A stretch of DNA of 57,454 nucleotides from Candidatus Peribacteria bacterium. GTDB lineage: Bacteria; Patescibacteriota; Gracilibacteria; Peribacterales; Peribacteraceae. Position numbers and translations under genes: made by a program. This document shows, one piece after another, positions 1 through 57,454 of the stretch. The stretch lies in assembly GCA_041691135.1 (NCBI GenBank), contig JBEPVF010000010.1, positions 1 through 57,454 on the forward strand. Direction: 5' to 3'. Positions within the stretch are counted from its first letter, which is position 1. Every line of letters starts with the position of its first letter. The notes under the pieces are model-generated. The model was not told the DNA's origin and did not search any database. It was given only the letters and a program-made list of their open reading frames with translations.

Positions 1-3000
1 GTAACGGATCTAATGGAAGCAATGGTTCGAATGGGTCCAACGGAAGTAATGGCTCCGGTTCCAGTGACAGCGCTAATTCAAGTAGCTCCACCATTGGTAC
101 TCCCGGTTTCAATTGTCCGGTCAATGGCCTATGGGCTGGTTCGAACGATCCTTTTTACTACAACAGCGGTCCACCCTGGACAGACATGCTGGCGCAGTAC
201 GATGCGCTGACCGGTTCTGATTTCGCTGCACCGCCGGCAAATACCACTGAAGCCTTCATTCGTTTCAATAATGTTCTGTATGCCGGTGGTAAGAGCGGCT
301 TCTTCTCCTGCAATGGCAATGTTCTTGGCACTATGCTCGACAGCGGAGATTACCGTGCCATGACCATCCACGGAAATCAGCTGTACATGGCGAAGGCGAA
401 CACTGGTTCCTCCGATCCTAACCAGGCCATGAAGGTGGTGCGGTACGATCCGGCTAGTGGATTTACGACGATCGGGACGTTCCCTGTCATCGACTCGCTC
501 ACCTCTTTTAATGGGTCCCTGTACGCCGGAACAAAAGAGGCGGTGTATCGCTATAACGGTTTCAGTTGGTTTCAGGTGGGACAGAATTTGGTGGGAAATA
601 CCGCTGCAACTTCTGTGTCGTATACCACCAATGCGCTTACCGAATTCGGCGGGCAGCTTTTTGCCGCCACTGGCGACAGCAATATTCACGGCTCGGTAGC
701 ACCGGCGCCGTTGAGCGGTACGAGCAAGGGTGGACGCATCTATCGGTTGGATGCGGGCGCATGGACAGATATCGCATTACCTGTGGCGAATAGCACCGAA
801 ATCCGCACGGTGAATGCATTGCAGGTATTCAATAGTCGTCTATACGCCGGTGTGACTGCCGTGGTGACGGTTGGTGCGTCACGTCATATGGCCGGTTTTA
901 TCTACGCATACGATGGGGTGAACTGGTCGATTGTCAGCCAGGAACTGGGTACTGACGTCAATGCCTTCGCCGTCTACCAATCGAATCTCTACGCAGGCAC
1001 AACGAATAATCCAGCCCAGACCTGCATGATGCCGAATGCACTCATCATATCGAGTTCATCATCACATAACATGTCGTCTACCGGTCCGATTTTCAATACG
1101 CAGCAGGGATACATGCCGCCGCAAGACTGGCGCAGTCAGTGGCAGGATTTCCTCGGCTCTTTCGTGCCGACGGCTCACGCTTGCGATGGTTACTCCAATG
1201 GAATCGTCTGGAAATATGCTGGCGGGACTACGTGGTCCATCTTCGGACAGTTTAACGACAACGTGCTCGCGCTTTTGGGTGATGCGGCTGGGACAGGAGT
1301 GGGAGGATCATCCAGTTCTGGAGGGGCGGGATCCGGACCACAATTGCAAGTGCTTGATGGGATGTCTGTTATTCCGAACGGTACAACCGTCATATTTCCC
1401 ACCATTCGACCAAACGACGCCGCGACTAAAATCCTCCTCGTAAAAAATATCGGCGACGCGCCATTGGTGTTGAGTAATATCAATATCGATCCACTGTTGC
1501 CGCTCAGCCGTTTGAATGGACCTGATCAGACAACCATTCAACCGGGCGATACTACGGCAATAGCGTACCTCTTCGATCCGCGAGGCGCTGAGGGTACTAT
1601 GCTCTCTCCTTTCTTGTCCTTCGATACGAACGACCCGGCTAATCCGAAATATAATTTCAAGCTCAGTGCCAGTTCGTACATTCCCTGCAAAGACGAAACC
1701 GCATTGCCGAACATGTGGATGGACGATGCCGAACTCGACGGCGCTTATCCGCTCCATGGCGGATGGACCACTGCGTCGGGTGTGGGGTGGAAAGGCAGCT
1801 TGCACCGTGTAAATAACCGTTTGATAGCCGTACCACAGGAATTCACGTTCTGCTTCAGTAATCTGACACCAGGTGCCAAGTACGAAGTGCGCGCCACGTG
1901 GCAGTCCCCAGTCGGCACACCGCCGGCAGGCAACGCACAGTTCCGGGCCTACGACGGACCGGTGACCGGAGCCAGTCACACTGCTGCAGGCGCCACAACT
2001 CCCGCATCGGTCAACGGTTTGAGTATGGATGGAAAAGTGAATGGCATTGCGCAGCCAACTGTCGCCGCAGGAGGTGCCACGTGGCAGACGCGTGTGTTCG
2101 ACGCCGTTACTGCCGCTGGTACAACATTGATTGTCGATATGCAGGGCGACATGAGCGCTTTCCCGGATGGTGTGTGGCTGGTGTGGAACGGTGGCTCATC
2201 CAGTAGTTCCTCGGTGCCACCCGGTAGTTCATCTTCGGTATCACCTGGTAGTTCCTCTATGTCGCCAGGCAGTAGTTCCTCGGTGCCACCCGGTAGTTCA
2301 TCCTCAGTACCACCCGGCAGCTCGTCGGTATCACCCGGTAGTTCCTCCGTGCCGCCAAGTAGCTCATCTAGCTCCTCGAATATCGGCGCATGTCTGTTGA
2401 TGATTTCCCAAGTGCAAGTGACGAACATCGGCCAAAACAGCGTCATCATCACGTGGAAGACGGATGCTCCTGCTGACTCGCAGGTGGAGTACGGCCCAAG
2501 TGCTGGTCCGCCCTACCAATCCACCACGGCCCGCGATCCGAATATGGTGATAAATCACAGCGTCACTCTGACCGGACTGACGGCGAATACCATCTACCAC
2601 TTCCGTGTGAATTCCAGAAAGTCGGCTTCCTGCGCCGTCTTCTACTCGTCTGATACCACATTCAAGACGGCGAGCGCGGCCAAGATCGAAGTATGGCAGG
2701 GAAGTACCTACATCGCGCCGGGCAGCACATTCGACTTCGGTGCAGTGCAGGTGGGTGCGTCGGTACCGCGCGTCTTCAAAGTGAAGAATGCCGGAACCGA
2801 CACGCTGACGGTGAACAAGCTCATTTCTGTGCCAAGTGGATTTACTATCACTTCTCCACTTTCTTCCACCCAGGTTACACCCGGAACATACGCAACCTTC
2901 ACGGTTACCATGGATACTAGTGACACGGGCACGCCAAATGGACCGGTGACTATTGCCAACAGCGATGTGACGAACAATCCATACGCATTCAAGATTCAAG

Positions 3001-6000
3001 GAGCAGTGACTCCCATCGCTGAACCGCACATTCAAATCCTCTTGGGGAGCGCCGACGTTGCGATGGGCAGCACGGTCGATCTGGGTTCGATCATGCAAAA
3101 CTCTGCTGTAGGAACGGGACGCCAGACCTTCACTATCAAGAACATCGGTACGGCAGATCTCGCCGTTTCCTCATACTATTTCTCGGGTAGTCCATCGATC
3201 ATTCCCAAGCTGACTACGCCATTCACTCTGGCACCCAACGCGACATCCACTTTCACGATGGAATTGGATCCTGCAACGCCCGGGGATTTTGTCGGACGCA
3301 TCTGGATCAGTAATGGCGATCAGATTCGCACGCCTTACACGTTCGATGTGCAGGGCACAGTCATGTCTCTATCGCAGCCGCATATGCAGGTTCTCGACGG
3401 CGGTGTCGATGTGCCGTACGGCTCGACCTTCGATATGGGATCTACGCAGTCGTACAGTAATCTCACCAAGACCCTCATGATCAGGAACATAGGAACGGCA
3501 GATCTGTCGATCGGACCAACCTTCACCTTCGATCCTGGTTCGAAGTTTTCCGTATCACGGTATCCGACGACCAATACGCTCACGCCGTACAGTCAATGGA
3601 CCAACAGTCCTTCTACCACCTTTGGTCTGACGGTAGATACGTCCGCAGTGGGAACGTATAACGGCTGGGTGAAGATCCAGAACAACGATCCATTCCGTAA
3701 TCCGTTCTTCCTCAACTTGACGGCCGATGTGACAACCAGTCCGAATTCCAAACTGCAAGTCCTGTGCGGCATCGCCAAGGTGAACAGTAGCGATACGGTG
3801 GACCTCGGAACATCGCCTGTCGGAACACCTCTCACGCAGACATGTACGGTTAAGAACATCGGCGCAGCATATCTCGTCTTGCAATCCATTAATGCCAATA
3901 ACACCGTTCCGAGCGGCTTCACTCTGGTGCAGGACTTTACCCAGACAAGTTTGGCGCCCAATACGTTCACGACGTTCAAAGTGAAGATCGATCCGGCGTC
4001 GGCCGGCACATGGACATGGGACCAGATGAAGATCGGTCATTCTGCTCCCAATGCGGTCAGTCCGTTCCTCCTTTCGTTCAAAGGGACTTTCAGTGGCGGT
4101 GGTGGCAGTAGTAGCAGTGGCGGTGGTGGCTCTACACAGCCCAAGATTGAAGTAAGTGCCGGCAACACAGTGCTCACGAACATGTCGACGACCTTCACGA
4201 CGCACTTGGGTTCCACGCATCAGAATGATCCGTCGAACGAGGCGTTCTATACTGTCAAAAACATCGGTAATGCCGCGCTCACCCTGCAGCCGATCGAGCT
4301 TGGCAACTCTGCGTTCAAGATCACGCTCAACTATGACCAGGCAAAGATGACGTTGCAGCCGGGTGACTCCAACACATTCCACTTGGGAATGGACACTACC
4401 AAGGCGCCGAACTCGTACGCCTCAACCGTGACAATCAAGAGCAACTCCGTCACGAGCAATCCGTTCGTATTCAACATTGACGGCACGATCACACCTGCGC
4501 TCAAAGATGGCATACAGTTTCAGTTCCTTCAGGGCCAGATACCCAAGAACAACGGCGGTGTGAACTTCGGCACGTACTACGTAGGAGATAATATAGCGGG
4601 CAACTCGTACATTACGAATGTCGGGAACGTAAACATCACCGTGTATCCCAGTACGTTCCAAGTGATTCCGGGCAACTTCTCGGCATTCACGAATAATCTT
4701 CCCGATACGGTTCTTTCGCCCAATCAGTCGATGCCCGTCTGGATGGAGTTGCCATCATCAAAGACTCAAACACCCGGCACTTTGTCCGATAACGTCTCTT
4801 TCATATGGACCAGTAGTCTGGTGCCAGGTAACCAGTCCTTCGGCTTCACTCTTACCGGATCCATCGTCGCGCGGCCGGCGCCGAAAATACAGGTATCGGT
4901 CAATAACGGTGGCACATCGACTATTCTGACGAACGGTGGTTCGTATGTTGCGTATGGGACGACAGTGCAGGGGGCAACCATCACAAAAGTCTATACGGTG
5001 AAGAACATCGGTAACGCGAATATGAACCTCAGCAATCTCACCATTCCATCCGGGCCGGGCTTTAGTGTGGTCCCCAGTGGACTCAGCAAGACAATGCTTG
5101 TACCAAACGATACTGCAACGTTCAGCATTCGGTTCGATGCTCTCTACGGAGGATTAAACAATGGCACGGTGTCGTTGACCAGTAATGATAATGAGAATAA
5201 TCCATTTGTTTTCTATCCATACGGGACGGTCCTTGCACCACAGATTCAATTGTTTGATGGACCGACGGAAGTGCTCGACAGTATCGGAACGGTGGACCTT
5301 GGCTCCGTTGCCATAACTAAGTCAGCCGGTCGTACTCTTACGCTCAAAAATGCCGGGAACGCGTCATTGACCGTGGGCGGCATCAATCCGTCCAGTCCGT
5401 TTGATGCCTCGGTATCTGCTTCTAACAGTGCGGCGTTTGCCGGCGCTACCCTCGCACCCAATGCGACAAAGACGTTCTACCTTTCGTTCAAGCCGACTGT
5501 GACAGGCGATGCTTCGACGAGCGTGAATTTCACGACGAACGATATGTTCCACAATCCGTTCGGCTTCACGGCGAAGGGCAAAGGGACGCCTCCGCCGGCT
5601 CCACATGTGACTGTTACGGTTGATAGTAATCCTCTATCAAATGGCGGTTCGCTTAATTTCGGCAGTCACGTATTCGGAGACACGCTCAGTAAATTGGTGA
5701 CAGTTGCCAATGATGGCACCGCTCCACTCGTTATATCGTCTATAACTATTCCAGCTGGCTACTATCTTTCATTCAATCCAACCACTATCCAGCCTGGCGA
5801 CGTCCACTCATGGTGGCTTACATTTACTGCTCCGGATCCTGCTCAAGATTGGAATGGCTTTGTAACGATCAACCATAATGCCCCAAATAATCCATTTACG
5901 ATTTCGGTTACGGGTACGTCATACTGCGGTGTGCCCTCATACGATAACAGCGCTATGAACGCTCAGTGCCCTGGACTTGGCGACTGCACGCTCAACAATC

Positions 6001-6368
6001 CCAATGCTCCCATCTACGACGACATAGCTCTTAAGCCCACTCCCAATGGCGACGGCATTCTGCAGGTCGCCTCCGGCTCGAATTGGACACTGCGTTGGTA
6101 CTTCCGCAACACGGGTAAAGCGTCGTTGCAGAACGTAGGTGTTGCGAAGGCAAATGTGCCGAACAACCTTTTCCAGGGTGGTGGTTCGATTAGCTGGAAT
6201 CCGATAACCTGGTCGCAGGGACAGGTGTCATGGGGTGATTTCTCTATCCAGATGCCGGCAACACCGGGGTACTACACGGTTGGAGGTATTCTGCAATCAC
6301 CCAGCTATGCCAATGGCGGGTCGGCACCATTCGGCCAAATCGCCGGTCAGTGTATTAAGGTTCAGTAG
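1..6368 (+). CDS. Giant secreted/surface protein, 5'-truncated by the window edge. Domains: (GSN)n repeat, beta-propeller region, golvesin/Xly-CBM-like domain, Ser/Pro linker, FN3, about 10 choice-of-anchor-D/ASH-type Ig repeats, C-terminal NBR1-like Ig domain
   Basis: The frame of ORF 186..6368 is open back to base 3 (NGSNGSNGS...), so the true start lies upstream. It contains ten recurrences of an 'I(E/Q)V...(F/V)D(F/L)G...KN(I/A)G..L' module and an FN3-type 'ITWKTD...VEYG...HSVTLTGLTANTIYHFRV'. Domain names are by-eye recognition. Confidence 0.85.
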   Translation, partial: NGSNGSNGSNGSNGSNGSGSSDSANSSSSTIGTPGFNCPVNGLWAGSNDPFYYNSGPPWTDMLAQYDALTGSDFAAPPANTTEAFIRFNNVLYAGGKSGFFSCNGNVLGTMLDSGDYRAMTIHGNQLYMAKANTGSSDPNQAMKVVRYDPASGFTTIGTFPVIDSLTSFNGSLYAGTKEAVYRYNGFSWFQVGQNLVGNTAATSVSYTTNALTEFGGQLFAATGDSNIHGSVAPAPLSGTSKGGRIYRLDAGAWTDIALPVANSTEIRTVNALQVFNSRLYAGVTAVVTVGASRHMAGFIYAYDGVNWSIVSQELGTDVNAFAVYQSNLYAGTTNNPAQTCMMPNALIISSSSSHNMSSTGPIFNTQQGYMPPQDWRSQWQDFLGSFVPTAHACDGYSNGIVWKYAGGTTWSIFGQFNDNVLALLGDAAGTGVGGSSSSGGAGSGPQLQVLDGMSVIPNGTTVIFPTIRPNDAATKILLVKNIGDAPLVLSNINIDPLLPLSRLNGPDQTTIQPGDTTAIAYLFDPRGAEGTMLSPFLSFDTNDPANPKYNFKLSASSYIPCKDETALPNMWMDDAELDGAYPLHGGWTTASGVGWKGSLHRVNNRLIAVPQEFTFCFSNLTPGAKYEVRATWQSPVGTPPAGNAQFRAYDGPVTGASHTAAGATTPASVNGLSMDGKVNGIAQPTVAAGGATWQTRVFDAVTAAGTTLIVDMQGDMSAFPDGVWLVWNGGSSSSSSVPPGSSSSVSPGSSSMSPGSSSSVPPGSSSSVPPGSSSVSPGSSSVPPSSSSSSSNIGACLLMISQVQVTNIGQNSVIITWKTDAPADSQVEYGPSAGPPYQSTTARDPNMVINHSVTLTGLTANTIYHFRVNSRKSASCAVFYSSDTTFKTASAAKIEVWQGSTYIAPGSTFDFGAVQVGASVPRVFKVKNAGTDTLTVNKLISVPSGFTITSPLSSTQVTPGTYATFTVTMDTSDTGTPNGPVTIANSDVTNNPYAFKIQGAVTPIAEPHIQILLGSADVAMGSTVDLGSIMQNSAVGTGRQTFTIKNIGTADLAVSSYYFSGSPSIIPKLTTPFTLAPNATSTFTMELDPATPGDFVGRIWISNGDQIRTPYTFDVQGTVMSLSQPHMQVLDGGVDVPYGSTFDMGSTQSYSNLTKTLMIRNIGTADLSIGPTFTFDPGSKFSVSRYPTTNTLTPYSQWTNSPSTTFGLTVDTSAVGTYNGWVKIQNNDPFRNPFFLNLTADVTTSPNSKLQVLCGIAKVNSSDTVDLGTSPVGTPLTQTCTVKNIGAAYLVLQSINANNTVPSGFTLVQDFTQTSLAPNTFTTFKVKIDPASAGTWTWDQMKIGHSAPNAVSPFLLSFKGTFSGGGGSSSSGGGGSTQPKIEVSAGNTVLTNMSTTFTTHLGSTHQNDPSNEAFYTVKNIGNAALTLQPIELGNSAFKITLNYDQAKMTLQPGDSNTFHLGMDTTKAPNSYASTVTIKSNSVTSNPFVFNIDGTITPALKDGIQFQFLQGQIPKNNGGVNFGTYYVGDNIAGNSYITNVGNVNITVYPSTFQVIPGNFSAFTNNLPDTVLSPNQSMPVWMELPSSKTQTPGTLSDNVSFIWTSSLVPGNQSFGFTLTGSIVARPAPKIQVSVNNGGTSTILTNGGSYVAYGTTVQGATITKVYTVKNIGNANMNLSNLTIPSGPGFSVVPSGLSKTMLVPNDTATFSIRFDALYGGLNNGTVSLTSNDNENNPFVFYPYGTVLAPQIQLFDGPTEVLDSIGTVDLGSVAITKSAGRTLTLKNAGNASLTVGGINPSSPFDASVSASNSAAFAGATLAPNATKTFYLSFKPTVTGDASTSVNFTTNDMFHNPFGFTAKGKGTPPPAPHVTVTVDSNPLSNGGSLNFGSHVFGDTLSKLVTVANDGTAPLVISSITIPAGYYLSFNPTTIQPGDVHSWWLTFTAPDPAQDWNGFVTINHNAPNNPFTISVTGTSYCGVPSYDNSAMNAQCPGLGDCTLNNPNAPIYDDIALKPTPNGDGILQVASGSNWTLRWYFRNTGKASLQNVGVAKANVPNNLFQGGGSISWNPITWSQGQVSWGDFSIQMPATPGYYTVGGILQSPSYANGGSAPFGQIAGQCIKVQ
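3..56 (+). repeat. Coding (Asn-Gly-Ser)6 tripeptide repeat with Gly at every third residue
   Basis: aac gga tct aat gga agc aat ggt tcg aat ggg tcc aac gga agt aat ggc tcc; the synonymous codons are diversified. Confidence 0.85.
2195..2378 (+). repeat. Coding SSS(S)V(P/S)PG tandem linker repeats in the giant protein
   Basis: About 7 copies of 'tcggtgccacccggtagttc'-like units encoding SSSSVPPG / SSSVSPG. Confidence 0.85.
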
Positions 6369-6384
6369 AGATTTAACGAAGATG

Positions 6385-6415
6385 CTCTCCGATTCCATAA
6401 TCGGGGAGTTTCTTT
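6385..6415 (+). terminator. Intrinsic terminator after the giant surface protein gene
   Basis: Hairpin ctctccgatt-ccat-aatcggggag followed by tttcttt, 16 nt after the stop codon. Confidence 0.7.
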
Positions 6416-6490
6416 GTAACATTTTCCCTCTTCATGTCGTTTGAAATTATGTCTTTCCTCAGTACGATGCCTATCTTACCCACTATCACT

Positions 6491-8158
6491 ATGAAAAAAT
6501 CTCCGTTCATTGCGCTTGGCCTGCTTCTTCCGATTGTCGTGCTGGCGCTCGATTATTCCGATGCGACCTCGCAGTACAAAGATGGCCCTTTTTCCACGGC
6601 CGATTCGGCGGGCATCAGTTTGCTGACACATCTCGATGTGTTACAAGGAAATAGCGATGGACAATTCTTGCCTCGACGCACGCTCAATCGGGCCGAGTTT
6701 GTGAAGATTGCTATTCTGCTCGATGACCAGAAGAATGGGACCTCGGTGTCGTCGGCATTGACCGATCGATGTTTCCCGGATGTTGCGCCGTCGGCGTGGT
6801 ATGCTTCCTATGTTTGTGCCGCCAAGGCACGTGGAATCATTGCCGGGTACCCGGATGGTCTATTCCATGCTGATCGGTCCATCAATTATGTGGAAGCGGT
6901 AAAAGTATTGGTCAATACCTTCGGTTACGATGTGCAAAAGCAAACCGGCGACCAATGGTACACACCGTATCTGCGCGCCGCGCACACGCAAAAGACGGCT
7001 CTGCCGGAGACCGTTGCTCCTGATGCTTTTATCACGCGCGGCCAGATGGCGCGTTTGGCAGCGGCGTTTGAAGCGGAATCGAAAGGTGAACTTAATCTCT
7101 ATCGCCAGGCGGAAAAAGGCGTCGTTCCTTCCTCATCACTCTCCAGTTCTTCTGTGGTATCGGTAGGCTCCTCCTCGTCTGCGGTCTCCTCCAATGCATC
7201 AGCCTCATCCGTTTCTTCTGCCAGTTCAAATCTTCCCAATGCCGCCTTCCCTGCCCGGAGTCATTTCCTCCTCTTGGGTCAGCGCAGTCAGCCGATTGCG
7301 ACCGGTAACTATTTCCCGGATCTCGAACCGGTGCGTGTGCAGTCGACGACAGTGAAGTTGCGCAACAAAATTGATTCCATCAGCGCCATGTATCTTGTCG
7401 ATTCCCTGGGAACACAAGTCGGACAACTGACGCTTGATTCAAATGACAGTCATGATCTGACATGGAAAGGATCGTTCCCCACCGGCAGCAGCGCGTATGT
7501 GATCCCGCAAAAAACGAGTCGTGATCTGGCGATCGTCGTTCTGCTTAACGATCGCGACCATGGCGGATACGGCGGCGAGATCGTCGAAGTCACCTCGTGG
7601 TCACTGGCTGGCGAAGGCGTGTGGAGCGGTCAGAGCTACGCACCCAGCGTGGCGGACTTCACTTTCCCGAAGCACAACACGGCCCAGGCGACGATCACGA
7701 ATATCTACAATGCCCAATTGGGCACCGATGCATTGACGCCGGGAAGCAATCAAGTAGTCGGAGCCTTTACGGTGGTGGGAACGAGCATCTCGCCGGCCAA
7801 AGTAAAAGTGGAAGAGATGGATTTCCAGGTCGGAAAATCAGATACCGTCACGGTGACGAACTGGCAGCTCGGATCCATGGACGGTACGGATCTCGTCAAT
7901 TGCACCACCAGCGATACGACCGTCAGTTGTGGCAGTCTGCCCGATGGCATCGGAACATTGCAGGATGGCAAGCGAACTCTGCGTCTGTACGCGACTGTGT
8001 CCGTAGCTCCCAATGCATCGAATCCGTACTTGCAAGTGAGTCTGGCCAAAGCTGGCACGCCAAGTGATGGCGGTTCCGTTCAATGGACCGACGGCCAGGG
8101 TCATTACAATTGGGTCGAACTCGATTCGCCGATAGCGAAGGGGACGCTGTGGAAATGA
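6491..8158 (+). CDS. S-layer homology (SLH) domain surface protein with Ser-rich linker
   Basis: Signal peptide MKKSPFIALGLLLPIVVLA; SLH motifs 'GNSDGQFLP...LNRAEFVK', 'FPDV...WY...GYPDGLFHADRSIN', 'ITRGQMA'. Confidence 0.85.
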   Translation: MKKSPFIALGLLLPIVVLALDYSDATSQYKDGPFSTADSAGISLLTHLDVLQGNSDGQFLPRRTLNRAEFVKIAILLDDQKNGTSVSSALTDRCFPDVAPSAWYASYVCAAKARGIIAGYPDGLFHADRSINYVEAVKVLVNTFGYDVQKQTGDQWYTPYLRAAHTQKTALPETVAPDAFITRGQMARLAAAFEAESKGELNLYRQAEKGVVPSSSLSSSSVVSVGSSSSAVSSNASASSVSSASSNLPNAAFPARSHFLLLGQRSQPIATGNYFPDLEPVRVQSTTVKLRNKIDSISAMYLVDSLGTQVGQLTLDSNDSHDLTWKGSFPTGSSAYVIPQKTSRDLAIVVLLNDRDHGGYGGEIVEVTSWSLAGEGVWSGQSYAPSVADFTFPKHNTAQATITNIYNAQLGTDALTPGSNQVVGAFTVVGTSISPAKVKVEEMDFQVGKSDTVTVTNWQLGSMDGTDLVNCTTSDTTVSCGSLPDGIGTLQDGKRTLRLYATVSVAPNASNPYLQVSLAKAGTPSDGGSVQWTDGQGHYNWVELDSPIAKGTLWK

Positions 8159-8251
8159 TTCATTCATAAGGAATCCGACGACTCCGACGAAGCCGAGGAC
8201 CAAGAATAACTCCTCCATTCGTCGGAATCTTCGGCGCCGTCGGACCCCTCG

Positions 8252-9091
8252 CTAAAGGACTGCCTTCAATTCCGCCGCCATATTTTCCGCCGCCTTGCCC
8301 GCTGCTTCCCGCCAGTCTTTTCCGCTTGAAGCATAGATGATACTGCGCGAAGCGTTGACGATGGCGCCGGTGCCGTCGGGCACGAATCCATGTGCCGCAT
8401 CGGCGGCAGTTCCACCCTGGGCTCCGTAGCCGGGAATCAAGAAGGGCACGTGCGGCATCAGTGTGCGGAGATACTTCATTTCTTCGGGATAGGTGGCGCC
8501 CACCACTGCTCCGATGCTGGAAAAATTACTCGTTTCGCCCAGTACCGTTGTGCTCCAGCTCTCCACCAGCTGAGCCAGATGTTCGTGCACGACTTCATCG
8601 CCGATCGGCAGATCCTGCAAATCACCGGAGCTGGTATTGCTCGTCTTGACCAAAACGAAGATGCCTTTGTCGTTTTTCTGACAACGTTCGGCAAAAGGCC
8701 GAATGCCGTCGGATCCCAGATACGGATTCACCGTCAGAGCGTCGACCGGACTATCGGCATACAGGTAGGCATCGGCATACGCGTCGCAGGTCGATCCGAT
8801 ATCGTTGCGTTTGCCATCGGCGATCACGAGTAGATCTTTACTTTTGGCATACGCGCACAATTCCCAAAATACCTTCATGCCCTGCCAACCGAGGAGTTCG
8901 TAGTAGGCGAGCTGCGGCTTGATCACGCTGGCGATGCCGGCCACTACATCAACGATTCCTTTGCCGAAGATCAGCACGCCATCGGGATCGCGTGCGATAC
9001 CCTCAGGCAATTTGTCGAGTGCGGGATCAATGCCTACGCATACAGGAGACGTCTGTCGCGTGGCGGCGGTGAGGGCGTCGGCAAAATTCAT
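8252..9091 (-). CDS. pyrF: Orotidine-5'-phosphate decarboxylase
   Basis: CVGIDP, KPQLAYYE, catalytic DGKRNDIGST, VGAT, PGYGAQGG and NASRSI motifs. Start re-assigned to MNFADAL (9091). Confidence 0.95.
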   Translation of the reverse strand: MNFADALTAATRQTSPVCVGIDPALDKLPEGIARDPDGVLIFGKGIVDVVAGIASVIKPQLAYYELLGWQGMKVFWELCAYAKSKDLLVIADGKRNDIGSTCDAYADAYLYADSPVDALTVNPYLGSDGIRPFAERCQKNDKGIFVLVKTSNTSSGDLQDLPIGDEVVHEHLAQLVESWSTTVLGETSNFSSIGAVVGATYPEEMKYLRTLMPHVPFLIPGYGAQGGTAADAAHGFVPDGTGAIVNASRSIIYASSGKDWREAAGKAAENMAAELKAVL

Positions 9092-9101
9092 AGTCGAAGA
9101 A

Positions 9102-9995
9102 TTAGCAGTTGCCGCGTCGGCGCGGACTGCAGGGGGTGGTGGGACGTATTGGCGAAGATGATGGTGCGGGAGTGACCGATGGCTGCATGCCACTGGACGA
9201 TGGCAAGTGTGATGAGACGTCGATGGCATTCGTTGGAGCAATAACTGTGAGTGGTTGCGTGCTTGGTTGCTGGTTGCCTTGCAGAACGGCCGAGAAGTCG
9301 GAGCCATTCGCCACAGAGAAGTAGTATTTCAGTGACTGCAACAGTTCATCATTGTTGGATACTTCCGCTTTTACGTGAAGATTCAGGACTGGCACCGAAG
9401 TACTTCCATGCAGTTTGTCAGCCCATTCGCGCACCGAGGGCATTACCCGCCGGCGGAATTCACGGCTGAAAGTGAGCGAATACAGAGTAGTGTTCGTGTC
9501 CACAGTGGATGTCATTGTTAGCATCGTATCCAGCGACTGTCGTATCTCTTCGCGCATTTGATCAACATCGCTCTGTTGGCCGGTCGCGTTGGTGAGCGAT
9601 AGGGAATACCATTGTCCTACCTTCACATCTGCCAGGCTGGCGGCAATCTGAGCGTTGCCACCCGTATCCAGTGAATCGACAATGAAGTAAGCGGTCTGGT
9701 CGACCACTTTCACGCGAGCCGTTGTCTTCACGAGCTCCTTATTCATCAGAACATGCAGCGTAAACTTGATATCGGCCTGCATTGTCGCGATTTCTGTTCC
9801 TTCTGCTGATCCGCTCATCCACAGCGAGGCAGCGCCTTCTTTGGCATCAATATGGCCTTCCGCGCTGAAGGTTTGTGCCTGTGTCTGCTGCTGCAGAACA
9901 TCAAACAATTCACTGGGCTGCTGAAAGGCGGCCAGGGATAACTGAGGCACAAGCAGGATGCTTGTCGTACCGATGGAAGCGATGAGGCGACGCAT
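9102..9995 (-). CDS. Secreted hypothetical protein
   Basis: Signal peptide MRRLIASIGTTSILLVPQLSLA, a beta-rich body and a Pro/Ser tail; no recognisable catalytic motif. Confidence 0.7.
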   Translation of the reverse strand: MRRLIASIGTTSILLVPQLSLAAFQQPSELFDVLQQQTQAQTFSAEGHIDAKEGAASLWMSGSAEGTEIATMQADIKFTLHVLMNKELVKTTARVKVVDQTAYFIVDSLDTGGNAQIAASLADVKVGQWYSLSLTNATGQQSDVDQMREEIRQSLDTMLTMTSTVDTNTTLYSLTFSREFRRRVMPSVREWADKLHGSTSVPVLNLHVKAEVSNNDELLQSLKYYFSVANGSDFSAVLQGNQQPSTQPLTVIAPTNAIDVSSHLPSSSGMQPSVTPAPSSSPIRPTTPCSPRRRGNC

Positions 9996-10135
9996 AAGAG
10001 AAATGGAAAGTATAGATACTATAGAGAAGGGGCTGGGCGAAGGAAACAGTACATCAGAAGCCAAAAAGCAGAATCCAAAGCCAAAATGACCCTCTGCCTT
10101 CGTTTGTCGTGCTCTGGTGTGGTTTTCAACAAACC

Positions 10136-11635
10136 TTACTTCCCTGCCACATTGCACCGATACTGCAATGCCTCGGCCACGTGTTGCGGCTTAATCCCCT
10201 CGCTTCCCTCTAGATCCGCAATCGTGCGCGCCACTTTGATAGTACGGTGGTAGCTGCGAGCCGAGAGTCCCAGTCGTTCGACTGCCTGGTGGAGCAATGC
10301 TTCAGACTGGGCATCCAGCGGACACAATGTATCGATGTGTTTCACGCTCATTTCTTTATTGGTCGAAATCGACATGCTGCGAAATCGATCGCGCTGTCGT
10401 TCGCGGGCCAGCTTCACGCGTGCGGCAATCTGCACAGTGGTCTCGGCGCCATCCGATGGTTTTTTCTGAAGATCGCTGATCGGCACGGGCTTCACATCGA
10501 TTGTCAGATCAATACGATCCAGCAGCGGTGCCGAAATGCGGCGCTCAATCTTCTTGGCTGATCCGGCACTGTATTCTGCCGGGTTCATCGCGGCGACCAT
10601 GATGAAGTCTGCGGGAAATGTGATGCTCCCCTGCGCGCGGGTGATCGTGATGTGCCGGTCTTCGAGCGGCTGGCGCAGCACCTCCAGCACTTGCGCCGGG
10701 AACTCGGCGAGTTCGTCCAAAAAGAGCACGCCACGGTGAGCCAGACTGATCTCGCCGGGACCGGGGATTTGTCCGCCTCCCACAATCGAGACGCCGCTGG
10801 CCGTGTGATGCACGCGACGGAATGGGCGCGATTGAATGAGCGGAGTATCTTTGGGCAGCAGATTGGCGACGGAATAAATCTGTGTCACTTCTATGGACTC
10901 TTCCTGCGTGAGTGGCGGCAGGATGCCGCGAAAGGCACGGGCGAGGAGCGTCTTGCCGGAACCCGGTGTGCCGCTCATCAGAACATTGTGGCCGCCGGCT
11001 GCTGCAATCTCGAGTGCGCGTTTGGCTTGCTCCTGCCCGCGGATATCCGAGAAGTCGACGTAATCAGTCATATCGTATGCGGCGCTGGCCGGCGGATCGA
11101 TCGGCGATGGTGCCCGCTCGCCCGTCAGAATTTGCACCAGCTCGGTCAGCGATTCCGGTGCAATAACTTCAAGACCTGGAATGAGCGCCGCCTCGGCGCC
11201 GTTGGCTGCCGGAACCACGAGACGTTTGATACCGTTCTTCACACAACCGATGGCCGCGGGCAGAACGCCGGATACGTGGCGCAGCGAACCGTCCAGTGCG
11301 AGCTCCCCCAAGAAAGCTGTTTCTCGCAAAACGGCTTCGGGAATATCGGCATGTCCCAAGTCCAGCATCACCCCCAGTGCGATGGGCAGGTCGAAGCGCG
11401 GTCCGACTTTACGGATGTCGGCGGGCGCGAGATTCACGGTAATGATGCGGCCGGTCGGGAACCGATAACCGCTGCTTCGAAGAGCCATTAAAACGCGTTG
11501 CTTGCTCTCTTGCACGGCAGTGTCCCCCAGGCCGACGATGTAGAATTTAAACTCCCCGCCGGTCGACGCCACCTCCACGGTAATTTTGGAACTATTGAGT
11601 CCTATATTGGCAAAGGAGGTTAACTGAGTGAGCAT
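10136..11635 (-). CDS. comM: ComM/YifB Mg-chelatase-like AAA+ DNA branch-migration helicase
   Basis: 'VGLGDTAVQESKQRV', 'ITVNLAPADIRK', Walker A GTPGSGKT, 'PGEISLAHRGVLFLDE', 'LSARSYHRTIKVARTIADL'. Confidence 0.93.
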   Translation of the reverse strand: MLTQLTSFANIGLNSSKITVEVASTGGEFKFYIVGLGDTAVQESKQRVLMALRSSGYRFPTGRIITVNLAPADIRKVGPRFDLPIALGVMLDLGHADIPEAVLRETAFLGELALDGSLRHVSGVLPAAIGCVKNGIKRLVVPAANGAEAALIPGLEVIAPESLTELVQILTGERAPSPIDPPASAAYDMTDYVDFSDIRGQEQAKRALEIAAAGGHNVLMSGTPGSGKTLLARAFRGILPPLTQEESIEVTQIYSVANLLPKDTPLIQSRPFRRVHHTASGVSIVGGGQIPGPGEISLAHRGVLFLDELAEFPAQVLEVLRQPLEDRHITITRAQGSITFPADFIMVAAMNPAEYSAGSAKKIERRISAPLLDRIDLTIDVKPVPISDLQKKPSDGAETTVQIAARVKLARERQRDRFRSMSISTNKEMSVKHIDTLCPLDAQSEALLHQAVERLGLSARSYHRTIKVARTIADLEGSEGIKPQHVAEALQYRCNVAGK

Positions 11636-11749
11636 GGAAGTTGGGGAAAACAACAATGCGAGTGTACTCTCGTACACCTAATACGCAATGCAGTTCGATA
11701 GACAAAATTGAGTATTGAATGACAAATGCGGAATGTAGAATCGTCTGTC

Positions 11750-12133
11750 ATGGAGAATATTTTTCGATACGTGCGCCGGCATTCGACTCAGCTGATCGGG
11801 ACAGAAGGCGAACACATCGCCGCCGAGTATTTGCGAACAATCGGTTACGATATACGAGGCTGCAATATCAAAATCGGCCGCGACGAAATAGATATCCTTG
11901 CCCTCGATCCGGTTGATCAAGTACTGGTATTCGCCGAAGTGAAGTCGCGGGCCAAAAAAAGCGATGATTACCGGCCGGACATAAGTATGGACCGGCGAAA
12001 AATGCGAGCCCTCAGGCGTGCCGCCCGTTTATGGGTAGCGAAGCAGGACTATGAAGGCGGCTATCGGTTGGATCTGATCTGTGTGGTTGACGGAAAAATA
12101 ACGGATCACTGGAAGCAACTCAGCTGGGAATGA
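11750..12133 (+). CDS. yraN: YraN family (UPF0102) PD-(D/E)XK nuclease
   Basis: 'GTEGEHIAAEYL...EIDIL...VFAEVKSR...RLD'. Start placed at the ATG 8 nt after a TAGAAT -10 box. Confidence 0.9.
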   Translation: MENIFRYVRRHSTQLIGTEGEHIAAEYLRTIGYDIRGCNIKIGRDEIDILALDPVDQVLVFAEVKSRAKKSDDYRPDISMDRRKMRALRRAARLWVAKQDYEGGYRLDLICVVDGKITDHWKQLSWE

Positions 12134-12143
12134 TGCATGCTCC

Positions 12144-12833
12144 TCACCACTGCGTCACCACGGTGGTTTTTTCATCCATCAAAGTCTGTGCCGGAAAACG
12201 GACGATGTCTTTGGGTGCATCGAGCATTTTTTCCCAGAGCATCTTTTTCTTATGACCGGCGAGGAAGAAGATGCGCCCAGTACTTTGTTCCAGAATGGGG
12301 AGGGTAAGACTGATGCGGTTGCGCACGGCAAAACGTTCGGTTTCGGTGTGGATCACCAAACGCGAACCGAGAGCATCATCCGTAAGCGGCGGGAAAAGCG
12401 AAGCGGTGTGGCCGTCTTCGCCCAGACCCAATGTGACGATGTCCGGTACGCCTCTCTGAAGGAGTGTCGCGAGCGCCGATTCGTACTGCTGAACACACTC
12501 GTCGATGGGCAGCGACGTATCGGGAAAGAGCAGTTGTTTTTCGGATACCTTTATTTTTGCCAACAACGATTCGCGTACCATTCGTTGATTGCTGGCCTGA
12601 TGTGTGATCGGTACATAACGTTCGTCCACCAGAAAGATCGATACCTTGGTCCAGTCGATCCATTTCGATGTCGCCAGTCCTTCGTACATCGGCTGTGGCG
12701 TGGAACCACCGGACAGACCCAGGAAACAGCGATTTTTTTCTTTGATGCAGTGACTGACGCTCTCGATCAATACGTGTGTGCCTTGTTCAACAAACTGTTC
12801 GTCAGTCTGTGTTTCGAGAAGGCGGTAAGACAT
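12144..12833 (-). CDS. pgl: 6-phosphogluconolactonase
   Basis: LSGGSTP, DERYVP, SN, LGLGEDGHTASLFP, RISLT; directly downstream of zwf. Confidence 0.95.
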   Translation of the reverse strand: MSYRLLETQTDEQFVEQGTHVLIESVSHCIKEKNRCFLGLSGGSTPQPMYEGLATSKWIDWTKVSIFLVDERYVPITHQASNQRMVRESLLAKIKVSEKQLLFPDTSLPIDECVQQYESALATLLQRGVPDIVTLGLGEDGHTASLFPPLTDDALGSRLVIHTETERFAVRNRISLTLPILEQSTGRIFFLAGHKKKMLWEKMLDAPKDIVRFPAQTLMDEKTTVVTQW

Positions 12834-12889
12834 GACTCCAGCGTACTGTCCCCTCTGACGAAATACAATTTACGGTCGGTACGTCGATT

Positions 12890-14332
12890 TTACAGCCACT
12901 TCGCGCCGTGTTTCTCGATCCATGTATCCGCCACCGTCGGGCCTTGTGATCCGGCAGGATAGAGGTGCAAGGGCGTATCGGACTTTTGCAGATAGGCTTG
13001 TAACGGATCGATCATGCGCCAGGCCGTGTGGACTTCCTCGAAGCTGAGAAACCAGTGTTGCGTGCCGTGAATCGCTTCGAGCAGTAACAGGCCGTGTTCG
13101 GGCAGACAGTCGCCGTAGCACACGAGCGGATCTTCCATAATCAGCGGACGGTATTCGGGTACCATGCCGCCGACTTTCGTTTGCATATGCAGTCGCATGC
13201 CAGCTTCACCCTGCAGAATGATATCGAGTCGATTGGGTGTAGCGCCTTTGCCGACCGAGCGTGGTTCCTTGAACTGAATCGATACGCGGGTCTCTTTTTT
13301 TGCCAGTCGTTTACCGGAGCGCAAGAAGAAGGGCACGCCCTGCCAGCGCGATTCGCGGCTCAGAATAGTGAGGGCTGCGTACGTGTTCGTCAGGCTCTTG
13401 GCTTCCACTCCTTCCTCCTTCAGGTAGCCGGGAACGTTTTCATTTCTAATGATTCCATCGGCGTACTGCCCCTGCAACACCACATCGCTCAGGTCGATGG
13501 CCGGCGGAATGTAAAAATTTTTCAACGCTTCCAGTCGGCTCTCCTTTATATACTCATCGCCATCGCGCAGCCGCATGGTGAGCAGACAGCCCATCATGAA
13601 CAGGTGGCTCTGGAACATGTCGCGGAACGTGCCGGAGCCCTCGAAGTAGCCGGCCCGCTTGCCAATGCCGTCATCTTCCAATGCCGTAATCTCAACGTGG
13701 CTGATCAGTGTATTTTTGAAGATTCGCTCGAGTACCGGATTGGCGTAGCGCAGATAGTAGATGTTACGCACGGCATCTTTGCCCAGGTAATGGTCGAGCA
13801 GGTAGATCTCGCTCTCCTCGAAACAGCTGCTGAGCTGCTCGCGTACCGTATTGAAACTGCGCAGGTCATGTCCCACCGGTTTTTCCACCAGACAGCGGAA
13901 TGGCCGGCCCTTCACGTGTACGTTGCCCTCGCATAAATTATGGAGGACGTCCGAGAACACCTCGGGCGGCGTGGACAGGTACGCCAGTCGCACCGGCTTC
14001 TCCCAACCCTTTTCCAATCCGGTGATTTTTTTGGCGAGTGCGCTGAAGTCCGCTTCGTTCGTATATTGTCCTTGATGGTAGTGCACGTGACTCAGGAATT
14101 CCTGGAGCATGTCCTCGTTCACCGTCGTCATGTCGCGCTTGATGGAGTCGGCGACGAGCTCCCGGAACGATTCCTGCGACATCTCCGATCGCGCGAATCC
14201 GATGATGACGTATTCCTCGGGCAATCTTTTTTTGAGCGCCAGTATGTACAGCGCCGGATAGATCTTCAGCTGGGCCAGATGTCCCGAGGCGCCGAACAGA
14301 ACGAAGGTGAAGGGTGAGGGGGCGGAGAGCAT
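12890..14332 (-). CDS. zwf: Glucose-6-phosphate 1-dehydrogenase
   Basis: FGASGHLA Rossmann motif, EKP, DHYLGK, RDMFQSH, RWQGVPFFLRSGK. Start taken at MLSAPSP. Confidence 0.93.
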   Translation of the reverse strand: MLSAPSPFTFVLFGASGHLAQLKIYPALYILALKKRLPEEYVIIGFARSEMSQESFRELVADSIKRDMTTVNEDMLQEFLSHVHYHQGQYTNEADFSALAKKITGLEKGWEKPVRLAYLSTPPEVFSDVLHNLCEGNVHVKGRPFRCLVEKPVGHDLRSFNTVREQLSSCFEESEIYLLDHYLGKDAVRNIYYLRYANPVLERIFKNTLISHVEITALEDDGIGKRAGYFEGSGTFRDMFQSHLFMMGCLLTMRLRDGDEYIKESRLEALKNFYIPPAIDLSDVVLQGQYADGIIRNENVPGYLKEEGVEAKSLTNTYAALTILSRESRWQGVPFFLRSGKRLAKKETRVSIQFKEPRSVGKGATPNRLDIILQGEAGMRLHMQTKVGGMVPEYRPLIMEDPLVCYGDCLPEHGLLLLEAIHGTQHWFLSFEEVHTAWRMIDPLQAYLQKSDTPLHLYPAGSQGPTVADTWIEKHGAKWL

Positions 14333-14535
14333 AGATTGAAGAGCGATTGTAGCCTTCTCTTTTTGTGAAGCACAACGTTCGACCGAAATTTGTTCCAGTT
14401 TCATCAGATGGAGCGCTGTCGCTTTCTTGTGCGCGTGGTCCTGGGTATTCCCTCCAGCAGGCGCTGTTTCCGTAGCTTATCGTATTGGCCTTGCCTCCCT
14501 TTTTGGTCATCAGTACCATTGGGTCACATCATCGT

Positions 14536-14635
14536 CTATCCAGAGCAGTGCGGAGGGATCTGGCCCGATTGACGCACTCCCCAACCCTTCCACGCGGAAG
14601 TCAGGTGGGAAATCCAGCCCCTCCGGGGAAGATAG
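14536..14635 (+). promoter_or_regulatory. SAM-I (S-box) riboswitch aptamer upstream of metK
   Basis: P1 ctatc/gatag; ATCCAGAG; P2 agtgcg/cgcact with kink-turn 'GAGGGAtcTGGCCCgatTGA'; P3 CCCAACC...GGTGGG; AAATCC; P4 cccc/gggg; AAGAT. Located before SAM synthetase. Confidence 0.93.
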
Positions 14636-14646
14636 TACACAGCAGT

Positions 14647-14673
14647 CTTCTCCGTCGCAGGAGAAGTTTTTTT
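14647..14673 (+). terminator. Riboswitch-controlled intrinsic terminator (SAM-I expression platform)
   Basis: cttctcc-gtcgca-ggagaag followed by T7. Its 5' arm (gtcttctcc) can alternatively pair with ggggaagat of the aptamer 3' end (antiterminator). Confidence 0.85.
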
Positions 14674-14713
14674 CAAACGTGCATTCTCAATTCCCATTTC
14701 TTCCACTCATCTC

Positions 14714-15871
14714 ATGTCCCACTTCTTTACATCCGAGTCGGTCACCGAAGGTCACCCCGATAAAATCTGCGATCAGATTTCCGATGCCGTATTGGACTAC
14801 ACACTTACCCGCGATCCCAACGCTCACGTTGGCTGCGAATGTCTGGCGACGACCGGCATGGTGCTGGTGGCCGGCGAGATCAAAACGTCGACGTACATTC
14901 CGCTGGCCGAAATCGCACGCAATACGATTCGCGACATCGGCTACGACGACGCCGTCTTCGGCTTCGATTACAAAGCGTGTGCCGTACTCGTCACCGTGGG
15001 CGAGCAGAGCGCCGATATCGATCAGGGCGTTTCCGAAGGCGTGGGTCTGCACACCGAACAGGGTGCCGGTGACCAGGGACTCATGTTCGGATTCGCTTGC
15101 GACGAAACGCCAGAGTTGATGCCGCTACCGATCTCCCTGGCGCATGGACTTGTCAAAAAACTCAGCGATGTCCGCAAGAAGGGAGTGCTCAACTATCTGC
15201 GTCCGGATGGCAAAAGCCAGGTGACGGTGCAATATAGCGATGATGGCAAACCGGAGCGCATCGAGTGCGTGGTCATCTCCACGCAGCATGCCGAGGGCAT
15301 CGATCACGCGCAAATCTGCGCCGACGTAAAGCGCGAGGTGATCGAACCGGTGTGCGGCAAATATTTGGATGACAAAACTATTTTTCACATCAATCCCACC
15401 GGTCGCTTTGTCATCGGCGGTCCTCCGGGCGATGCCGGACTTACCGGCCGCAAGATTATCGTCGATACGTACGGCGGTTACAGCCGGCACGGCGGCGGCG
15501 CGTTCTCGGGCAAAGATCCCAGCAAAGTCGATCGCTCTGCCGCGTACGCGGCGCGTTGGGTCGCGAAGCACATCGTCAAAGCCGGCCTCGCCAAAAAATG
15601 CGAAGTGCAAGTGGCCTATGCCATCGGCGTCGCAGCTCCCGTCAGCATCCGTGTCGATACGTTCGGTACCGGTACGAAGTCGGACCGCGACCTGGAGAAA
15701 GCCGTGACGAAGACTTTCGATCTGCGGCCCGCTTCCATCATCCGCGAATTGGATCTCCTTAAGCCCCAGTACAAAGCGCTCGCTGCCTATGGCCATATGG
15801 GTCGCGAGGACTTGGGTGTGAAGTGGGAAGTGTGTGATCGCATCGATGCGCTAATTGCAGCAGTAGGTTGA
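14714..15871 (+). CDS. metK: S-adenosylmethionine synthetase
   Basis: [33 protein letters not shown]. Confidence 0.99.
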
Positions 15872-15935
15872 GCATATTTGGCGGAGGAATTCCAAAGTCG
15901 TTGCATTTCGGTTCACCAGTTCTATTCTCTGATGT

Positions 15936-16510
15936 ATGGATCCTGAGACTTCCACACCATCGGCAGAACTGATCGATACTCCTTTACCTTCGCGTGATAG
16001 AATTCACCTCGTGGAAACTTTAGTGCGTGAGTATCTTCAAAAAGCTCGAGTCGATGGAAATCCTGAGCGTGCTGCCTTCCTAAGAGAACAAGCAGGGACA
16101 TTACATTAGATGATTTGTTCAATGATCCTGCCCGCCTCGAACGAGACGGACAACTATTCCAAGGACGGTTGGCAGAAATGCTTCTGACGGATCTGAACGT
16201 GACTGATGACCGGCCTGGTGCAGCTCATCCGTATCAAATTATTGCGGCCATTGCGCATGCGCCGGAATTCAGAGGGCTGCTGGAAGTTTTGGATCGGGAA
16301 CGCACACGCCGACCCGATTACAAATACGCGGCTATTGTTGCGATTGCATCAGTCGATCCTCATCTGGCATCTGATTTGGAGCGCACTGAGCGTATTGCTG
16401 CAGGACAAGCTCCTGAGAAAGAAAGACTGCGAGCCTTACTGGGCTCGTTACCTGTGCTCCTAAGGGAAGAACAGATCCAGCATGGCTGTTGTGATCTAGG
16501 CCACAAATAG
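15936..16510 (+). pseudogene. Hypothetical gene apparently split by a 1-nt frameshift (ORF 15936..16109, then a frame open from about 16067 to 16510)
   Basis: TATTCT box 7 nt before ATG 15936. The first ORF (MDPETSTPS...FLREQAGTLH*) overlaps the -1 frame (RDITLDDLFNDPARLERDG...), which has no convincing start of its own. Confidence 0.5.
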
Positions 16511-16528
16511 TAGGAGTACCATACGCAC

Positions 16529-16930
16529 ATGAATTTCCCGGTCGAACTCCCTATTCCGACACTGCAAAAGGCTCAATCGCTCGGTGTGCAACCCGAAGAT
16601 ATCGATGAACAGTTCGTCACCGGCAGCGGCAAAGGCGGCCAGAAGATCAATAAAACAGCCAGTTGCGTTCTGCTGATTCACCGCCCGACGGGCATTGAAG
16701 TGAAGTGCCAACGTCACCGCGAGCAGAGCAAAAATCGCATCAGTGCTTACAAGTTACTGATCGAAAAAATCGAACAGAAGATCCGAGGCAAAGAATCGGC
16801 ACGGGCACAAAAGATCTTTAAACTGCGCAAACAAAAACAGCGTCGCTCGCGAAAAGCGAAGGAGAAAATGTTGGAAGAGAAAAAGAAACGGGGAGAAATC
16901 AAACAGACGCGCAGAGAGTTGGACGTTTAA
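16529..16930 (+). CDS. Stand-alone class-I release-factor catalytic domain (ArfB/YaeJ-like ribosome-rescue peptidyl-tRNA hydrolase)
   Basis: GSGKGGQKINK (GGQ), 'HRPTGIEVKCQRHREQSKNR', highly basic C-terminal tail, no codon-recognition domain. Confidence 0.85.
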   Translation: MNFPVELPIPTLQKAQSLGVQPEDIDEQFVTGSGKGGQKINKTASCVLLIHRPTGIEVKCQRHREQSKNRISAYKLLIEKIEQKIRGKESARAQKIFKLRKQKQRRSRKAKEKMLEEKKKRGEIKQTRRELDV

Positions 16931-16946
16931 AAATCAGGAAGCGGCT

Positions 16947-19472
16947 TCACTCATCGACAATTTTTGTCCCCGGATAATAGTACTGCAATATTTCTTCCGC
17001 CGTTTTGCCGTCATTCGCCTGTCCCTCGGCGCCGCAACCGGACATGCCGACGCCGTGGCCGGCGAGTTTCATGCCCTGGCACCATGGATCGGGTTTGCTC
17101 TGGAAGATCGAGGCGAATGGAAAATTACTGCCCAGGCCCGCTTCGCTGGGTGAACGCGTGTGGCCGTCATCGGACGAGAAGTACGGCGGCTTGATGATGC
17201 TGCCACTGTATTTAAGTACGAGGCCGGCGGTGTTCTTTACTGCCATCACCCAATTCGGATTCTTCTTCTCGGTCACGTAACCGGTGTAGAGCTGGAACTC
17301 AGCCGGACTATCCGAACCGTCATACGGTTTGTCGGGGAATTTGCGGTGATCCGGATCCAGGTACCAGGCGGCGTAGGTGCGGGCGGCAATGGCGAATGCG
17401 CGCTGTTTTTCGTACGGTTCGCCGTCGCCCTCTTCGCCGATGCCGGCCATGTAACTCTCGAGTGGCAGTTCATTGATCAATACAAGATTACCATCCAGAA
17501 CACGACATTCAATGACGCCGCGGAATTGATTTTGCGCACGAGTCCAACTGGCAACCGTCAGAATGTCGCTGCCCGGATCGATGCGGATGACGCCGCTCGT
17601 CACCAGTTTGTTATTCATCCACGCTTCGCAGTCGCTGCCATTGGCGCGGACAAACACATCGCCGGTTACGTCGGAGCCATTGAGCGTAGTCCCGGATGGA
17701 ATGGTGATGCTCGCATTTTGCGTATCAACCTGATATCCCAAGCGGATCCGGATAGCGGGGTTGCTTGCTGCCGTGCGCGCTTCGATGTCGGATGGACGCG
17801 GCGCTTGGGCGGACGCTTTTGGAACGATAAAATTCGTCAGCGACACATCGGAGCCGATCGTCGGCGTGGCCCGCGAAATAGGACGGTTGGTCGAAATGGT
17901 CTGCGGATCCCGAATGCGTCGGCCACCGGCTGAGAAGTTGTACGTCACCGGACCCAGAGCAAGCGTGTAATTTCCTTCTTTTGCCGGCAGCTTCACCCGT
18001 ATGCGTGCGATTTTAAATTCGCCGGCGCGGATGAAGGTGGGAACAAGCAATTTGTCGCGCAGGCGCATTTTGCTGACTCCGTCTTCCACCCATACGGCCA
18101 ATGTGGAATCGGACCGGGTGAGCGCGCCGGCTGACGAACGTTGTGCAAGCGGTTTGGTATTCGCCTGCAAGCGAATGGCAAATGTCACTTCACTGCCCGG
18201 CCGCCCCGACAGACTGGTGGAACCGATGGCCGAAACGAGTTGCGCCGGCGAAGGAGCTGATGGCTTGGGAGTTGGTTTTACCGACGGCTTTTTGACGACA
18301 ATATCGGGGGGCGGCAGCAGTCGTACCACCGTATCGGGATTGCCGGCGGCATTGGCACGTACTTGATCGAGGACGCCGTAGGTGTAGTAGCCCGGACAAT
18401 CAGTGTCCAATAGGTCGCGATGGCCCACGATGGTCGGGAGTGTTTGGCCATGGAATGTCGTCGTGCCGCCTAGGTCGATGTTGTATTTGCTGCCCAGATA
18501 TTTAAGCAAATGCTGAAGCGCCTGCAGTTGTGCCTGCGGCGGCTCCTCGACATCAAAATTGCCCATCAGCGAAATACCAACCGTGCCGACGTTATGGCAG
18601 TACGCGTGGCCAGCCACCACGTAATCGCCGCCGGCACGTCCCTCGTAAATCTGTCCCTGGTCATCGATCACGTAGTTGTAGCCGATATCTCCCCAGCCGC
18701 GGTTAACAGCGTGGTATTGATAGATGGCCCGCATGCGCTCCGCACCCGAACGATCATCTCCCGCCACTTTCATCGCCGTGTGGTGCACCACCAGCATCTT
18801 CACTTGCGGTGAGTACGACTCGGGCCACAGTAGCGTTTTCCCGTCGTCCGACGTCGTTATTTTTTTGGGAGTCGTCTTGAATTCCTGCGGATAATTGCGC
18901 TGCGCATCCAGACAATCCTGCTCACGGCCACTCACGACCTCTCCTTTGCCGTCGGCATCATGGCTGTCGGTGGGCGCGCTGGAATTCGATACTGCCGATG
19001 AGGTACTGGAAGAATTGGAAGGAGGCGAGGAATTTCTTACGCGTAAGGACTCATCGGCGCCCCAGTCGGCGCGCGACAGAATCATGGGCGCGTCGAATTG
19101 ACCGCGGGCAGCGGCCGTATCGTAGTGCAACGGGGCATCCGACACGCGGATCGGATGGGCAACCAGCGGCTGATTAATACCCATCACACGTACCGAGTGC
19201 GTTCCTTTGGGCAGCATGTACAACTTGCTCTCCGTTAGATTGGGATCCTGCTCATTTTCTACGGACACATCGTTTTCCATGGTCACCCACCGATTATCGG
19301 TCAACACTTGCAACGTTCCGATGCTCTGCGCTGACGGCACGGCAAAACTGATCGCATCAATCGCATCACCGTAATCGAATTCCTGCATCGGAGGTGTCTC
19401 GCCGATTGCTTTTGGCGAAAATACACTCGATACAACGACAAGGGCAACGCTAATGGCGGCTGCTCGACGCAT
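16947..19472 (-). CDS. Secreted fusion of an N-acetylmuramoyl-L-alanine amidase (Amidase_2/PGRP) and a SpoIID/LytB lytic transglycosylase
   Basis: Amidase: SRADWGA, VVHHT, WGDIGYNY, YEGR, GHRD, CPG. SpoIID: 'INELPLESYMAGIGEE', 'AIAARTYA', 'FQLY', 'GHGVGMS', 'ILQYYYPG'. N-terminal signal peptide. Confidence 0.88.
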   Translation of the reverse strand: MRRAAAISVALVVVSSVFSPKAIGETPPMQEFDYGDAIDAISFAVPSAQSIGTLQVLTDNRWVTMENDVSVENEQDPNLTESKLYMLPKGTHSVRVMGINQPLVAHPIRVSDAPLHYDTAAARGQFDAPMILSRADWGADESLRVRNSSPPSNSSSTSSAVSNSSAPTDSHDADGKGEVVSGREQDCLDAQRNYPQEFKTTPKKITTSDDGKTLLWPESYSPQVKMLVVHHTAMKVAGDDRSGAERMRAIYQYHAVNRGWGDIGYNYVIDDQGQIYEGRAGGDYVVAGHAYCHNVGTVGISLMGNFDVEEPPQAQLQALQHLLKYLGSKYNIDLGGTTTFHGQTLPTIVGHRDLLDTDCPGYYTYGVLDQVRANAAGNPDTVVRLLPPPDIVVKKPSVKPTPKPSAPSPAQLVSAIGSTSLSGRPGSEVTFAIRLQANTKPLAQRSSAGALTRSDSTLAVWVEDGVSKMRLRDKLLVPTFIRAGEFKIARIRVKLPAKEGNYTLALGPVTYNFSAGGRRIRDPQTISTNRPISRATPTIGSDVSLTNFIVPKASAQAPRPSDIEARTAASNPAIRIRLGYQVDTQNASITIPSGTTLNGSDVTGDVFVRANGSDCEAWMNNKLVTSGVIRIDPGSDILTVASWTRAQNQFRGVIECRVLDGNLVLINELPLESYMAGIGEEGDGEPYEKQRAFAIAARTYAAWYLDPDHRKFPDKPYDGSDSPAEFQLYTGYVTEKKNPNWVMAVKNTAGLVLKYSGSIIKPPYFSSDDGHTRSPSEAGLGSNFPFASIFQSKPDPWCQGMKLAGHGVGMSGCGAEGQANDGKTAEEILQYYYPGTKIVDE

Positions 19473-19491
19473 AGGAATCCAGTATACGGAT

Positions 19492-20598
19492 TCAGCTTTT
19501 GGCGGAAACCTTTTCCAGCATTTTTTCGTACCGATCGATCATCCTGTCGAGAGAAAATCGCTCGTGTGCCGTTAGCCGGCCTTCCGCGCCAATTCGTGTA
19601 CGTTCCTCTGATTTTGATAATCGATGGAGCCCTTCGATAAGTGCTTGAGACGAGTTTGAGCTCACCACGATGGCGTCGCTGCCGTCAGTCACATAATCCG
19701 CAATGCCGCACTGGTCAGTGACAATAACCGGCACACCCATGCTCATGGCTTCGGCGGCTACCAATCCAAACGGATCGTGATCCCGCGAGGGCAAGACAAG
19801 TACATCCAGAGTGCGGTAGAACGTGCGTATATCTTCAGCTCCAGACTTGATAGCAACACGATCGCTCAACTTTTCCGATGCGATGAGTGATTGGAGAACT
19901 GATTCCTCTCTGCCTTGTCCGACAATCGACAGCTGAGCGTTGGGTATTTCCTTCATCGCCTCTATAAGAAGGTCCACCCCTTTATCCTTGGTCAGCCGCG
20001 CCACACAGCCAATTTGTAGTTTTTTACCTTCTGACTCCTGATCTCTGATCACTGACTCTTCAAACTCTTTCCCATCAATTCCGTTTGGAATCGCCACTAT
20101 ATCTTTCTCGTGCCATCCTAATGCCAGGTACAACTTGCGGCTCAATTCCGACACCGTCACTGTCGTCACGAATCGGCTCATGCGGCGCAGGCGTCCGAGC
20201 CAGGGATTTTGCCGGAGCCAACGGCCGACACGATCATGTTCAATCCATACGATCTTTGTGTTGGTGCTTGGAGCGATCAGAAGTTTTTCGCTCAGACTGA
20301 GCATGCAAAGAATAGTCGGATTAGCGTGTAAAGAAATCGCTTTTCTGAGCGTGCGGCGCATCGAAAATTGTCTCCACCAGAAGGAGATCGCATGCCAAAG
20401 CGTCACCGGCGGCGGGCCGATATGCAGTTCTGTGGTTGGAAAATTTCTTTTCCGGCACTCGGCCAATAGAATCGGGCAACTGCCGAGGAAGGTGACATCA
20501 TGATCTCGTGCGCGAAGTCCCTCCATCAAACTCAGCGTGTGGATCTCCGCTCCGCCCATGGCGGACTCGAGTGGAAAACGAGTGAAGAGGATGCGCAT
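19492..20598 (-). CDS. Glycosyltransferase family 4
   Basis: GGAE, IPNGID, RLTKDKG, 'DPFGLVAAEAMSMGVPVI'. Its start lies 1 nt after the serS stop. Confidence 0.92.
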   Translation of the reverse strand: MRILFTRFPLESAMGGAEIHTLSLMEGLRARDHDVTFLGSCPILLAECRKRNFPTTELHIGPPPVTLWHAISFWWRQFSMRRTLRKAISLHANPTILCMLSLSEKLLIAPSTNTKIVWIEHDRVGRWLRQNPWLGRLRRMSRFVTTVTVSELSRKLYLALGWHEKDIVAIPNGIDGKEFEESVIRDQESEGKKLQIGCVARLTKDKGVDLLIEAMKEIPNAQLSIVGQGREESVLQSLIASEKLSDRVAIKSGAEDIRTFYRTLDVLVLPSRDHDPFGLVAAEAMSMGVPVIVTDQCGIADYVTDGSDAIVVSSNSSQALIEGLHRLSKSEERTRIGAEGRLTAHERFSLDRMIDRYEKMLEKVSAKS

Positions 20599-20599
20599 G

Positions 20600-21901
20600 T
20601 CATTTCTTGAGAATTTTCTTCTTGCCGCCCATGTACGGCTGCAACACATCCGGCACCGTCACACTGCCATCCTTGTTCTGATACATCTCGAGGATTGGAA
20701 TCAGAATGCGCGGGCTGGCGATGCAGGTGTTGTTCAACGTGTGCACAAATTCTTTCTTGCCGTCTTTCGTCACGTATTTGATGTTCAGACGGCGAGCCTG
20801 GAAATCGTAGAAGGTGGAGCAGCTGTGCGTTTCGCCGTAGCCGTTGCGGGACGGCATCCAGGTTTCAATATCATTTTTGTACACCTGTCCCTGTCCCATA
20901 TCGCCGGTGCACACATCCACCACGCGGTACGGCAGTTTGAGCGCCTGCAATACCTCTTCGGCATTGTTGAGCAGTTCGGCATGCAGCTTGGCGCTCACTT
21001 CCGGATCGTTCTCGCACAGCACTACCTGCTCTACTTTCTGGAATTGATGGATGCGGTACAGGCCGCGTGTATCTTTGCCGTAGGTACCGGCTTCGCGACG
21101 GAAACAGTTGCTGATGCCACAGTAACGCTTGGGTAGCTCACTCATTTCAAATGTTTCGCCGCTGTGGTAGCTGGCGACCGCCACTTCGGACGTGCCGATC
21201 AGATACAAATTATCCGGCTCCACTTCTCCTTCTTTCTCCTTCCGCACGCCTACGGCGTAAGCCATTTCTTCGCCGCCGGGGAAATAACTGGTGCCCATCA
21301 TCGCTTCCCAGTTGGCGAGCACCGGCGGAATAAAGGGCGTGTAGCCTTTCTTTTCCAAGTGATCCAACGTGAACATCAGCACGGCCAATTCCAATCGCGC
21401 GCCATCACCTTTCAAAAAATAACTGCGTGAGCCGGCGATCTTCACGCCGCGCGGAATGTCGATGATGTCCAATTCTTCGCCGAGCGCCACGTGGTCCTTG
21501 AGTTCAAATGCGAATTCCGGAATAGTGCCCCACTTTTTAATTTCCACGTTCTCGGTGTCATCTTTTCCTACCGGCACTCGATCGAGCGGAATGCCCGGCA
21601 ATCGCAACTGCATTATCTCCCATGCTTTTTCCACGCCGCTGAGTTCTTCCTCTTTCTGCTTCAGTTCGTCACCCACTTCTTTCATCTCTTTGATGGCTTT
21701 CTCTTTCTCGTCGCCCTTCATGGTCGGCACTTTTTTGCTGACCGCATTTTTAGTCGCCCGCATGTCTTCCACTTTCTTGAGTAATTCACGGCGCTTCTCG
21801 TCGAGCGTCAAAAATTCCTTCACATCGATCTTGATGTTCTTCTTTTTAGCAGCATCCTGATAGGCATCGGGCCGTTGACGGAGGTCGGTCAAATCGATCA
21901 T
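20600..21901 (-). CDS. serS: Seryl-tRNA synthetase
   Basis: N-terminal coiled-coil arm, LIGTSE, FRREAG...GLYRIHQFQKVE, ETHSCS, HTLNNT. Confidence 0.98.
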   Translation of the reverse strand: MIDLTDLRQRPDAYQDAAKKKNIKIDVKEFLTLDEKRRELLKKVEDMRATKNAVSKKVPTMKGDEKEKAIKEMKEVGDELKQKEEELSGVEKAWEIMQLRLPGIPLDRVPVGKDDTENVEIKKWGTIPEFAFELKDHVALGEELDIIDIPRGVKIAGSRSYFLKGDGARLELAVLMFTLDHLEKKGYTPFIPPVLANWEAMMGTSYFPGGEEMAYAVGVRKEKEGEVEPDNLYLIGTSEVAVASYHSGETFEMSELPKRYCGISNCFRREAGTYGKDTRGLYRIHQFQKVEQVVLCENDPEVSAKLHAELLNNAEEVLQALKLPYRVVDVCTGDMGQGQVYKNDIETWMPSRNGYGETHSCSTFYDFQARRLNIKYVTKDGKKEFVHTLNNTCIASPRILIPILEMYQNKDGSVTVPDVLQPYMGGKKKILKK

Positions 21902-21926
21902 GGGCTGCTAGCTTACCGTAAGTATC

Positions 21927-22325
21927 CTAATACTGTGAATCGTCTTCTGATTTAGAGAAGAGGAGCGATGATTCAAATTCACTGTCCAAGGCTATTTGTC
22001 GGGCTTCTTGCATTGTTTTTACTACAATTTGCATGACTGATTCCATGTGCTCCTCAGTGTGACACGATGCTTCAAATCTGAAATAACCCGTTGCTTCACG
22101 CTCAAAGGACCAATTTCGCAGGTGTCCTTGCAGTGCTAAGACTGTCTTCTCACAAAAGTATCCGACGAAATAGTTAACACGTTGTCGTCGAATATCTGCT
22201 ACATCTTCCCATTCCTTAGAGGTGATACCACGCCAGGCGACTGTCTCTTCGACAAATTCATCCTCGTGTATTCGCACAACTGCTGTATTGCTCTTTTTCA
22301 TGGCGCGAGGGTAGGGATGGTTCAT
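21927..22325 (-). CDS. Hypothetical protein (start may be 22301)
   Basis: 132-aa ORF filling the gap upstream of serS; AT-richer than its neighbours; no motif recognised. Confidence 0.55.
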   Translation of the reverse strand: MNHPYPRAMKKSNTAVVRIHEDEFVEETVAWRGITSKEWEDVADIRRQRVNYFVGYFCEKTVLALQGHLRNWSFEREATGYFRFEASCHTEEHMESVMQIVVKTMQEARQIALDSEFESSLLFSKSEDDSQY

Positions 22326-22340
22326 TAAGTGTCAAATAAT

Positions 22341-22640
22341 TTATGTCGTCGCAATGGCGTCAGCCCGTTTCGTACACAGAAGAGCGAATGCTCGTTGTCG
22401 TAGCTCGCCGTAAGGTATAAGTAAGAGTGGTTCTCCTTCAAGATGATCAATCTGAAGTTCATAAAGATATAATAAAGTGACTTCCTCCAGGGCCTGCATT
22501 GCCTCGAGGCGCGTGATCGTTCCGGCGAATTCAGCCATGAGCTGCGTGATCGTGCGGCGCATTTGCTGTTGCATCTCTTCGGAGACAGCGGGTATTTCGA
22601 TGTGGTCCAGGGCCTCCAATGGTGACTCGGTATGTTGCAT
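22341..22640 (-). CDS. Hypothetical helical protein
   Basis: 99-aa ORF (MQHTESPLE...) divergent from uvrB; no motif recognised. Confidence 0.55.
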
Positions 22641-22731
22641 AAAAAAGGGCCAAAATATTGCCTTCGATCTTGCACTAGTCAACCTTTCTGGCACAATAAA
22701 GAGCTTTTTCCGTATCTTCAGTCACTTTTTC

Positions 22732-24720
22732 ATGCTCCAAAAGAAGCCATTCAGCCTCGTCTCGCCGTTCCAACCGCTGGGCGACCAGCCGGCTGCCATC
22801 GAAAAACTGGTCAAAGGCCTGAATGCCGGCGAAAAACATCAGACACTGCTGGGCGCTACGGGTACCGGCAAAACATTCACGATGGCGAACATTGTGCAGC
22901 AGGTGCAACGACCCACGCTCGTGTTGGCGCACAACAAAACATTGGCGGCTCAGTTGTGTTCCGAGTTTCAAGGGTTCTTCCCGGAGAATGCAGTCAGTTA
23001 CTTCGTCTCGTACTATGACTACTACCAGCCGGAGGCGTATGTGCCGACGTCGGATACGTACATCGAGAAAGATGCATCTATTAATGAGGAGATCGAGAAG
23101 TACCGCCACGCGGCGACGTACAACCTGCTGACGCGACGCGATGTGCTCATCGTCGCATCAGTATCGTGTATCTACGGTCTGGGTAACGTCGAAGACTACG
23201 AAGCATTGGCCATCAAAATCGAGCGCGGCCAACCGATCAAGCGTGACCAATTGCTGCGCAAACTCACCGATATCCAGTACCGCCGTTCGGGGATGGATTT
23301 CAAACAGGGAATGTATCACGTGCTCGGCGACACGGTCGAAATTTTTCCGCCGTCAGCCGATACGGTCATTCGTTTGGAAGTGCCGTTCGACGAGATCGAA
23401 GTGATTCAGGAAGTCGACAGCTTTACCGGCGAAGTGCTCAACGAATTGCAGGAAGTGATGATCTTCCCGGCATCGCACAACGTGACGACGCAGGAAAAGA
23501 TCGATCAGGCGGTGTCGCAGATCATAGTGGACTTGAACGAGCGCGAAAAATTCTTCATCGACAACCATGAACTCGTCAAAGCCGAACGTATCCGTCAGCG
23601 GACCGAGTACGATATCGAGATGCTCAAAGAAACGGGCTACTGCACGGGCATCGAAAACTACACGCGTTACCTCACCGGACTGCCGCCCGGATCGCCGCCG
23701 TCGACATTGCTCGATTACTTCCCTGATGATTTTCTACTGATCATCGACGAGTCACACATCTCGATTCCGCAGACCGGCGCTATGCACGACGGCAACCACA
23801 GCCGCAAACAGACGCTGATCGATTACGGTTTCCGCCTGCCGAGCAGCCACGACAACCGTCCGCTCAAATTCGCCGAGTTCGAAGAGCGCACGCCGCAACG
23901 CATCTATGTGTCGGCCACGCCGGGAAAGTATGAATTCGCCCACACGCCCAAAGAAAATATCGTTGAACAGATCATTCGTCCGACAGGACTGCTCGATCCG
24001 CCGGTCACCATTAAGCCGACCAAGCACCAGATCGACGACATCATCGAAGAGGTTACGAAGACCCTCGCCAAAAAAGAACGCGTGCTCATCACGACGCTCA
24101 CGAAAAAGATGGCGGAAGACCTGACACAGTATCTGCTCGATGGCGGATATAAAGTGCGCTACCTGCACAGCGATGTCGAAACACTCGAACGCATCGAAAT
24201 CCTGCGTCAGCTGCGTATCGGTGAAATCGATATCGTGGTGGGAATCAACCTGCTGCGCGAAGGGCTCGATCTGCCAGAGGTGAGTTACATCGCCATTCTG
24301 GATGCGGACAAGCAGGGCTTTCTCCGCTCACGCGATGCGCTGATCCAAACCATCGGTCGTGCCGCACGTAACCTCAACGGCCACGTGACGCTGTACGCCG
24401 ACAAGATGACCGATGCAATGAAGGCGGCTATTGATGAAACGAATCGTCGTCGGACGATTCAGGATGCTTACAACAAGAAACACGGCATCACGCCGACTGG
24501 CATTCAGAAAGCAGTCCATGATATTCAGGAAGAGAGCCGCAAATTGGAATTGCGACGGCCCAAGCGCGATCATGTAAAAATTCCCAAAGATGAAAAGAAG
24601 CGTCTGATGGAAGAGTTGGAACAGCAGATGGAATTGGCAGCTCAGAACCTCGAGTTCGAAAAAGCGGCTGATCTGCGGGACGAGATAGAATTGCTCAGAC
24701 GGGAGCTCACGACGAAATGA
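22732..24720 (+). CDS. uvrB: Excinuclease ABC subunit B
   Basis: [49 protein letters not shown]-terminal UVR '[13 protein letters not shown]'. Confidence 0.99.
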
Positions 24721-24820
24721 TCGATGGAGGAAACCGAACAATTTTTCGTTGAGTAAGAGCAGGCCGAGCAGGAACTCGAGGCATAAAAGCTTCAATCGTC
24801 GGTTGCCTCGGTTCCGTCGG

Positions 24821-25549
24821 TTACTTTCCTTGCTTCAACGCTATGGACATTTGCTCCGCTTTCTTCAGCTCATCGGGCTTCAGAAGCGCTTTGATGGTTT
24901 CGAGCGGTTTGTCGGCATTCGTGTCGCCGCCGGCTTTTGCCAACAGGAACCAAGCGTAGGCGGTGGTCGGCTCGCGTGGTACGCCATTGCCCTCGTAGGC
25001 CATCACTCCCAAATTGAAGTACGCTTGCTTGTCGCCTGTTGCCGCCGCTTTGCGGAAGAAGTCGTAGGCTTTTGCGTAGTCTTGCGTCACGCCCTCGCCG
25101 CGGTAGTACATCGCACCAAGATCGAACTGCGCACGGCCATCGCCTTGGGCCGCGGCTTTCGTGAACCACTCGAAGGCAGCCTTCAGATTTTGCGGGCTGG
25201 CCTCACCGGTGTAGTTCATCAATCCCAGGTTGAACTGTGCCAACGGTTGTCCCTGATTGGCGGCTTTCGTGAACCACTCGACGGATTTCTTGAGGTCTTT
25301 GTCCACGCCTTCACCATCGTGGTACATCGCTCCCAAATCGAATTGCGCGTTCATGTCACCGGCATTCGCTTTCTTCTGGACGTCGGCCAGACTTTCTACC
25401 GACCGTGCCGACCCGATATTGTCGACAGTAGTCGACGATGTTGCGACGGATGACGACGAAGACGAAAGAGATTGCGTCAGTGACGTCTGTGAGGAGCAGG
25501 CGATCAGAGCGAAGACGAGTAGAGCTGGTAGCAAAAATGATGTAGGCAT
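24821..25549 (-). CDS. Sel1-repeat lipoprotein
   Basis: Lipobox LIAC; four repeats of 'AQF(D/N)LGxMYxxGEGVxxDxxKAxxWFxKAAxQG'. Confidence 0.92.
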   Translation of the reverse strand: MPTSFLLPALLVFALIACSSQTSLTQSLSSSSSSVATSSTTVDNIGSARSVESLADVQKKANAGDMNAQFDLGAMYHDGEGVDKDLKKSVEWFTKAANQGQPLAQFNLGLMNYTGEASPQNLKAAFEWFTKAAAQGDGRAQFDLGAMYYRGEGVTQDYAKAYDFFRKAAATGDKQAYFNLGVMAYEGNGVPREPTTAYAWFLLAKAGGDTNADKPLETIKALLKPDELKKAEQMSIALKQGK

Positions 25550-25696
25550 GCACAAATGGTAGTGGGTTCCAGGTCCAAGGGAAAGCGTGAAGCAGGAAAA
25601 TGCAGAACAATTCCCTCTCGCGCAAACTGTTGATTGCCGTCCAGCCAGATGCGGCGGGGCTGTGCTATACTCCGGCCAATTTCCCCTCCTTCCTTT

Positions 25697-26122
25697 ATGA
25701 TGGCAGGTACACGCTACAGAGATTGGGGCCTACTCGTGCTGCGGGTGGTCGTCGGTATCATTTTTATTGTTCACGGCTACCAAAAATGGGGCTTCTGGCA
25801 GGGTGCGCCTGTCGGCATGCCGCCGCAAATCGTGCTTCTCTTTAAATTCTTGTCTGTCGTTGAACCCATCGGCGGTCTTGCGCTTATCTTTGGATTCCTG
25901 ACGAGTTGGGCGGCGCTAGGTCTTGCGCTCATCATGTGCGGAGCCATTTATTTCAAAATCACCAAGATGTCGCTCGGCTTTTCTGAAACACAGGCGACAG
26001 GATGGGAGTTCGATCTCACGCTCCTGGCTGCCAACGTCGCTATTGCCACTATGGGATCGGGTTGCTATGGCATCGATTGTCCGTTGTGCCGTGCCAAGAT
26101 GAAAGGGTCAAATGCTCAGTGA
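25697..26122 (+). CDS. DoxX family membrane protein
   Basis: 'LRVVVGIIFIVHGYQK', 'EPIGGLALIFG', 'GWEFDL', 'GSG.YGID'. Confidence 0.88.
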   Translation: MMAGTRYRDWGLLVLRVVVGIIFIVHGYQKWGFWQGAPVGMPPQIVLLFKFLSVVEPIGGLALIFGFLTSWAALGLALIMCGAIYFKITKMSLGFSETQATGWEFDLTLLAANVAIATMGSGCYGIDCPLCRAKMKGSNAQ

Positions 26123-26133
26123 TTTTTAAACAA

Positions 26134-26167
26134 CGCAAAAGGGCCTTCCATTGGTTGGCCCTTTGTG
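26134..26167. terminator. Probable bidirectional terminator between doxX and the convergent sORF
   Basis: Inverted repeat cgcaaaagggcc...ggccctttgtg. Confidence 0.6.
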
Positions 26168-26207
26168 TGTGAGTGTTGATATGGATTGGAGAGCCCGGGC
26201 TACCCAA

Positions 26208-26342
26208 TTAACCGATCAACATCGCATGTAGCGTTTCGGCATTTGCAGAGAACTGCGTAGCCATGACCAATGCCAAGAAGGCAAAGGTGTAGGCCAGAGC
26301 CTGCAGCCGAGCGCTGGGATTTTCATAAGGACTGGTGCCCAT
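26208..26342 (-). CDS. 44-aa small membrane protein, below the ORF-track cut-off
   Basis: MGTSPYENPSARLQALAYTFAFLALVMATQFSANAETLHAMLIG*. One hydrophobic helix, an upstream extended -10 (TGGTATTAT) and a downstream terminator. Confidence 0.6.
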   Translation of the reverse strand: MGTSPYENPSARLQALAYTFAFLALVMATQFSANAETLHAMLIG

Positions 26343-26530
26343 ATGAGTGTGTGTGAGGAAATAAACTGTACATATAATACCATAAATTATCTAATTTAGC
26401 AAATACTTACAAAGGCGCCTATCGCTAAGGATTCAAGGGAATCAAGAGATTCAGGCGATTCAAGGGATTTTGTGAGTGGGCAAAAATCAGTGATCAGTGG
26501 TCAGTAATTATCAGCCTGAGCGAGACGCAG

Positions 26531-26682
26531 GCACGTCCAAACGGCCGTCGGTGCAGTTATGCTTGTCCCTGGAGTATCCAGGTGGGTGACCGCAACCACG
26601 GACCACGGCCCGCAGTGATTAAGTCTCCCGTAACAAGTTTCAGAGAAGAAACATATCTGCCCTAACGAGACGCCTAGACAAG
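26531..26682 (-). ncRNA. ssrS: 6S RNA (compact)
   Basis: On the minus strand the 5' gtctaggcg pairs with the 3' cgtttggac. It has an unpaired central bubble, GGGAG...CACCCACCTG (as recalled from Firmicutes 6S), a small hairpin cctgga/tccagg and CTGCAccgACGGC. A TATAGT -10 box at 26688-26693 lies just upstream. Confidence 0.75.
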
Positions 26683-26738
26683 CCATCACTATAACCGATG
26701 ACTTGGGTGAGGGTCTAGAAAATGAGAGAAATTTATTG

Positions 26739-26856
26739 AAGTACCAAATCCTAAGCTTCAATCACCAATGAAAACAAAATCATCAATCACTAAATGTTAT
26801 TTGTACTTAGATAGTTGGACATTCATTGGTAATTGGGATTTGGTACTTGGGATTTT
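26739..26856. repeat. 7-bp-periodic imperfect inverted-repeat element, copy A
   Basis: aagtaccaaatcc...ccaatgaa / ttcattgg...ggatttggtactt arms. Confidence 0.7.
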
Positions 26857-27531
26857 TCAGAGCAGCCTGCAAGCCACTATATTCGTATATCCCTCCTTCA
26901 CTTTCTCCCGATCACCGCCGCGGTAGGTCCAATATTCTTCCGGCATGCAACGCGTGCAATCGGGCAACCGTTCGATGTGATTTTCCGGTACGCCGCAGGT
27001 AATGAGCTGAGCTGTTGCTGCTCCTTGTAAGTCGACATGTTTATCGTGGATGAACTTTGCCGGGAGAACTGGCAACTCGCGCGTGGGATCGGTGAAGTCG
27101 GCGCATTTTTGGCACAGCGATGGACCGATGCCGACGTATGTGTCGTGTCCGTCAATATCGAAATTTCCCTTCAGCGTTTTGAAAAATGCACCGACCGCAT
27201 CGGCGAGCACGCCTTTCCAGCCGGCGTGCAGCACGCCGCAAACGTTTTGCTCGGGTGCATAGACGACCAAGCTCTGACAGTCTGCTGAACGCGTCGACAA
27301 CCATAGATCAGGTGTCGAGGTGACCAGACCATCGGCTTGCTCGCTGCGGCTCGTCGCTTCGCTCACCACGATCGTTCGATTGCCATGCATCTGATGCAAG
27401 CTGGCGATGCGATCACTCCCGAGCATCGCCGCAAGTTCCGCGTCGGCATGAACGTCGTCTTCTTTTGTAATAAGCACAACCGAGAAGCGGTCAGCGAATT
27501 GTTTAAACACGGTGAATGGCGAGTTGATCAT
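26857..27531 (-). CDS. pgeF: YfiH/PgeF laccase-domain protein (peptidoglycan editing factor / purine nucleoside phosphorylase)
   Basis: QMHG, ADG, ADC, HAGWKG, IGP, CT.C...YWTYR motifs. Confidence 0.9.
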   Translation of the reverse strand: MINSPFTVFKQFADRFSVVLITKEDDVHADAELAAMLGSDRIASLHQMHGNRTIVVSEATSRSEQADGLVTSTPDLWLSTRSADCQSLVVYAPEQNVCGVLHAGWKGVLADAVGAFFKTLKGNFDIDGHDTYVGIGPSLCQKCADFTDPTRELPVLPAKFIHDKHVDLQGAATAQLITCGVPENHIERLPDCTRCMPEEYWTYRGGDREKVKEGYTNIVACRLL

Positions 27532-28313
27532 GAGCGAGTCAGCGAAGAGAGGATGGTCGAAACTTGGGCGATCACATCGCGCGTGGTGTAGTGATTGCCG
27601 TGCGTTTCGTAGAGTAGCGTGCCTGCCCGCTTGATTGCTGTCGTGGCAAGTGTACAGGCATCCACTGCATCATAGTTTTGTGCCCGTAGTGCCGCGATGA
27701 GCCCGGCGAGTGCGTCACCTGTTCCGCCCACCGTGAGTCCGGCATTCCCGCCGCTTACTTCGTGTATTTGCCCGTCGGATGATGCGATGTGATCAATCGG
27801 TCCTTTCACATGGATCGTCATGTGCCGCTCGCGCGCCATGCTGCCTATGTCCGGCGGATCAATCTGCATCCGCTCCAATTCGCCCAAGTGAGGCGTGACG
27901 ATGACATCTTTGCCGCGTGCGACATCCAGTGTCCATTGTTGCAATGCGCTCGCATCCAGAACGAGCGGGCACTGTGCCGATGCGATCAGTGACCGTAATG
28001 CAGTCAATGGCTCGGCGGAGCGGCCGATACCGGGGCCGATCACTGCACAGTCGACGGTGGCTAAAAGTTCCAGCATCAGTCCCACATCACGCAGCATCAG
28101 TTCGTCACCGTGAAACGGATGCACCTGAAAATTCAAGCCGGTTGTTCGTGCGATTGTCTGGTGACATGCCGGCACCGAAACGAACACAAGATCAACGCCG
28201 CCTGCCTCCGCTGCCAGTGCCGAGAACAGCGGCGCACCATGTTGGAAACGCGAGCCGCCGATGATCATCACTTTGCCATTGTCGCCTTTGTGGGACAGAG
28301 GATTGCGCTTCAT
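27528..28313 (-). CDS. nnrD: ADP/ATP-dependent NAD(P)HX dehydratase (stand-alone)
   Basis: HKGDNG..IIGGS, GPG, LDA, TPHLGE, KG, GGTGDAL. 4-bp overlap with pgeF. Confidence 0.92.
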   Translation of the reverse strand: MKRNPLSHKGDNGKVMIIGGSRFQHGAPLFSALAAEAGGVDLVFVSVPACHQTIARTTGLNFQVHPFHGDELMLRDVGLMLELLATVDCAVIGPGIGRSAEPLTALRSLIASAQCPLVLDASALQQWTLDVARGKDVIVTPHLGELERMQIDPPDIGSMARERHMTIHVKGPIDHIASSDGQIHEVSGGNAGLTVGGTGDALAGLIAALRAQNYDAVDACTLATTAIKRAGTLLYETHGNHYTTRDVIAQVSTILSSLTRS

Positions 28314-28451
28314 GGCACTATGGTAGCAATGATGAGGACGTGGGGCCTAGGACTTCGACAGAGGAAATTATGCCCAATAGAGGATAATTTTCTGCTAGAA
28401 TGTCCGCTCGGGTGTCACAGCAGCATTTCCCCACCCGTCAGCCTTTCTGTC

Positions 28452-29447
28452 ATGGCACAGCTTATTGCACTCTTCTTTCTCTTCACGTTCCTGTCCGGTT
28501 TTCTGGCAATGGTGGATTCCGCCATCCTGAGCATTTCGCGCGCCGAAGTCGAAGAGATGGTGACGACAAATAAAACCGGCGCCGCTGCCCTCCGTTCGCT
28601 TATCATTCGTCTGCCGCGTGCGGTCATCGTCATTGTGATGATCACTAGTGTGATCAACATTCTCGGTCCCATTTTGATCGGCGAACGTGCCATCGATCTG
28701 TACGGCCACGAATCCATCGGCATCATTACTGCCATCCTCACTTTCGTCTCGATCATTTTCGCCGAGATTATTCCCAAATCGCTCGGCTCGCATTACGCGC
28801 CGCTCATTGGGCGCATCATTGCTCCTATTTTGCTGGTGCTGGTCTACATCCTCTTCCCGCTGGTATATGTCCTGGAAAAACTGGTCGGGCTCTTCAAGCG
28901 CGGTAACCGCAATATCGGTACCGAAGATCAGATTCGCGCACTCGTCAGCATCGGTCGGCGTGCCGGACACATCGACGAAGACGAACGACAGATCATCCAG
29001 AAGGCGTTCATTCTCAACGATCGCCGGGCGCGCGACATTATGACGCCGAAGTCGAAAATCGTGGCGATCAAAGCATCCGATACCGTTCGCGGTGTCGCGC
29101 AAGTGGTGTTCGATCACTCATTTTCGCGCTATCCCGTCTGCGGAAAAAATATCGACGACATCCGCGGTCTTGCGCTTTCGAGAGACATTTTGGGTGCGCT
29201 GGCCACCGGCAAAGACAGCATGCTTGTCTCCGATATTATGGGCGAAATTCTCTTCGTCTCGGCCGCCATGCGCTGCGACGATCTACTTGGCTTCTTCCGG
29301 CGTCGCCAGATTCACATCGCCGTCGTGCAGGACAAAGGAAAGACGCTCGGCATCGTAACGCTCGAAGATACCCTGGAGGAATTGGTCGGTGAAATTAATG
29401 ATGAGCGAGATAAGGAGATGGCGGAGGAGAATTTGGATGGTCAGTAA
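28452..29447 (+). CDS. CNNM (DUF21) + CBS-pair HlyC/CorC family metal transporter
   Basis: Hydrophobic CNNM domain with 'FAEIIPKS'; CBS motifs 'DIMTP', 'FSRYPV', 'GIVTLEDTLEELVGEINDE'. Confidence 0.92.
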   Translation: MAQLIALFFLFTFLSGFLAMVDSAILSISRAEVEEMVTTNKTGAAALRSLIIRLPRAVIVIVMITSVINILGPILIGERAIDLYGHESIGIITAILTFVSIIFAEIIPKSLGSHYAPLIGRIIAPILLVLVYILFPLVYVLEKLVGLFKRGNRNIGTEDQIRALVSIGRRAGHIDEDERQIIQKAFILNDRRARDIMTPKSKIVAIKASDTVRGVAQVVFDHSFSRYPVCGKNIDDIRGLALSRDILGALATGKDSMLVSDIMGEILFVSAAMRCDDLLGFFRRRQIHIAVVQDKGKTLGIVTLEDTLEELVGEINDERDKEMAEENLDGQ

Positions 29448-29486
29448 TCTTGTAAGGTTGATTGCATCATGATTTAATCAGCCGCT

Positions 29487-30518
29487 ATGACAACGAAGAG
29501 TTTCGCCAGCGATAACAATGCAGGTATCCATCCGGATATACTGAATGCCATTGTGAATGCCAATGTTGGTCATGTGAGTGCCTATGGAAGTGATATGTAC
29601 ACCGAACGGGCAGTGAAGAAGTTTCAGGATCTTTTTGGTTCATCCGTTGATGTATTTTTCGTCTTCGGTGGCACAGCTGCAAATGTCTTGGGACTACAAT
29701 CTGCAACTCAATCATTCAATGCAGTTATTTGCGCAGAAACGTCTCACATTTGTGTGGATGAATGTGGTGCACCTGAGGCCTTTACCGGATGTAAACTGCT
29801 TTCCGTATCGACTGCCAACGGAAAGCTTACGGTTGAGAGCATTGCGAAACATATGCATGGGTTTGGTGATCCACACCATGTTCAGCCGAAAGTGATTTCC
29901 ATTACCCAATCCACCGAAATGGGAACGGTCTACACGCCGGACGAGATAAAAAGAATCGCCGATTATGCCCACGAGCATGGTTTGTTCTTGCATATGGATG
30001 GTGCGCGCATTGCTAATGCAGTGGCAAGTTTGAATGTAGATATCAGGAAAATTACCAAAGAAGTAGGTGTGGATATCCTCTCCTTCGGCGGTACGAAAAA
30101 CGGCATGATGGGCGGGGAAGCGGTCGTAATTTTTGAAAAGAAACTGTCGGCCAACTTTCCGTTCATCCGAAAACAAGGTATGCAATTGTCTTCGAAAATG
30201 AGATTCATCTCGGCTCAGTTTGAAACTTTATTGACGGATGACTTGTGGTTGCAAAACGCAAAGCATGCCAATGAGATGGCAAAAGTTCTTGCCGAGCGCC
30301 TCAAGAAAATTTCGCAGGTGACACTTACACAAAGCGTTGAGGCTAATGCGGTATTTGCCATCATCCCACAGCAGTACATTGCGCGCTTGCAGGAGAAGTA
30401 CTTTTTCTATGTCTGGAATAAAGCTAAATCAGAGGTGAGACTAATGGCGTCTTTTGATACGCAGCCGGAAGATATAGAAAATTTTGTGCGATGCTTACAA
30501 GAGATCACCGCTGTCTAA
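29487..30518 (+). CDS. ltaE: Low-specificity L-threonine aldolase
   Basis: FASDN, GTAAN, DECGA, HMDGAR, PLP-lysine motif SFGGTKNG. Confidence 0.93.
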   Translation: MTTKSFASDNNAGIHPDILNAIVNANVGHVSAYGSDMYTERAVKKFQDLFGSSVDVFFVFGGTAANVLGLQSATQSFNAVICAETSHICVDECGAPEAFTGCKLLSVSTANGKLTVESIAKHMHGFGDPHHVQPKVISITQSTEMGTVYTPDEIKRIADYAHEHGLFLHMDGARIANAVASLNVDIRKITKEVGVDILSFGGTKNGMMGGEAVVIFEKKLSANFPFIRKQGMQLSSKMRFISAQFETLLTDDLWLQNAKHANEMAKVLAERLKKISQVTLTQSVEANAVFAIIPQQYIARLQEKYFFYVWNKAKSEVRLMASFDTQPEDIENFVRCLQEITAV

Positions 30519-30536
30519 CTCTGTATATACAATCAA

Positions 30537-31100
30537 TTAACCTTCTACAGCGCCCTCAAGTATCTGAACAGTTGGGAGATCCCTACTCATCAGCAGTGAG
30601 TGATTGGCCAGGGTTTTCATGAAAGCTTTCAATTCTTTGTTATTGCAAATATGCACAACATGCTTCTGGTCTTTCATAATTTCCATTGCTTCAAGAATCC
30701 AAGGATTCTGTTTTTTAGGGAAGTTCCAAATGACTCTTAGTATGAAGTGCAGATTTTTGTAGTCAGGACAATTCTCCGGCATTTCCGGCCGTGTTCCAAA
30801 GTGGCATTGAATATTTCTTTTTAGGGTTCTCCAGCCACTGGTGCTTCTGGGAAAATCGAGGAAGATAATTGTATCTGCACTCTCCATCAATTCTTTTGAA
30901 ACACCATCAATGATCCATTCGTTATTGGCAATAAGTTGATTTGTTTTTGCCTCTCGTTGTTCGGGAGTTGGACGCTCCCAATTAGGTTGCCACGCAACTT
31001 GATCAAAATGATATGCAGGAAGATTCAGTATCTTACTTAACTTCCTACAGAGGGTGGTTTTACCGGAACCGATATTGCCGGTAACAAGAATCTTTTTCAC
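30537..31100 (-). CDS. FlaR / topology-modulation family P-loop kinase
   Basis: GNIGSGKTT, 'WIIDG', 'ADTIIFLDFP', 'RPEMPENCP'; GTG start. Confidence 0.85.
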   Translation of the reverse strand: MKKILVTGNIGSGKTTLCRKLSKILNLPAYHFDQVAWQPNWERPTPEQREAKTNQLIANNEWIIDGVSKELMESADTIIFLDFPRSTSGWRTLKRNIQCHFGTRPEMPENCPDYKNLHFILRVIWNFPKKQNPWILEAMEIMKDQKHVVHICNNKELKAFMKTLANHSLLMSRDLPTVQILEGAVEG

Positions 31101-31177
31101 GGGCAGAAGTGTAACTGACTATCATTTGTCAGAGAAAGTGCCGATCTTGCTGGGCAAAGTGCATTATTGAGTTAGTA

Positions 31178-32281
31178 CTATCTCACAAACCGCTCTTTCG
31201 CTTTCTCTACAATCTCTTCCAGCCTCTCCCGAAACCTCGCACCCGAAAACTGCATCGCGTGTTTGCGAATATTCTTCGGATCAAAATGTAAATTTTCAAA
31301 TTTGTGAATCGCATCAGCGAGCGCATCGACTGTTTGCTGCTGGAAAAATATTCCAGTCTCACCGTCGCGCACGCTGTCGAGTGCTCCGCCCACTCCGTAA
31401 GCAATGACCGGTGTCCCACACGCTTGTGCTTCTAGTGGCACGATGCCAGCATCTTCGAATTGTGGGAACAACAATGCTTTCGCTTGCGCATAAAGCGCCG
31501 GCAAATCTCCATCCGGAACAAAACCGAGGAACTTGACGGTTGGTCCGGCCATACGCTTGAGCCGCTCTTCTTCTTGTCCTGTTCCCGCGATCATCAGCGG
31601 CAACTGCAAACGGTTCGCGGTTTCGATTAACAAATCAAAACGTTTGTATGGCACCAATCGGCCCAGTGCCAGATAGGATGTGCGATCAGATGCATCGGTG
31701 AGTGCTGTCTCGAAAAAGTGATCCGCGACAGGTGGCGGCAACACTTCTGCATCGCGTGCGTAGACGGACTGAATGCGCTTTTGCGTTTCGGTCGAATTGG
31801 CGATGAACACATCCACGCGCTTGGCTGTCGACAGATCCCAGCGGCGCAAGTCGCGTAGGCGGTGCTTGATCATGGGTCGCAAGAAGCGGGGAATGCGAAA
31901 ATCTTCCAGATACTGATCCTCCATCTGCCATGCATAGCGCATTGGCGTGTGGCAGTAGCAGATGTGCACGCTGTTGCTTGGTGGAATAATTCCTTTCCCA
32001 ACGGCGTGCGAGGAACTCAAGATCACATCGAAGTCGCGCAGGTCGATGTCTTCCATGGCGCGCGGCATCTGTGCCAGAAGCAGCTGATGGTTGCCCAACA
32101 ATTTATAGCGTTGCTGCAATGGCGTCGGGCGAATATTTACCGTTCCCAGTGCCTGCACTTTTTCCAATCGTGTCATGCTGGTGAATAGCGGCGCATCGGG
32201 CCACAAGCGTACGAACTCCGCAATCGCATGTTCGGCACCTCCAAAGGTGGTGAGCCAGTCGGCAACAATGGCAAGCTTCAT
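31178..32281 (-). CDS. Glycosyltransferase family 4
   Basis: DWLTTFGGAE, YCHTPMRYAW, RLVPYKR, EDAGIVPLEAQACGTPVI. Confidence 0.93.
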   Translation of the reverse strand: MKLAIVADWLTTFGGAEHAIAEFVRLWPDAPLFTSMTRLEKVQALGTVNIRPTPLQQRYKLLGNHQLLLAQMPRAMEDIDLRDFDVILSSSHAVGKGIIPPSNSVHICYCHTPMRYAWQMEDQYLEDFRIPRFLRPMIKHRLRDLRRWDLSTAKRVDVFIANSTETQKRIQSVYARDAEVLPPPVADHFFETALTDASDRTSYLALGRLVPYKRFDLLIETANRLQLPLMIAGTGQEEERLKRMAGPTVKFLGFVPDGDLPALYAQAKALLFPQFEDAGIVPLEAQACGTPVIAYGVGGALDSVRDGETGIFFQQQTVDALADAIHKFENLHFDPKNIRKHAMQFSGARFRERLEEIVEKAKERFVR

Positions 32282-32304
32282 ACGATTAGAGTGCCACCGG
32301 AACA

Positions 32305-32430
32305 CGAAATACCAAAACCCAAAAACCAAATCCCAATAAAAACCCGAATACACAAAGTCAAAAACAAACTATGGAGATAGTGAGATTTTGGAACTTCCTT
32401 GGGATTTGGCATTTTGTATCTGGTTTTTGC
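32305..32430. repeat. 7-bp-periodic imperfect inverted-repeat element, copy B
   Basis: aaataccaaaacccaaaaaccaaatcccaa ... ttgggatttggcattttgtatctggttttt. Confidence 0.7.
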
Positions 32431-32480
32431 CGTCCGCTCATTGTTCTAACACCAAGAACCAACTTCGCATCTAGTATAGT

Positions 32481-33464
32481 ATGTCCCGGATGTTAAAGCG
32501 TCCCAAGCGGCCTCTTCCGAAACAATTCAACCGCAAAACTTCGCCAGCGATGCGTACGTTTGTAAACCGGCGTCACGTGCGTCACAAACGCGTCGCCAGT
32601 GAGCGGTGGCAGCGGAGTATGCGACGCGTGCAGCACAAGGTTCTCGATTGGGTGAATTGGTTTCGTCGCTGGTGGCGATTGATGGCGGGCGGTATTGCCT
32701 GCATCATGATCGGCGTCATTCTTTTTTCTCCGGCGGTGGAAGTGCGCGCCATCCGGATCGAACGGCAGGATGCTCGATTGGATGTCGACGCGGCCCGCAT
32801 GGCACTGGCACCTCTGTTCGGCAAACGTCTGTTATTTTTGCCGGTCCACGATGTCGACACATTGATTCGTCATTCGGTGCCCGATACCGATACGGTGACC
32901 ATTCGTAAGCACTTTCCATCGCTCCTCATTGTTCACATTACGGAGCGGCCTATTGTCGCTCGTCTTACATTCACACAACCGCCGTCAGCCGCGCCGATCG
33001 CAGCGAGCGGATCCGGTACGCAGAAGACAGGTTCAGGCGTCGCGCCTCCGCGCGCAGTTGCAGCGCCGCCCGCAGGTATTGTGGATGCACTCACCGATAA
33101 CGGACTGTACATGACCGTTCCAGCCGGAGGATCGGGGACTCAGTTGCCTACGGTGATGGTCACGGATTTTACGGCTCATCCCACGCCCGGGACCCGCCTG
33201 ACGTCCGAAGACTTGCTTCTGCGCATGCAGCAGGCCGAGAAAACCCTCACCGCTCAATTTGGCTACCATATTACGAATCGAACGCTGTATCTGCGTGCCC
33301 GGGAATTTCACCTCGCCACCAGTCGCATGAGTCTGTGGTTCGATATGACAAGCCCCCTCGATGAACAATTCCAGCGTTACCGCACATTCCTTCAGGCAGT
33401 AGGTGTGAATGGGGTAGTGTCGTATGTCGATCTGAGATTGGCGGGGCAGGTAGTTTATAAATGA
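32481..33464 (+). CDS. FtsQ/DivIB-like cell division protein
   Basis: Basic cytoplasmic N-terminus, single TM helix, POTRA-like 'VTIRKHFPSLLIVHITER', C-terminal 'YVDLR'. Confidence 0.75.
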   Translation: MSRMLKRPKRPLPKQFNRKTSPAMRTFVNRRHVRHKRVASERWQRSMRRVQHKVLDWVNWFRRWWRLMAGGIACIMIGVILFSPAVEVRAIRIERQDARLDVDAARMALAPLFGKRLLFLPVHDVDTLIRHSVPDTDTVTIRKHFPSLLIVHITERPIVARLTFTQPPSAAPIAASGSGTQKTGSGVAPPRAVAAPPAGIVDALTDNGLYMTVPAGGSGTQLPTVMVTDFTAHPTPGTRLTSEDLLLRMQQAEKTLTAQFGYHITNRTLYLRAREFHLATSRMSLWFDMTSPLDEQFQRYRTFLQAVGVNGVVSYVDLRLAGQVVYK

Positions 33465-33636
33465 CGGAACCGCAAAAAATTTAAGAGGATTATTCCTCAC
33501 GCTCCTTCTCGTCTGTCACCTCGGTCATATCGGTCACTTTTCTCATGTAAATTCCTTGACGCCTCTGTCTATTTAATCCCTCAAAAACCTCTCCGTCTCT
33601 TTCCGCAGACGGCTCAAACGAGTACAGTACTTTCCG

Positions 33637-34509
33637 ATGGTTCACTTCGTCCTGTCGGTGTTACTGATGGGCATGCTTCCGGTGGCGGATTCTTCTGACA
33701 TGCAGCTTGCCACTCTGCGAAGTCTGCCGATTGCCGCTCCATCGCTGGTGATGGAGAGTTCCGGCTTGGAACGCTCTCTCGATGCCAATTTATCGGCATC
33801 GGGTGTTCTGATCAGCGATCTTGACAGCGGCCAGGAGATCTACGGGCGCAATGTCAGTACCGAGCGCGCCATCGCGAGTCTCGCCAAGCTGATGACGGCG
33901 AGCATTATCGTGCCGAATCATTCGCTCGACGAAGTGGTCGAAGTACCGCAGGACATTGGAATGGTCGAAGGGCAGGTGGCGCATTTGAAACCGGGAGAGC
34001 ACTACACGGTTGGCACTCTTCTGTCGGCCATGCTTGTCTATTCCGCTAACGATGCTGCAGTCACGCTGGCCATGTATCACAGTGGAACGGTGGGGGCGTT
34101 TGTTGCGGCCATGAATGCACGGGCCAAAGAACTCGGTTTGCACGATACATCATTCGCCAATCCGATCGGGCTGGATGATCCGGCGGAGTATTCGACGCCC
34201 CAGGATCTGAAGTGGCTCGCCACATTCGCGTTACGACTGCAACCGATCGCCGATCGCATGGCCATGCCGACTGTGACCATACGAAGTCTGGAAGGGAATA
34301 CCGAGACGCTGCGCCACACGCACGAGATGCTTCATCAGCCTTCTTCCATCATCATGGGCAAAACCGGTACGACCGATGAAGCTGAAGAATGCCTGTTTTC
34401 GGTGGTGTCACTTGCCGGACGAAAATACATGGTCGTTCTGCTCGGCTCCAGCGAGCGGTACAGGGACATGCGCATTGTATTGCGCGCACTTACGAAACTT
34501 ACCGTCTGA
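33637..34509 (+). CDS. dacA: D-alanyl-D-alanine carboxypeptidase (peptidase S11)
   Basis: SxxK (SLAK), SxN (SAN), KTG, NPIGLD. Confidence 0.9.
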   Translation: MVHFVLSVLLMGMLPVADSSDMQLATLRSLPIAAPSLVMESSGLERSLDANLSASGVLISDLDSGQEIYGRNVSTERAIASLAKLMTASIIVPNHSLDEVVEVPQDIGMVEGQVAHLKPGEHYTVGTLLSAMLVYSANDAAVTLAMYHSGTVGAFVAAMNARAKELGLHDTSFANPIGLDDPAEYSTPQDLKWLATFALRLQPIADRMAMPTVTIRSLEGNTETLRHTHEMLHQPSSIIMGKTGTTDEAEECLFSVVSLAGRKYMVVLLGSSERYRDMRIVLRALTKLTV

Positions 34510-34520
34510 TCCTCTGATGT

Positions 34521-35594
34521 ATGCGGACTTCCCTGCTTCGTCGGCTCTCCGTCCGTGTGCGCATACTCCTCGGTGCGGCCTTCGTCGTCGGATCGTTGCT
34601 GCCGCCGTATGTGCCGTCGGCATCTCTGTCGGGTGCGGATGACGAATCGGGTGGCACACCTACCCCGCAGTTCGTCTTCGTCGAGGAGGGATTTCTGATG
34701 AAATCATCGTCATTGGGGCAACAGGGAACGCGCTTGGCCTATGGCAAAGGCATCGTCCATACGGTGCAATCCGGCGAAACCGTAGCGGCTATCGCCAAGC
34801 GATACGGCATCGAACCGAAAACGATTCAGTGGGCCAATAATCTGCAACCGGGTGCCGCTGTCAAAGCTGGGCAGGAGCTCACGATCCTTCCCGTCGATGG
34901 CGTGGTACACGTAGTGCGACGCGGACAAACACTCGGCCATATCGCACAATTGTACGATGTATCAGCCGATGACATCAGTCGTCAGAACGCCGTGCACGGT
35001 GGCTTTATCATCGCCGGTCAGGAACTCATAATTCCGGGAGGACATCCGATTGTGAATCCCGACCTCGTTGCAACAAATCCGTCGGCAGTAGGCGGACTGC
35101 AATTCAACGATGGCTTACCGTCACGTAATCTTCAGTTGCCTGGTGCGGCGAAAAACGGAACCAAAACATCGGACAGCGATGTGTACAAAAAAGTCGCGCT
35201 CGAGACCGCACCGCTCTCGACCACACTCTTGCAGATGCCGTGTGCCAATTGTCAGTTCACGCAGTACTACCATGCCGGTCACTATGCGGTCGACATCCAA
35301 ACCCGAGGCGGCGGACCGGTGTATGCGGCCGAAGGTGGCACGGTAATACGCGCCGCAACAGGCTGGAACGGCGGTTACGGTAATGTGATCGAAATCGATC
35401 ACGGCAACGGTCTGGTCACTTTGTACGGACACAATAAGGAGCTCTATGTGAACGTGGGCGACAGTGTTCTACGCGGCCAAAAAATTTCCTGGATGGGAAA
35501 CACCGGCTTCGTCTACGGCGTCACTGGCATCCACGTGCACTTCGAAGTGCGGGTAAATGGCGTAAAGAAAAATCCGCTCCTCTATCTGCAATAA
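34521..35594 (+). CDS. LysM x2 + M23 peptidoglycan endopeptidase
   Basis: Two LysM repeats (HTVQSGET.., HVVRRGQTL..); HYAVD, YGH and HVHFE zinc motifs. Confidence 0.93.
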   Translation: MRTSLLRRLSVRVRILLGAAFVVGSLLPPYVPSASLSGADDESGGTPTPQFVFVEEGFLMKSSSLGQQGTRLAYGKGIVHTVQSGETVAAIAKRYGIEPKTIQWANNLQPGAAVKAGQELTILPVDGVVHVVRRGQTLGHIAQLYDVSADDISRQNAVHGGFIIAGQELIIPGGHPIVNPDLVATNPSAVGGLQFNDGLPSRNLQLPGAAKNGTKTSDSDVYKKVALETAPLSTTLLQMPCANCQFTQYYHAGHYAVDIQTRGGGPVYAAEGGTVIRAATGWNGGYGNVIEIDHGNGLVTLYGHNKELYVNVGDSVLRGQKISWMGNTGFVYGVTGIHVHFEVRVNGVKKNPLLYLQ

Positions 35595-35677
35595 AGAAGA
35601 ATCGTTGGATTCTCCTCCTCGGTTCCGTTGGCGCCGTCGGTTTCTTCGAAGTCTTTCTTGTAGTACACTTCTCCTCC

Positions 35678-36745
35678 ATGCCTCTATCAGACCGCCTCTC
35701 GGCTGCCAATGCTCTGCTCGCCTCCTATGCGGTTCCGTTGCAGGGGGCTCTTGGACGTACGATCGGCGAAGAAGATGACGAGACTCGCTTTGCGTTTCAA
35801 CGTGATCGTGATCGCATTATTCACACGCAGGCGTTCCGGCGCTTACAGGGAAAGACACAAGTGTTCATCGCCGGTGAAGGCGACCACTATCGCACGCGTC
35901 TCACGCACACCATGGAAGTGGCGCAAATCGCGCGAGACATAGCGCGAACATTGCGCCTCAACGAAGACCTGACTGAGTGTATCGCTCTCGCACATGATCT
36001 GGGTCATCCGCCGTTCGGCCACAGCGGCGAAGAAACACTCAACGTATTGATGGATCGCCATGGTTTGCATTTCGAGCACAACGAACAAAGTGTTCGGATC
36101 GTCACGTTGCTCGAAGAACATGCTCTGCAAACCAAAGGATTGAATCTCAATCGGGAAGTGCTCGAAGGACTCGCCAAGCACGCCACTCTTCCTCATGCGC
36201 CATCATTGGAGGCGCGTGTTGCGGACTGCGCCGATCAGATCGCCTATACTGCCCATGATTGCGACGATGGAATGTTGGCCGGCCTCTTTTCTCTCGAAGA
36301 TGTGCGACAAGTCCCATTGGCCCGCGAAGCGGCGGACCGCGCAAAAAAGCGACAAACGTCCCTGCGCGGAGCGCTCATACATCTACTCGTTACCGATCTG
36401 TACGCCGAAAGCGAGCGGCTCATGGTTGCACGGTCCATTCATACTATCGACGATGTATACGGTATGCGCGATTCGCTCATCGCTTTCTCGCCTGCGATGC
36501 AGGATGAATTGCAGGTGCTCAGGTCGTTCCTGTGGCAGCACATGTATCTGCATCCCACCGTTCAACTGGCCACCGAAGAAGGGCAGGCTGTCATCGAACA
36601 ATTGTGGGCGATATACGAGTCGAAGCCGACGGAAAAAATACTGCAACTTCAGGAGCGGACAGGCTCATTGCTTTTCGACGCGATCAAAGACTATATCGCA
36701 GGGATGACAGATGCATTCGCCCGTGAACAAGCGGCGAGTCATTGA
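35678..36745 (+). CDS. dgt: dGTP triphosphohydrolase-like HD protein
   Basis: FQRDRDRI, RRLQGKTQV, RTRLTH, HDLGHPPFGHSGE, DYIAGMTD. The likely ATG is at 35678. Confidence 0.93.
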   Translation: MPLSDRLSAANALLASYAVPLQGALGRTIGEEDDETRFAFQRDRDRIIHTQAFRRLQGKTQVFIAGEGDHYRTRLTHTMEVAQIARDIARTLRLNEDLTECIALAHDLGHPPFGHSGEETLNVLMDRHGLHFEHNEQSVRIVTLLEEHALQTKGLNLNREVLEGLAKHATLPHAPSLEARVADCADQIAYTAHDCDDGMLAGLFSLEDVRQVPLAREAADRAKKRQTSLRGALIHLLVTDLYAESERLMVARSIHTIDDVYGMRDSLIAFSPAMQDELQVLRSFLWQHMYLHPTVQLATEEGQAVIEQLWAIYESKPTEKILQLQERTGSLLFDAIKDYIAGMTDAFAREQAASH

Positions 36746-36771
36746 TATCTGCAGTAACGTCGGTCGATTTT

Positions 36772-37884
36772 TTACTTCACGAACGCACTCACCGGCGGCA
36801 AGTAGTCGAGTGGGTCGACGGCTTCTCCATTCTTGTACACAGCGAAGTGCACATGAGGTCCGGTACTCTGGCCGGATCCTTTGTCCCCGGGAAGTCCGCC
36901 TGATTTTCCGATTTCCTGTCCGGCTGCCACGCGCTGCCCGACCTGTGCTTCTTCGTGATGCAGGTGTCCGTAGAGTGTGATGAGTCCGTTGGGATGTGTA
37001 ATGGTGATGTAGTTAAATCCGTAACCGTTATCGACCACTTTCGTCACGATGCCTTCGGCGGCGGCGAGTACCGGCGTGTCGACTTCGATGGGCAGATCGA
37101 CGGCGCCATGGTCGCGACCGAAGCGGGCTTTGTACGCTTCATCGTGGAAGTATGCAGAGATGCCGTGGATCGGTGTGATGGGATATTGCAAGTTAATGAC
37201 ACTATCACTTGTTGCGTTGATGGCCGCCGATTGCCGCAACGCGTCAGCATCGGCATCGACTTCCTGCTGGTAGTAACGCAGCAATGTCGCTTCGGCGAGC
37301 TGCTTGTCCTGCAAGAGCGCAGTAAGCTGTCGCGTCGCCTGGTTGAAATTCGTTTGCTGCTCGGGCGTCATCGGTCCCTTCTTGCTTTCCGCCTCAAGCG
37401 ACGCCAATGATTCACGCAAAATTGCCTCGCGCGAATCGCGGATCGACTTCTCAGCCAATTGCTTCTTCATTGCCTCCTCTTTCTGCAAGCGTTCCTCCTC
37501 CGATTCCACTGTCGTGGACGAGACACTTTGTCCGTAGGCGACGTTGAATGCGCTGGGCATTCCGGTCGGCATGCCGTACTGAGCTGTTGGCATTCCGTAA
37601 TACATTGGCGGAGCCCACATCGGCATCGGATAGGGATAGCCGTAAGGCATCGGTGGAATGGCAGGCGTTGCAGCCGGTGTAACTTGCGCTTGCGACATGT
37701 TCGTAGAATTGGCTGCTTCTGCAGGTGCTGATTGTGCGCTTGTGTTTGAATCGGCGATGAGAGAAGCCCTGAGCGGAACCGATGCGATGGTCGATTGCCA
37801 TGGCTGCCAAAAGAGGAGCGCACCGCCACCAAGGAGCAGCGTCAGTAAGAGTAGCGGCCGGGGAACTTCAATTTCGATTTGCAT
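36772..37884 (-). CDS. Membrane-anchored coiled-coil M23 peptidase
   Basis: N-terminal TM helix, Pro/Met/Tyr-rich segment, coiled coil, HGAVD, YGH, STGPHVHF. Confidence 0.9.
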   Translation of the reverse strand: MQIEIEVPRPLLLLTLLLGGGALLFWQPWQSTIASVPLRASLIADSNTSAQSAPAEAANSTNMSQAQVTPAATPAIPPMPYGYPYPMPMWAPPMYYGMPTAQYGMPTGMPSAFNVAYGQSVSSTTVESEEERLQKEEAMKKQLAEKSIRDSREAILRESLASLEAESKKGPMTPEQQTNFNQATRQLTALLQDKQLAEATLLRYYQQEVDADADALRQSAAINATSDSVINLQYPITPIHGISAYFHDEAYKARFGRDHGAVDLPIEVDTPVLAAAEGIVTKVVDNGYGFNYITITHPNGLITLYGHLHHEEAQVGQRVAAGQEIGKSGGLPGDKGSGQSTGPHVHFAVYKNGEAVDPLDYLPPVSAFVK

Positions 37885-38029
37885 TTCTTAGTATTATACC
37901 AAAAAAAGCTCTGTCAGACTATGCACGAGCCTTGTTTTATGTTATACGTCAAGTGCGAAGAAATACTGTAAGGAACGGCCATTCAGTTGCGTCATCTGAT
38001 CACAAATAGCCCTCCCTCCCTTTTCTCTC

Positions 38030-38944
38030 ATGAAAAACATAGTCATTGCCTTTTCTGGCGCCCGTTTCGAAGACGAACCATTTGATGAGTGGCAGTACGC
38101 TACTGCATACGGTGAATTGGCTGCAGCTATCACCGAACGTGGCCACGCCTTCTTTGTCGTGCGTCATACGGTTGCGTACCTGGGCGGGTCGAGTTTTGAG
38201 GGCGGATGGAAATGGCAGGATGGAAAATTTTGCGAGTGGAACCAACGCATAACGGCTGACCGCATCTTTAATAAAAGTTTGGACTTCGTACCGGACGGGT
38301 CGATCGATATGGTGAATCCGCTTGCGATGAATGCGATGTGTCGGAACAAATTGATGCTCGTGCGACGGTTGCCTTCTCTGTGTCCGGTCACACGGCTTGT
38401 GTCGCATGTCGACGAGCTCGATGCGGCCTTTGTCTCCGTTCAATCGGATCTGATCGTCGTGAAGCCGCTTAGCGGCAGCGGAGGTGATGGTGTATTCATC
38501 GGTACGCGTGAACAAGCCAGAACTTCGCTGCCGCCCTATCCTTTTCTGGTGCAGGAGTGGATCGATACATCGCAGGGAATTCCCGGTCTCGTCGACACGC
38601 ATCATGATTTCCGTCTGCTGATTAAAAACGGCAATGTGATTCTCACATTCATCCGCAGTCCGCGAACGGGGAGTCTTATTTCCAATGTTGCCCGTGGTGG
38701 ATTCATCATTCCCATTCCGGCCAATGAACGTCCTGCGGAAGCACTCGTACTTGTAGCGCCGGTCGATGAGTTGTTGTCACAACATCCTCACCGCTTCTAC
38801 ACGATTGATTGCGCCCGGGATCGCAGCGGAACGTGGAAGATAATCGAGCTCAATGATCAACCGGGGCTGATGCCACGCATGCAAATCGGCGACGAAGCCG
38901 ACATTTACCTGAATGCGCTATGCGATTTATTGCTGGAAGATTAA
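38030..38944 (+). CDS. RimK-like ATP-grasp ligase
   Basis: 'NK', 'VVKPLSGSGGDGV', 'LVQEWI', 'DFR', 'SNVARGG', 'IELN'. Confidence 0.85.
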   Translation: MKNIVIAFSGARFEDEPFDEWQYATAYGELAAAITERGHAFFVVRHTVAYLGGSSFEGGWKWQDGKFCEWNQRITADRIFNKSLDFVPDGSIDMVNPLAMNAMCRNKLMLVRRLPSLCPVTRLVSHVDELDAAFVSVQSDLIVVKPLSGSGGDGVFIGTREQARTSLPPYPFLVQEWIDTSQGIPGLVDTHHDFRLLIKNGNVILTFIRSPRTGSLISNVARGGFIIPIPANERPAEALVLVAPVDELLSQHPHRFYTIDCARDRSGTWKIIELNDQPGLMPRMQIGDEADIYLNALCDLLLED

Positions 38945-38974
38945 TCGGAAATAATTTTTGTTTTTCATGGACTG

Positions 38975-39439
38975 CTAATGCAGGACGGCCTTCACGATAT
39001 CGTCGATCACCGCTTTGAGTGACAGTTGGAACTTGGGAAAGAACGCTTTGGCGCCCAGAGATTTGACGCGTGTGGCCGCATCGGGATTGGCCATGGAACT
39101 CAGAACAAAGACAGGTGTCGATTTGTTCTGCGTCGTACCAAGCGCCTTCAGGACATCAAACCCGTCGACGACTGGCATCATCAGATCCAATACGACGCCG
39201 TCGAACGTTTTGCGCTTAAGTACCTCGAGTCCCTGCGATCCATCGTAGCATTCCTCCACATCGAATCCGGCCTGTTGAAACTTCATTCGAAGCACGCGCA
39301 GCAGAATTTTGTCGTTATCAACCAGAAGAATCCGTTTGCCGTTCGAAGGCTTGTTCTTAGGGGCGACGATGTTCTTCGAACTGGCTGAACCCATCGTGCC
39401 CTTGGCGTTTTTTGCCGCTGATGCTTTGGATTTCGGCAT
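38975..39439 (-). CDS. Single-domain response regulator with Lys-rich N-terminal tail
   Basis: ILLVDND, LDLMMP..DG, LSS, FFPK; no output domain. Confidence 0.9.
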   Translation of the reverse strand: MPKSKASAAKNAKGTMGSASSKNIVAPKNKPSNGKRILLVDNDKILLRVLRMKFQQAGFDVEECYDGSQGLEVLKRKTFDGVVLDLMMPVVDGFDVLKALGTTQNKSTPVFVLSSMANPDAATRVKSLGAKAFFPKFQLSLKAVIDDIVKAVLH

Positions 39440-39499
39440 GGGGTTAGTAAGGGTAGCGGGTTGTGACTGCGGCAATTCCAGACAGATAAAAAAAGAGGG

Positions 39500-39988
39500 T
39501 CATGTGCGCGAGGTGATCGAATCAATTACTTCTTTCAGCGGCATCTGCATTTTGACAAAGAAATCCGTCGCACCCAACTTCATCACCAGATCAATCGTCT
39601 CCTGCGTTCGCATGTCGCTCATCACGAAAGTTGGCGTGTCTTTGTTCAGGGTCGTCTTCTTATCCTGCAATACATCGAAACCCGTTTTGCCCGGCATGAT
39701 CAGATCCAGAATTATTCCATCGAACTTCTGTTGCCGCATCGTTTTCAGCGCCATCTCGCCGTTATGTGCAACGGCCACATTACAACCGGCATTCTGGAAC
39801 TTTAGTGCCATCACCCGAGACAAAGCCGGATCGTCATCAACGACCAGAATATTTTTTGCAGAGCCATTGGTATCTTGTTGTACGGGAGCATCAGCCGGTA
39901 TCTCTTTCGATTTTTTACCCGCAGACTTCCGGGCTGGGGCGGCTGCTTTTTTGGTCGTTCGCTTGGTGGACTTCGGCTTTGGAGTCAT
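39500..39988 (-). CDS. Single-domain response regulator with Lys/Ala-rich N-terminal tail
   Basis: ILVVDDD, LDLIMPGKTG, MSD, FFVK; tandem paralogue of the downstream gene. Confidence 0.9.
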   Translation of the reverse strand: MTPKPKSTKRTTKKAAAPARKSAGKKSKEIPADAPVQQDTNGSAKNILVVDDDPALSRVMALKFQNAGCNVAVAHNGEMALKTMRQQKFDGIILDLIMPGKTGFDVLQDKKTTLNKDTPTFVMSDMRTQETIDLVMKLGATDFFVKMQMPLKEVIDSITSRT

Positions 39989-40032
39989 AGAATATTATTA
40001 TCATACACTTTTTTTGACATTGTAAAATTCTC

Positions 40033-41208
40033 TTACATTGTTTCCGCTTCGGTTTCCCTGAACAGCCAATTCAATACCATCGCTTCGGTTGGTTTGCAGA
40101 CATTCGTCGAAAGGCATTCTTTGGCTATGCCCGGTGCATGAAAGCGGGCAATTTCCATAGCAGCGTCCAAAACAGTATCTGGTGAATGCGATGGTGGAAT
40201 AAGGAGTGAAAGTAGAGTGAAGCGGCCGACTGGCTCAATGTATTCCACCACCGAATCGAACTGGCCGGTTGTTTTGGAAAAAGCATGTTCGATAGCCGCG
40301 CACTGCTCGCAGTTGAGAGATCCGTTTTCTTCGGCCATCACGATAATGAAGTAGCGGAGCCGGCCGTTTTTTCCGCCCGCTCCGGTAATGATCATGTCCT
40401 GCGTTTCGCCAAGCTCGTCTCGCTCCAGAAAAAGTCGGCACTCATCGAAACAAAAGCGGGCCCATGCCGCGAGGGCTGGGTCTGGATGGCGTAAATATAC
40501 TTCTAGCGCCGTAATGGCTTCGAGTCGTCCGATGTGAGCAAGTAAAAAGAGAATGCGGCGCTTCTCTTCGATCGGTGTTTCCTCGGCAAAAAGTGCCGGC
40601 TGTTCGGCCAACGATTGTGTCTTTCGTTCTTCATCGGTGTACCAGTCGCGATCGATCATATTGTGGTACTCAATATACGAACGATACTCATCCAGAGGCA
40701 CGCCGGCATTGTCGGGGATCAGAAAATCTCCAGTGGATACAGACGAAAACAGTTCGGTGGGGGACGCGTCATAATTCCGATCGCGTTCAACAAGAAACTC
40801 AAGCACTGCATGCCTCAACTGCGTGATGCGCGCCACACCTCCCATATCATCCTCGGAGCGAACATCGCGCAAAAGGATTTGAATATACAGATCGATGGTC
40901 CCCGGACCCATGGCTGCGAGGAACAGCGAGAGTTCGTCATTCGTCATATCGTCCAGCACCGCTCCCTTTTCGCGCATGAGTGTGTTCAAAGCCAAGTAGT
41001 CCTCGCATTTCTGCGCTTCCTGAGCGAAGGCGCGTATGGCGCTATTTTTAAGCGGAAAGACAGCCAGCCGGACTTCCCGGAATTCGGGATCGTCGATCAC
41101 GTCCACTACCTCTGTCTCCGTAACCCATCCTTTCCGGAGAGGAATGGGGATGATGGAAAAGAGAGACAGTTCATCGGGCCGGAGGAAAAGTGTGCGGTCG
41201 TCAGTCAT
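40033..41208 (-). CDS. Hypothetical protein with a HEAT-like helical segment
   Basis: 391-aa ORF; 'LAHIGRLEAITALEVYLRHPDPALAAWA' resembles a HEAT repeat. Confidence 0.7.
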   Translation of the reverse strand: MTDDRTLFLRPDELSLFSIIPIPLRKGWVTETEVVDVIDDPEFREVRLAVFPLKNSAIRAFAQEAQKCEDYLALNTLMREKGAVLDDMTNDELSLFLAAMGPGTIDLYIQILLRDVRSEDDMGGVARITQLRHAVLEFLVERDRNYDASPTELFSSVSTGDFLIPDNAGVPLDEYRSYIEYHNMIDRDWYTDEERKTQSLAEQPALFAEETPIEEKRRILFLLAHIGRLEAITALEVYLRHPDPALAAWARFCFDECRLFLERDELGETQDMIITGAGGKNGRLRYFIIVMAEENGSLNCEQCAAIEHAFSKTTGQFDSVVEYIEPVGRFTLLSLLIPPSHSPDTVLDAAMEIARFHAPGIAKECLSTNVCKPTEAMVLNWLFRETEAETM

Positions 41209-41295
41209 GGCAAAACTGTATGGCTTGCCTTGGAGCACGGACAAGGAGGTGCAAGATGGCAAAAAATTGAAAACGTTTTATGTGCCTTGGACAAG

Positions 41296-41991
41296 CTAAA
41301 AAAGACGTTCTGCCAGCGCAGAGAACACTCTTGTTTTCAGTACTTCTCTGATTTTTGTAGCCAGTGAGGATGCCGTAGTTTGACTCGAAACACACATCAA
41401 GATTTGATCAATGGCGCCGATCATTACTCTTTGTTTTCGAATCAGCTCAACGTTGTCGGCATCTTGTTCCTGGCCGATAATCGTCAACGGCAATTTTTTC
41501 TTTGTGTCATCGAATTCCAGCCGTTCTAAAGAAACAGCGAGGTCACGATTTTCAATATGTGTCTGCATCCGGCTATGCCAATGAGTCCAAGAAATCCCAT
41601 CCAATGCGCCATAGTTAATGAGTTCACGTATCTCTTTGCCATAGGGGTCAGGAATATAGTTTTGTTCTTCCGGCATTACATGAGCGCACTGGGGACTTTG
41701 GAGACGAACTTCCTCTGGGCAAAGACAGGCTAGTGCTCCTCCTTCTGAGGGGTACTCGTCACTTCTGTTTTGAAGAGAGAGTCTTGCTAGCCTCTTCTCA
41801 TGGGCATAGCGACATGCCCAAGGCACTTTCTTTTCCAAAGATTTTCGGATGGCAATCAATTGAAACTGTAATTGCTTGTATTGACGATAATTCGGTTCTG
41901 CACCAAGACGCCGTCCTTCCGTATCAAATAAGGGGTATCGACGTGCTAATTGCTTGTCATTTCTTTGAACATTTGGATGATGACGACTCAT
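41296..41991 (-). CDS. Hypothetical protein
   Basis: 231-aa ORF, AT-richer than its neighbours; no motif recognised. Confidence 0.6.
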   Translation of the reverse strand: MSRHHPNVQRNDKQLARRYPLFDTEGRRLGAEPNYRQYKQLQFQLIAIRKSLEKKVPWACRYAHEKRLARLSLQNRSDEYPSEGGALACLCPEEVRLQSPQCAHVMPEEQNYIPDPYGKEIRELINYGALDGISWTHWHSRMQTHIENRDLAVSLERLEFDDTKKKLPLTIIGQEQDADNVELIRKQRVMIGAIDQILMCVSSQTTASSLATKIREVLKTRVFSALAERLF

Positions 41992-42170
41992 AGTAACGAA
42001 AGGTGGCAACCAAGAGCAGAAGTGGCTCAGGGTTGGTTCAACACGTTACCGACTCTGAGACGATAGTCACTGAAAAAGGGCTTAAGACACTAGAAATGGC
42101 GTCACAATCGATCGGAACTTAGAGTTCCTCTCTCTCAGAGAACCAAGTAAACTGGTATCAGCCAACCCCT

Positions 42171-42246
42171 AGGCGCGTAGCTCAGCTGGTAGAGCACCGG
42201 TCTCCAAAACCGGGGGTCGCAGGTTCGAGCCCTGCCGCGCCTGCCA
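42171..42246 (+). tRNA. tRNA-Trp (CCA)
   Basis: AGGCGCG/CGCGCCT acceptor stem, TAGCTCAGCTGGTAGAGC, anticodon arm ccggt-CTCCAAA-accgg, GGTTCGAG, encoded CCA end. Confidence 0.98.
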
Positions 42247-42277
42247 TGATTCGACAGGCTCATCATGACAGTCTGAA

Positions 42278-44623
42278 TCATCCGCGCCTCTTCCACTTGC
42301 TCGGGCCGCGTTCTACCTTCTTTGCCAACATCTCTACTGCTTCCTCAAAGGTAATTGTCATCGGGTCGCGCTTTTTGCCGAGAGAGGCGTTGGTGGTGCC
42401 GTCACTGATGTAGGGGCCGAAACGACCATCCTTCACGAGTACCGGTTTCTTGGTCACCGGTGATTCGCCAAGCGTCCGCAGCGGCTGAGCGGCGCGTTCT
42501 TTTTGCAGTTTGGCCTCGACGAGAATTTCGCCGGCCCGTTCCAGACTTACTTCCAGCGGATTCTCACCCATCGGCAACGCGGCTTTTACATCGCCCCAAG
42601 TGAGGTACGGACCGAAGCGTCCGAAGGCGAGTGTGATGGCGTGGTCTCCTTTTTTGCCGAGGTCTTTGGGAAAGCTGAGCAGCGACAGCCCCTGATCCAG
42701 CGTCACGTCGTCCATCGACAAGTGCTTGGGAATCGACGCGCTCTTGAGTTTCACTTTCTTTTTACCTTTCTTCTCGGGCAGATCTTCCGGCTTGCCGAGC
42801 TGCACATATGGACCGAAACGGCCGGTGCGCACTACCACCTCGAGTCCCGTTTCCGGATCACGGCCGAGGGTGCGCTCTTTGAGTACGTCTTTCTTCTGAA
42901 TCTCCTCCGTCTTTTCCTTCACCAGCGCGCTGAACGGGACGTAGAAGGCACGCAAAAATTCTTCACTCGTCTCTTCGCCTTCGGCGATATTATCCAGCGA
43001 TTGCTCCATCTTGGCGGTGAATTGCAGGTCGACGACGTTCTCAAAATGCTCGGCAAGCAGGTCGATGACCATGAAGGCGATATCCTGCGGCACCAATTGT
43101 TTTTCCTCTTTCTTGATGTAGCCGCGCACCTGAATGGTCGAGATTGTCGGCGCGTAGGTACTCGGACGGCCGATGCCTTCCTCTTCCAATTTTTTCACCA
43201 GGCTCGCTTCCGTGTAGCGGGGTGGCGGCTTGGTAAAGTGTTGTTCGGATTTCAGTTCAATCAATGACAGGTCATCGCCTTTTTTCAGGGGTGGCAGCAG
43301 TTTGTCACCATCATTCACATCATCATCTTTCTTGGCATCGCCCTCGTCACGTCCTTCCTGGTAGAGGCGGAGGTAACCATCGAATGTAATCGTCTGTCCG
43401 GTGGCGCGGAAGGTGTAGTCGTTGGCTTTGATATCCACACCCACACGCTTGAGTTCAGCTGCGGCCATCTGCGTCGCCACCGTGCGGTTCCAGATAAGCG
43501 TGTAGAGCTTCAGTTGCTGGTGATCAAGTACTCCCGCCAGTGATTGCGGCGTGCGATCCGTTTCGGTGGGGCGAATGGCTTCGTGCGCTTCCTGTGCGCC
43601 TTTTGCCTTGGTCTTGTATTTGCGGGCTTCGGCCAGCAGGTATTCGCGGCCGTAGTGTTTTTCGATCACGCGGTTCGTATCTTCGATCGCTTTCTGCGAC
43701 AGATTTACCGAGTCGGTACGCATGTAGGTGATCAGACCCATGTGGCCTTCGCCTTTGCCCAAACTCACGCCTTCGTACAACTGCTGGGCGATTACCATTG
43801 TCTGCTTTACGGAGAAGCCGAGTTTGCGGGCCCCTTCCTGTTGCAATGTCGATGTGGTGAACGGCGCCGGCGGTGTTTTCTTCAATTCGCGCTCATCAGT
43901 CGCTTCCACCGCGTAACTTGCACCGTCCAGATCTTTCAGAACTTTCTGTGTCTCAGCTTCGGAATGCAGTTCGATTTTCTCCTCCTTATATTTACTGAGT
44001 GATGCGACGAAAGATTTCTTGTCGGCCGTTTCCAGCTCGGCGTCGAGCGACCAGTACTCCTCCGGCACGAACGCTTTGATTTCGCGCTCGCGGTCGACGA
44101 TGATGCGCACCGCCACTGATTGCACGCGTCCGGCGCTGAGTCCGCGGTACACCTTCTTCCACAAAAAAGGAGACAACGTATAACCCACCAGACGATCCAG
44201 CACGCGGCGTGCCTGCTGCGCGTCCACCAGTTTCATATCCAACGTGCGCGGATGGAGCACGGCGTCTTTGATGGCCGATTCGGTGATTTCGTGGAAGACG
44301 ATGCGTTTCACGCTTTCGGGATTCTTCACCTTCAGAACCTGTGTCAGGTGCCAGCCGATCGCCTCTCCTTCGCGGTCTTCGTCAGTTGCGATCCATAGAT
44401 CATCGGCTTGTTTCAGCGCGTCGCGCAGTTTTTTCACCACCGTCGCCTTTTCCTTGGGCACTTCGTACTCCGGCTCGAAGTGTTTGGTATCGACGGCCAG
44501 TGTGGAACTCGGCAAATCGCGCACATGTCCCATACTCGCTTCCACGATGTAGTCTTTTCCCAAAAAACGTTTGATGGTTTTTGCCTTCGCCGGGCTTTCT
44601 ACTATAACAAGGTGTGTGCTCAT
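42278..44623 (-). CDS. topA: DNA topoisomerase I (C-terminal Topo_C repeats, no zinc ribbons)
   Basis: VESPAK, DEDREGE, SAGRVQS, catalytic ITYMRTD, GIGRPSTY, three GRFGPY repeats. Confidence 0.98.
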   Translation of the reverse strand: MSTHLVIVESPAKAKTIKRFLGKDYIVEASMGHVRDLPSSTLAVDTKHFEPEYEVPKEKATVVKKLRDALKQADDLWIATDEDREGEAIGWHLTQVLKVKNPESVKRIVFHEITESAIKDAVLHPRTLDMKLVDAQQARRVLDRLVGYTLSPFLWKKVYRGLSAGRVQSVAVRIIVDREREIKAFVPEEYWSLDAELETADKKSFVASLSKYKEEKIELHSEAETQKVLKDLDGASYAVEATDERELKKTPPAPFTTSTLQQEGARKLGFSVKQTMVIAQQLYEGVSLGKGEGHMGLITYMRTDSVNLSQKAIEDTNRVIEKHYGREYLLAEARKYKTKAKGAQEAHEAIRPTETDRTPQSLAGVLDHQQLKLYTLIWNRTVATQMAAAELKRVGVDIKANDYTFRATGQTITFDGYLRLYQEGRDEGDAKKDDDVNDGDKLLPPLKKGDDLSLIELKSEQHFTKPPPRYTEASLVKKLEEEGIGRPSTYAPTISTIQVRGYIKKEEKQLVPQDIAFMVIDLLAEHFENVVDLQFTAKMEQSLDNIAEGEETSEEFLRAFYVPFSALVKEKTEEIQKKDVLKERTLGRDPETGLEVVVRTGRFGPYVQLGKPEDLPEKKGKKKVKLKSASIPKHLSMDDVTLDQGLSLLSFPKDLGKKGDHAITLAFGRFGPYLTWGDVKAALPMGENPLEVSLERAGEILVEAKLQKERAAQPLRTLGESPVTKKPVLVKDGRFGPYISDGTTNASLGKKRDPMTITFEEAVEMLAKKVERGPSKWKRRG

Positions 44624-45077
44624 GGGACGAAGGGTCGGAAGAAACAGAAGATGAAGGAGAACCGGAGGATTTTTTCCTCACATCGCAACGTTGCTTGTTC
44701 TGAATTCATTGTAAATAGTGAGGGGGAGACTAGGAACAACAAGGAGTGATGTCAAATGATGACACATCATGCGAATGATGATTTCTTACACGCGCCACAA
44801 AAGTTTGCCCACCGGTGAATCACCTCTCTCCACTCAGATTTTATGCGTATACCTCAGTTTGACGGCATGCAAATAATCTTCTCTTCTCTATGAAAATTTC
44901 ATTTTTTTCGGTCTTGTAAAGTATTCTTTGTATTCAGACTTTTTGCCTCCTCAAAGCCATCTTCAAAAAAATATCCCTTACGCAAGCGAAAAAAACGCTA
45001 TCCACGGCTTGCACAGCCTTATGGTCAGCGTACACTCGGCCGTATCCCGTATTTCCTTTTTCTTTCCCCTTATCCAT

Positions 45078-45353
45078 ATGTCCAAGCAGGATCTGATCGC
45101 TGCGATTGCCGACGCATCCGGTATCACCAAGCGTGCTGCAGCTGATGCACTCCAGGCTCTTATCAACCTGGTCATCAAGAACCTGAAGAAGGGTCAGCCG
45201 GTCACGATCACCGGTTTCGGAACCTTCAAGTTGAGCTCCCGCCGTGCACGTCAGGGCGTGAACCCACGCAATCCGACGCAGAAAATTTCCATCCCTGCAA
45301 TGAAGGTCCCAACCTTCAAGGCCGGAAAGACACTCAAGGACGCTGTTCGATAA
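45078..45353 (+). CDS. hup: HU nucleoid protein
   Basis: MSKQDLI..., GFGTF, RQGVNPR, PTFKAGKTLKDAV. Putative promoter TTGCAC-16-TACACT at about 45008-45035. Confidence 0.96.
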   Translation: MSKQDLIAAIADASGITKRAAADALQALINLVIKNLKKGQPVTITGFGTFKLSSRRARQGVNPRNPTQKISIPAMKVPTFKAGKTLKDAVR

Positions 45354-45368
45354 AAAAATTTACTAGTG

Positions 45369-45400
45369 AAAAAGACCTTCAGAAATGGAGGTCTTTTTTT
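45369..45400 (+). terminator. Intrinsic terminator after hup
   Basis: aaaaagaccttc-agaaat-ggaggtcttttttt. Confidence 0.85.
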
Positions 45401-45442
45401 GGATTCAAGGGAGACGAAAATGTGCAATCCCCTGAATCCCCA

Positions 45443-46744
45443 TCACTGAAGTATTTGTTGCTCGAACGTCGTGATTCCCATCGCTCTCAACATCATCTGC
45501 GCAACCTCGGCACGAGTGATCGGCTGCGCCGGTCGCAAGTAGGCGTTCACCCTTCCATTCGCATCCATATCGCCGTTGGCGATGCCGAGTGATACGGCGA
45601 TGCCGATCGCCGGAGCATAAGGATCGGCGAATGATACATCTTTCAGCATGCCTTGGTTCTGGTAAAACACGACCAGCGTCGGATCGGTCGAGACCGGGAA
45701 GCGGATGGCTTCGAGAACCGTTTGAATCACTTCCTCACGCGTGGCGACGGCGTGAATGTTCAGCGACGGCTGATCGAACACGGTCAAACCCAACATATGC
45801 GCAGCAGCGATGTACTGGTCTTCCCATGCTCCACCGTCAGCGGCGCTGTGCAGCGGATAGAGTTTCTGACGCGACAAAATCACGGACATCTTTGCCAGTT
45901 CGGCGTACGTCACGTTTCCCTGCGGACGGAATTCACCGGTCAGCGTACCTTGCGCATCACGGTAGCCGTCGGCGATACCGTACTGGATCATGCAGCCGAC
46001 GTAGTCGCTGTACCAGGCGTCGATTGATACATCATTGTAGGTAGTGCTCGCGACGACAAGATTGCCGTTGCGATAGGTCGTGACGCAGGCCGGCGCAATG
46101 TCTTCTTCTACAGAAACGTTTCCATCAACGGGAATATCTTCGATGTTCGGCAGACGTGTCGATGCGATGCCGTTGATACGATGTCCCATGTTGCCTTCGC
46201 GCGGTCCGGTGATGAACTCAGAATTCACCGGTATGCTCGAGGAAGATGAATTTGAAGAACTGCTCGACGTACCGAGCACACTTGACGATGAAGATGACGA
46301 AGAGGAAGAAGAGCTGGGCGTTGGCGAGGCACTCGACGAAGACGAGCTGCTCGAACTGCTGGAGGAGTCATCGAAGGGGGAGGGCAGGCTGCTGAGATTG
46401 ACCGAACTCGAAGTGTCTCCGTCAAAGGGGAGCGGAATGCTGCTGAAATCGAGTGAGCTGTCGGACGATGAGCTGCTGCTCGATGTATCGTCGAAGGGGA
46501 GAGGAATACTGCTGAAGCTGACGGAGACATCCGATGACGAACTGCTGTCGGAGCTCAATTCGCTACTTGCAGTGCTGTTGCTCTGCGCGTCACTTGCTTG
46601 GCTGCTTTCAGATGCAGAAGAGTTCTCACTGCTCTGGTCGCCCGTCGTTGCCGGAAGGCTCAGAAAATTAACCGGCTTCAGGACCATCAGTACAATCAGA
46701 AACAGGAACAGACAGCCGATGACGTTAAGAAGAATTTTGTTCAT
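45443..46744 (-). CDS. Membrane-anchored Ser-rich SLH-domain protein
   Basis: N-terminal TM helix, poly-Ser stalk with three 'SS(I/L)PxPFD' units, SLH motifs 'YNDV...WY...GYRD...FRPQGNVTYAE' and 'ITRAEVA'. Confidence 0.85.
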   Translation of the reverse strand: MNKILLNVIGCLFLFLIVLMVLKPVNFLSLPATTGDQSSENSSASESSQASDAQSNSTASSELSSDSSSSSDVSVSFSSIPLPFDDTSSSSSSSDSSLDFSSIPLPFDGDTSSSVNLSSLPSPFDDSSSSSSSSSSSSASPTPSSSSSSSSSSSSVLGTSSSSSNSSSSSIPVNSEFITGPREGNMGHRINGIASTRLPNIEDIPVDGNVSVEEDIAPACVTTYRNGNLVVASTTYNDVSIDAWYSDYVGCMIQYGIADGYRDAQGTLTGEFRPQGNVTYAELAKMSVILSRQKLYPLHSAADGGAWEDQYIAAAHMLGLTVFDQPSLNIHAVATREEVIQTVLEAIRFPVSTDPTLVVFYQNQGMLKDVSFADPYAPAIGIAVSLGIANGDMDANGRVNAYLRPAQPITRAEVAQMMLRAMGITTFEQQILQ

Positions 46745-46971
46745 GGGTGTGTTTTTTGGGCTCAAGCCATCAGGAAATCATACCCGAAAACACGCTTCTT
46801 TGCCATTGCCGTAGTCGTCATTTTGCAGACATATAGCATCACAATGAAAAGATCTAATAGCGTCAAGAATACGCCCGAAAACATACATAGCAAAGAATGG
46901 ACCTATTTTCTGTCATCAAAAGGGCCAAGTGTTCCCTTTCGGATCGGCACCCGCTATGCTCGACGCCACGT

Positions 46972-47532
46972 ATGGATGCGCAACTGATTCAGACGATTCT
47001 CGGCGGTCTGTTGGAACATCTGCAGCTCAAATGCAGCGGTATCGTCGTGTCGCCGGATGATGCCGGCATCGTGCGTATCGAAATCCAATCGCCCGAACCA
47101 AGCCGCATCATCGGTTGGCATGGCGAAACACTCAATGCATTGCAACACCTGCTCAAGGCGGTTATCCGCACGCAGCAAAAACTGGAGAAGGCACCCTTTC
47201 TCGTGCTTGATGTCGATGGCTACCGCAAAGGACAAGAAGAGAAAGTCTGCCGTGTTGCCGAGCAGAAAGCCGACTTCGTTCGTCGTACCGGCAGCCGCAT
47301 CGCTCTGGCACCGATGAGTCCCTACTTCCGCCGTGTGGTGCACATGTATGTGGCCAACAATCCAAAGCTGAGCGACCTCACCACCGAGAGCGTGGGCGAA
47401 GGTGATTATCGACAGATCGTGATGAAACTGAAAAATCCAAAAGAAGGCGGCGCGGGTAATCGCGACGAAGTGAGTGAAGAGCTGTCGCCGGTGATGGCAG
47501 ACGACGACGGCCTCGGCAATTTGGATGTGTGA
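46972..47532 (+). CDS. jag: Jag/KhpB (KH + R3H) RNA-binding protein
   Basis: IIGWHGETLNALQHL, DVDGYR, R3H motif 'RRVVH', TESVGEG..R. Confidence 0.88.
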   Translation: MDAQLIQTILGGLLEHLQLKCSGIVVSPDDAGIVRIEIQSPEPSRIIGWHGETLNALQHLLKAVIRTQQKLEKAPFLVLDVDGYRKGQEEKVCRVAEQKADFVRRTGSRIALAPMSPYFRRVVHMYVANNPKLSDLTTESVGEGDYRQIVMKLKNPKEGGAGNRDEVSEELSPVMADDDGLGNLDV

Positions 47533-47564
47533 TATCGGTGACGGGAAAATGGTACGATCGAAGT

Positions 47565-48467
47565 ATGCAGTTTGCCGTATCCGATGAGTTCAGACAGAGA
47601 GTAGTGGGTGCGTTTGGCGAACACGGAAAACAGTGGCTCGACGATCTGCCTTCTATCGTGGAACGCTGTGAGAAATATTGGCCCCTCCGCCTTGAACAGC
47701 CGATTCACACGCTCTCGTACAACTACGTTGTCCCGGCTGAGCGCAATGACGGAACAAAAGTAATTGTGAAAGTTGGATGCCCAAACCGGGAGCTGTTTAC
47801 CGAAGTGGAGGCGCTCAGAACATTTTCCGGGAACGGAGCAGTGCCGGTGCTCGATATGAATGCCGAATTGGGCGCGTTCCTACTGCCGTATCTAGAGCCG
47901 GGAACTACATTAAAGAATGTGCAGGAAAAAGATGACCGGCAAGCGACGGAAATCGCAGCAGATGTGATGCGACGACTACACTCCAACACATCTCACAGCT
48001 CAAATTTTCCGCATGTGAGTGATTGGGTAAAGACGTTCGAGCATGTGAAAGAGAGCGGAACTATTCCGACGCAGTTGCTTACGACGGCGACAGAACTTTT
48101 CCATGAACTTGATGCAACGAAGTCCGAAGAAAAATTGCTACATGGCGATCTGCATCACGAAAATATTCTCTTCGATCAACAGCGCGGCTGGCTCGCCATC
48201 GATCCGAAGGGTGTCATCGGCGATCCGGCCTACGAGACGGCACGTTTTCTGCATAATCCTCCGGGTTGGACGAGTGCGGGCGATCCTCTGGCAGCGGTAA
48301 AAATAAGGATCGATATTTTGGCTTCAGCAATGGGTTTTGATGCCAAGCGCATTGCCAAGTGGGCATTCATAGATTGTCTGTTATCTGCTGCGTGGACTGT
48401 CGAAGAAGGTGGCTCGGATTGGAGAAGCGGTGTGGCAGCTGCGGAAATATTTCAGACATTATTCTGA
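47565..48467 (+). CDS. APH(6)/hydroxyurea-resistance family aminoglycoside kinase-like protein
   Basis: 'WLDDLP', 'LLHGDLHHENIL', 'WLAIDPKG..GDPAYE'. TGGTACGAT box 6 nt before the ATG. Confidence 0.88.
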   Translation: MQFAVSDEFRQRVVGAFGEHGKQWLDDLPSIVERCEKYWPLRLEQPIHTLSYNYVVPAERNDGTKVIVKVGCPNRELFTEVEALRTFSGNGAVPVLDMNAELGAFLLPYLEPGTTLKNVQEKDDRQATEIAADVMRRLHSNTSHSSNFPHVSDWVKTFEHVKESGTIPTQLLTTATELFHELDATKSEEKLLHGDLHHENILFDQQRGWLAIDPKGVIGDPAYETARFLHNPPGWTSAGDPLAAVKIRIDILASAMGFDAKRIAKWAFIDCLLSAAWTVEEGGSDWRSGVAAAEIFQTLF

Positions 48468-48495
48468 ATACCATTCGCTGCCGTGATGTGATTAA

Positions 48496-49575
48496 TCACT
48501 GCAACGCTTTCCATTCTTCAATCAACTTTCTCTCTGCCCGGCTCAGTTTGGTCGGAATTTTTATTTTCACCGTCACGTAATGATCGCCAGAACGGCTGGT
48601 ACTGAGAACGGGCATTCCTTTGCTCTTCAATCTGAATACCTGACCAGGTTGTGTACCTTCTGGAATTTTGAGGGTCATGGTGCCGTGTACCGTATCAACG
48701 TCCGCTTCGGTCCCCAAAATTGCATCGACTGCATTTAATTCCAAAACAGACCGCACATCATCGCCGTCGCGTTCGAAGCGGGGATCGGGTCGCACGTGGA
48801 TATGGACATACAGATCACCGGCTGTGGCGCCTCGGTGTCCGGCATCGCCTTCGCCGCGAATGCGGAGTGATTGTCCGTCGTGAATGCCGGCGGGTACGTC
48901 GACGTCGAGCGGTTCAGTCGCGCTGTAGCGGCCTTCGCCATCGCATTTATGACACGCTTTTTCCGGCACTTTGCCGCCGCCGCCACAACGTGGACAGATC
49001 GCGCGTTGCTGAATCGTGCCGAAGAACGATTGCGCGGTTCGTGTCACCTGTCCGGTGCCGTTGCATTCGGTACATGTTTGCATGCTCGTGCCGGGTTCGG
49101 TTCCTGATCCGCCGCACACGTCGCATTTCTTCAGGTGTCGTATGTTGACCGATCGCTTCACGCCGCTCACGGCTTCGGCGAGATCAATGGTCATTTCCAC
49201 TTCCAAATCGGCGCCACGTTCTTCGCGCGGACGTGCCGCGCCGCCGCGACCGCCGAAGAAACTTTCGAAGATATCGGAAAAGTCCACGCGCTCGCCGCCC
49301 TGGAATCCCGAGAAATCAAATCCGTTGAACCCGCCTGCCCCCGCCCCTGCACCATTGGCATCCGCCGATCCGAATTGATCGTACATCTGCTTCTTTTTCG
49401 TATCGCTCAGTGTTTCGTACGCCTCATTCACTTCCTTGAATTTCTGTTCAGCCTCTTTCTCTCCCTTGTGTTTGTCGGGATGTAATTCCTTGCTCAGCTT
49501 ACGGTACGCTTTTTTGATGTCGTCTTGCGACGCAGAGCGGGGAACACCGAGGACTTCGTAAAAATCGCGGGCCAT
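48496..49575 (-). CDS. dnaJ: Chaperone DnaJ
   Basis: J domain HPD, G/F region, four CxxCxGxG repeats. Confidence 0.98.
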
Positions 49576-49603
49576 GGGACGAAATTATAGAGCAACCTCC
49601 ACG

Positions 49604-49722
49604 AGAAATCCCAAGGTCCAAATCACAATTATCAACTAATTTCTCCGTACCCAATACCAATAGTACTGAGTAATTGATGATTTGTGCCTTCATTGGTCAT
49701 TGCGGCTTGGTTTTTGGGATTT
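49604..49722. repeat. 7-bp-periodic imperfect inverted-repeat element, copy C
   Basis: aaatcccaaggtccaaatcacaat ... ttcattggtcattgcggcttggtttttgggattt. Confidence 0.65.
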
Positions 49723-49764
49723 AAAGAGTGGGGCTTTTCTGCTATAATAATACGAAAAACCAAT

Positions 49765-50805
49765 ATGACATTTCCCTCTCATTCTCATCGCGTTCTGGCG
49801 CTCTCGATTGTCTTCGCCAGTCTCAGCGTGACGGCGTGGAGTCTTGCATCGCCGACGACCGATCTGTCGGCACGTTTGGTGGTTCCGGGCAAGACACTGG
49901 TGGTGCCGTGGCGCACAATTGAGCCGGACGAAATCGTCGCCGGCGCCGTGGTGCCCGCCGATACGCAGACAATCATCAGATTGCCGCTCGACATGCAGCC
50001 GATCACCAAAGAAACGCTCTTTGGCCACCGCGGAAAAAACACGCGCTACTGGGGATACTGCTACCCGGAAGACTACGATCCGAAAGCGGCGACACCGTCG
50101 ACCGGGTTTCCGGGCAAATTGTTCCTTTCCACGGCGGAGATCAACTATCGTCTCAAACGCCAGCAGGATCAGAAGCCGACGTTCACCATTTTGAATCCGC
50201 CGACGACGCCGCAAGATCTGGCACCCGTACCGGGCAGCGAAAACGGCCGCATCCGAAATCAAAAGGAGGTCTTCTATGGCGGCGAAGTGTGTTACGTGAT
50301 GTCCGAACTGCCGCTGCCGATCGGCACGGACGATGATCGGGATGAATTGAATACGTGGGAAGAAAAGTATTACAAAACCGACCCGCAGAATTCCGACAGC
50401 GACGGCGACGGACTCACCGACGGACAGGAAGTGATTTATCTGCACACCGATCCGTTGCTGCGCGACACCGATGGCGACGGCATCATCGACGGCATCGAAG
50501 ACCGCAACCGCAATGGGCGCGTCGACTCGGGCGAAACCGATCCGCTCAATCCCGATTCGGACCGCGACGGTTTGTGCGACGGCTACTGTCGTATTGATCA
50601 GACCGGTCAAATCTGTACCGGCGACACGGCCGCACGCCGCTGCACCAGCCTCACGCCGTTCAAATGGCGTGGCGAGGACAAGAACCTGAACGGCAAAGTC
50701 GATGCCGGCGAAACCGATCCTCTGCAATGGGATACCGGTGCCGATGGTGTCAGTGATCTACAGAAGTATTACAACTGTATTCTGCAGAGTAAGAATGATT
50801 GCTAG
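49765..50805 (+). CDS. Secreted protein with thrombospondin type-3-like Ca-binding repeats
   Basis: Signal peptide; repeats 'TDP..xDSDGDGLTDG.E', 'DTDGDGIIDGIE', 'DSDRDGLCDG'. Confidence 0.85.
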   Translation: MTFPSHSHRVLALSIVFASLSVTAWSLASPTTDLSARLVVPGKTLVVPWRTIEPDEIVAGAVVPADTQTIIRLPLDMQPITKETLFGHRGKNTRYWGYCYPEDYDPKAATPSTGFPGKLFLSTAEINYRLKRQQDQKPTFTILNPPTTPQDLAPVPGSENGRIRNQKEVFYGGEVCYVMSELPLPIGTDDDRDELNTWEEKYYKTDPQNSDSDGDGLTDGQEVIYLHTDPLLRDTDGDGIIDGIEDRNRNGRVDSGETDPLNPDSDRDGLCDGYCRIDQTGQICTGDTAARRCTSLTPFKWRGEDKNLNGKVDAGETDPLQWDTGADGVSDLQKYYNCILQSKNDC

Positions 50806-50831
50806 AATTTAACAAATATGCTATTATATCT

Positions 50832-51353
50832 ATGAACATGCACATCCACTTCAGTCGCCTCCTCACCTTCCTGCTCACACTGTGCGTTGCCGTACCGGCA
50901 TTCGCCTACGTCACGCCTGAGCAAGTGATGATCGACTCGTTTGGCGTGTCGACCACCAAGCACACGCAGCCGTCGCGCCGTGTAATCGAGGATCAAGCCA
51001 ACCAAGCCAACGTCGTGCGCGTACAGAGTCATTTGGAGCCGGTACATGCCGCTGCTCCTGCATCCAGTGCGAGCTCCGTCTCCGCAGCCGAAGGATCATC
51101 GGCCTCTGCAACGGTTTTCGAGGTAGACGCTGTAACGTTACGTCTGCTGCAACGTATCATGAACGAACGCAAGAACCAGTCGGCGGTACAACCGGCTCCC
51201 ATTCTCTACGCCGGGGCGCCGCTCGATCAGATGCAACCTGCCCGTCGTCCTCTTGCTTCAAGCGGTCCCGAGGAGGTTGTTCTACTCGGATTATTCATAG
51301 CCATGGCCGGAACGTTACTGATGGTGAGAAAACTGGAAGCACAGAATCTGTAG
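50832..51353 (+). CDS. Secreted protein with C-terminal LPxTG-like (LASSGP) motif, TM helix and basic tail
   Basis: Signal peptide ending AFA; C-terminus 'PLASSGPEEVVLLGLFIAMAGTLLMVRK'. Confidence 0.75.
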   Translation: MNMHIHFSRLLTFLLTLCVAVPAFAYVTPEQVMIDSFGVSTTKHTQPSRRVIEDQANQANVVRVQSHLEPVHAAAPASSASSVSAAEGSSASATVFEVDAVTLRLLQRIMNERKNQSAVQPAPILYAGAPLDQMQPARRPLASSGPEEVVLLGLFIAMAGTLLMVRKLEAQNL

Positions 51354-51371
51354 AGACAAACAAGATTCACT

Positions 51372-51617
51372 TCAAGGATGTATGGCAATGTGGCTTTCTT
51401 CGCCGTGAACGGAGTAGGACGGTGAGAGCGCACGATGAATCGGCTTATTTCCACGCATCGGCGCAGAAAGCGGCAGCGCCATACTGAAAAATCTCTCACA
51501 GCTCTGGACCAATAACGGCAGCGTTCTTTCGGTGTACGGAACGTCCGAAAAGTCTCTCCCAAGACCAAAAAACCTGCTGCGCGCTTTTTCTTTTATTCTT
51601 TCTGCGGCTGGCAACAT
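51372..51617 (-). CDS. Small hypothetical protein
   Basis: 81-aa ORF filling the gap before recJ; its start is only 23 nt from the divergent recJ start. Confidence 0.4.
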   Translation of the reverse strand: MLPAAERIKEKARSRFFGLGRDFSDVPYTERTLPLLVQSCERFFSMALPLSAPMRGNKPIHRALSPSYSVHGEESHIAIHP

Positions 51618-51640
51618 GTCTCTGCTAGGATCCCAGTCAC

Positions 51641-53317
51641 ATGGCCTTATCTCTTACAGGTCGGCGTTGGCGCGTTCACGATGATTTGCGTGCATCAGTC
51701 GGTTCGATTGATCAACTTCTGGCGCGTCTTGTGCAGGAACGCGGTTTGTCTGATGGAAAGACGGGACTGTCGTCGGTCAACCTTCTTCCCGATCTTCCGC
51801 GCGCTATCGATCGCATCTGGGAGGCCGTCGACCGGCATGAATCAGTCACTGTTTTCGGCGATTACGATTGCGATGGCATCACATCGGCCGCACAGATGGC
51901 ACGATTCTTTCGCCGTCACGGCGCGGAGCCACGCGTTCGTTTGCCGCATCGCCTGCGCGAAGGCTACGGACTTAAGCCGCATCACATCACCGAATGTGCT
52001 GATGCAGGGACGACGCTCCTTATTACGGTGGATACCGGCATCTCCGCGCTCGACGAAGTGCGCCTCGCGCGCCAGCGTGGTATCGATGTCATCATTATCG
52101 ATCACCACCATCTGCGCGAAGAATTGCCCGATGGCGCTCTGTTGCTTCATCCGGCGCTGAGTCTTGCGTATCCGCACCCATACCCGGCGGCATCCGGTCT
52201 CACGTCACTCGTGGTGGCCGCATTGGAGGCGGCGCGTGGAAACATAGAATGGGAAGACCGCCAGACCGATCGTGCGCTCGCGGCACTTGGAACGGTGGCC
52301 GATCTGGTCGAACTGCGTGGCGAGAACCGTACAATCGTCGAACAAGGATTGGCCGCATTCGCCACCATCGGCGGGCCGCTCGCGCTTCTCAAAGAAGCAG
52401 CCGGACTCACCGGGGTCATCACGAGTCGCGATCTTGCGTTTCGTCTGGCGCCACGCATCAATGCTGCCGGTCGAATGGAGAGCCCCGATATTGCCCTTGC
52501 AGCGTTGCAGGGTGATCTCACGGCCTTGCATCACCTGGAAGAACTCAATCGCGAGCGCCAGGAGCGTGTGCGTGCCCTGTGGAACGAATTGCAGCCGCGT
52601 ATCGATCGTGAGGCACCGATGCTCTTTGCTACGAGCGAGCAATACACTCCGGGAATCGTCGGACTTCTCGCCGGTAAGCTTACCGAAGCATTCGGACGGC
52701 CGAGTTTTGTCGGAAGCATCACCGATGGCATCTGCGTTGCCTCGCTCCGCAGCATTCCGGGATATCACGTTACCGAAGGACTGGCGCGTTACGCCGATCT
52801 GCTGGGTCACTTTGGCGGACATGCTCAGGCGGCTGGTGCTTCGTTGTCGGCGGATGCAGTACCCGAACTCACTACGCGCATGTGCGAGGATGTTTTGCAG
52901 TATGTGCGTGTTGAAGAGCTCATTCCCACGCTCGATGTCGATGCTATCGTATCGGCGTCTCAGATATCTGATGCGCTTTGCCAGGGTGTGCGTTCGCTGG
53001 AACCGTTCGGTCAGGGGAATCCGGAACCCCGATTCCTGCTGCACAATATTTCGCTTACCGAGGCACGCGGAGTGGGTGGCAACGGGGCACACCTGCAAGC
53101 CCGCATTGCCGGTCACAAGCTCATTGGTTTCGGCCTTGGCTCGCTGCTGAAAAACACAGATCAACCGCTTGATGTGGTGTGCCGTATGGGATTCGAAACC
53201 TTTCGCGGCCGCACGGCACTGCAATTGTTCGTTGATGATCTCAGAATCGCGGCCGGCGAACAGCAAATACCGACAAATATTCAACAAAATAACTATTCAC
53301 TGACCACTGATCATTGA
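51641..53317 (+). CDS. recJ: ssDNA-specific exonuclease RecJ
   Basis: GDYDCDG, EGYG, TVDTG, DHH, GTVAD, PRINAAGR, GGHAQAAG, PFGQGNPEP. Confidence 0.97.
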   Translation: MALSLTGRRWRVHDDLRASVGSIDQLLARLVQERGLSDGKTGLSSVNLLPDLPRAIDRIWEAVDRHESVTVFGDYDCDGITSAAQMARFFRRHGAEPRVRLPHRLREGYGLKPHHITECADAGTTLLITVDTGISALDEVRLARQRGIDVIIIDHHHLREELPDGALLLHPALSLAYPHPYPAASGLTSLVVAALEAARGNIEWEDRQTDRALAALGTVADLVELRGENRTIVEQGLAAFATIGGPLALLKEAAGLTGVITSRDLAFRLAPRINAAGRMESPDIALAALQGDLTALHHLEELNRERQERVRALWNELQPRIDREAPMLFATSEQYTPGIVGLLAGKLTEAFGRPSFVGSITDGICVASLRSIPGYHVTEGLARYADLLGHFGGHAQAAGASLSADAVPELTTRMCEDVLQYVRVEELIPTLDVDAIVSASQISDALCQGVRSLEPFGQGNPEPRFLLHNISLTEARGVGGNGAHLQARIAGHKLIGFGLGSLLKNTDQPLDVVCRMGFETFRGRTALQLFVDDLRIAAGEQQIPTNIQQNNYSLTTDH

Positions 53318-53324
53318 TAGTCGA

Positions 53325-53549
53325 TCACACTGGTGCCAGTTTTCCTTCCATAAAGAACACTTCCGTCACGTCGACGTTGAGTGCGCGGGAAATTTTGTAG
53401 GCGAGAAGGATGGAAGGATTCGTACGGCCACGTTCGATACTCATGATAGTTTGACGCGAGACGCCGGTGCGCAGAGCCAGTTCTTCCTGGGTCATATTGC
53501 GTTCGAATCGCAGACGCCGGATGGAATTTTTTAATTCAATAGTCGACAT
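53325..53549 (-). CDS. XRE/Cro-family HTH regulator
   Basis: 'NSIRRLR...MTQEELA...VSRQTIMSIERG..NPS'. Confidence 0.92.
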   Translation of the reverse strand: MSTIELKNSIRRLRFERNMTQEELALRTGVSRQTIMSIERGRTNPSILLAYKISRALNVDVTEVFFMEGKLAPV

Positions 53550-53696
53550 GCAAGGGGAGAGAAAGTATGCAGGATCAAAGGACGAAAGTCGATGCTGTTT
53601 TTCGCGGAAAAACGAAGCCTCGGCATTGTACTCACGCCGTTGAAACGAGCAAGTAAACGACGGACTTTCCGCTTGATGACGGCTTCAAATACACGA

Positions 53697-55091
53697 TCAT
53701 TCCTTCTTGGCGGCGCGCAGTAGTTTTTTCTCGGCACGGACGACAAAGAAAGCGCCTCCTGCAACGAAAATAACCGTGGCGGTGCCGATGAGCGAGAGGA
53801 TGATGTGAAGATGTCCGCGCAGGAAGTAACCGATAGCCAGCAGGCATCCGGCCCACACCGCGCAGCCCAGAAACATAGCGACAAAGAAGAGACCGCGGCG
53901 CATATTGGTGGTACCGGCAATGAGCGCGGCGAATGGCCGCACGGCACCGACGAATTGCCCCAGAAAAATACTCACCCGGCCGAAGCGGCTCATAAACATA
54001 TCGACTGTGTGCAGTCGTTTTTCAGTCAGATAAAAGTAATGGGCCACGTCGCGCCCGTACCGTCGGCCGATCAGGAAAAGCACAGTGTTTCCAAGCGTCA
54101 GGCCTGCGACGGCTGCGATAAAAAATACCAACCCGGTTGAAATATCCGACACAAGCGTACCGGCAGTGATCATCGTAAAGACGCCCGGCGAAAAGAAGCT
54201 GAGCGGAGGAATGACTTCGGTGAGGGCGAATGCGAAGATGAAGTAGCCGCCATAGCGGTGCACCGATTGCTGGATGTAATGCGGATCCCACAAATCCTGT
54301 CCATGATAATGATAGGCGAGCAACAGGAGGGCCAACGGAATCAGATAAAAGGAGAAGAGCGCCAATCGAATATGCCCGATGGTACGACGCAACAGCGACA
54401 GCAACAGTGAACTGGTGGCAAAGGAAGCGATGATCGACGCGCTTACGAGTGGGACGGTCACCGTCGCGTGATCAAGCGTCGCGTCGCGCATCGACAGAAC
54501 GAGCGAGGCGACCAGGGTGGGAACAAGGAGCAGACAGGCGAAATCAAAACTATCGCGCCGCGACAAGCCCATGATGCGACCGCTGCCCGTCGCCAGAGCG
54601 ATGGACGAAAAACCCGGAATAAGCGAGAGAGCCTGGAAGATGCCGATGACGAACGCGCGCGGGACAGACAATGATTCGAGTGCCGTGGCCGCCGGAAAGA
54701 ATTCTGTAATCAGCAGAAAGACGCCCATCACGCCGAACGACCAGGCGAGAGATAGCGGATCGGGTTCGTAGCGTTGCAGCAAGGGACGATAGGCGAGTGC
54801 CGCAAGAAGGGTCGGCAGAATGGCTAACAGTATGAGGCCGAACAAGCGACGTGTAGCCGGATGACTGCGGATGACGGATGGACGGAGTCTGCTCCAGGTA
54901 CTTCTGTAGGTTACGATGAGCGCGAGAAGCGTGCCGGTTTGCAGTGCGGGGAGAAGCGAGTGCAAGACGTCGACATCAATATCGATCGGCAGCACGAGTG
55001 CCGGTAAAAGAAGATGTCCGGATGCTGACAGCGGCAGAATTTCTCCGATGCCTTGGACGATCCCGAAGAGGACGGCATATAAAATAGTCAT
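53697..55091 (-). CDS. UppP/BacA-like domain (catalytic residues substituted) fused to a DedA domain
   Basis: N-terminal 'GIVQGIGEILPLSASGH', 'QTGTLLA', 'GIFQALSLIPGFS', 'GLSRRDSFDF' match BacA. C-terminal 'TE...FFSPG', 'GNTVLFLIGRRYG', 'GQFVGAVR...AG' match DedA. Confidence 0.88.
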   Translation of the reverse strand: MTILYAVLFGIVQGIGEILPLSASGHLLLPALVLPIDIDVDVLHSLLPALQTGTLLALIVTYRSTWSRLRPSVIRSHPATRRLFGLILLAILPTLLAALAYRPLLQRYEPDPLSLAWSFGVMGVFLLITEFFPAATALESLSVPRAFVIGIFQALSLIPGFSSIALATGSGRIMGLSRRDSFDFACLLLVPTLVASLVLSMRDATLDHATVTVPLVSASIIASFATSSLLLSLLRRTIGHIRLALFSFYLIPLALLLLAYHYHGQDLWDPHYIQQSVHRYGGYFIFAFALTEVIPPLSFFSPGVFTMITAGTLVSDISTGLVFFIAAVAGLTLGNTVLFLIGRRYGRDVAHYFYLTEKRLHTVDMFMSRFGRVSIFLGQFVGAVRPFAALIAGTTNMRRGLFFVAMFLGCAVWAGCLLAIGYFLRGHLHIILSLIGTATVIFVAGGAFFVVRAEKKLLRAAKKE

Positions 55092-55243
55092 ACCTGATCA
55101 GAGCATACGCGATGGTTGCCGAAGTTCGAAGGCCAACAACGATAGGCGGCCTGTATCCTTCCAGTCATCAGCGCATAACTACGCTGTGCTGACTACCTGT
55201 CCTGAATGGCCATTCAGAGACATTTTTGATACCATTCATGTAA

Positions 55244-55723
55244 ATGACGTCCTCACCGTTCCACGGCATCTTCAGTTCCCTCGGCGAAGAGGACAGCGAA
55301 GCGAAATCAATTTTCTCGTTCGGTTCATCCAAAAAATCTTCAGTGCCACCTACTCCTCAACCTTCTGCCAATCATGCCGCATCACCGCAGGATGGCATTG
55401 GACGCATGGCAGTCGATATTTACGAGCAGGATGACTACTACATCATCAAGGCACCCATCGCGGGCGTACGCCTCTCGGATTTGGACATCGAAGTGAACGA
55501 GAACGTCCTGACCATCCGCGGGCACCGCCGCCAGACCGACATGCTTCCGCAGAATCAATATTATTTGCAGGAGTGTTACTGGGGTTCCTTCAGTCGTTCC
55601 ATTACGTTGCCGTGCCAAATCGATGCCAAGCGCGTGAAGGCGACCTTCAATAAAGATTGCATTCTGAAGGTGCTGGTGCCGAAGGAGGAGAAGATCAAGA
55701 TCGTGAGGATTGCGGAAGGATAA
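55244..55723 (+). CDS. Small heat-shock protein (Hsp20)
   Basis: 'VDIYE', 'LTIRG', 'ECYWGSFSRSITLP', 'ILKVLVPK', C-terminal IxI-like motif. Confidence 0.93.
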   Translation: MTSSPFHGIFSSLGEEDSEAKSIFSFGSSKKSSVPPTPQPSANHAASPQDGIGRMAVDIYEQDDYYIIKAPIAGVRLSDLDIEVNENVLTIRGHRRQTDMLPQNQYYLQECYWGSFSRSITLPCQIDAKRVKATFNKDCILKVLVPKEEKIKIVRIAEG

Positions 55724-55847
55724 TTGGTGATGAGGAAACCGACGAGCGTTCTTCATGGAACACTCTTCCTATTTTCATATTCCATCAGACAGCAAAGAAG
55801 CGCGCAGTTGAGGAGTACATAAAATCCTCGGTTCGCTGTTGGTTGTT

Positions 55848-56105
55848 CTACTTGTGCGCTCCCTTCTTCACCGTCTTCAATTTCTGATCCACTTCCTGAG
55901 GCAGATTCTGCAGCGCTTCATACACATCCATACCACCCATGTAGCGCCAGTCAGCTTGCTTCAAAACTTCTTTGAACTCCTTCACTTCGCGGCGCGTATC
56001 GCGGATCGTTTCGGCATCCTGAAGGTCCATGCGCAAGCGCTGAAGCAGCTTCACTTGCAGAACATACAGCGTGTGGACGCGGTCCAAGGCAGACAGTTTC
56101 GACAT
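55848..56105 (-). CDS. Small helical hypothetical protein
   Basis: 85-aa ORF MSKLSALDRV... with host-like codon usage. Confidence 0.7.
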   Translation of the reverse strand: MSKLSALDRVHTLYVLQVKLLQRLRMDLQDAETIRDTRREVKEFKEVLKQADWRYMGGMDVYEALQNLPQEVDQKLKTVKKGAHK

Positions 56106-56312
56106 AGGATTTGGGTGAATGTTTCTGGTCATTGTAGCGATTTTGGCTCCCAGAGTCAATTGTAGCCCTCTTTTACTACGTAAAATCCGGTTTTTTGTGT
56201 CATAATAATCGAAACAGCCCGTCTTCATGGCGGCAGAGACATATTGTGATTTACCGGGAATTCCGCTTTCATAAGCGTCTCAGCCTAACTTTTGCACATA
56301 ATCACCTCCAGA

Positions 56313-57143
56313 ATGCAACTCACTCAAGCAATCTTACCTGTGGCGGGGCTCGGAACCCGGTTCCTCCCCTGGACCAAAGTCGTTCCCAAGGAACTGCTGC
56401 CCATCGGTAACAAGCCGATCATCGCGCTGCTCGTCGACGAATGTTTGTCGGTCGGCATCACTGATATCTGCTTTGTCATCAGTCGCGGCAAGGAGGCGAT
56501 CCCGCAATACTTCAACGCCATGCCTGAACTTGAGAGTGAGCTCGAGAACCGCGGCAAGCTCCACATGCTCGAAGATCTGAACCGCTACGACAACATCCGC
56601 TTCCATGTTGTATACCAGGAAAATATGAAGGGCGATGGCCATGCGCTGCTGCATGCATTCGATTGGATCAACAGCGATCACGTAGCTGTGCTCTTTGGTG
56701 ACGATCTGATCGTCGGCGACAAGAACGGTCTGCAGCAACTCCGCGATGCCTACGAACATATCTCATCACACGACGATGTTGCGATGCTGAGCCTGCAAGA
56801 CGTACCGCGCGAAATGGTCTCGAAGTATGGCATCGCCGATCTCGATCTGTCACACATCACATCACATGAACGTTTGAAGAAAGTGAAAGGTCTGGTGGAG
56901 AAACCATCACCCGCCGATGCGCCCAGTACTTTCGGTGTTGTCGGGAAATACATCATTCCGAAAAGCGTGTTCCAAACGTTGCACACTATCGAAGCTGGAT
57001 CCAAAGACGGTGAAGTGCGGCTTATTGATGCGCTTATCAAAGATCTTGGAAGCACGAACGTGTACGGTTATGTGTTCGAGGGCACACGATTGGATACCGG
57101 TACGCCGGAAGGATACAAAGAGGCGGTGAGGATGCTGGGGTGA
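56313..57143 (+). CDS. galU: UTP-glucose-1-phosphate uridylyltransferase
   Basis: AGLGTRFLP.TK..PKELLP, GDD, VEKP, GE..L.DA, RLDTG. Confidence 0.93.
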   Translation: MQLTQAILPVAGLGTRFLPWTKVVPKELLPIGNKPIIALLVDECLSVGITDICFVISRGKEAIPQYFNAMPELESELENRGKLHMLEDLNRYDNIRFHVVYQENMKGDGHALLHAFDWINSDHVAVLFGDDLIVGDKNGLQQLRDAYEHISSHDDVAMLSLQDVPREMVSKYGIADLDLSHITSHERLKKVKGLVEKPSPADAPSTFGVVGKYIIPKSVFQTLHTIEAGSKDGEVRLIDALIKDLGSTNVYGYVFEGTRLDTGTPEGYKEAVRMLG

Positions 57144-57197
57144 TTTTTATACAACCAAATAGTCCGTTGTTCCTGAACAGACTGCTGATTAAGTTTA

Positions 57198-57274
57198 TGG
57201 CGGAGCTGACGGGATTCGAACCCGCGACCTCTTCCGTGACAGGGAAGCGCTCTAACCAGCTGAGCTACAGCTCC
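57198..57274 (-). tRNA. tRNA-Asp (GTC)
   Basis: Minus strand: GGAGCTG TA GCTCAGCTGGTTAGAGC G CTTCC CTGTCAC GGAAG AGGTC GCGGG TTCGAAT CCCGT CAGCTCC GCCA. TATAAT lies about 10 nt upstream. Confidence 0.98.
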
Positions 57275-57302
57275 ACATGAGTGGATTATAAAGGTGTTTT
57301 TG

Positions 57303-57454
57303 TGGAGCGCAGCGATTATTTCCCAACGCCTCGGTTGCGACCTCGGCTAGGCCAGCTGAGCTACAGCTCCACGTAAGGTGGAAAGAAAAGAACATCGGAT
57401 GGAGCGCAGCGATTATTTCCCAACGCCTCGGTTGCGACCTCGGCTAGGCCAGCT
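57303..57454 (-). repeat. Tandem 70-bp repeats carrying the tRNA-Asp 5' end, separated by 26-27-nt unique spacers; truncated by the window end
   Basis: 57303-57357 is identical to 57400-57454. 57352-57372 is identical to 57256-57276 (tRNA 5' end). The period is 96-97 bp. Confidence 0.9.

Follow-up and report, generated by a model that had tools for sequence, protein, structure and literature searches.

The window analysed here, a stretch of 57,454 nucleotides from a Candidatus Peribacteria contig, encodes a protein (P0001) in which a domain with the BacA/UppP fold is followed by a DedA domain. Several residues on which catalysis by E. coli BacA depends are replaced in the first of these domains. 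The locus thus raises the question of what a fusion of this kind does once its phosphatase site has been altered, and whether the altered domain is retained for a purpose other than hydrolysis.

Gene and domain layout of the fusion

P0001 is a protein of 464 aa, encoded together with its stop codon at 53697..55091 on the minus strand. A first-pass annotation of this DNA had described a 464-aa ORF joining BacA to DedA; the ORF is real and both Pfam domains score above their cut-offs. The strand was identified as minus, a plus-strand reading of 53697..55091 being rejected on account of stops throughout that frame. The BacA/UppP-fold domain (54327..55076, minus strand) matches Pfam PF02673 over aa 6-255 (E = 4e-40; score 138.5 bits, cut-off 33.4) and extends over approximately aa 1-262. 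The DedA/VTT domain (53826..54188, minus strand) matches PF09335 over aa 302-422 (E = 2.7e-13; score 50.9 bits, cut-off 33.9), within a DedA part spanning approximately aa 270-464. The junction between the two (aa 263-285; 54237..54305, minus strand) has an acidic start, YHGQDLWD, with no K/R and two D/E. This composition would be compatible with an extracytoplasmic site after the last BacA helix; the BacA C-terminus is described as periplasmic in the available text of PMC5852022.

An AlphaFold2 model of the BacA domain reached a pLDDT of 93 and was matched by Foldseek to 5oon (E = 1e-8, target TM 0.80, rmsd 2.7), which would indicate compatibility only with that fold, an inverted repeat containing two pairs of re-entrant helices, since the input alignment consisted largely of intact BacA proteins. 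The ESM Atlas returned generic BacA clusters only, at 0.79.

A gene for an XRE-type HTH protein of 74 aa lies on the same strand 147 bases downstream of the fusion gene (53325..53549, minus strand), with which it is possibly co-transcribed. Upstream, an Hsp20 gene (55244..55723, plus strand) is divergently oriented. A scan of positions 53200-55400 found no promoter-like site, and terminator-like sites in that interval were not clearly above those in shuffled sequences. An Rfam scan of the window produced no match near the fusion gene.

Active-site residues of the BacA half

The motifs of P0001 aligned with the EFLPVSSTGH, PGFSRSGAT and FAIYR motifs of E. coli BacA, as determined by HMMER alignment to PDB 5oon/6cb2. 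In motif 1, EILPLSASGH (aa 17-26; 55014..55043, minus strand), E17 (E. coli E21) and H26 (H30) are kept, and A23 takes the place of the nucleophile S27. In motif 2, PGFSSIALAT (aa 159-168; 54588..54617, minus strand), S163, I164, A165 and A167 replace R174, S175, G176 and T178, respectively. FSFYL (aa 246-250; 54342..54356, minus strand) places L250 at the R261 column. P0001 shares its Pfam family and fold with E. coli BacA/UppP (PDB 5oon, 6cb2), yet has A, S, I, A, A and A for S27, R174, S175, G176, T178 and S196, and differs as well in its C-terminally fused DedA domain and in missing the NCBIfam equivalog cut-offs. All 12 NCBIfam UppP equivalog models scored it below cut-off, the best at 113.4 bits against 260; intact relatives score 171-185 bits on these models.

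Residues were counted over 180 aligned BacA-domain proteins, with seven homology-search matches that have no BacA domain left out. The S27 column held S in 176, A in two (P0001 and P0002) and a gap in two, and at the R174 column 178 proteins have R, whereas P0001 and P0002 have S. The replacement of S27 by A and of R174 by S, which the first-pass annotation had singled out, is therefore exceptional (2/180). When L002, drawn from genome contigs, was added, both replacements were found in three of 20 BacA-DedA fusions. SR in motif 2 is retained by all 17 remaining fusions, and E..P.SS[SDT]GH by all 15 of these that have an N-terminus. The change of R261 to L, listed in the annotation as a third catalytic loss, is real as a residue change but is not diagnostic. 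At this column R occurs in 72 proteins, L in 57, C in 36, other residues in 12 and a gap in three; L or C is thus present in 93 of the 177 homologues with a residue there, and in 16 of 17 intact-motif fusions. YL is read at this position in 19 of 20 fusions, intact-motif ones included. As this is the normal state of the clade, the change is uninformative on activity and was rejected as a sign of inactivation.

Twenty-nine columns were at least 85% conserved in the 178 other BacA domains. Sixteen are kept in all three proteins carrying both replacements (the dead fusions), and seven are altered in all three. Six of the seven are active-site or neighbouring polar positions that have become apolar (S27A, R174S, S175I, G176A, T178A, S196A). 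L001 and L002 additionally have L at the E21 column and Y at the E17 column; P0001 keeps the equivalents of E21, S26, H30 and S173, together with the conserved glycines and prolines. E. coli BacA mutants S27A, R174A and E21A retain 0.013%, 0.13% and 1.4% activity, and none complements, according to the sections of PMC4641660 at hand. Because mutation of the same residues all but abolishes activity in E. coli, loss of phosphatase activity would be expected in P0001. From the motifs, the annotation had proposed that the BacA half is a pseudo-phosphatase; this is very probably so, and the loss is common to both of the closest orthologues of P0001.

Relatives, shared locus and selection

By their motifs, intact BacA-DedA fusions are the norm among relatives, accounting for 17 of the 20 fusions seen; three are dead. 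The dead form is represented by three Peribacteria sequences (P0001, L001 and L002), two of them 86% identical. L001 and L002 are the closest orthologues of P0001, at 49% identity, and both share the S27/R174 loss. Conservation of the loss among orthologous fusions extends to these two but not to those at 37-40% identity (P0003, L004 and others), which retain full catalytic motifs. On this comparison the loss of catalytic residues is lineage-specific. A profile of the three dead sequences, run against a 5.8-billion-protein collection and scored among the 8000 candidates sharing most words, recovered no further member of the dead clade, returning those three and P0003 only (E up to 1e-30).

The intact fusions (L004, P0003, P0039-P0047, P0050, P0052, P0055, P0061 and P0082, of Peregrinibacteria or metagenomic origin) have the same architecture and length as P0001, and share with it the atypical DedA tips (PG[VI...], GQF) and YL at the R261 column. 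Their catalytic motifs are complete, unlike those of P0001, L001 and L002. P0178 combines a canonical UppP (330 bits, cut-off 262) with a canonical DedA (250 bits, cut-off 236) and was formed independently, which lends separate support to the coupling of the two activities; judged from these sequences, the BacA-DedA fusion arose at least twice. The homology-search matches also included two PAP2 fusions, P0037 and P0038.

The DedA-domain tree grouped the dead clade with support of 100/98 and placed as its sister a pair of DedA-only proteins, L003 and P0048 (96/86), the two groups being joined at 98/98. The combined group nested with three intact fusions, L004, P0003 and P0041 (91/93, not starred). 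In the BacA-domain tree the backbone was unresolved; the dead clade sat on long stem branches (1.14 and 1.26) and joined a long-branch stand-alone protein at 93/74. This tree leaves the attachment of the dead domains open; the case for an origin shared with the intact fusions comes from the DedA tree and synteny. The same locus is found in the window, in L001 and L002 (dead), in L004 (intact, Peregrinibacteria) and in L003 (DedA alone, Peribacteria). A divergent Hsp20 gene upstream and an XRE HTH gene downstream are common to the window and L001-L004, the HTH neighbour being conserved in four of five related loci, and the gene neighbourhood of L004 is the same as that of P0001. GalU is close by in three of these loci (the window, L003 and L004), and RecJ comes next in the window and in L001, L002 and L004, the L003 contig stopping short of that point.

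Selection on the dead domain was estimated from L001 and L002, which differ at a dS of approximately 0.45 and show no indels. The dN/dS was 0.158 for the BacA domain (bootstrap 95% CI 0.10-0.23, maximum of 2000 bootstraps 0.33) and 0.221 for the DedA domain. The BacA domain is under purifying selection rather than in neutral decay, and so still does something. Its constraint is relaxed relative to that of DedA in the dead lineage. Across 45 intact-intact pairs the ratio of BacA to DedA identity ranged from 0.94 to 1.82, with a median of 1.15; the corresponding value was 0.78 for 30 dead-intact pairs, and the comparison of P0001 with L001 gave 0.74.

Roles of the two halves

On balance, we favour the reading that P0001 belongs to a Peregrinibacteria family of BacA-DedA fusions and was catalytically inactivated in its own lineage, with the DedA half working and the BacA half accessory. 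A single ancestral polypeptide would have performed two successive steps of lipid-carrier recycling, with its BacA half hydrolysing undecaprenyl (polyprenyl) pyrophosphate at the outer face and its DedA half bringing the monophosphate back to the inner face. In a Peribacteria sub-lineage, the BacA site would then have lost its serine nucleophile, its arginine and the P-loop-like residues that hold the pyrophosphate, and with them its phosphatase function. The DedA half would remain intact and functional, presumably translocating polyprenyl phosphate. Purifying selection may keep the dead BacA domain as a membrane scaffold that supports the DedA half without catalysis, and the domain may still dock the polyprenyl chain; scaffold would be the least specific reading of that selection. 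Hydrolysis of pyrophosphate would have been taken over by another enzyme encoded elsewhere. A tblastn search with two BacA proteins and a PAP2-DedA query found no second BacA/PAP2 phosphatase in the 57-kb window or five related loci, and Pfam found no second BacA or PAP2 gene among 47 window ORFs, though searches of this extent say little about the whole genome.

That the dead domain has taken on a new active function is doubtful, if the most credible of the alternatives. It might be a non-catalytic receptor, picking up polyprenyl-(pyro)phosphate or uncharged polyprenol from the outer leaflet and delivering it to DedA; it might take part in the flipping by way of its inverted-repeat, transporter-like fold; or it might serve as a sensor. 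The purifying selection (dN/dS 0.16) and the preserved BacA fold are in keeping with such a role. The sequence PG.SSIALATGS is identical in dead proteins that share only 49% identity overall, which resembles a new conserved state more than drift, and the inverted-repeat topology of BacA is said to hint at flippase function (PMC5852022, in the portion available). However, the conserved polar residues of the site have given way to small apolar ones at six positions, with E21 absent and Y at the E17 column in L001 and L002, which suggests that head-group ligands were removed rather than re-tuned. These changes argue against the retained (pyro)phosphate binding envisaged in the first-pass annotation. 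Its proposal of a binding, sensing or scavenging module is likewise weakened by L003, a sister lineage without any BacA domain at the same locus, where the domain appears dispensable rather than core. BacA, moreover, outpaces DedA in evolution only in the dead lineage. That the BacA fold has a phosphatase-independent job with the carrier lipid, either docking it and passing it to DedA or flipping it, which was preserved after catalysis was lost, is similarly a tentative proposition, under which the dead domain would count as a naturally occurring separation-of-function variant. The suggested dependence on host polyprenyl lipids is not expected, given that peptidoglycan synthesis and a mevalonate isoprenoid pathway are reported for complete Peribacteria genomes (PMC4736985, text available in part).

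The favoured reading also presumes that the DedA half handles polyprenyl phosphate. In profile comparisons, its best-scoring characterised relatives are UptA (B. subtilis YngC) and E. coli YqjA/YghB of COG0586. In the tip of re-entrant helix 1, EVIPPLSFFSPGV (54180..54218, minus strand), E292 preserves YqjA E39 and V304 replaces D51. In the tip of re-entrant helix 2, GQFVGAVRP (53934..53960, minus strand), Q379 replaces YqjA R130 (UptA R112) and R385 preserves R136 (UptA R118). The changes of PGD to PGV and of GRF to GQF noted in the first-pass annotation are thus present, but they are not special to P0001 and were rejected as such, being common to nearly the whole fusion clade. D occurs at the D51 equivalent in one of 27 aligned DedA domains and R at the R130 equivalent in two of 27; the E39 and R136 equivalents are each kept in 27/27. 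In E. coli, R130 matters for function according to a passage cited in PMC11474028 (itself available in part), and residues at both re-entrant tips of COG0586 proteins are described as essential in the accessible text of PMC10127716. With the D51 and R130 equivalents missing clade-wide, the transporter role and the substrate are uncertain for the clade as a whole.

It is conceivable, though rather improbable, that the DedA half is instead a phospholipid scramblase-like protein and that the fusion serves something other than carrier recycling. The missing acidic D51 and the loss of one of two basic tip residues fit this idea, since such features are the ones from which Todor et al. argue against UndP flipping by COG0398 proteins (PMC10127716, in the part available). 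BLASTP with the DedA parts of P0001 and P0002 slightly favoured YdjZ (COG0398; 37 and 46 bits) over YqjA (32 and 39 bits). A profile of the DedA clade nevertheless preferred YqjA among E. coli proteins (45 bits, against 31 for YdjZ, 9.5 for YdjX and 7 for YqaA), and the only NCBIfam models matched by the DedA half were UptA and PRK10847, with P0001 far under the UptA equivalog cut-offs (37.1 bits against 300, 29.8 against 250). The invariance of the E39 and R136 equivalents, the occurrence of 20 proteins in which DedA is fused with a C55-PP phosphatase domain, and the location of a related DedA (L005) beside a polyprenyl-phosphate sugar transferase (Bac_transf) also speak against a scramblase. 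A PDB sequence search with the DedA half gave no match at E up to 1.

Continued hydrolysis of C55-PP by P0001 through shifted residues, for instance with S22 or S24 serving as the nucleophile and a different basic residue standing in for R174, is very unlikely. S22, S24, H26 and E17 are present and the BacA domain is under purifying selection; yet serine is usual at both positions (178/180 for S22 and 117/180 for S24), so no new nucleophile has arisen. In E. coli the S27A mutant keeps S26 and T28 and is still reduced to the trace activity given above (PMC4641660, partial text). R172 is not compensatory, because that position is also R in most intact fusions, and the alignment of homologues revealed no compensating nucleophile or basic residue near motif 2. 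The wholly apolar second motif (SSIALA), the missing E21 in L001 and L002, and NCBIfam UppP scores far under cut-off (best 113 against 260, compared with 171-185 for intact relatives) point the same way. Least probable, and hard to hold, is the idea that the BacA domain has no function left and is heading for deletion, its sequence conserved only because inactivation was recent: its absence from the sister lineage at the same locus and its faster evolution in the dead lineage would suit a relic, but not a dN/dS of 0.16 at a dS of 0.45 with 0/2000 bootstraps above 0.33 and no indels between L001 and L002, an open frame with only five gap columns between proteins 49% identical, and the retention of 16/29 family-conserved columns in all three dead proteins.

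PAP2-DedA and DedA-PAP2 fusions, and dedA genes beside uppP, follow the same logic as the BacA-DedA fusions in joining a C55-PP phosphatase to DedA, and such links are taken as evidence that DedA flips UndP in the available parts of the Roney and Rudner preprint, Sit et al. 2022 and Todor et al. 2023 (PMC10127716). The phosphatase of the PAP2 fusions belongs to an unrelated family and is assumed active, whereas P0001 has no PF01569 match, making it an analogue and not a member. No mention of a BacA-DedA fusion was found in those parts of the three sources. In DUF368-BacA fusions (Sit et al. 2022, available portion), BacA is likewise joined to a candidate C55-P translocase, of a different family; that portion holds no report on their catalytic residues that we could find.

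The BacA-DedA form, with 20 proteins and at least two independent origins, extends the DedA-recycling argument to a second phosphatase family. The whole fusion clade is without one acidic and one basic tip residue held to be essential, and how such DedA domains work becomes a question of its own. A single syntenic locus provides a series of intact fusion, dead fusion under selection and DedA alone, which can show which half is indispensable and whether the BacA fold acts beyond hydrolysis. If simple degeneration is the true account, the locus would illustrate neatly how a pseudo-enzyme evolves, and nothing beyond that. If the BacA fold does have a non-catalytic job, its suspected transporter-like function would become testable in a protein unable to hydrolyse.

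Domains, fold and published parallels

The open reading frame at 53697..55091 (464 codons plus stop) was confirmed in its coordinates, though the strand had to be corrected to minus; the plus strand of the same interval is shut by stops. The two domains assigned to it by the first-pass annotation both scored above the curated Pfam cut-offs, BacA at aa 6-255 (E 4e-40) and VTT/DedA at aa 302-422 (E 2.7e-13). Alignment by HMMER matched aa 3-253 with E. coli BacA (PDB 5oon and 6cb2, E 5e-19), and the DedA half had no sequence match to any solved structure. An AlphaFold2 model from a 67-row alignment had a mean pLDDT of 93 and a pTM of 0.76, and its N-terminal half fitted 5oon with a target TM-score of 0.80 and an rmsd of 2.7 Å. 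Because that alignment is composed mostly of intact BacA proteins, all the model indicates is that the sequence could adopt a BacA fold. Beyond the last BacA helix comes an acidic junction (YHGQDLWD), and Lys/Arg counts are 6 in the loop at aa 62-85, 7 in the loop at aa 340-372 and 6 in the C-terminal tail. These charges are consistent with one coherent topology, in agreement with the proposal that the C-terminus of E. coli BacA is periplasmic (PMC5852022).

Literature searches, which did not extend to domain-architecture databases and so do not prove absence, found no described BacA-DedA fusion. Roney and Rudner report dedA-pap2 gene fusions (~1.3% of dedA genes) and uppP-adjacent dedA genes (10.1101/2022.02.03.479048, preprint). 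Among the architectures given by Sit et al. are DUF368-BacA and several DedA-PAP2 forms; no column for BacA appears in the head row of the DedA sheet in their Supplementary Table 3 (PMC9876793). The COG0586 fusion partners named by Todor et al. are rhodanese and PAP2 (PMC10127716). An exhaustive search of cluster representatives returned P0178, a 492-aa protein with a canonical UppP part (330 bits against an NCBIfam cut-off of 262), a canonical DedA part (250 bits against 236) and the motifs PGD, ARF and YR. In the BacA tree it adjoins E. coli BacA. Given its composition and tree position, the BacA-DedA fusion has therefore arisen at least twice.

Loss of the catalytic residues

The motifs quoted for the BacA half were read correctly. 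Their rarity was assessed in 180 aligned BacA-domain proteins, the remainder of 187 after seven with a DedA part only or a PAP2-DedA architecture were set aside. The equivalent of S27 is A23 (column: S 176, A 2, gap 2) and that of R174 is S163 (R 178, S 2), the two substituted proteins in both columns being the window's protein and P0002, a relative from the protein searches. Neighboring positions are also changed: S175 to I164 (S 161, A 16, I 2, L 1), G176 to A165 (G 154, A 22, other 4) and T178 to A167 (T 160, S 10, A 6, other 4). The third proposed loss, R261 to L250, carries no weight (R 72, L 57, C 36, other 12, gap 3), because the column reads YL in 19 of 20 fusions, including 16 with intact motifs. 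In E. coli BacA, reported residual activities are 0.013% for S27A, 0.13% for R174A and 1.4% for E21A, and none of the three mutants complements (PMC4641660).

Just two fusions among the relatives came out of the word-indexed protein search: P0002 (49% identity) and P0003 (40%). Among the best 150 matches of the exhaustive search of cluster representatives there were 16 fusions and five short DedA-only proteins. Two of the short ones, P0049 and P0056, start within the last-BacA-helix alignment (query aa 249 and 251), and may represent fusions whose gene prediction was cut short, not genuine stand-alone genes. Scanning species-representative genomes added five related loci: L001 (Candidatus Peribacteria, the contig of P0002) and L002 (Candidatus Peribacteria), each sharing 49% identity with the window's protein; L004 (Candidatus Peregrinibacteria), aligning along its whole length at 37% identity; and L003 and L005 (both Peribacteria), matching the DedA part only, L005 at 37%.

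Conservation of the S27 and R174 losses across orthologous fusions extends to L001 and L002 but not beyond them. SAS together with SSIALAT occurs in three of the 20 fusions, those of the window, L001 and L002, and the last two also have L in the E21 column. The SR of the second motif is kept in all 17 others, and E..P.SS[SDT]GH in all 15 non-dead fusions whose N-terminus is present. No additional member emerged at E up to 1e-30 when a profile of the three dead proteins was scored against the 8000 candidates with the most words in common. Of 29 columns at least 85% conserved in the 178 other BacA domains, 16 are unchanged in all three dead proteins and seven are altered in all three. Six of these seven (S27, R174, S175, G176, T178 and S196) are active-site or adjacent polar residues replaced by A, S or I; E. 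coli numbers beyond residue 94 were here taken from motif correspondence. In the window's BacA half no residue was seen that could stand in for the nucleophile or the arginine, since most proteins have the S22 and S24 residues in those columns and many intact fusions also carry R172. All 12 NCBIfam UppP equivalog models fell far under cut-off for the window's protein (best 113 bits against 260); intact relatives, at 171-185 bits, were likewise under it.

The DedA half and the carrier-lipid cycle

Alignment of the clade profile with E. coli YqjA equated E292 with E39, V304 with D51, Q379 with R130 and R385 with R136. The E39 and R136 equivalents are invariant over 27 DedA domains. The PGD and GRF swaps noted earlier are present, but they are not special to this protein: because D at the D51 position occurs in only 1 of 27 domains (P0178) and R at the first basic position in 2 (P0050 and P0178), the atypical tips characterize the Peregrinibacteria fusion clade as a whole and are unrelated to BacA death. 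By sequence the subfamily is ambiguous. The clade profile scored YqjA (COG0586) at 45 bits, YdjZ (COG0398) at 31, YdjX at 9.5 and YqaA (COG1238) at 7; single-sequence BLASTP placed YdjZ slightly ahead for P0001 (the window's protein) and P0002; and the only NCBIfam matches, to the UptA and PRK10847 models, were far under cut-off.

For Todor et al., the absence of the acidic residues at the tips, and of one or both basic ones, signals a DedA protein that is not an UndP flippase (PMC10127716), and Oluwole et al. report that R112 and R118 each help UptA bind C55-P (PMC11474028). Against this tip-residue argument, the repeated fusion to BacA and the neighborhood at L005 point to an UndP flippase. 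At L005, a stand-alone DedA gene of the same broad clade adjoins a divergent Bac_transf gene, of the polyprenyl-phosphate sugar-phosphate transferase family; the pair occupies 6636..8099 (minus) and 8617..9252 (plus). We infer that polyprenyl-phosphate transport is the more likely function of the DedA half.

Related contigs are labeled Candidatus Peribacteria or Peregrinibacteria. The window encodes an amidase with a SpoIID domain, an S11 carboxypeptidase and two M23 peptidases, all peptidoglycan-remodelling enzymes, as well as SLH-domain proteins and glycosyltransferases. Anantharaman et al. report that peptidoglycan synthesis and a mevalonate isoprenoid pathway, but not fatty-acid synthesis, are encoded in complete Peribacteria genomes (PMC4736985). 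A carrier-lipid cycle, and with it a working C55-PP phosphatase elsewhere in the genome, is therefore expected; neither the window nor the flanking sequence at the five related loci yielded another such phosphatase.

Several other features of the window were recorded. A surface protein of >2,060 aa (3..6368, plus) runs off the 5′ end and carries HYDIN/VesB-like Ig, DUF1573, fn3 and purple-acid-phosphatase N-terminal domains; an SLH-domain protein follows it (6434..8158), and a second lies at 45443..46765. The ORF at 47529..48467 (plus), a resistance-kinase-like gene within a CPR-type genome, hit PF04655 (APH(6)/hydroxyurea kinase family) at E 2e-44. Two adjacent stand-alone response-regulator receiver genes (38975..39475 and 39500..39988, both minus) had no detected output domain, and the window ORFs scanned yielded no histidine kinase. 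A 6S RNA match (Rfam, 26530..26683, minus) barely cleared the gathering score (47.2 bits; threshold 46.4).

Locus history and fate of the BacA domain

Gene order in the window is GalU, an unnamed ORF, divergent Hsp20, the fusion, a 74-aa XRE-type HTH gene on the fusion's strand (53325..53549, minus) and RecJ. The intact fusion at L004 stands in the same series, and L001 and L002 share Hsp20, fusion, HTH and RecJ. At L003, with GalU nearby, Hsp20 is followed by a 214-aa DedA protein and HTH; the BacA part is missing, and the spacer is only ~230 bases. The HTH gene (L001 11392..11823; L002 2990..3265; L003 10644..11012; L004 11524..11748) keeps its position beside intact fusion, dead fusion or DedA alone. 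Its product is nearly unchanged: the window and L001 copies differ at 4 of 74 residues, against only 49% identity for the fusions at these two loci.

In a DedA-domain tree of 27 rows, rooted on P0178 and with a largely unresolved backbone, the three dead fusions formed a clade (100/98) whose sister was the DedA-only pair L003 and P0048 (96/86). These five were united at 98/98, and grouped with the intact fusions L004, P0003 and P0041 and the short P0049 at 91/93, not starred. The BacA-domain tree gave no placement of the dead domains. On grounds of parsimony and synteny, this locus ancestrally carried an intact fusion; one descendant lineage lost catalysis, and its sister lineage lost the BacA domain.

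Selection was measured by the Nei-Gojobori method between L001 and L002 (86% identical, dS ~0.45, no indels); comparisons with the window were saturated (dS 1.3-1.8) and left out. For BacA (aa 1-262) dN/dS was 0.158 (bootstrap 95% CI 0.10-0.23; highest of 2000 bootstraps 0.33), below 1 as the pseudo-enzyme proposal had anticipated, and for DedA (aa 286-464) it was 0.221 (0.13-0.35; highest of 2000, 0.52). Because of the former value, the dead BacA domain is not drifting. Even so, it is under less constraint now than before. The BacA/DedA identity ratio had a median of 1.15 (range 0.94-1.82) in 45 intact-intact pairs, 0.78 in 30 dead-intact pairs, and was 0.74 for the window against L001; the dead-clade stem branches in the BacA tree measured 1.14 and 1.26, most inner branches being 0.1-0.3.

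The pseudo-enzyme reading was supported. On balance, we lean towards a lineage-specific degeneration of a bifunctional carrier-recycling fusion, in which the DedA half would still work and the dead BacA half would be a conserved but dispensable accessory. A real non-catalytic role for the BacA fold seems unlikely, and the proposal of a new sensing or scavenging module was not supported. Should the BacA fold prove to act non-catalytically, that would be the interesting result.

Follow-up and report, generated by a model that had tools for sequence, protein, structure and literature searches.

The repeats upstream of a tRNA-Asp gene in a Candidatus Peribacteria genome are probably lineage-specific pseudo-tRNA leader units, i.e. 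parts of the leader of the tRNA itself, a reading that we favour with moderate confidence. The underlying module occurs throughout the family Peribacteraceae, bears a hairpin, is fused to a copy of the first 19 bases of the tRNA that follows it, and is apparently undescribed. Full-text literature searches returned no description of the unit, and a cmscan of Rfam 15 (to E 10) found no family matching 57303–57454. Peribacteraceae belong to the CPR bacteria and are placed in Peregrinibacteriota by NCBI. The window (the whole stretch of 57,454 nt analysed here) is the entire contig C10 of a 35-contig, 1.74-Mb genome bin. Here, we describe the array in the window, its relatives in other genomes and the structure that they share, and we weigh the readings that could explain them.

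All features of the array lie on the minus strand of the window. Read in the direction of the tRNA, the order is unit 2, a 27-nt spacer, unit 1, a 26-nt spacer, two leader bases and tRNA-Asp. The tRNA-Asp(GUC) gene (57198–57274) is intact with an encoded CCA, is recognized by ARAGORN and by Rfam RF00005 (74.1 bits), and is directly followed at its 3′ end by a terminator-like hairpin with a T-rich tail (57161–57183; 8 pairs and then ATTTGGTTGT in the consensus scan). Unit 1 (57303–57372) is complete, 70 nt long and matched by a covariance model of the family, R1, at E 9.4e-15. It opens with the two leader nt, to which a duplicate of tRNA-Asp positions 1–19 is joined (57352–57372, 100% identical to 57256–57276); the duplicate comprises the acceptor 5′ strand, U8 and A9, the 5′ strand of the D-stem and the D-loop up to G18 G19. 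This copy is followed by CCUA, a hairpin, GU, an A-rich tract (57314–57325) and a GC-rich 3′ segment (57303–57313) that ends in GCUCCA, the last two parts (together 57303–57325) being delimited by alignment A1 and the fold. The hairpin (57328–57347, unit positions 26–45) is homologous to the covarying hairpin of relatives; compared with these, it consists of 3 bp (GCC), a tandem G·A/A·G, 3 bp (GGU) and the loop CGCA. The proximal spacer (57277–57302) separates unit 1 from the 2-nt leader of the tRNA and contains a perfect TATAAT (57285–57290), 10 nt 5′ of the tRNA start. The distal spacer (57373–57399), between the two units, carries a pyrimidine-rich leader motif (GAUGUUCUUUUC), as do the spacers of relatives. 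Of unit 2, positions 16–70 are present (57400–57454, 100% identical to unit 1), the remainder being cut off by the contig end. An earlier note, made from the letters of this DNA, had described at least two copies of a 70-nt unit, a 21-nt start shared with the leader and tRNA, two unlike spacers of 26 and 27 nt, and an array running off the window. All of this is borne out: there is one full unit and 55 nt of a second, and C10 ends at 57454 within unit 2.

Within its own genome bin, the exact unit is confined to C10 (BLAST of the unit against all contigs). The bin has no contig that continues beyond the array, leaving the distal flank unassembled. The array can be followed further in the unitigs of sequencing run X1; this run probably represents the source sample itself, and its evidence is to that extent not independent. 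These unitigs reproduce both array junctions, with a depth of 19.2 over the single-copy flank, 15.2 at the tRNA–spacer 1–unit junction, 60.2 over the 70-nt unit and 43.6 at the unit–spacer 2–unit junction. Such depths correspond to about 3–4 units joined by 2–3 copies of spacer 2, followed by spacer 1 and the tRNA, which suggests that the array of the window holds 3–4 units, the further ones probably lying past the contig end. One X1 contig, a loose end, departs from the unit at 57372 into other sequence. The 55-nt terminal overlap would be the usual trace of a de Bruijn assembly halted by a repeat, and most assemblies of the family are fragmented at exactly these repeats. A misassembly, against which the earlier note had cautioned, has left no sign: both junctions are present in the X1 unitigs, and more than 100 further assemblies show this arrangement as well.

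A 17-base pattern spanning the junction between tRNA copy and core was searched in 185,579 species genomes. It occurs at 34 places, of which 24 are whole units in Peribacteria/Peregrinibacteria bins and 10 lie in other phyla without the remainder of the unit. A pattern search of viral contigs gave four matches, all of them chance matches within unrelated sequence that lacks the remainder of the unit. R1 was built from 24 units; at E ≤ 0.01, it has matches in 147 of 151 genomes belonging to the family of the window. The best match reaches E ≤ 1e-5 in about 104 of the 151, and weaker matches may be true tRNAs that are hit via the tRNA-like part of the model. At E ≤ 1e-5, units are found in 12 of 15 genomes of the family versus 0 of 135 genomes from 33 other families of the class. 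As the genomes are related, the statistical tests in this analysis overstate significance. The unit is therefore family-wide, and the possibility that the window holds just two isolated copies falls away.

The number of R1 matches per genome ranges from 0 to 22. Units precede at least 13 kinds of tRNA (Ala, Arg, Asn, Asp, His, Ile, Lys, Met, Phe, Pro, Thr, Trp and Val), and in one genome (G079) they are found at 17 tRNA genes. Three well-assembled genomes contain 30 R1 matches, 21 of which lie 7–27 nt 5′ of a tRNA on the same strand. The remainder includes six matches located one or two units further upstream, one that overlaps a tRNA, and two copies interrupted in the D-loop. A further 12 weaker matches were fetched, and all 12 are also units before tRNAs. 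At the loci L068–L124, 42 of 54 tRNAs have a copy of their own first 12 nt (with at most 2 mismatches) 78–294 nt upstream; because the model used to pick these loci itself contains the tRNA-like part, the counts lean to tRNAs with a UAGCUCAG D-arm. The spacing of the copies is mostly 90–98 nt per unit, the copy lying about 94 nt upstream of the tRNA, and 10 of the 42 tRNAs carry 2–3 tandem units. Overall, the number of tandem units per tRNA varies from one to at least four, the latter in one bin.

Alignment of the units results in a clear order of conserved parts. The 5′ part of the family consensus runs from tRNA position 1 to G18/G19 and follows each tRNA's own D-loop variant. After the tRNA copy come CCYAG, a hairpin of 6–8 bp with a 3–4 nt loop, and CGU; the 3′ part consists of 8–12 A-rich bases, GCKCG (often followed by AUCC) and the pyrimidine-rich spacer. 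The hairpin is 96.3% paired across the family, compared with 75.0% in shuffles, and has 34 double-change cells compared with 8.1, a number that 0 of 500 shuffles reach. Slid controls of the hairpin pair at 30–59% only. Among 61 distinct hairpins, wobble pairs number six on the tRNA-sense strand and one on the opposite strand, a test that comprises seven events from related sequences. In addition, the 5′ arm is pyrimidine-rich (215 C–G versus 127 G–C pairs, and 55 U–A versus 8 A–U pairs). The wobble pairs and the arm bias point weakly to an RNA read in the tRNA direction.

Compared with a tRNA, the unit may be colinear with it, with the hairpin in the slot of the anticodon arm, GU in that of the variable loop and remnants of the acceptor 3′ strand at the end, while GCKCG(AUCC) would resemble the T-loop plus the 3′ strand of the T-stem. 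The unit is not a decoding tRNA: it has no tRNA-model score, its consensus is a single hairpin without a cloverleaf, and ARAGORN over 50000–57454 reports tRNA-Asp only, with no tRNA in the units.

The earlier note had also folded the unit into an acceptor-like stem ending in CCA, with two helices inside. In the window, the last 5–7 nt of the GC-rich 3′ segment pair with the first bases of the unit, giving an acceptor-like stem of 5–7 bp followed by A; at −14.8 kcal/mol, this duplex is the strongest of 26 units. The CCA is present as letters but not as a free end, its two Cs being the 3′ strand of the closing stem. The fold of the whole unit with this stem has an energy of −29.0 kcal/mol, a modest gain over shuffles (z −1.76), 8 of 200 of which fold as well. 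For the family, tRNA type served as a natural control, by comparing a unit's own 5′/3′ pairs with mismatched ones. Own duplexes average −8.9 kcal/mol and cross duplexes −7.9 kcal/mol (p 0.013, the units being related), and the own duplex falls in the best decile in 7 of 26 units and, in a second test, in 8 of 40. Consensus folds contain neither the closing stem nor any structure beyond the hairpin. The closing stem thus stands for the window unit, but family-wide it is weakly above the mismatched controls, and we read it as a remnant of the tRNA acceptor 3′ strand that is present in a minority of units. Both inner helices belong to the optimum fold of the single sequence; GGU/ACC is retained as the top of the family hairpin, while CCTAGC/GTTGGG is absent from consensus folds. 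Pairing between the A-rich tract and the spacer is unsupported (own pairs average −3.9 kcal/mol and cross pairs −4.6 kcal/mol, and the best decile includes 1 of 40 units). Neither 16S rRNA nor RNase P RNA contains the complement of the conserved D-loop/CCUAG stretch.

The 45–50 nt 5′ of each tRNA have a position-specific composition. In relatives, the spacers of one tandem array have the same or almost the same sequence. The motif TGTTCTTT occurs five times within 5–140 nt upstream of the tRNA genes of the window's own genome, where 0.24 occurrences are expected; a motif of this type is carried by the distal spacer of the window, and related motifs are present in the 16S leader. A boxA-like reading of this spacer motif may serve as a lead. 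The earlier note had proposed comparing the spacers with phages and plasmids. The spacers plus flanks gave a single 25-nt chance match (E 0.1) against phage records and nothing against plasmid records, which leaves an origin from such elements without a significant match. A strict two-hexamer sigma-70 scan found no full site in two such regions, that of the window included, and counts of strict −10-like hexamers are no guide to its position: such a hexamer precedes the first unit in 9 of 57 cases, the tRNA itself in 12 of 57 unit-bearing cases, and the tRNA in 12 of 41 cases that lack units. As the promoter is not placed, the units in some loci could lie upstream of the transcription start, and the perfect TATAAT in the proximal spacer of the window means that tRNA-Asp may have its own start here. 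The RNA runs X20 and X23 cover essentially the conserved tRNA only. One X20 RNA contig carries the unit of a relative with 255 nt of upstream flank; this contig may derive from DNA carry-over and does not imply transcription.

Genes around the units were assigned with Pfam for 103 of 216 flanking open reading frames (ORFs), at 41 loci. They are heterogeneous housekeeping genes, and include one GIY-YIG gene, three serine recombinases (near 3 of the 41 loci and outside the repeat) and one DDE transposase. The gene upstream is co-directional in 22 cases and divergent in 20; this lack of an orientation bias argues against a general role of the unit as a 3′ end signal for upstream mRNAs. In three genomes, seven small GIY-YIG genes were located, none of them within 4 kb of a unit. 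In the window's genome, small GIY-YIG genes lie directly 3′ of four tRNA genes.

How the units may have arisen is indicated by their size and by their agreement with the tRNA. At about 94 nt, a unit with its spacer is as long as a tRNA gene together with its spacer. What precedes the first unit is usually similar to the spacer, so the repeated block consists of leader and the 5′ portion of the tRNA. In 18 of 20 units, the copy matches the tRNA exactly at positions 1–7, whereas agreement over the 10 leader nt ahead of it is 4.5 of 10. In all five genera read, the copy tracks the tRNA-Asp acceptor sequence, of which there are five. As a pseudo-tRNA leader unit, the repeat would be a tRNA-sized stump of a duplicated gene of the downstream tRNA. 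Its first 18–19 nt, up to G18/G19 of the D-loop, would be kept identical to the working gene, and a conserved segment of about 50 nt would have taken the place of its body (CCYAG, a GC hairpin of 6–8 bp, CGU, the A-rich tract and GCKCG), after which the normal pyrimidine-rich tRNA leader would follow. Slipped or unequal recombination between the repeated 5′ segments could allow arrays to grow, shrink and stay identical to the 5′ end of the tRNA, which would account for the tandem identical units and the contig breaks there; for the identity of the 5′ copy, selection may be the alternative to recombination. The units would be transcribed in the tRNA direction within the tRNA precursor and removed by the ordinary processing of the real tRNA. 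The core, kept across more than 100 genomes, might have a cis role in tRNA expression or processing, or might serve its own propagation. The strong conservation of the single-stranded CCYAG, CGU, A-rich and GCKCG parts counts against the leader-unit reading, as it would be unexplained in a mere relic.

The same core could instead be a small non-autonomous insertion element that targets the tRNA D-arm after G18/G19 and survives in spare or partial copies only, because insertion into a working gene would be lethal. The units would then be selfish or neutral passengers, and their motifs would serve a trans-acting enzyme. We regard this as a genuine, if tentative, possibility, and it takes up the suggestion in the earlier note of a small element's footprint at the D-loop. 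The left junction always falls after G18/G19, at no fewer than 13 tRNA types (i.e. at least 13), and tRNA sequence resumes after the core in two loci only. Both are in genome G064, where the core sits inside the D-loop of a second, near-complete tRNA-Arg (L112) and tRNA-Ile (L118), each beside the intact gene; these copies look like intermediates or recombinants. In G079, a single hairpin sequence is common to the cores of tRNA-Ile and of three tRNA-Pro genes, and it differs from that in the tRNA-Ile units of other genera. The spread of 0 to 22 matches per genome and the GIY-YIG genes 3′ of four tRNAs also fit an element, as does an unrelated two-tier hairpin found exactly between T12 and C13 of tRNA stumps, with at least 123 matches in at least 120 loci of many phyla and an intact tRNA start within 250 nt downstream in at least 65 of the matches. 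The stems, however, differ within one genome (in G000, no two of the five class-I units have the same stem), giving no sign of recent transposition. No linked nuclease or transposase was found among the 103 flanking ORFs, the small GIY-YIG genes in the three genomes lie away from units, and the search of viral contigs gave no copies. Furthermore, a simple insertion leaves the ever-present downstream intact tRNA and leader unexplained. The footprint suggestion is thus partly supported, by the fixed junction, by the D-loop cores of the two G064 loci and by the T12|C13 analog, but lacks a linked enzyme.

Other readings place the function in an RNA, in the DNA or in the array as such. The earlier note had thought of tRNA-mimic RNAs processed by RNase P/Z; along these lines, the unit could be a trans-acting mini-tRNA mimic of about 70 nt, excised by RNase P at its 5′ end and trimmed at its 3′ end, that acts as a decoy or regulator for enzymes or toxins recognizing the cognate tRNA. 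The closing stem of the window unit with its terminal A agrees with such a mimic, as do the subset of units that keep a matching 3′ strand with apparent compensatory changes (L124 for tRNA-Phe, L006/L073 for tRNA-Asp), the copy following species-specific tRNA-Asp acceptor sequences, and the near-invariance of positions 1–7. Nevertheless, we consider it unlikely: the closing stem is weakly better than mismatched pairings and missing from the consensus fold, the absence of a T-arm makes for a poor RNase P substrate, the tRNA model gives no score at all, and recombination alone can explain the identity of the 5′ segment. A still more doubtful proposal is a DNA-level promoter module of the tRNA, in which the A-rich tract would be UP-like, the GC motif would lie near the −35 of a promoter in the spacer, and tandem units would multiply the promoter. 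The A-tract and GC motif do lie at a fixed distance from the tRNA start (−50 to −43 and −42 to −34, respectively), the period of about 94 nt is about nine helical turns, and the window has its TATAAT in the proximal spacer. On the other hand, the strict scan yielded no sigma-70 site, −10-like hexamers are no commoner before unit-bearing than before unit-less tRNAs, the covarying hairpin with wobble on the sense strand points to RNA rather than to duplex DNA, and the tRNA copy is left unexplained. Identical repeats, two different spacers and a contig end had suggested to the earlier note a Cas-less repeat-spacer guide array, and are also what an assembly artefact could produce; we give next to no credence to either. 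The artefact is contradicted by the X1 unitigs and the other assemblies with this architecture. The guide array is rejected because the spacers resemble leaders, recur together with the units in relatives and have no significant phage or plasmid match, and arrays contain one to about four units, always before the tRNA that is copied. The 103 flanking ORFs at the 41 loci also include no effector or adaptation genes of a CRISPR-like array. The part of the Peribacter genome paper drawn on here (PMC4736985) reports 46 tRNA genes and no CRISPR–Cas, and contains no description of the unit.

The pseudo-tRNA leader unit and the D-arm element can be combined into a joint picture, which we put forward as speculation that may well be wrong. 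Up to a third of the tRNA genes of Peribacteraceae could bear a selected pseudo-tRNA leader RNA, made of the cognate acceptor 5′ strand and a D-loop copy, that influences how tRNAs are made or lures tRNA-targeting nucleases away from the cognate tRNA. At the same time, the unit might be one branch of a wider class of tiny, D-arm-specific hairpins residing in spare tRNA copies of many phyla, with the T12|C13 element as another branch.

The unit occupies the leaders of many tRNA genes across a CPR family, yet is unannotated. A cis-acting unit would add a new type of leader element to pre-tRNAs, and would do so in bacteria in which RNA processing has hardly been studied. A selfish unit would, together with the cross-phylum T12|C13 hairpin, represent small elements that make use of the best-conserved part of tRNA genes and persist in copies serving as decoys. 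For practical purposes, the units interrupt assemblies where tRNA genes lie, could be misread as tRNA pseudogenes or CRISPR-like arrays, and provide a diagnostic marker for Peribacteraceae.

Several known arrangements resemble the units in part. Partial tRNA copies at attL/attR sites share with them a direct repeat of part of a tRNA beside the intact gene. In Peribacteraceae, however, the repeats are about 75 nt apart, with no integrase and no cargo between them; the duplicate is the 5′ part of the tRNA rather than the 3′ part, and the core is found at many different tRNAs and in tandem multiples. We rejected an att-site duplication by an integrative element on the short distance between copy and gene and on the serine recombinases, which lie near few loci and outside the repeat. 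REP/BIME sequences, Rickettsia palindromic elements (RPEs) and MITE-like hairpins have a short GC-rich hairpin with conserved flanking bases, are present in many copies and can sit in RNA genes. The units have in common with them the GC-rich hairpin with conserved flanks, the many copies per genome and the location inside RNA genes. They differ in that the copies within a genome are not near-identical, structure and flanks alone being conserved, and in that the core is located only at the D-loop junction of tRNA copies, with no RAYT-like or other enzyme found. Dispersed identical copies of the REP/RPE/MITE-like kind were rejected, as the exact unit is present in C10 only and the G000 units differ in their stems. 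The closest likeness is perhaps seen in the tyrT locus of Escherichia coli, where tandem 178-bp repeats lie 3′ of the tRNA-Tyr gene, each starting with the last 19 bp of the tRNA; they are made and resized by unequal recombination and co-transcribed with the tRNA. In both systems, tandem repeats adjoin a tRNA gene, and every repeat reproduces a short stretch from one end of the tRNA exactly. Unlike at tyrT, the copy in Peribacteraceae is the 5′ end and the repeats are upstream of the tRNA, the unit has about the length of a tRNA (70 nt, with a 25-nt spacer) and a conserved, covarying hairpin, and it is found at up to 17 tRNA genes per genome throughout a whole family.

A second small element, unrelated to the class-I core (the conserved segment following G18/G19 of the D-loop in class-I units), is a two-tier hairpin of 30–50 nt with the sequence YCCRYC-TTCG ... 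ACGSCGGR, followed by a CAGG-like stretch. This hairpin is inserted into partial tRNA copies at exactly T12|C13, and in a single case it also occurs inside a class-I unit. In the genome of the window (G000), it lies upstream of tRNA-Thr(tgt) (contig C4:49944-50053, minus strand), and further loci are L075, L119, L137/L225, L139/L164 and L147-L266. A pattern scan recovers it at at least 120 loci (at least 123 matches) in many phyla, with hosts among the matches listed that include Patescibacteria lineages, Bacteroidetes, Ignavibacteriae, Verrucomicrobia, Gammaproteobacteria and Omnitrophota. The intact tRNA starts within 250 nt downstream in 65 of the 123 matches listed, at a median period of 100 nt. 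At the 10 loci tested, the element matches no Rfam family.

The class-I core itself also interrupts longer tRNA copies. In the Peribacteraceae relative G064, the intact genes for tRNA-Arg-gcg (L112, contig C1, about 58.4–58.8 kb) and tRNA-Ile-gat (L118, contig C1, about 1203.0–1203.5 kb) are each paired in tandem with a second copy whose D-loop is split by the core; at both loci, the 3′ part of the tRNA is kept after the core. In G000, tRNA-Tyr(gta) is called twice, 130 nt apart (C1:2235-2319 and C1:2449-2534). The first call could be a further spare or decaying tRNA copy, as its 5′ end is deviant (one additional T, and ACC instead of AGC).

Large serine recombinase genes directly adjoin unit-bearing tRNA genes at L082, L102 and L107 (3 of the 41 loci with scanned flanking ORFs), possibly representing integrative elements that use such loci. 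G000 encodes six small GIY-YIG ORFs (91–138 aa), four of which lie 20–260 nt downstream of tRNA genes (Val-cac, Gly-ccc, Pro-tgg and Leu-cag) on the same strand; these sites are C3:14038-14247 (+), C3:96322-96534 (+), C1:144665-144865 (−) and C1:92071-92292 (+). Partial 5′ tRNA copies are present upstream at two of these four tRNAs. Across three other genomes, none of seven small GIY-YIG ORFs lies near a class-I unit.

The regions flanking the G000 16S rRNA gene (C9:2933-4401, minus strand) were inspected as well. Its leader contains a promoter-like site (TTGACC-N17-TAAGAT), a boxA-like UGCUUCUUUGUUG and, at the base of its long processing stem, the motif GAUCAUUCAC, which is similar to the motifs in the spacers before tRNA genes.
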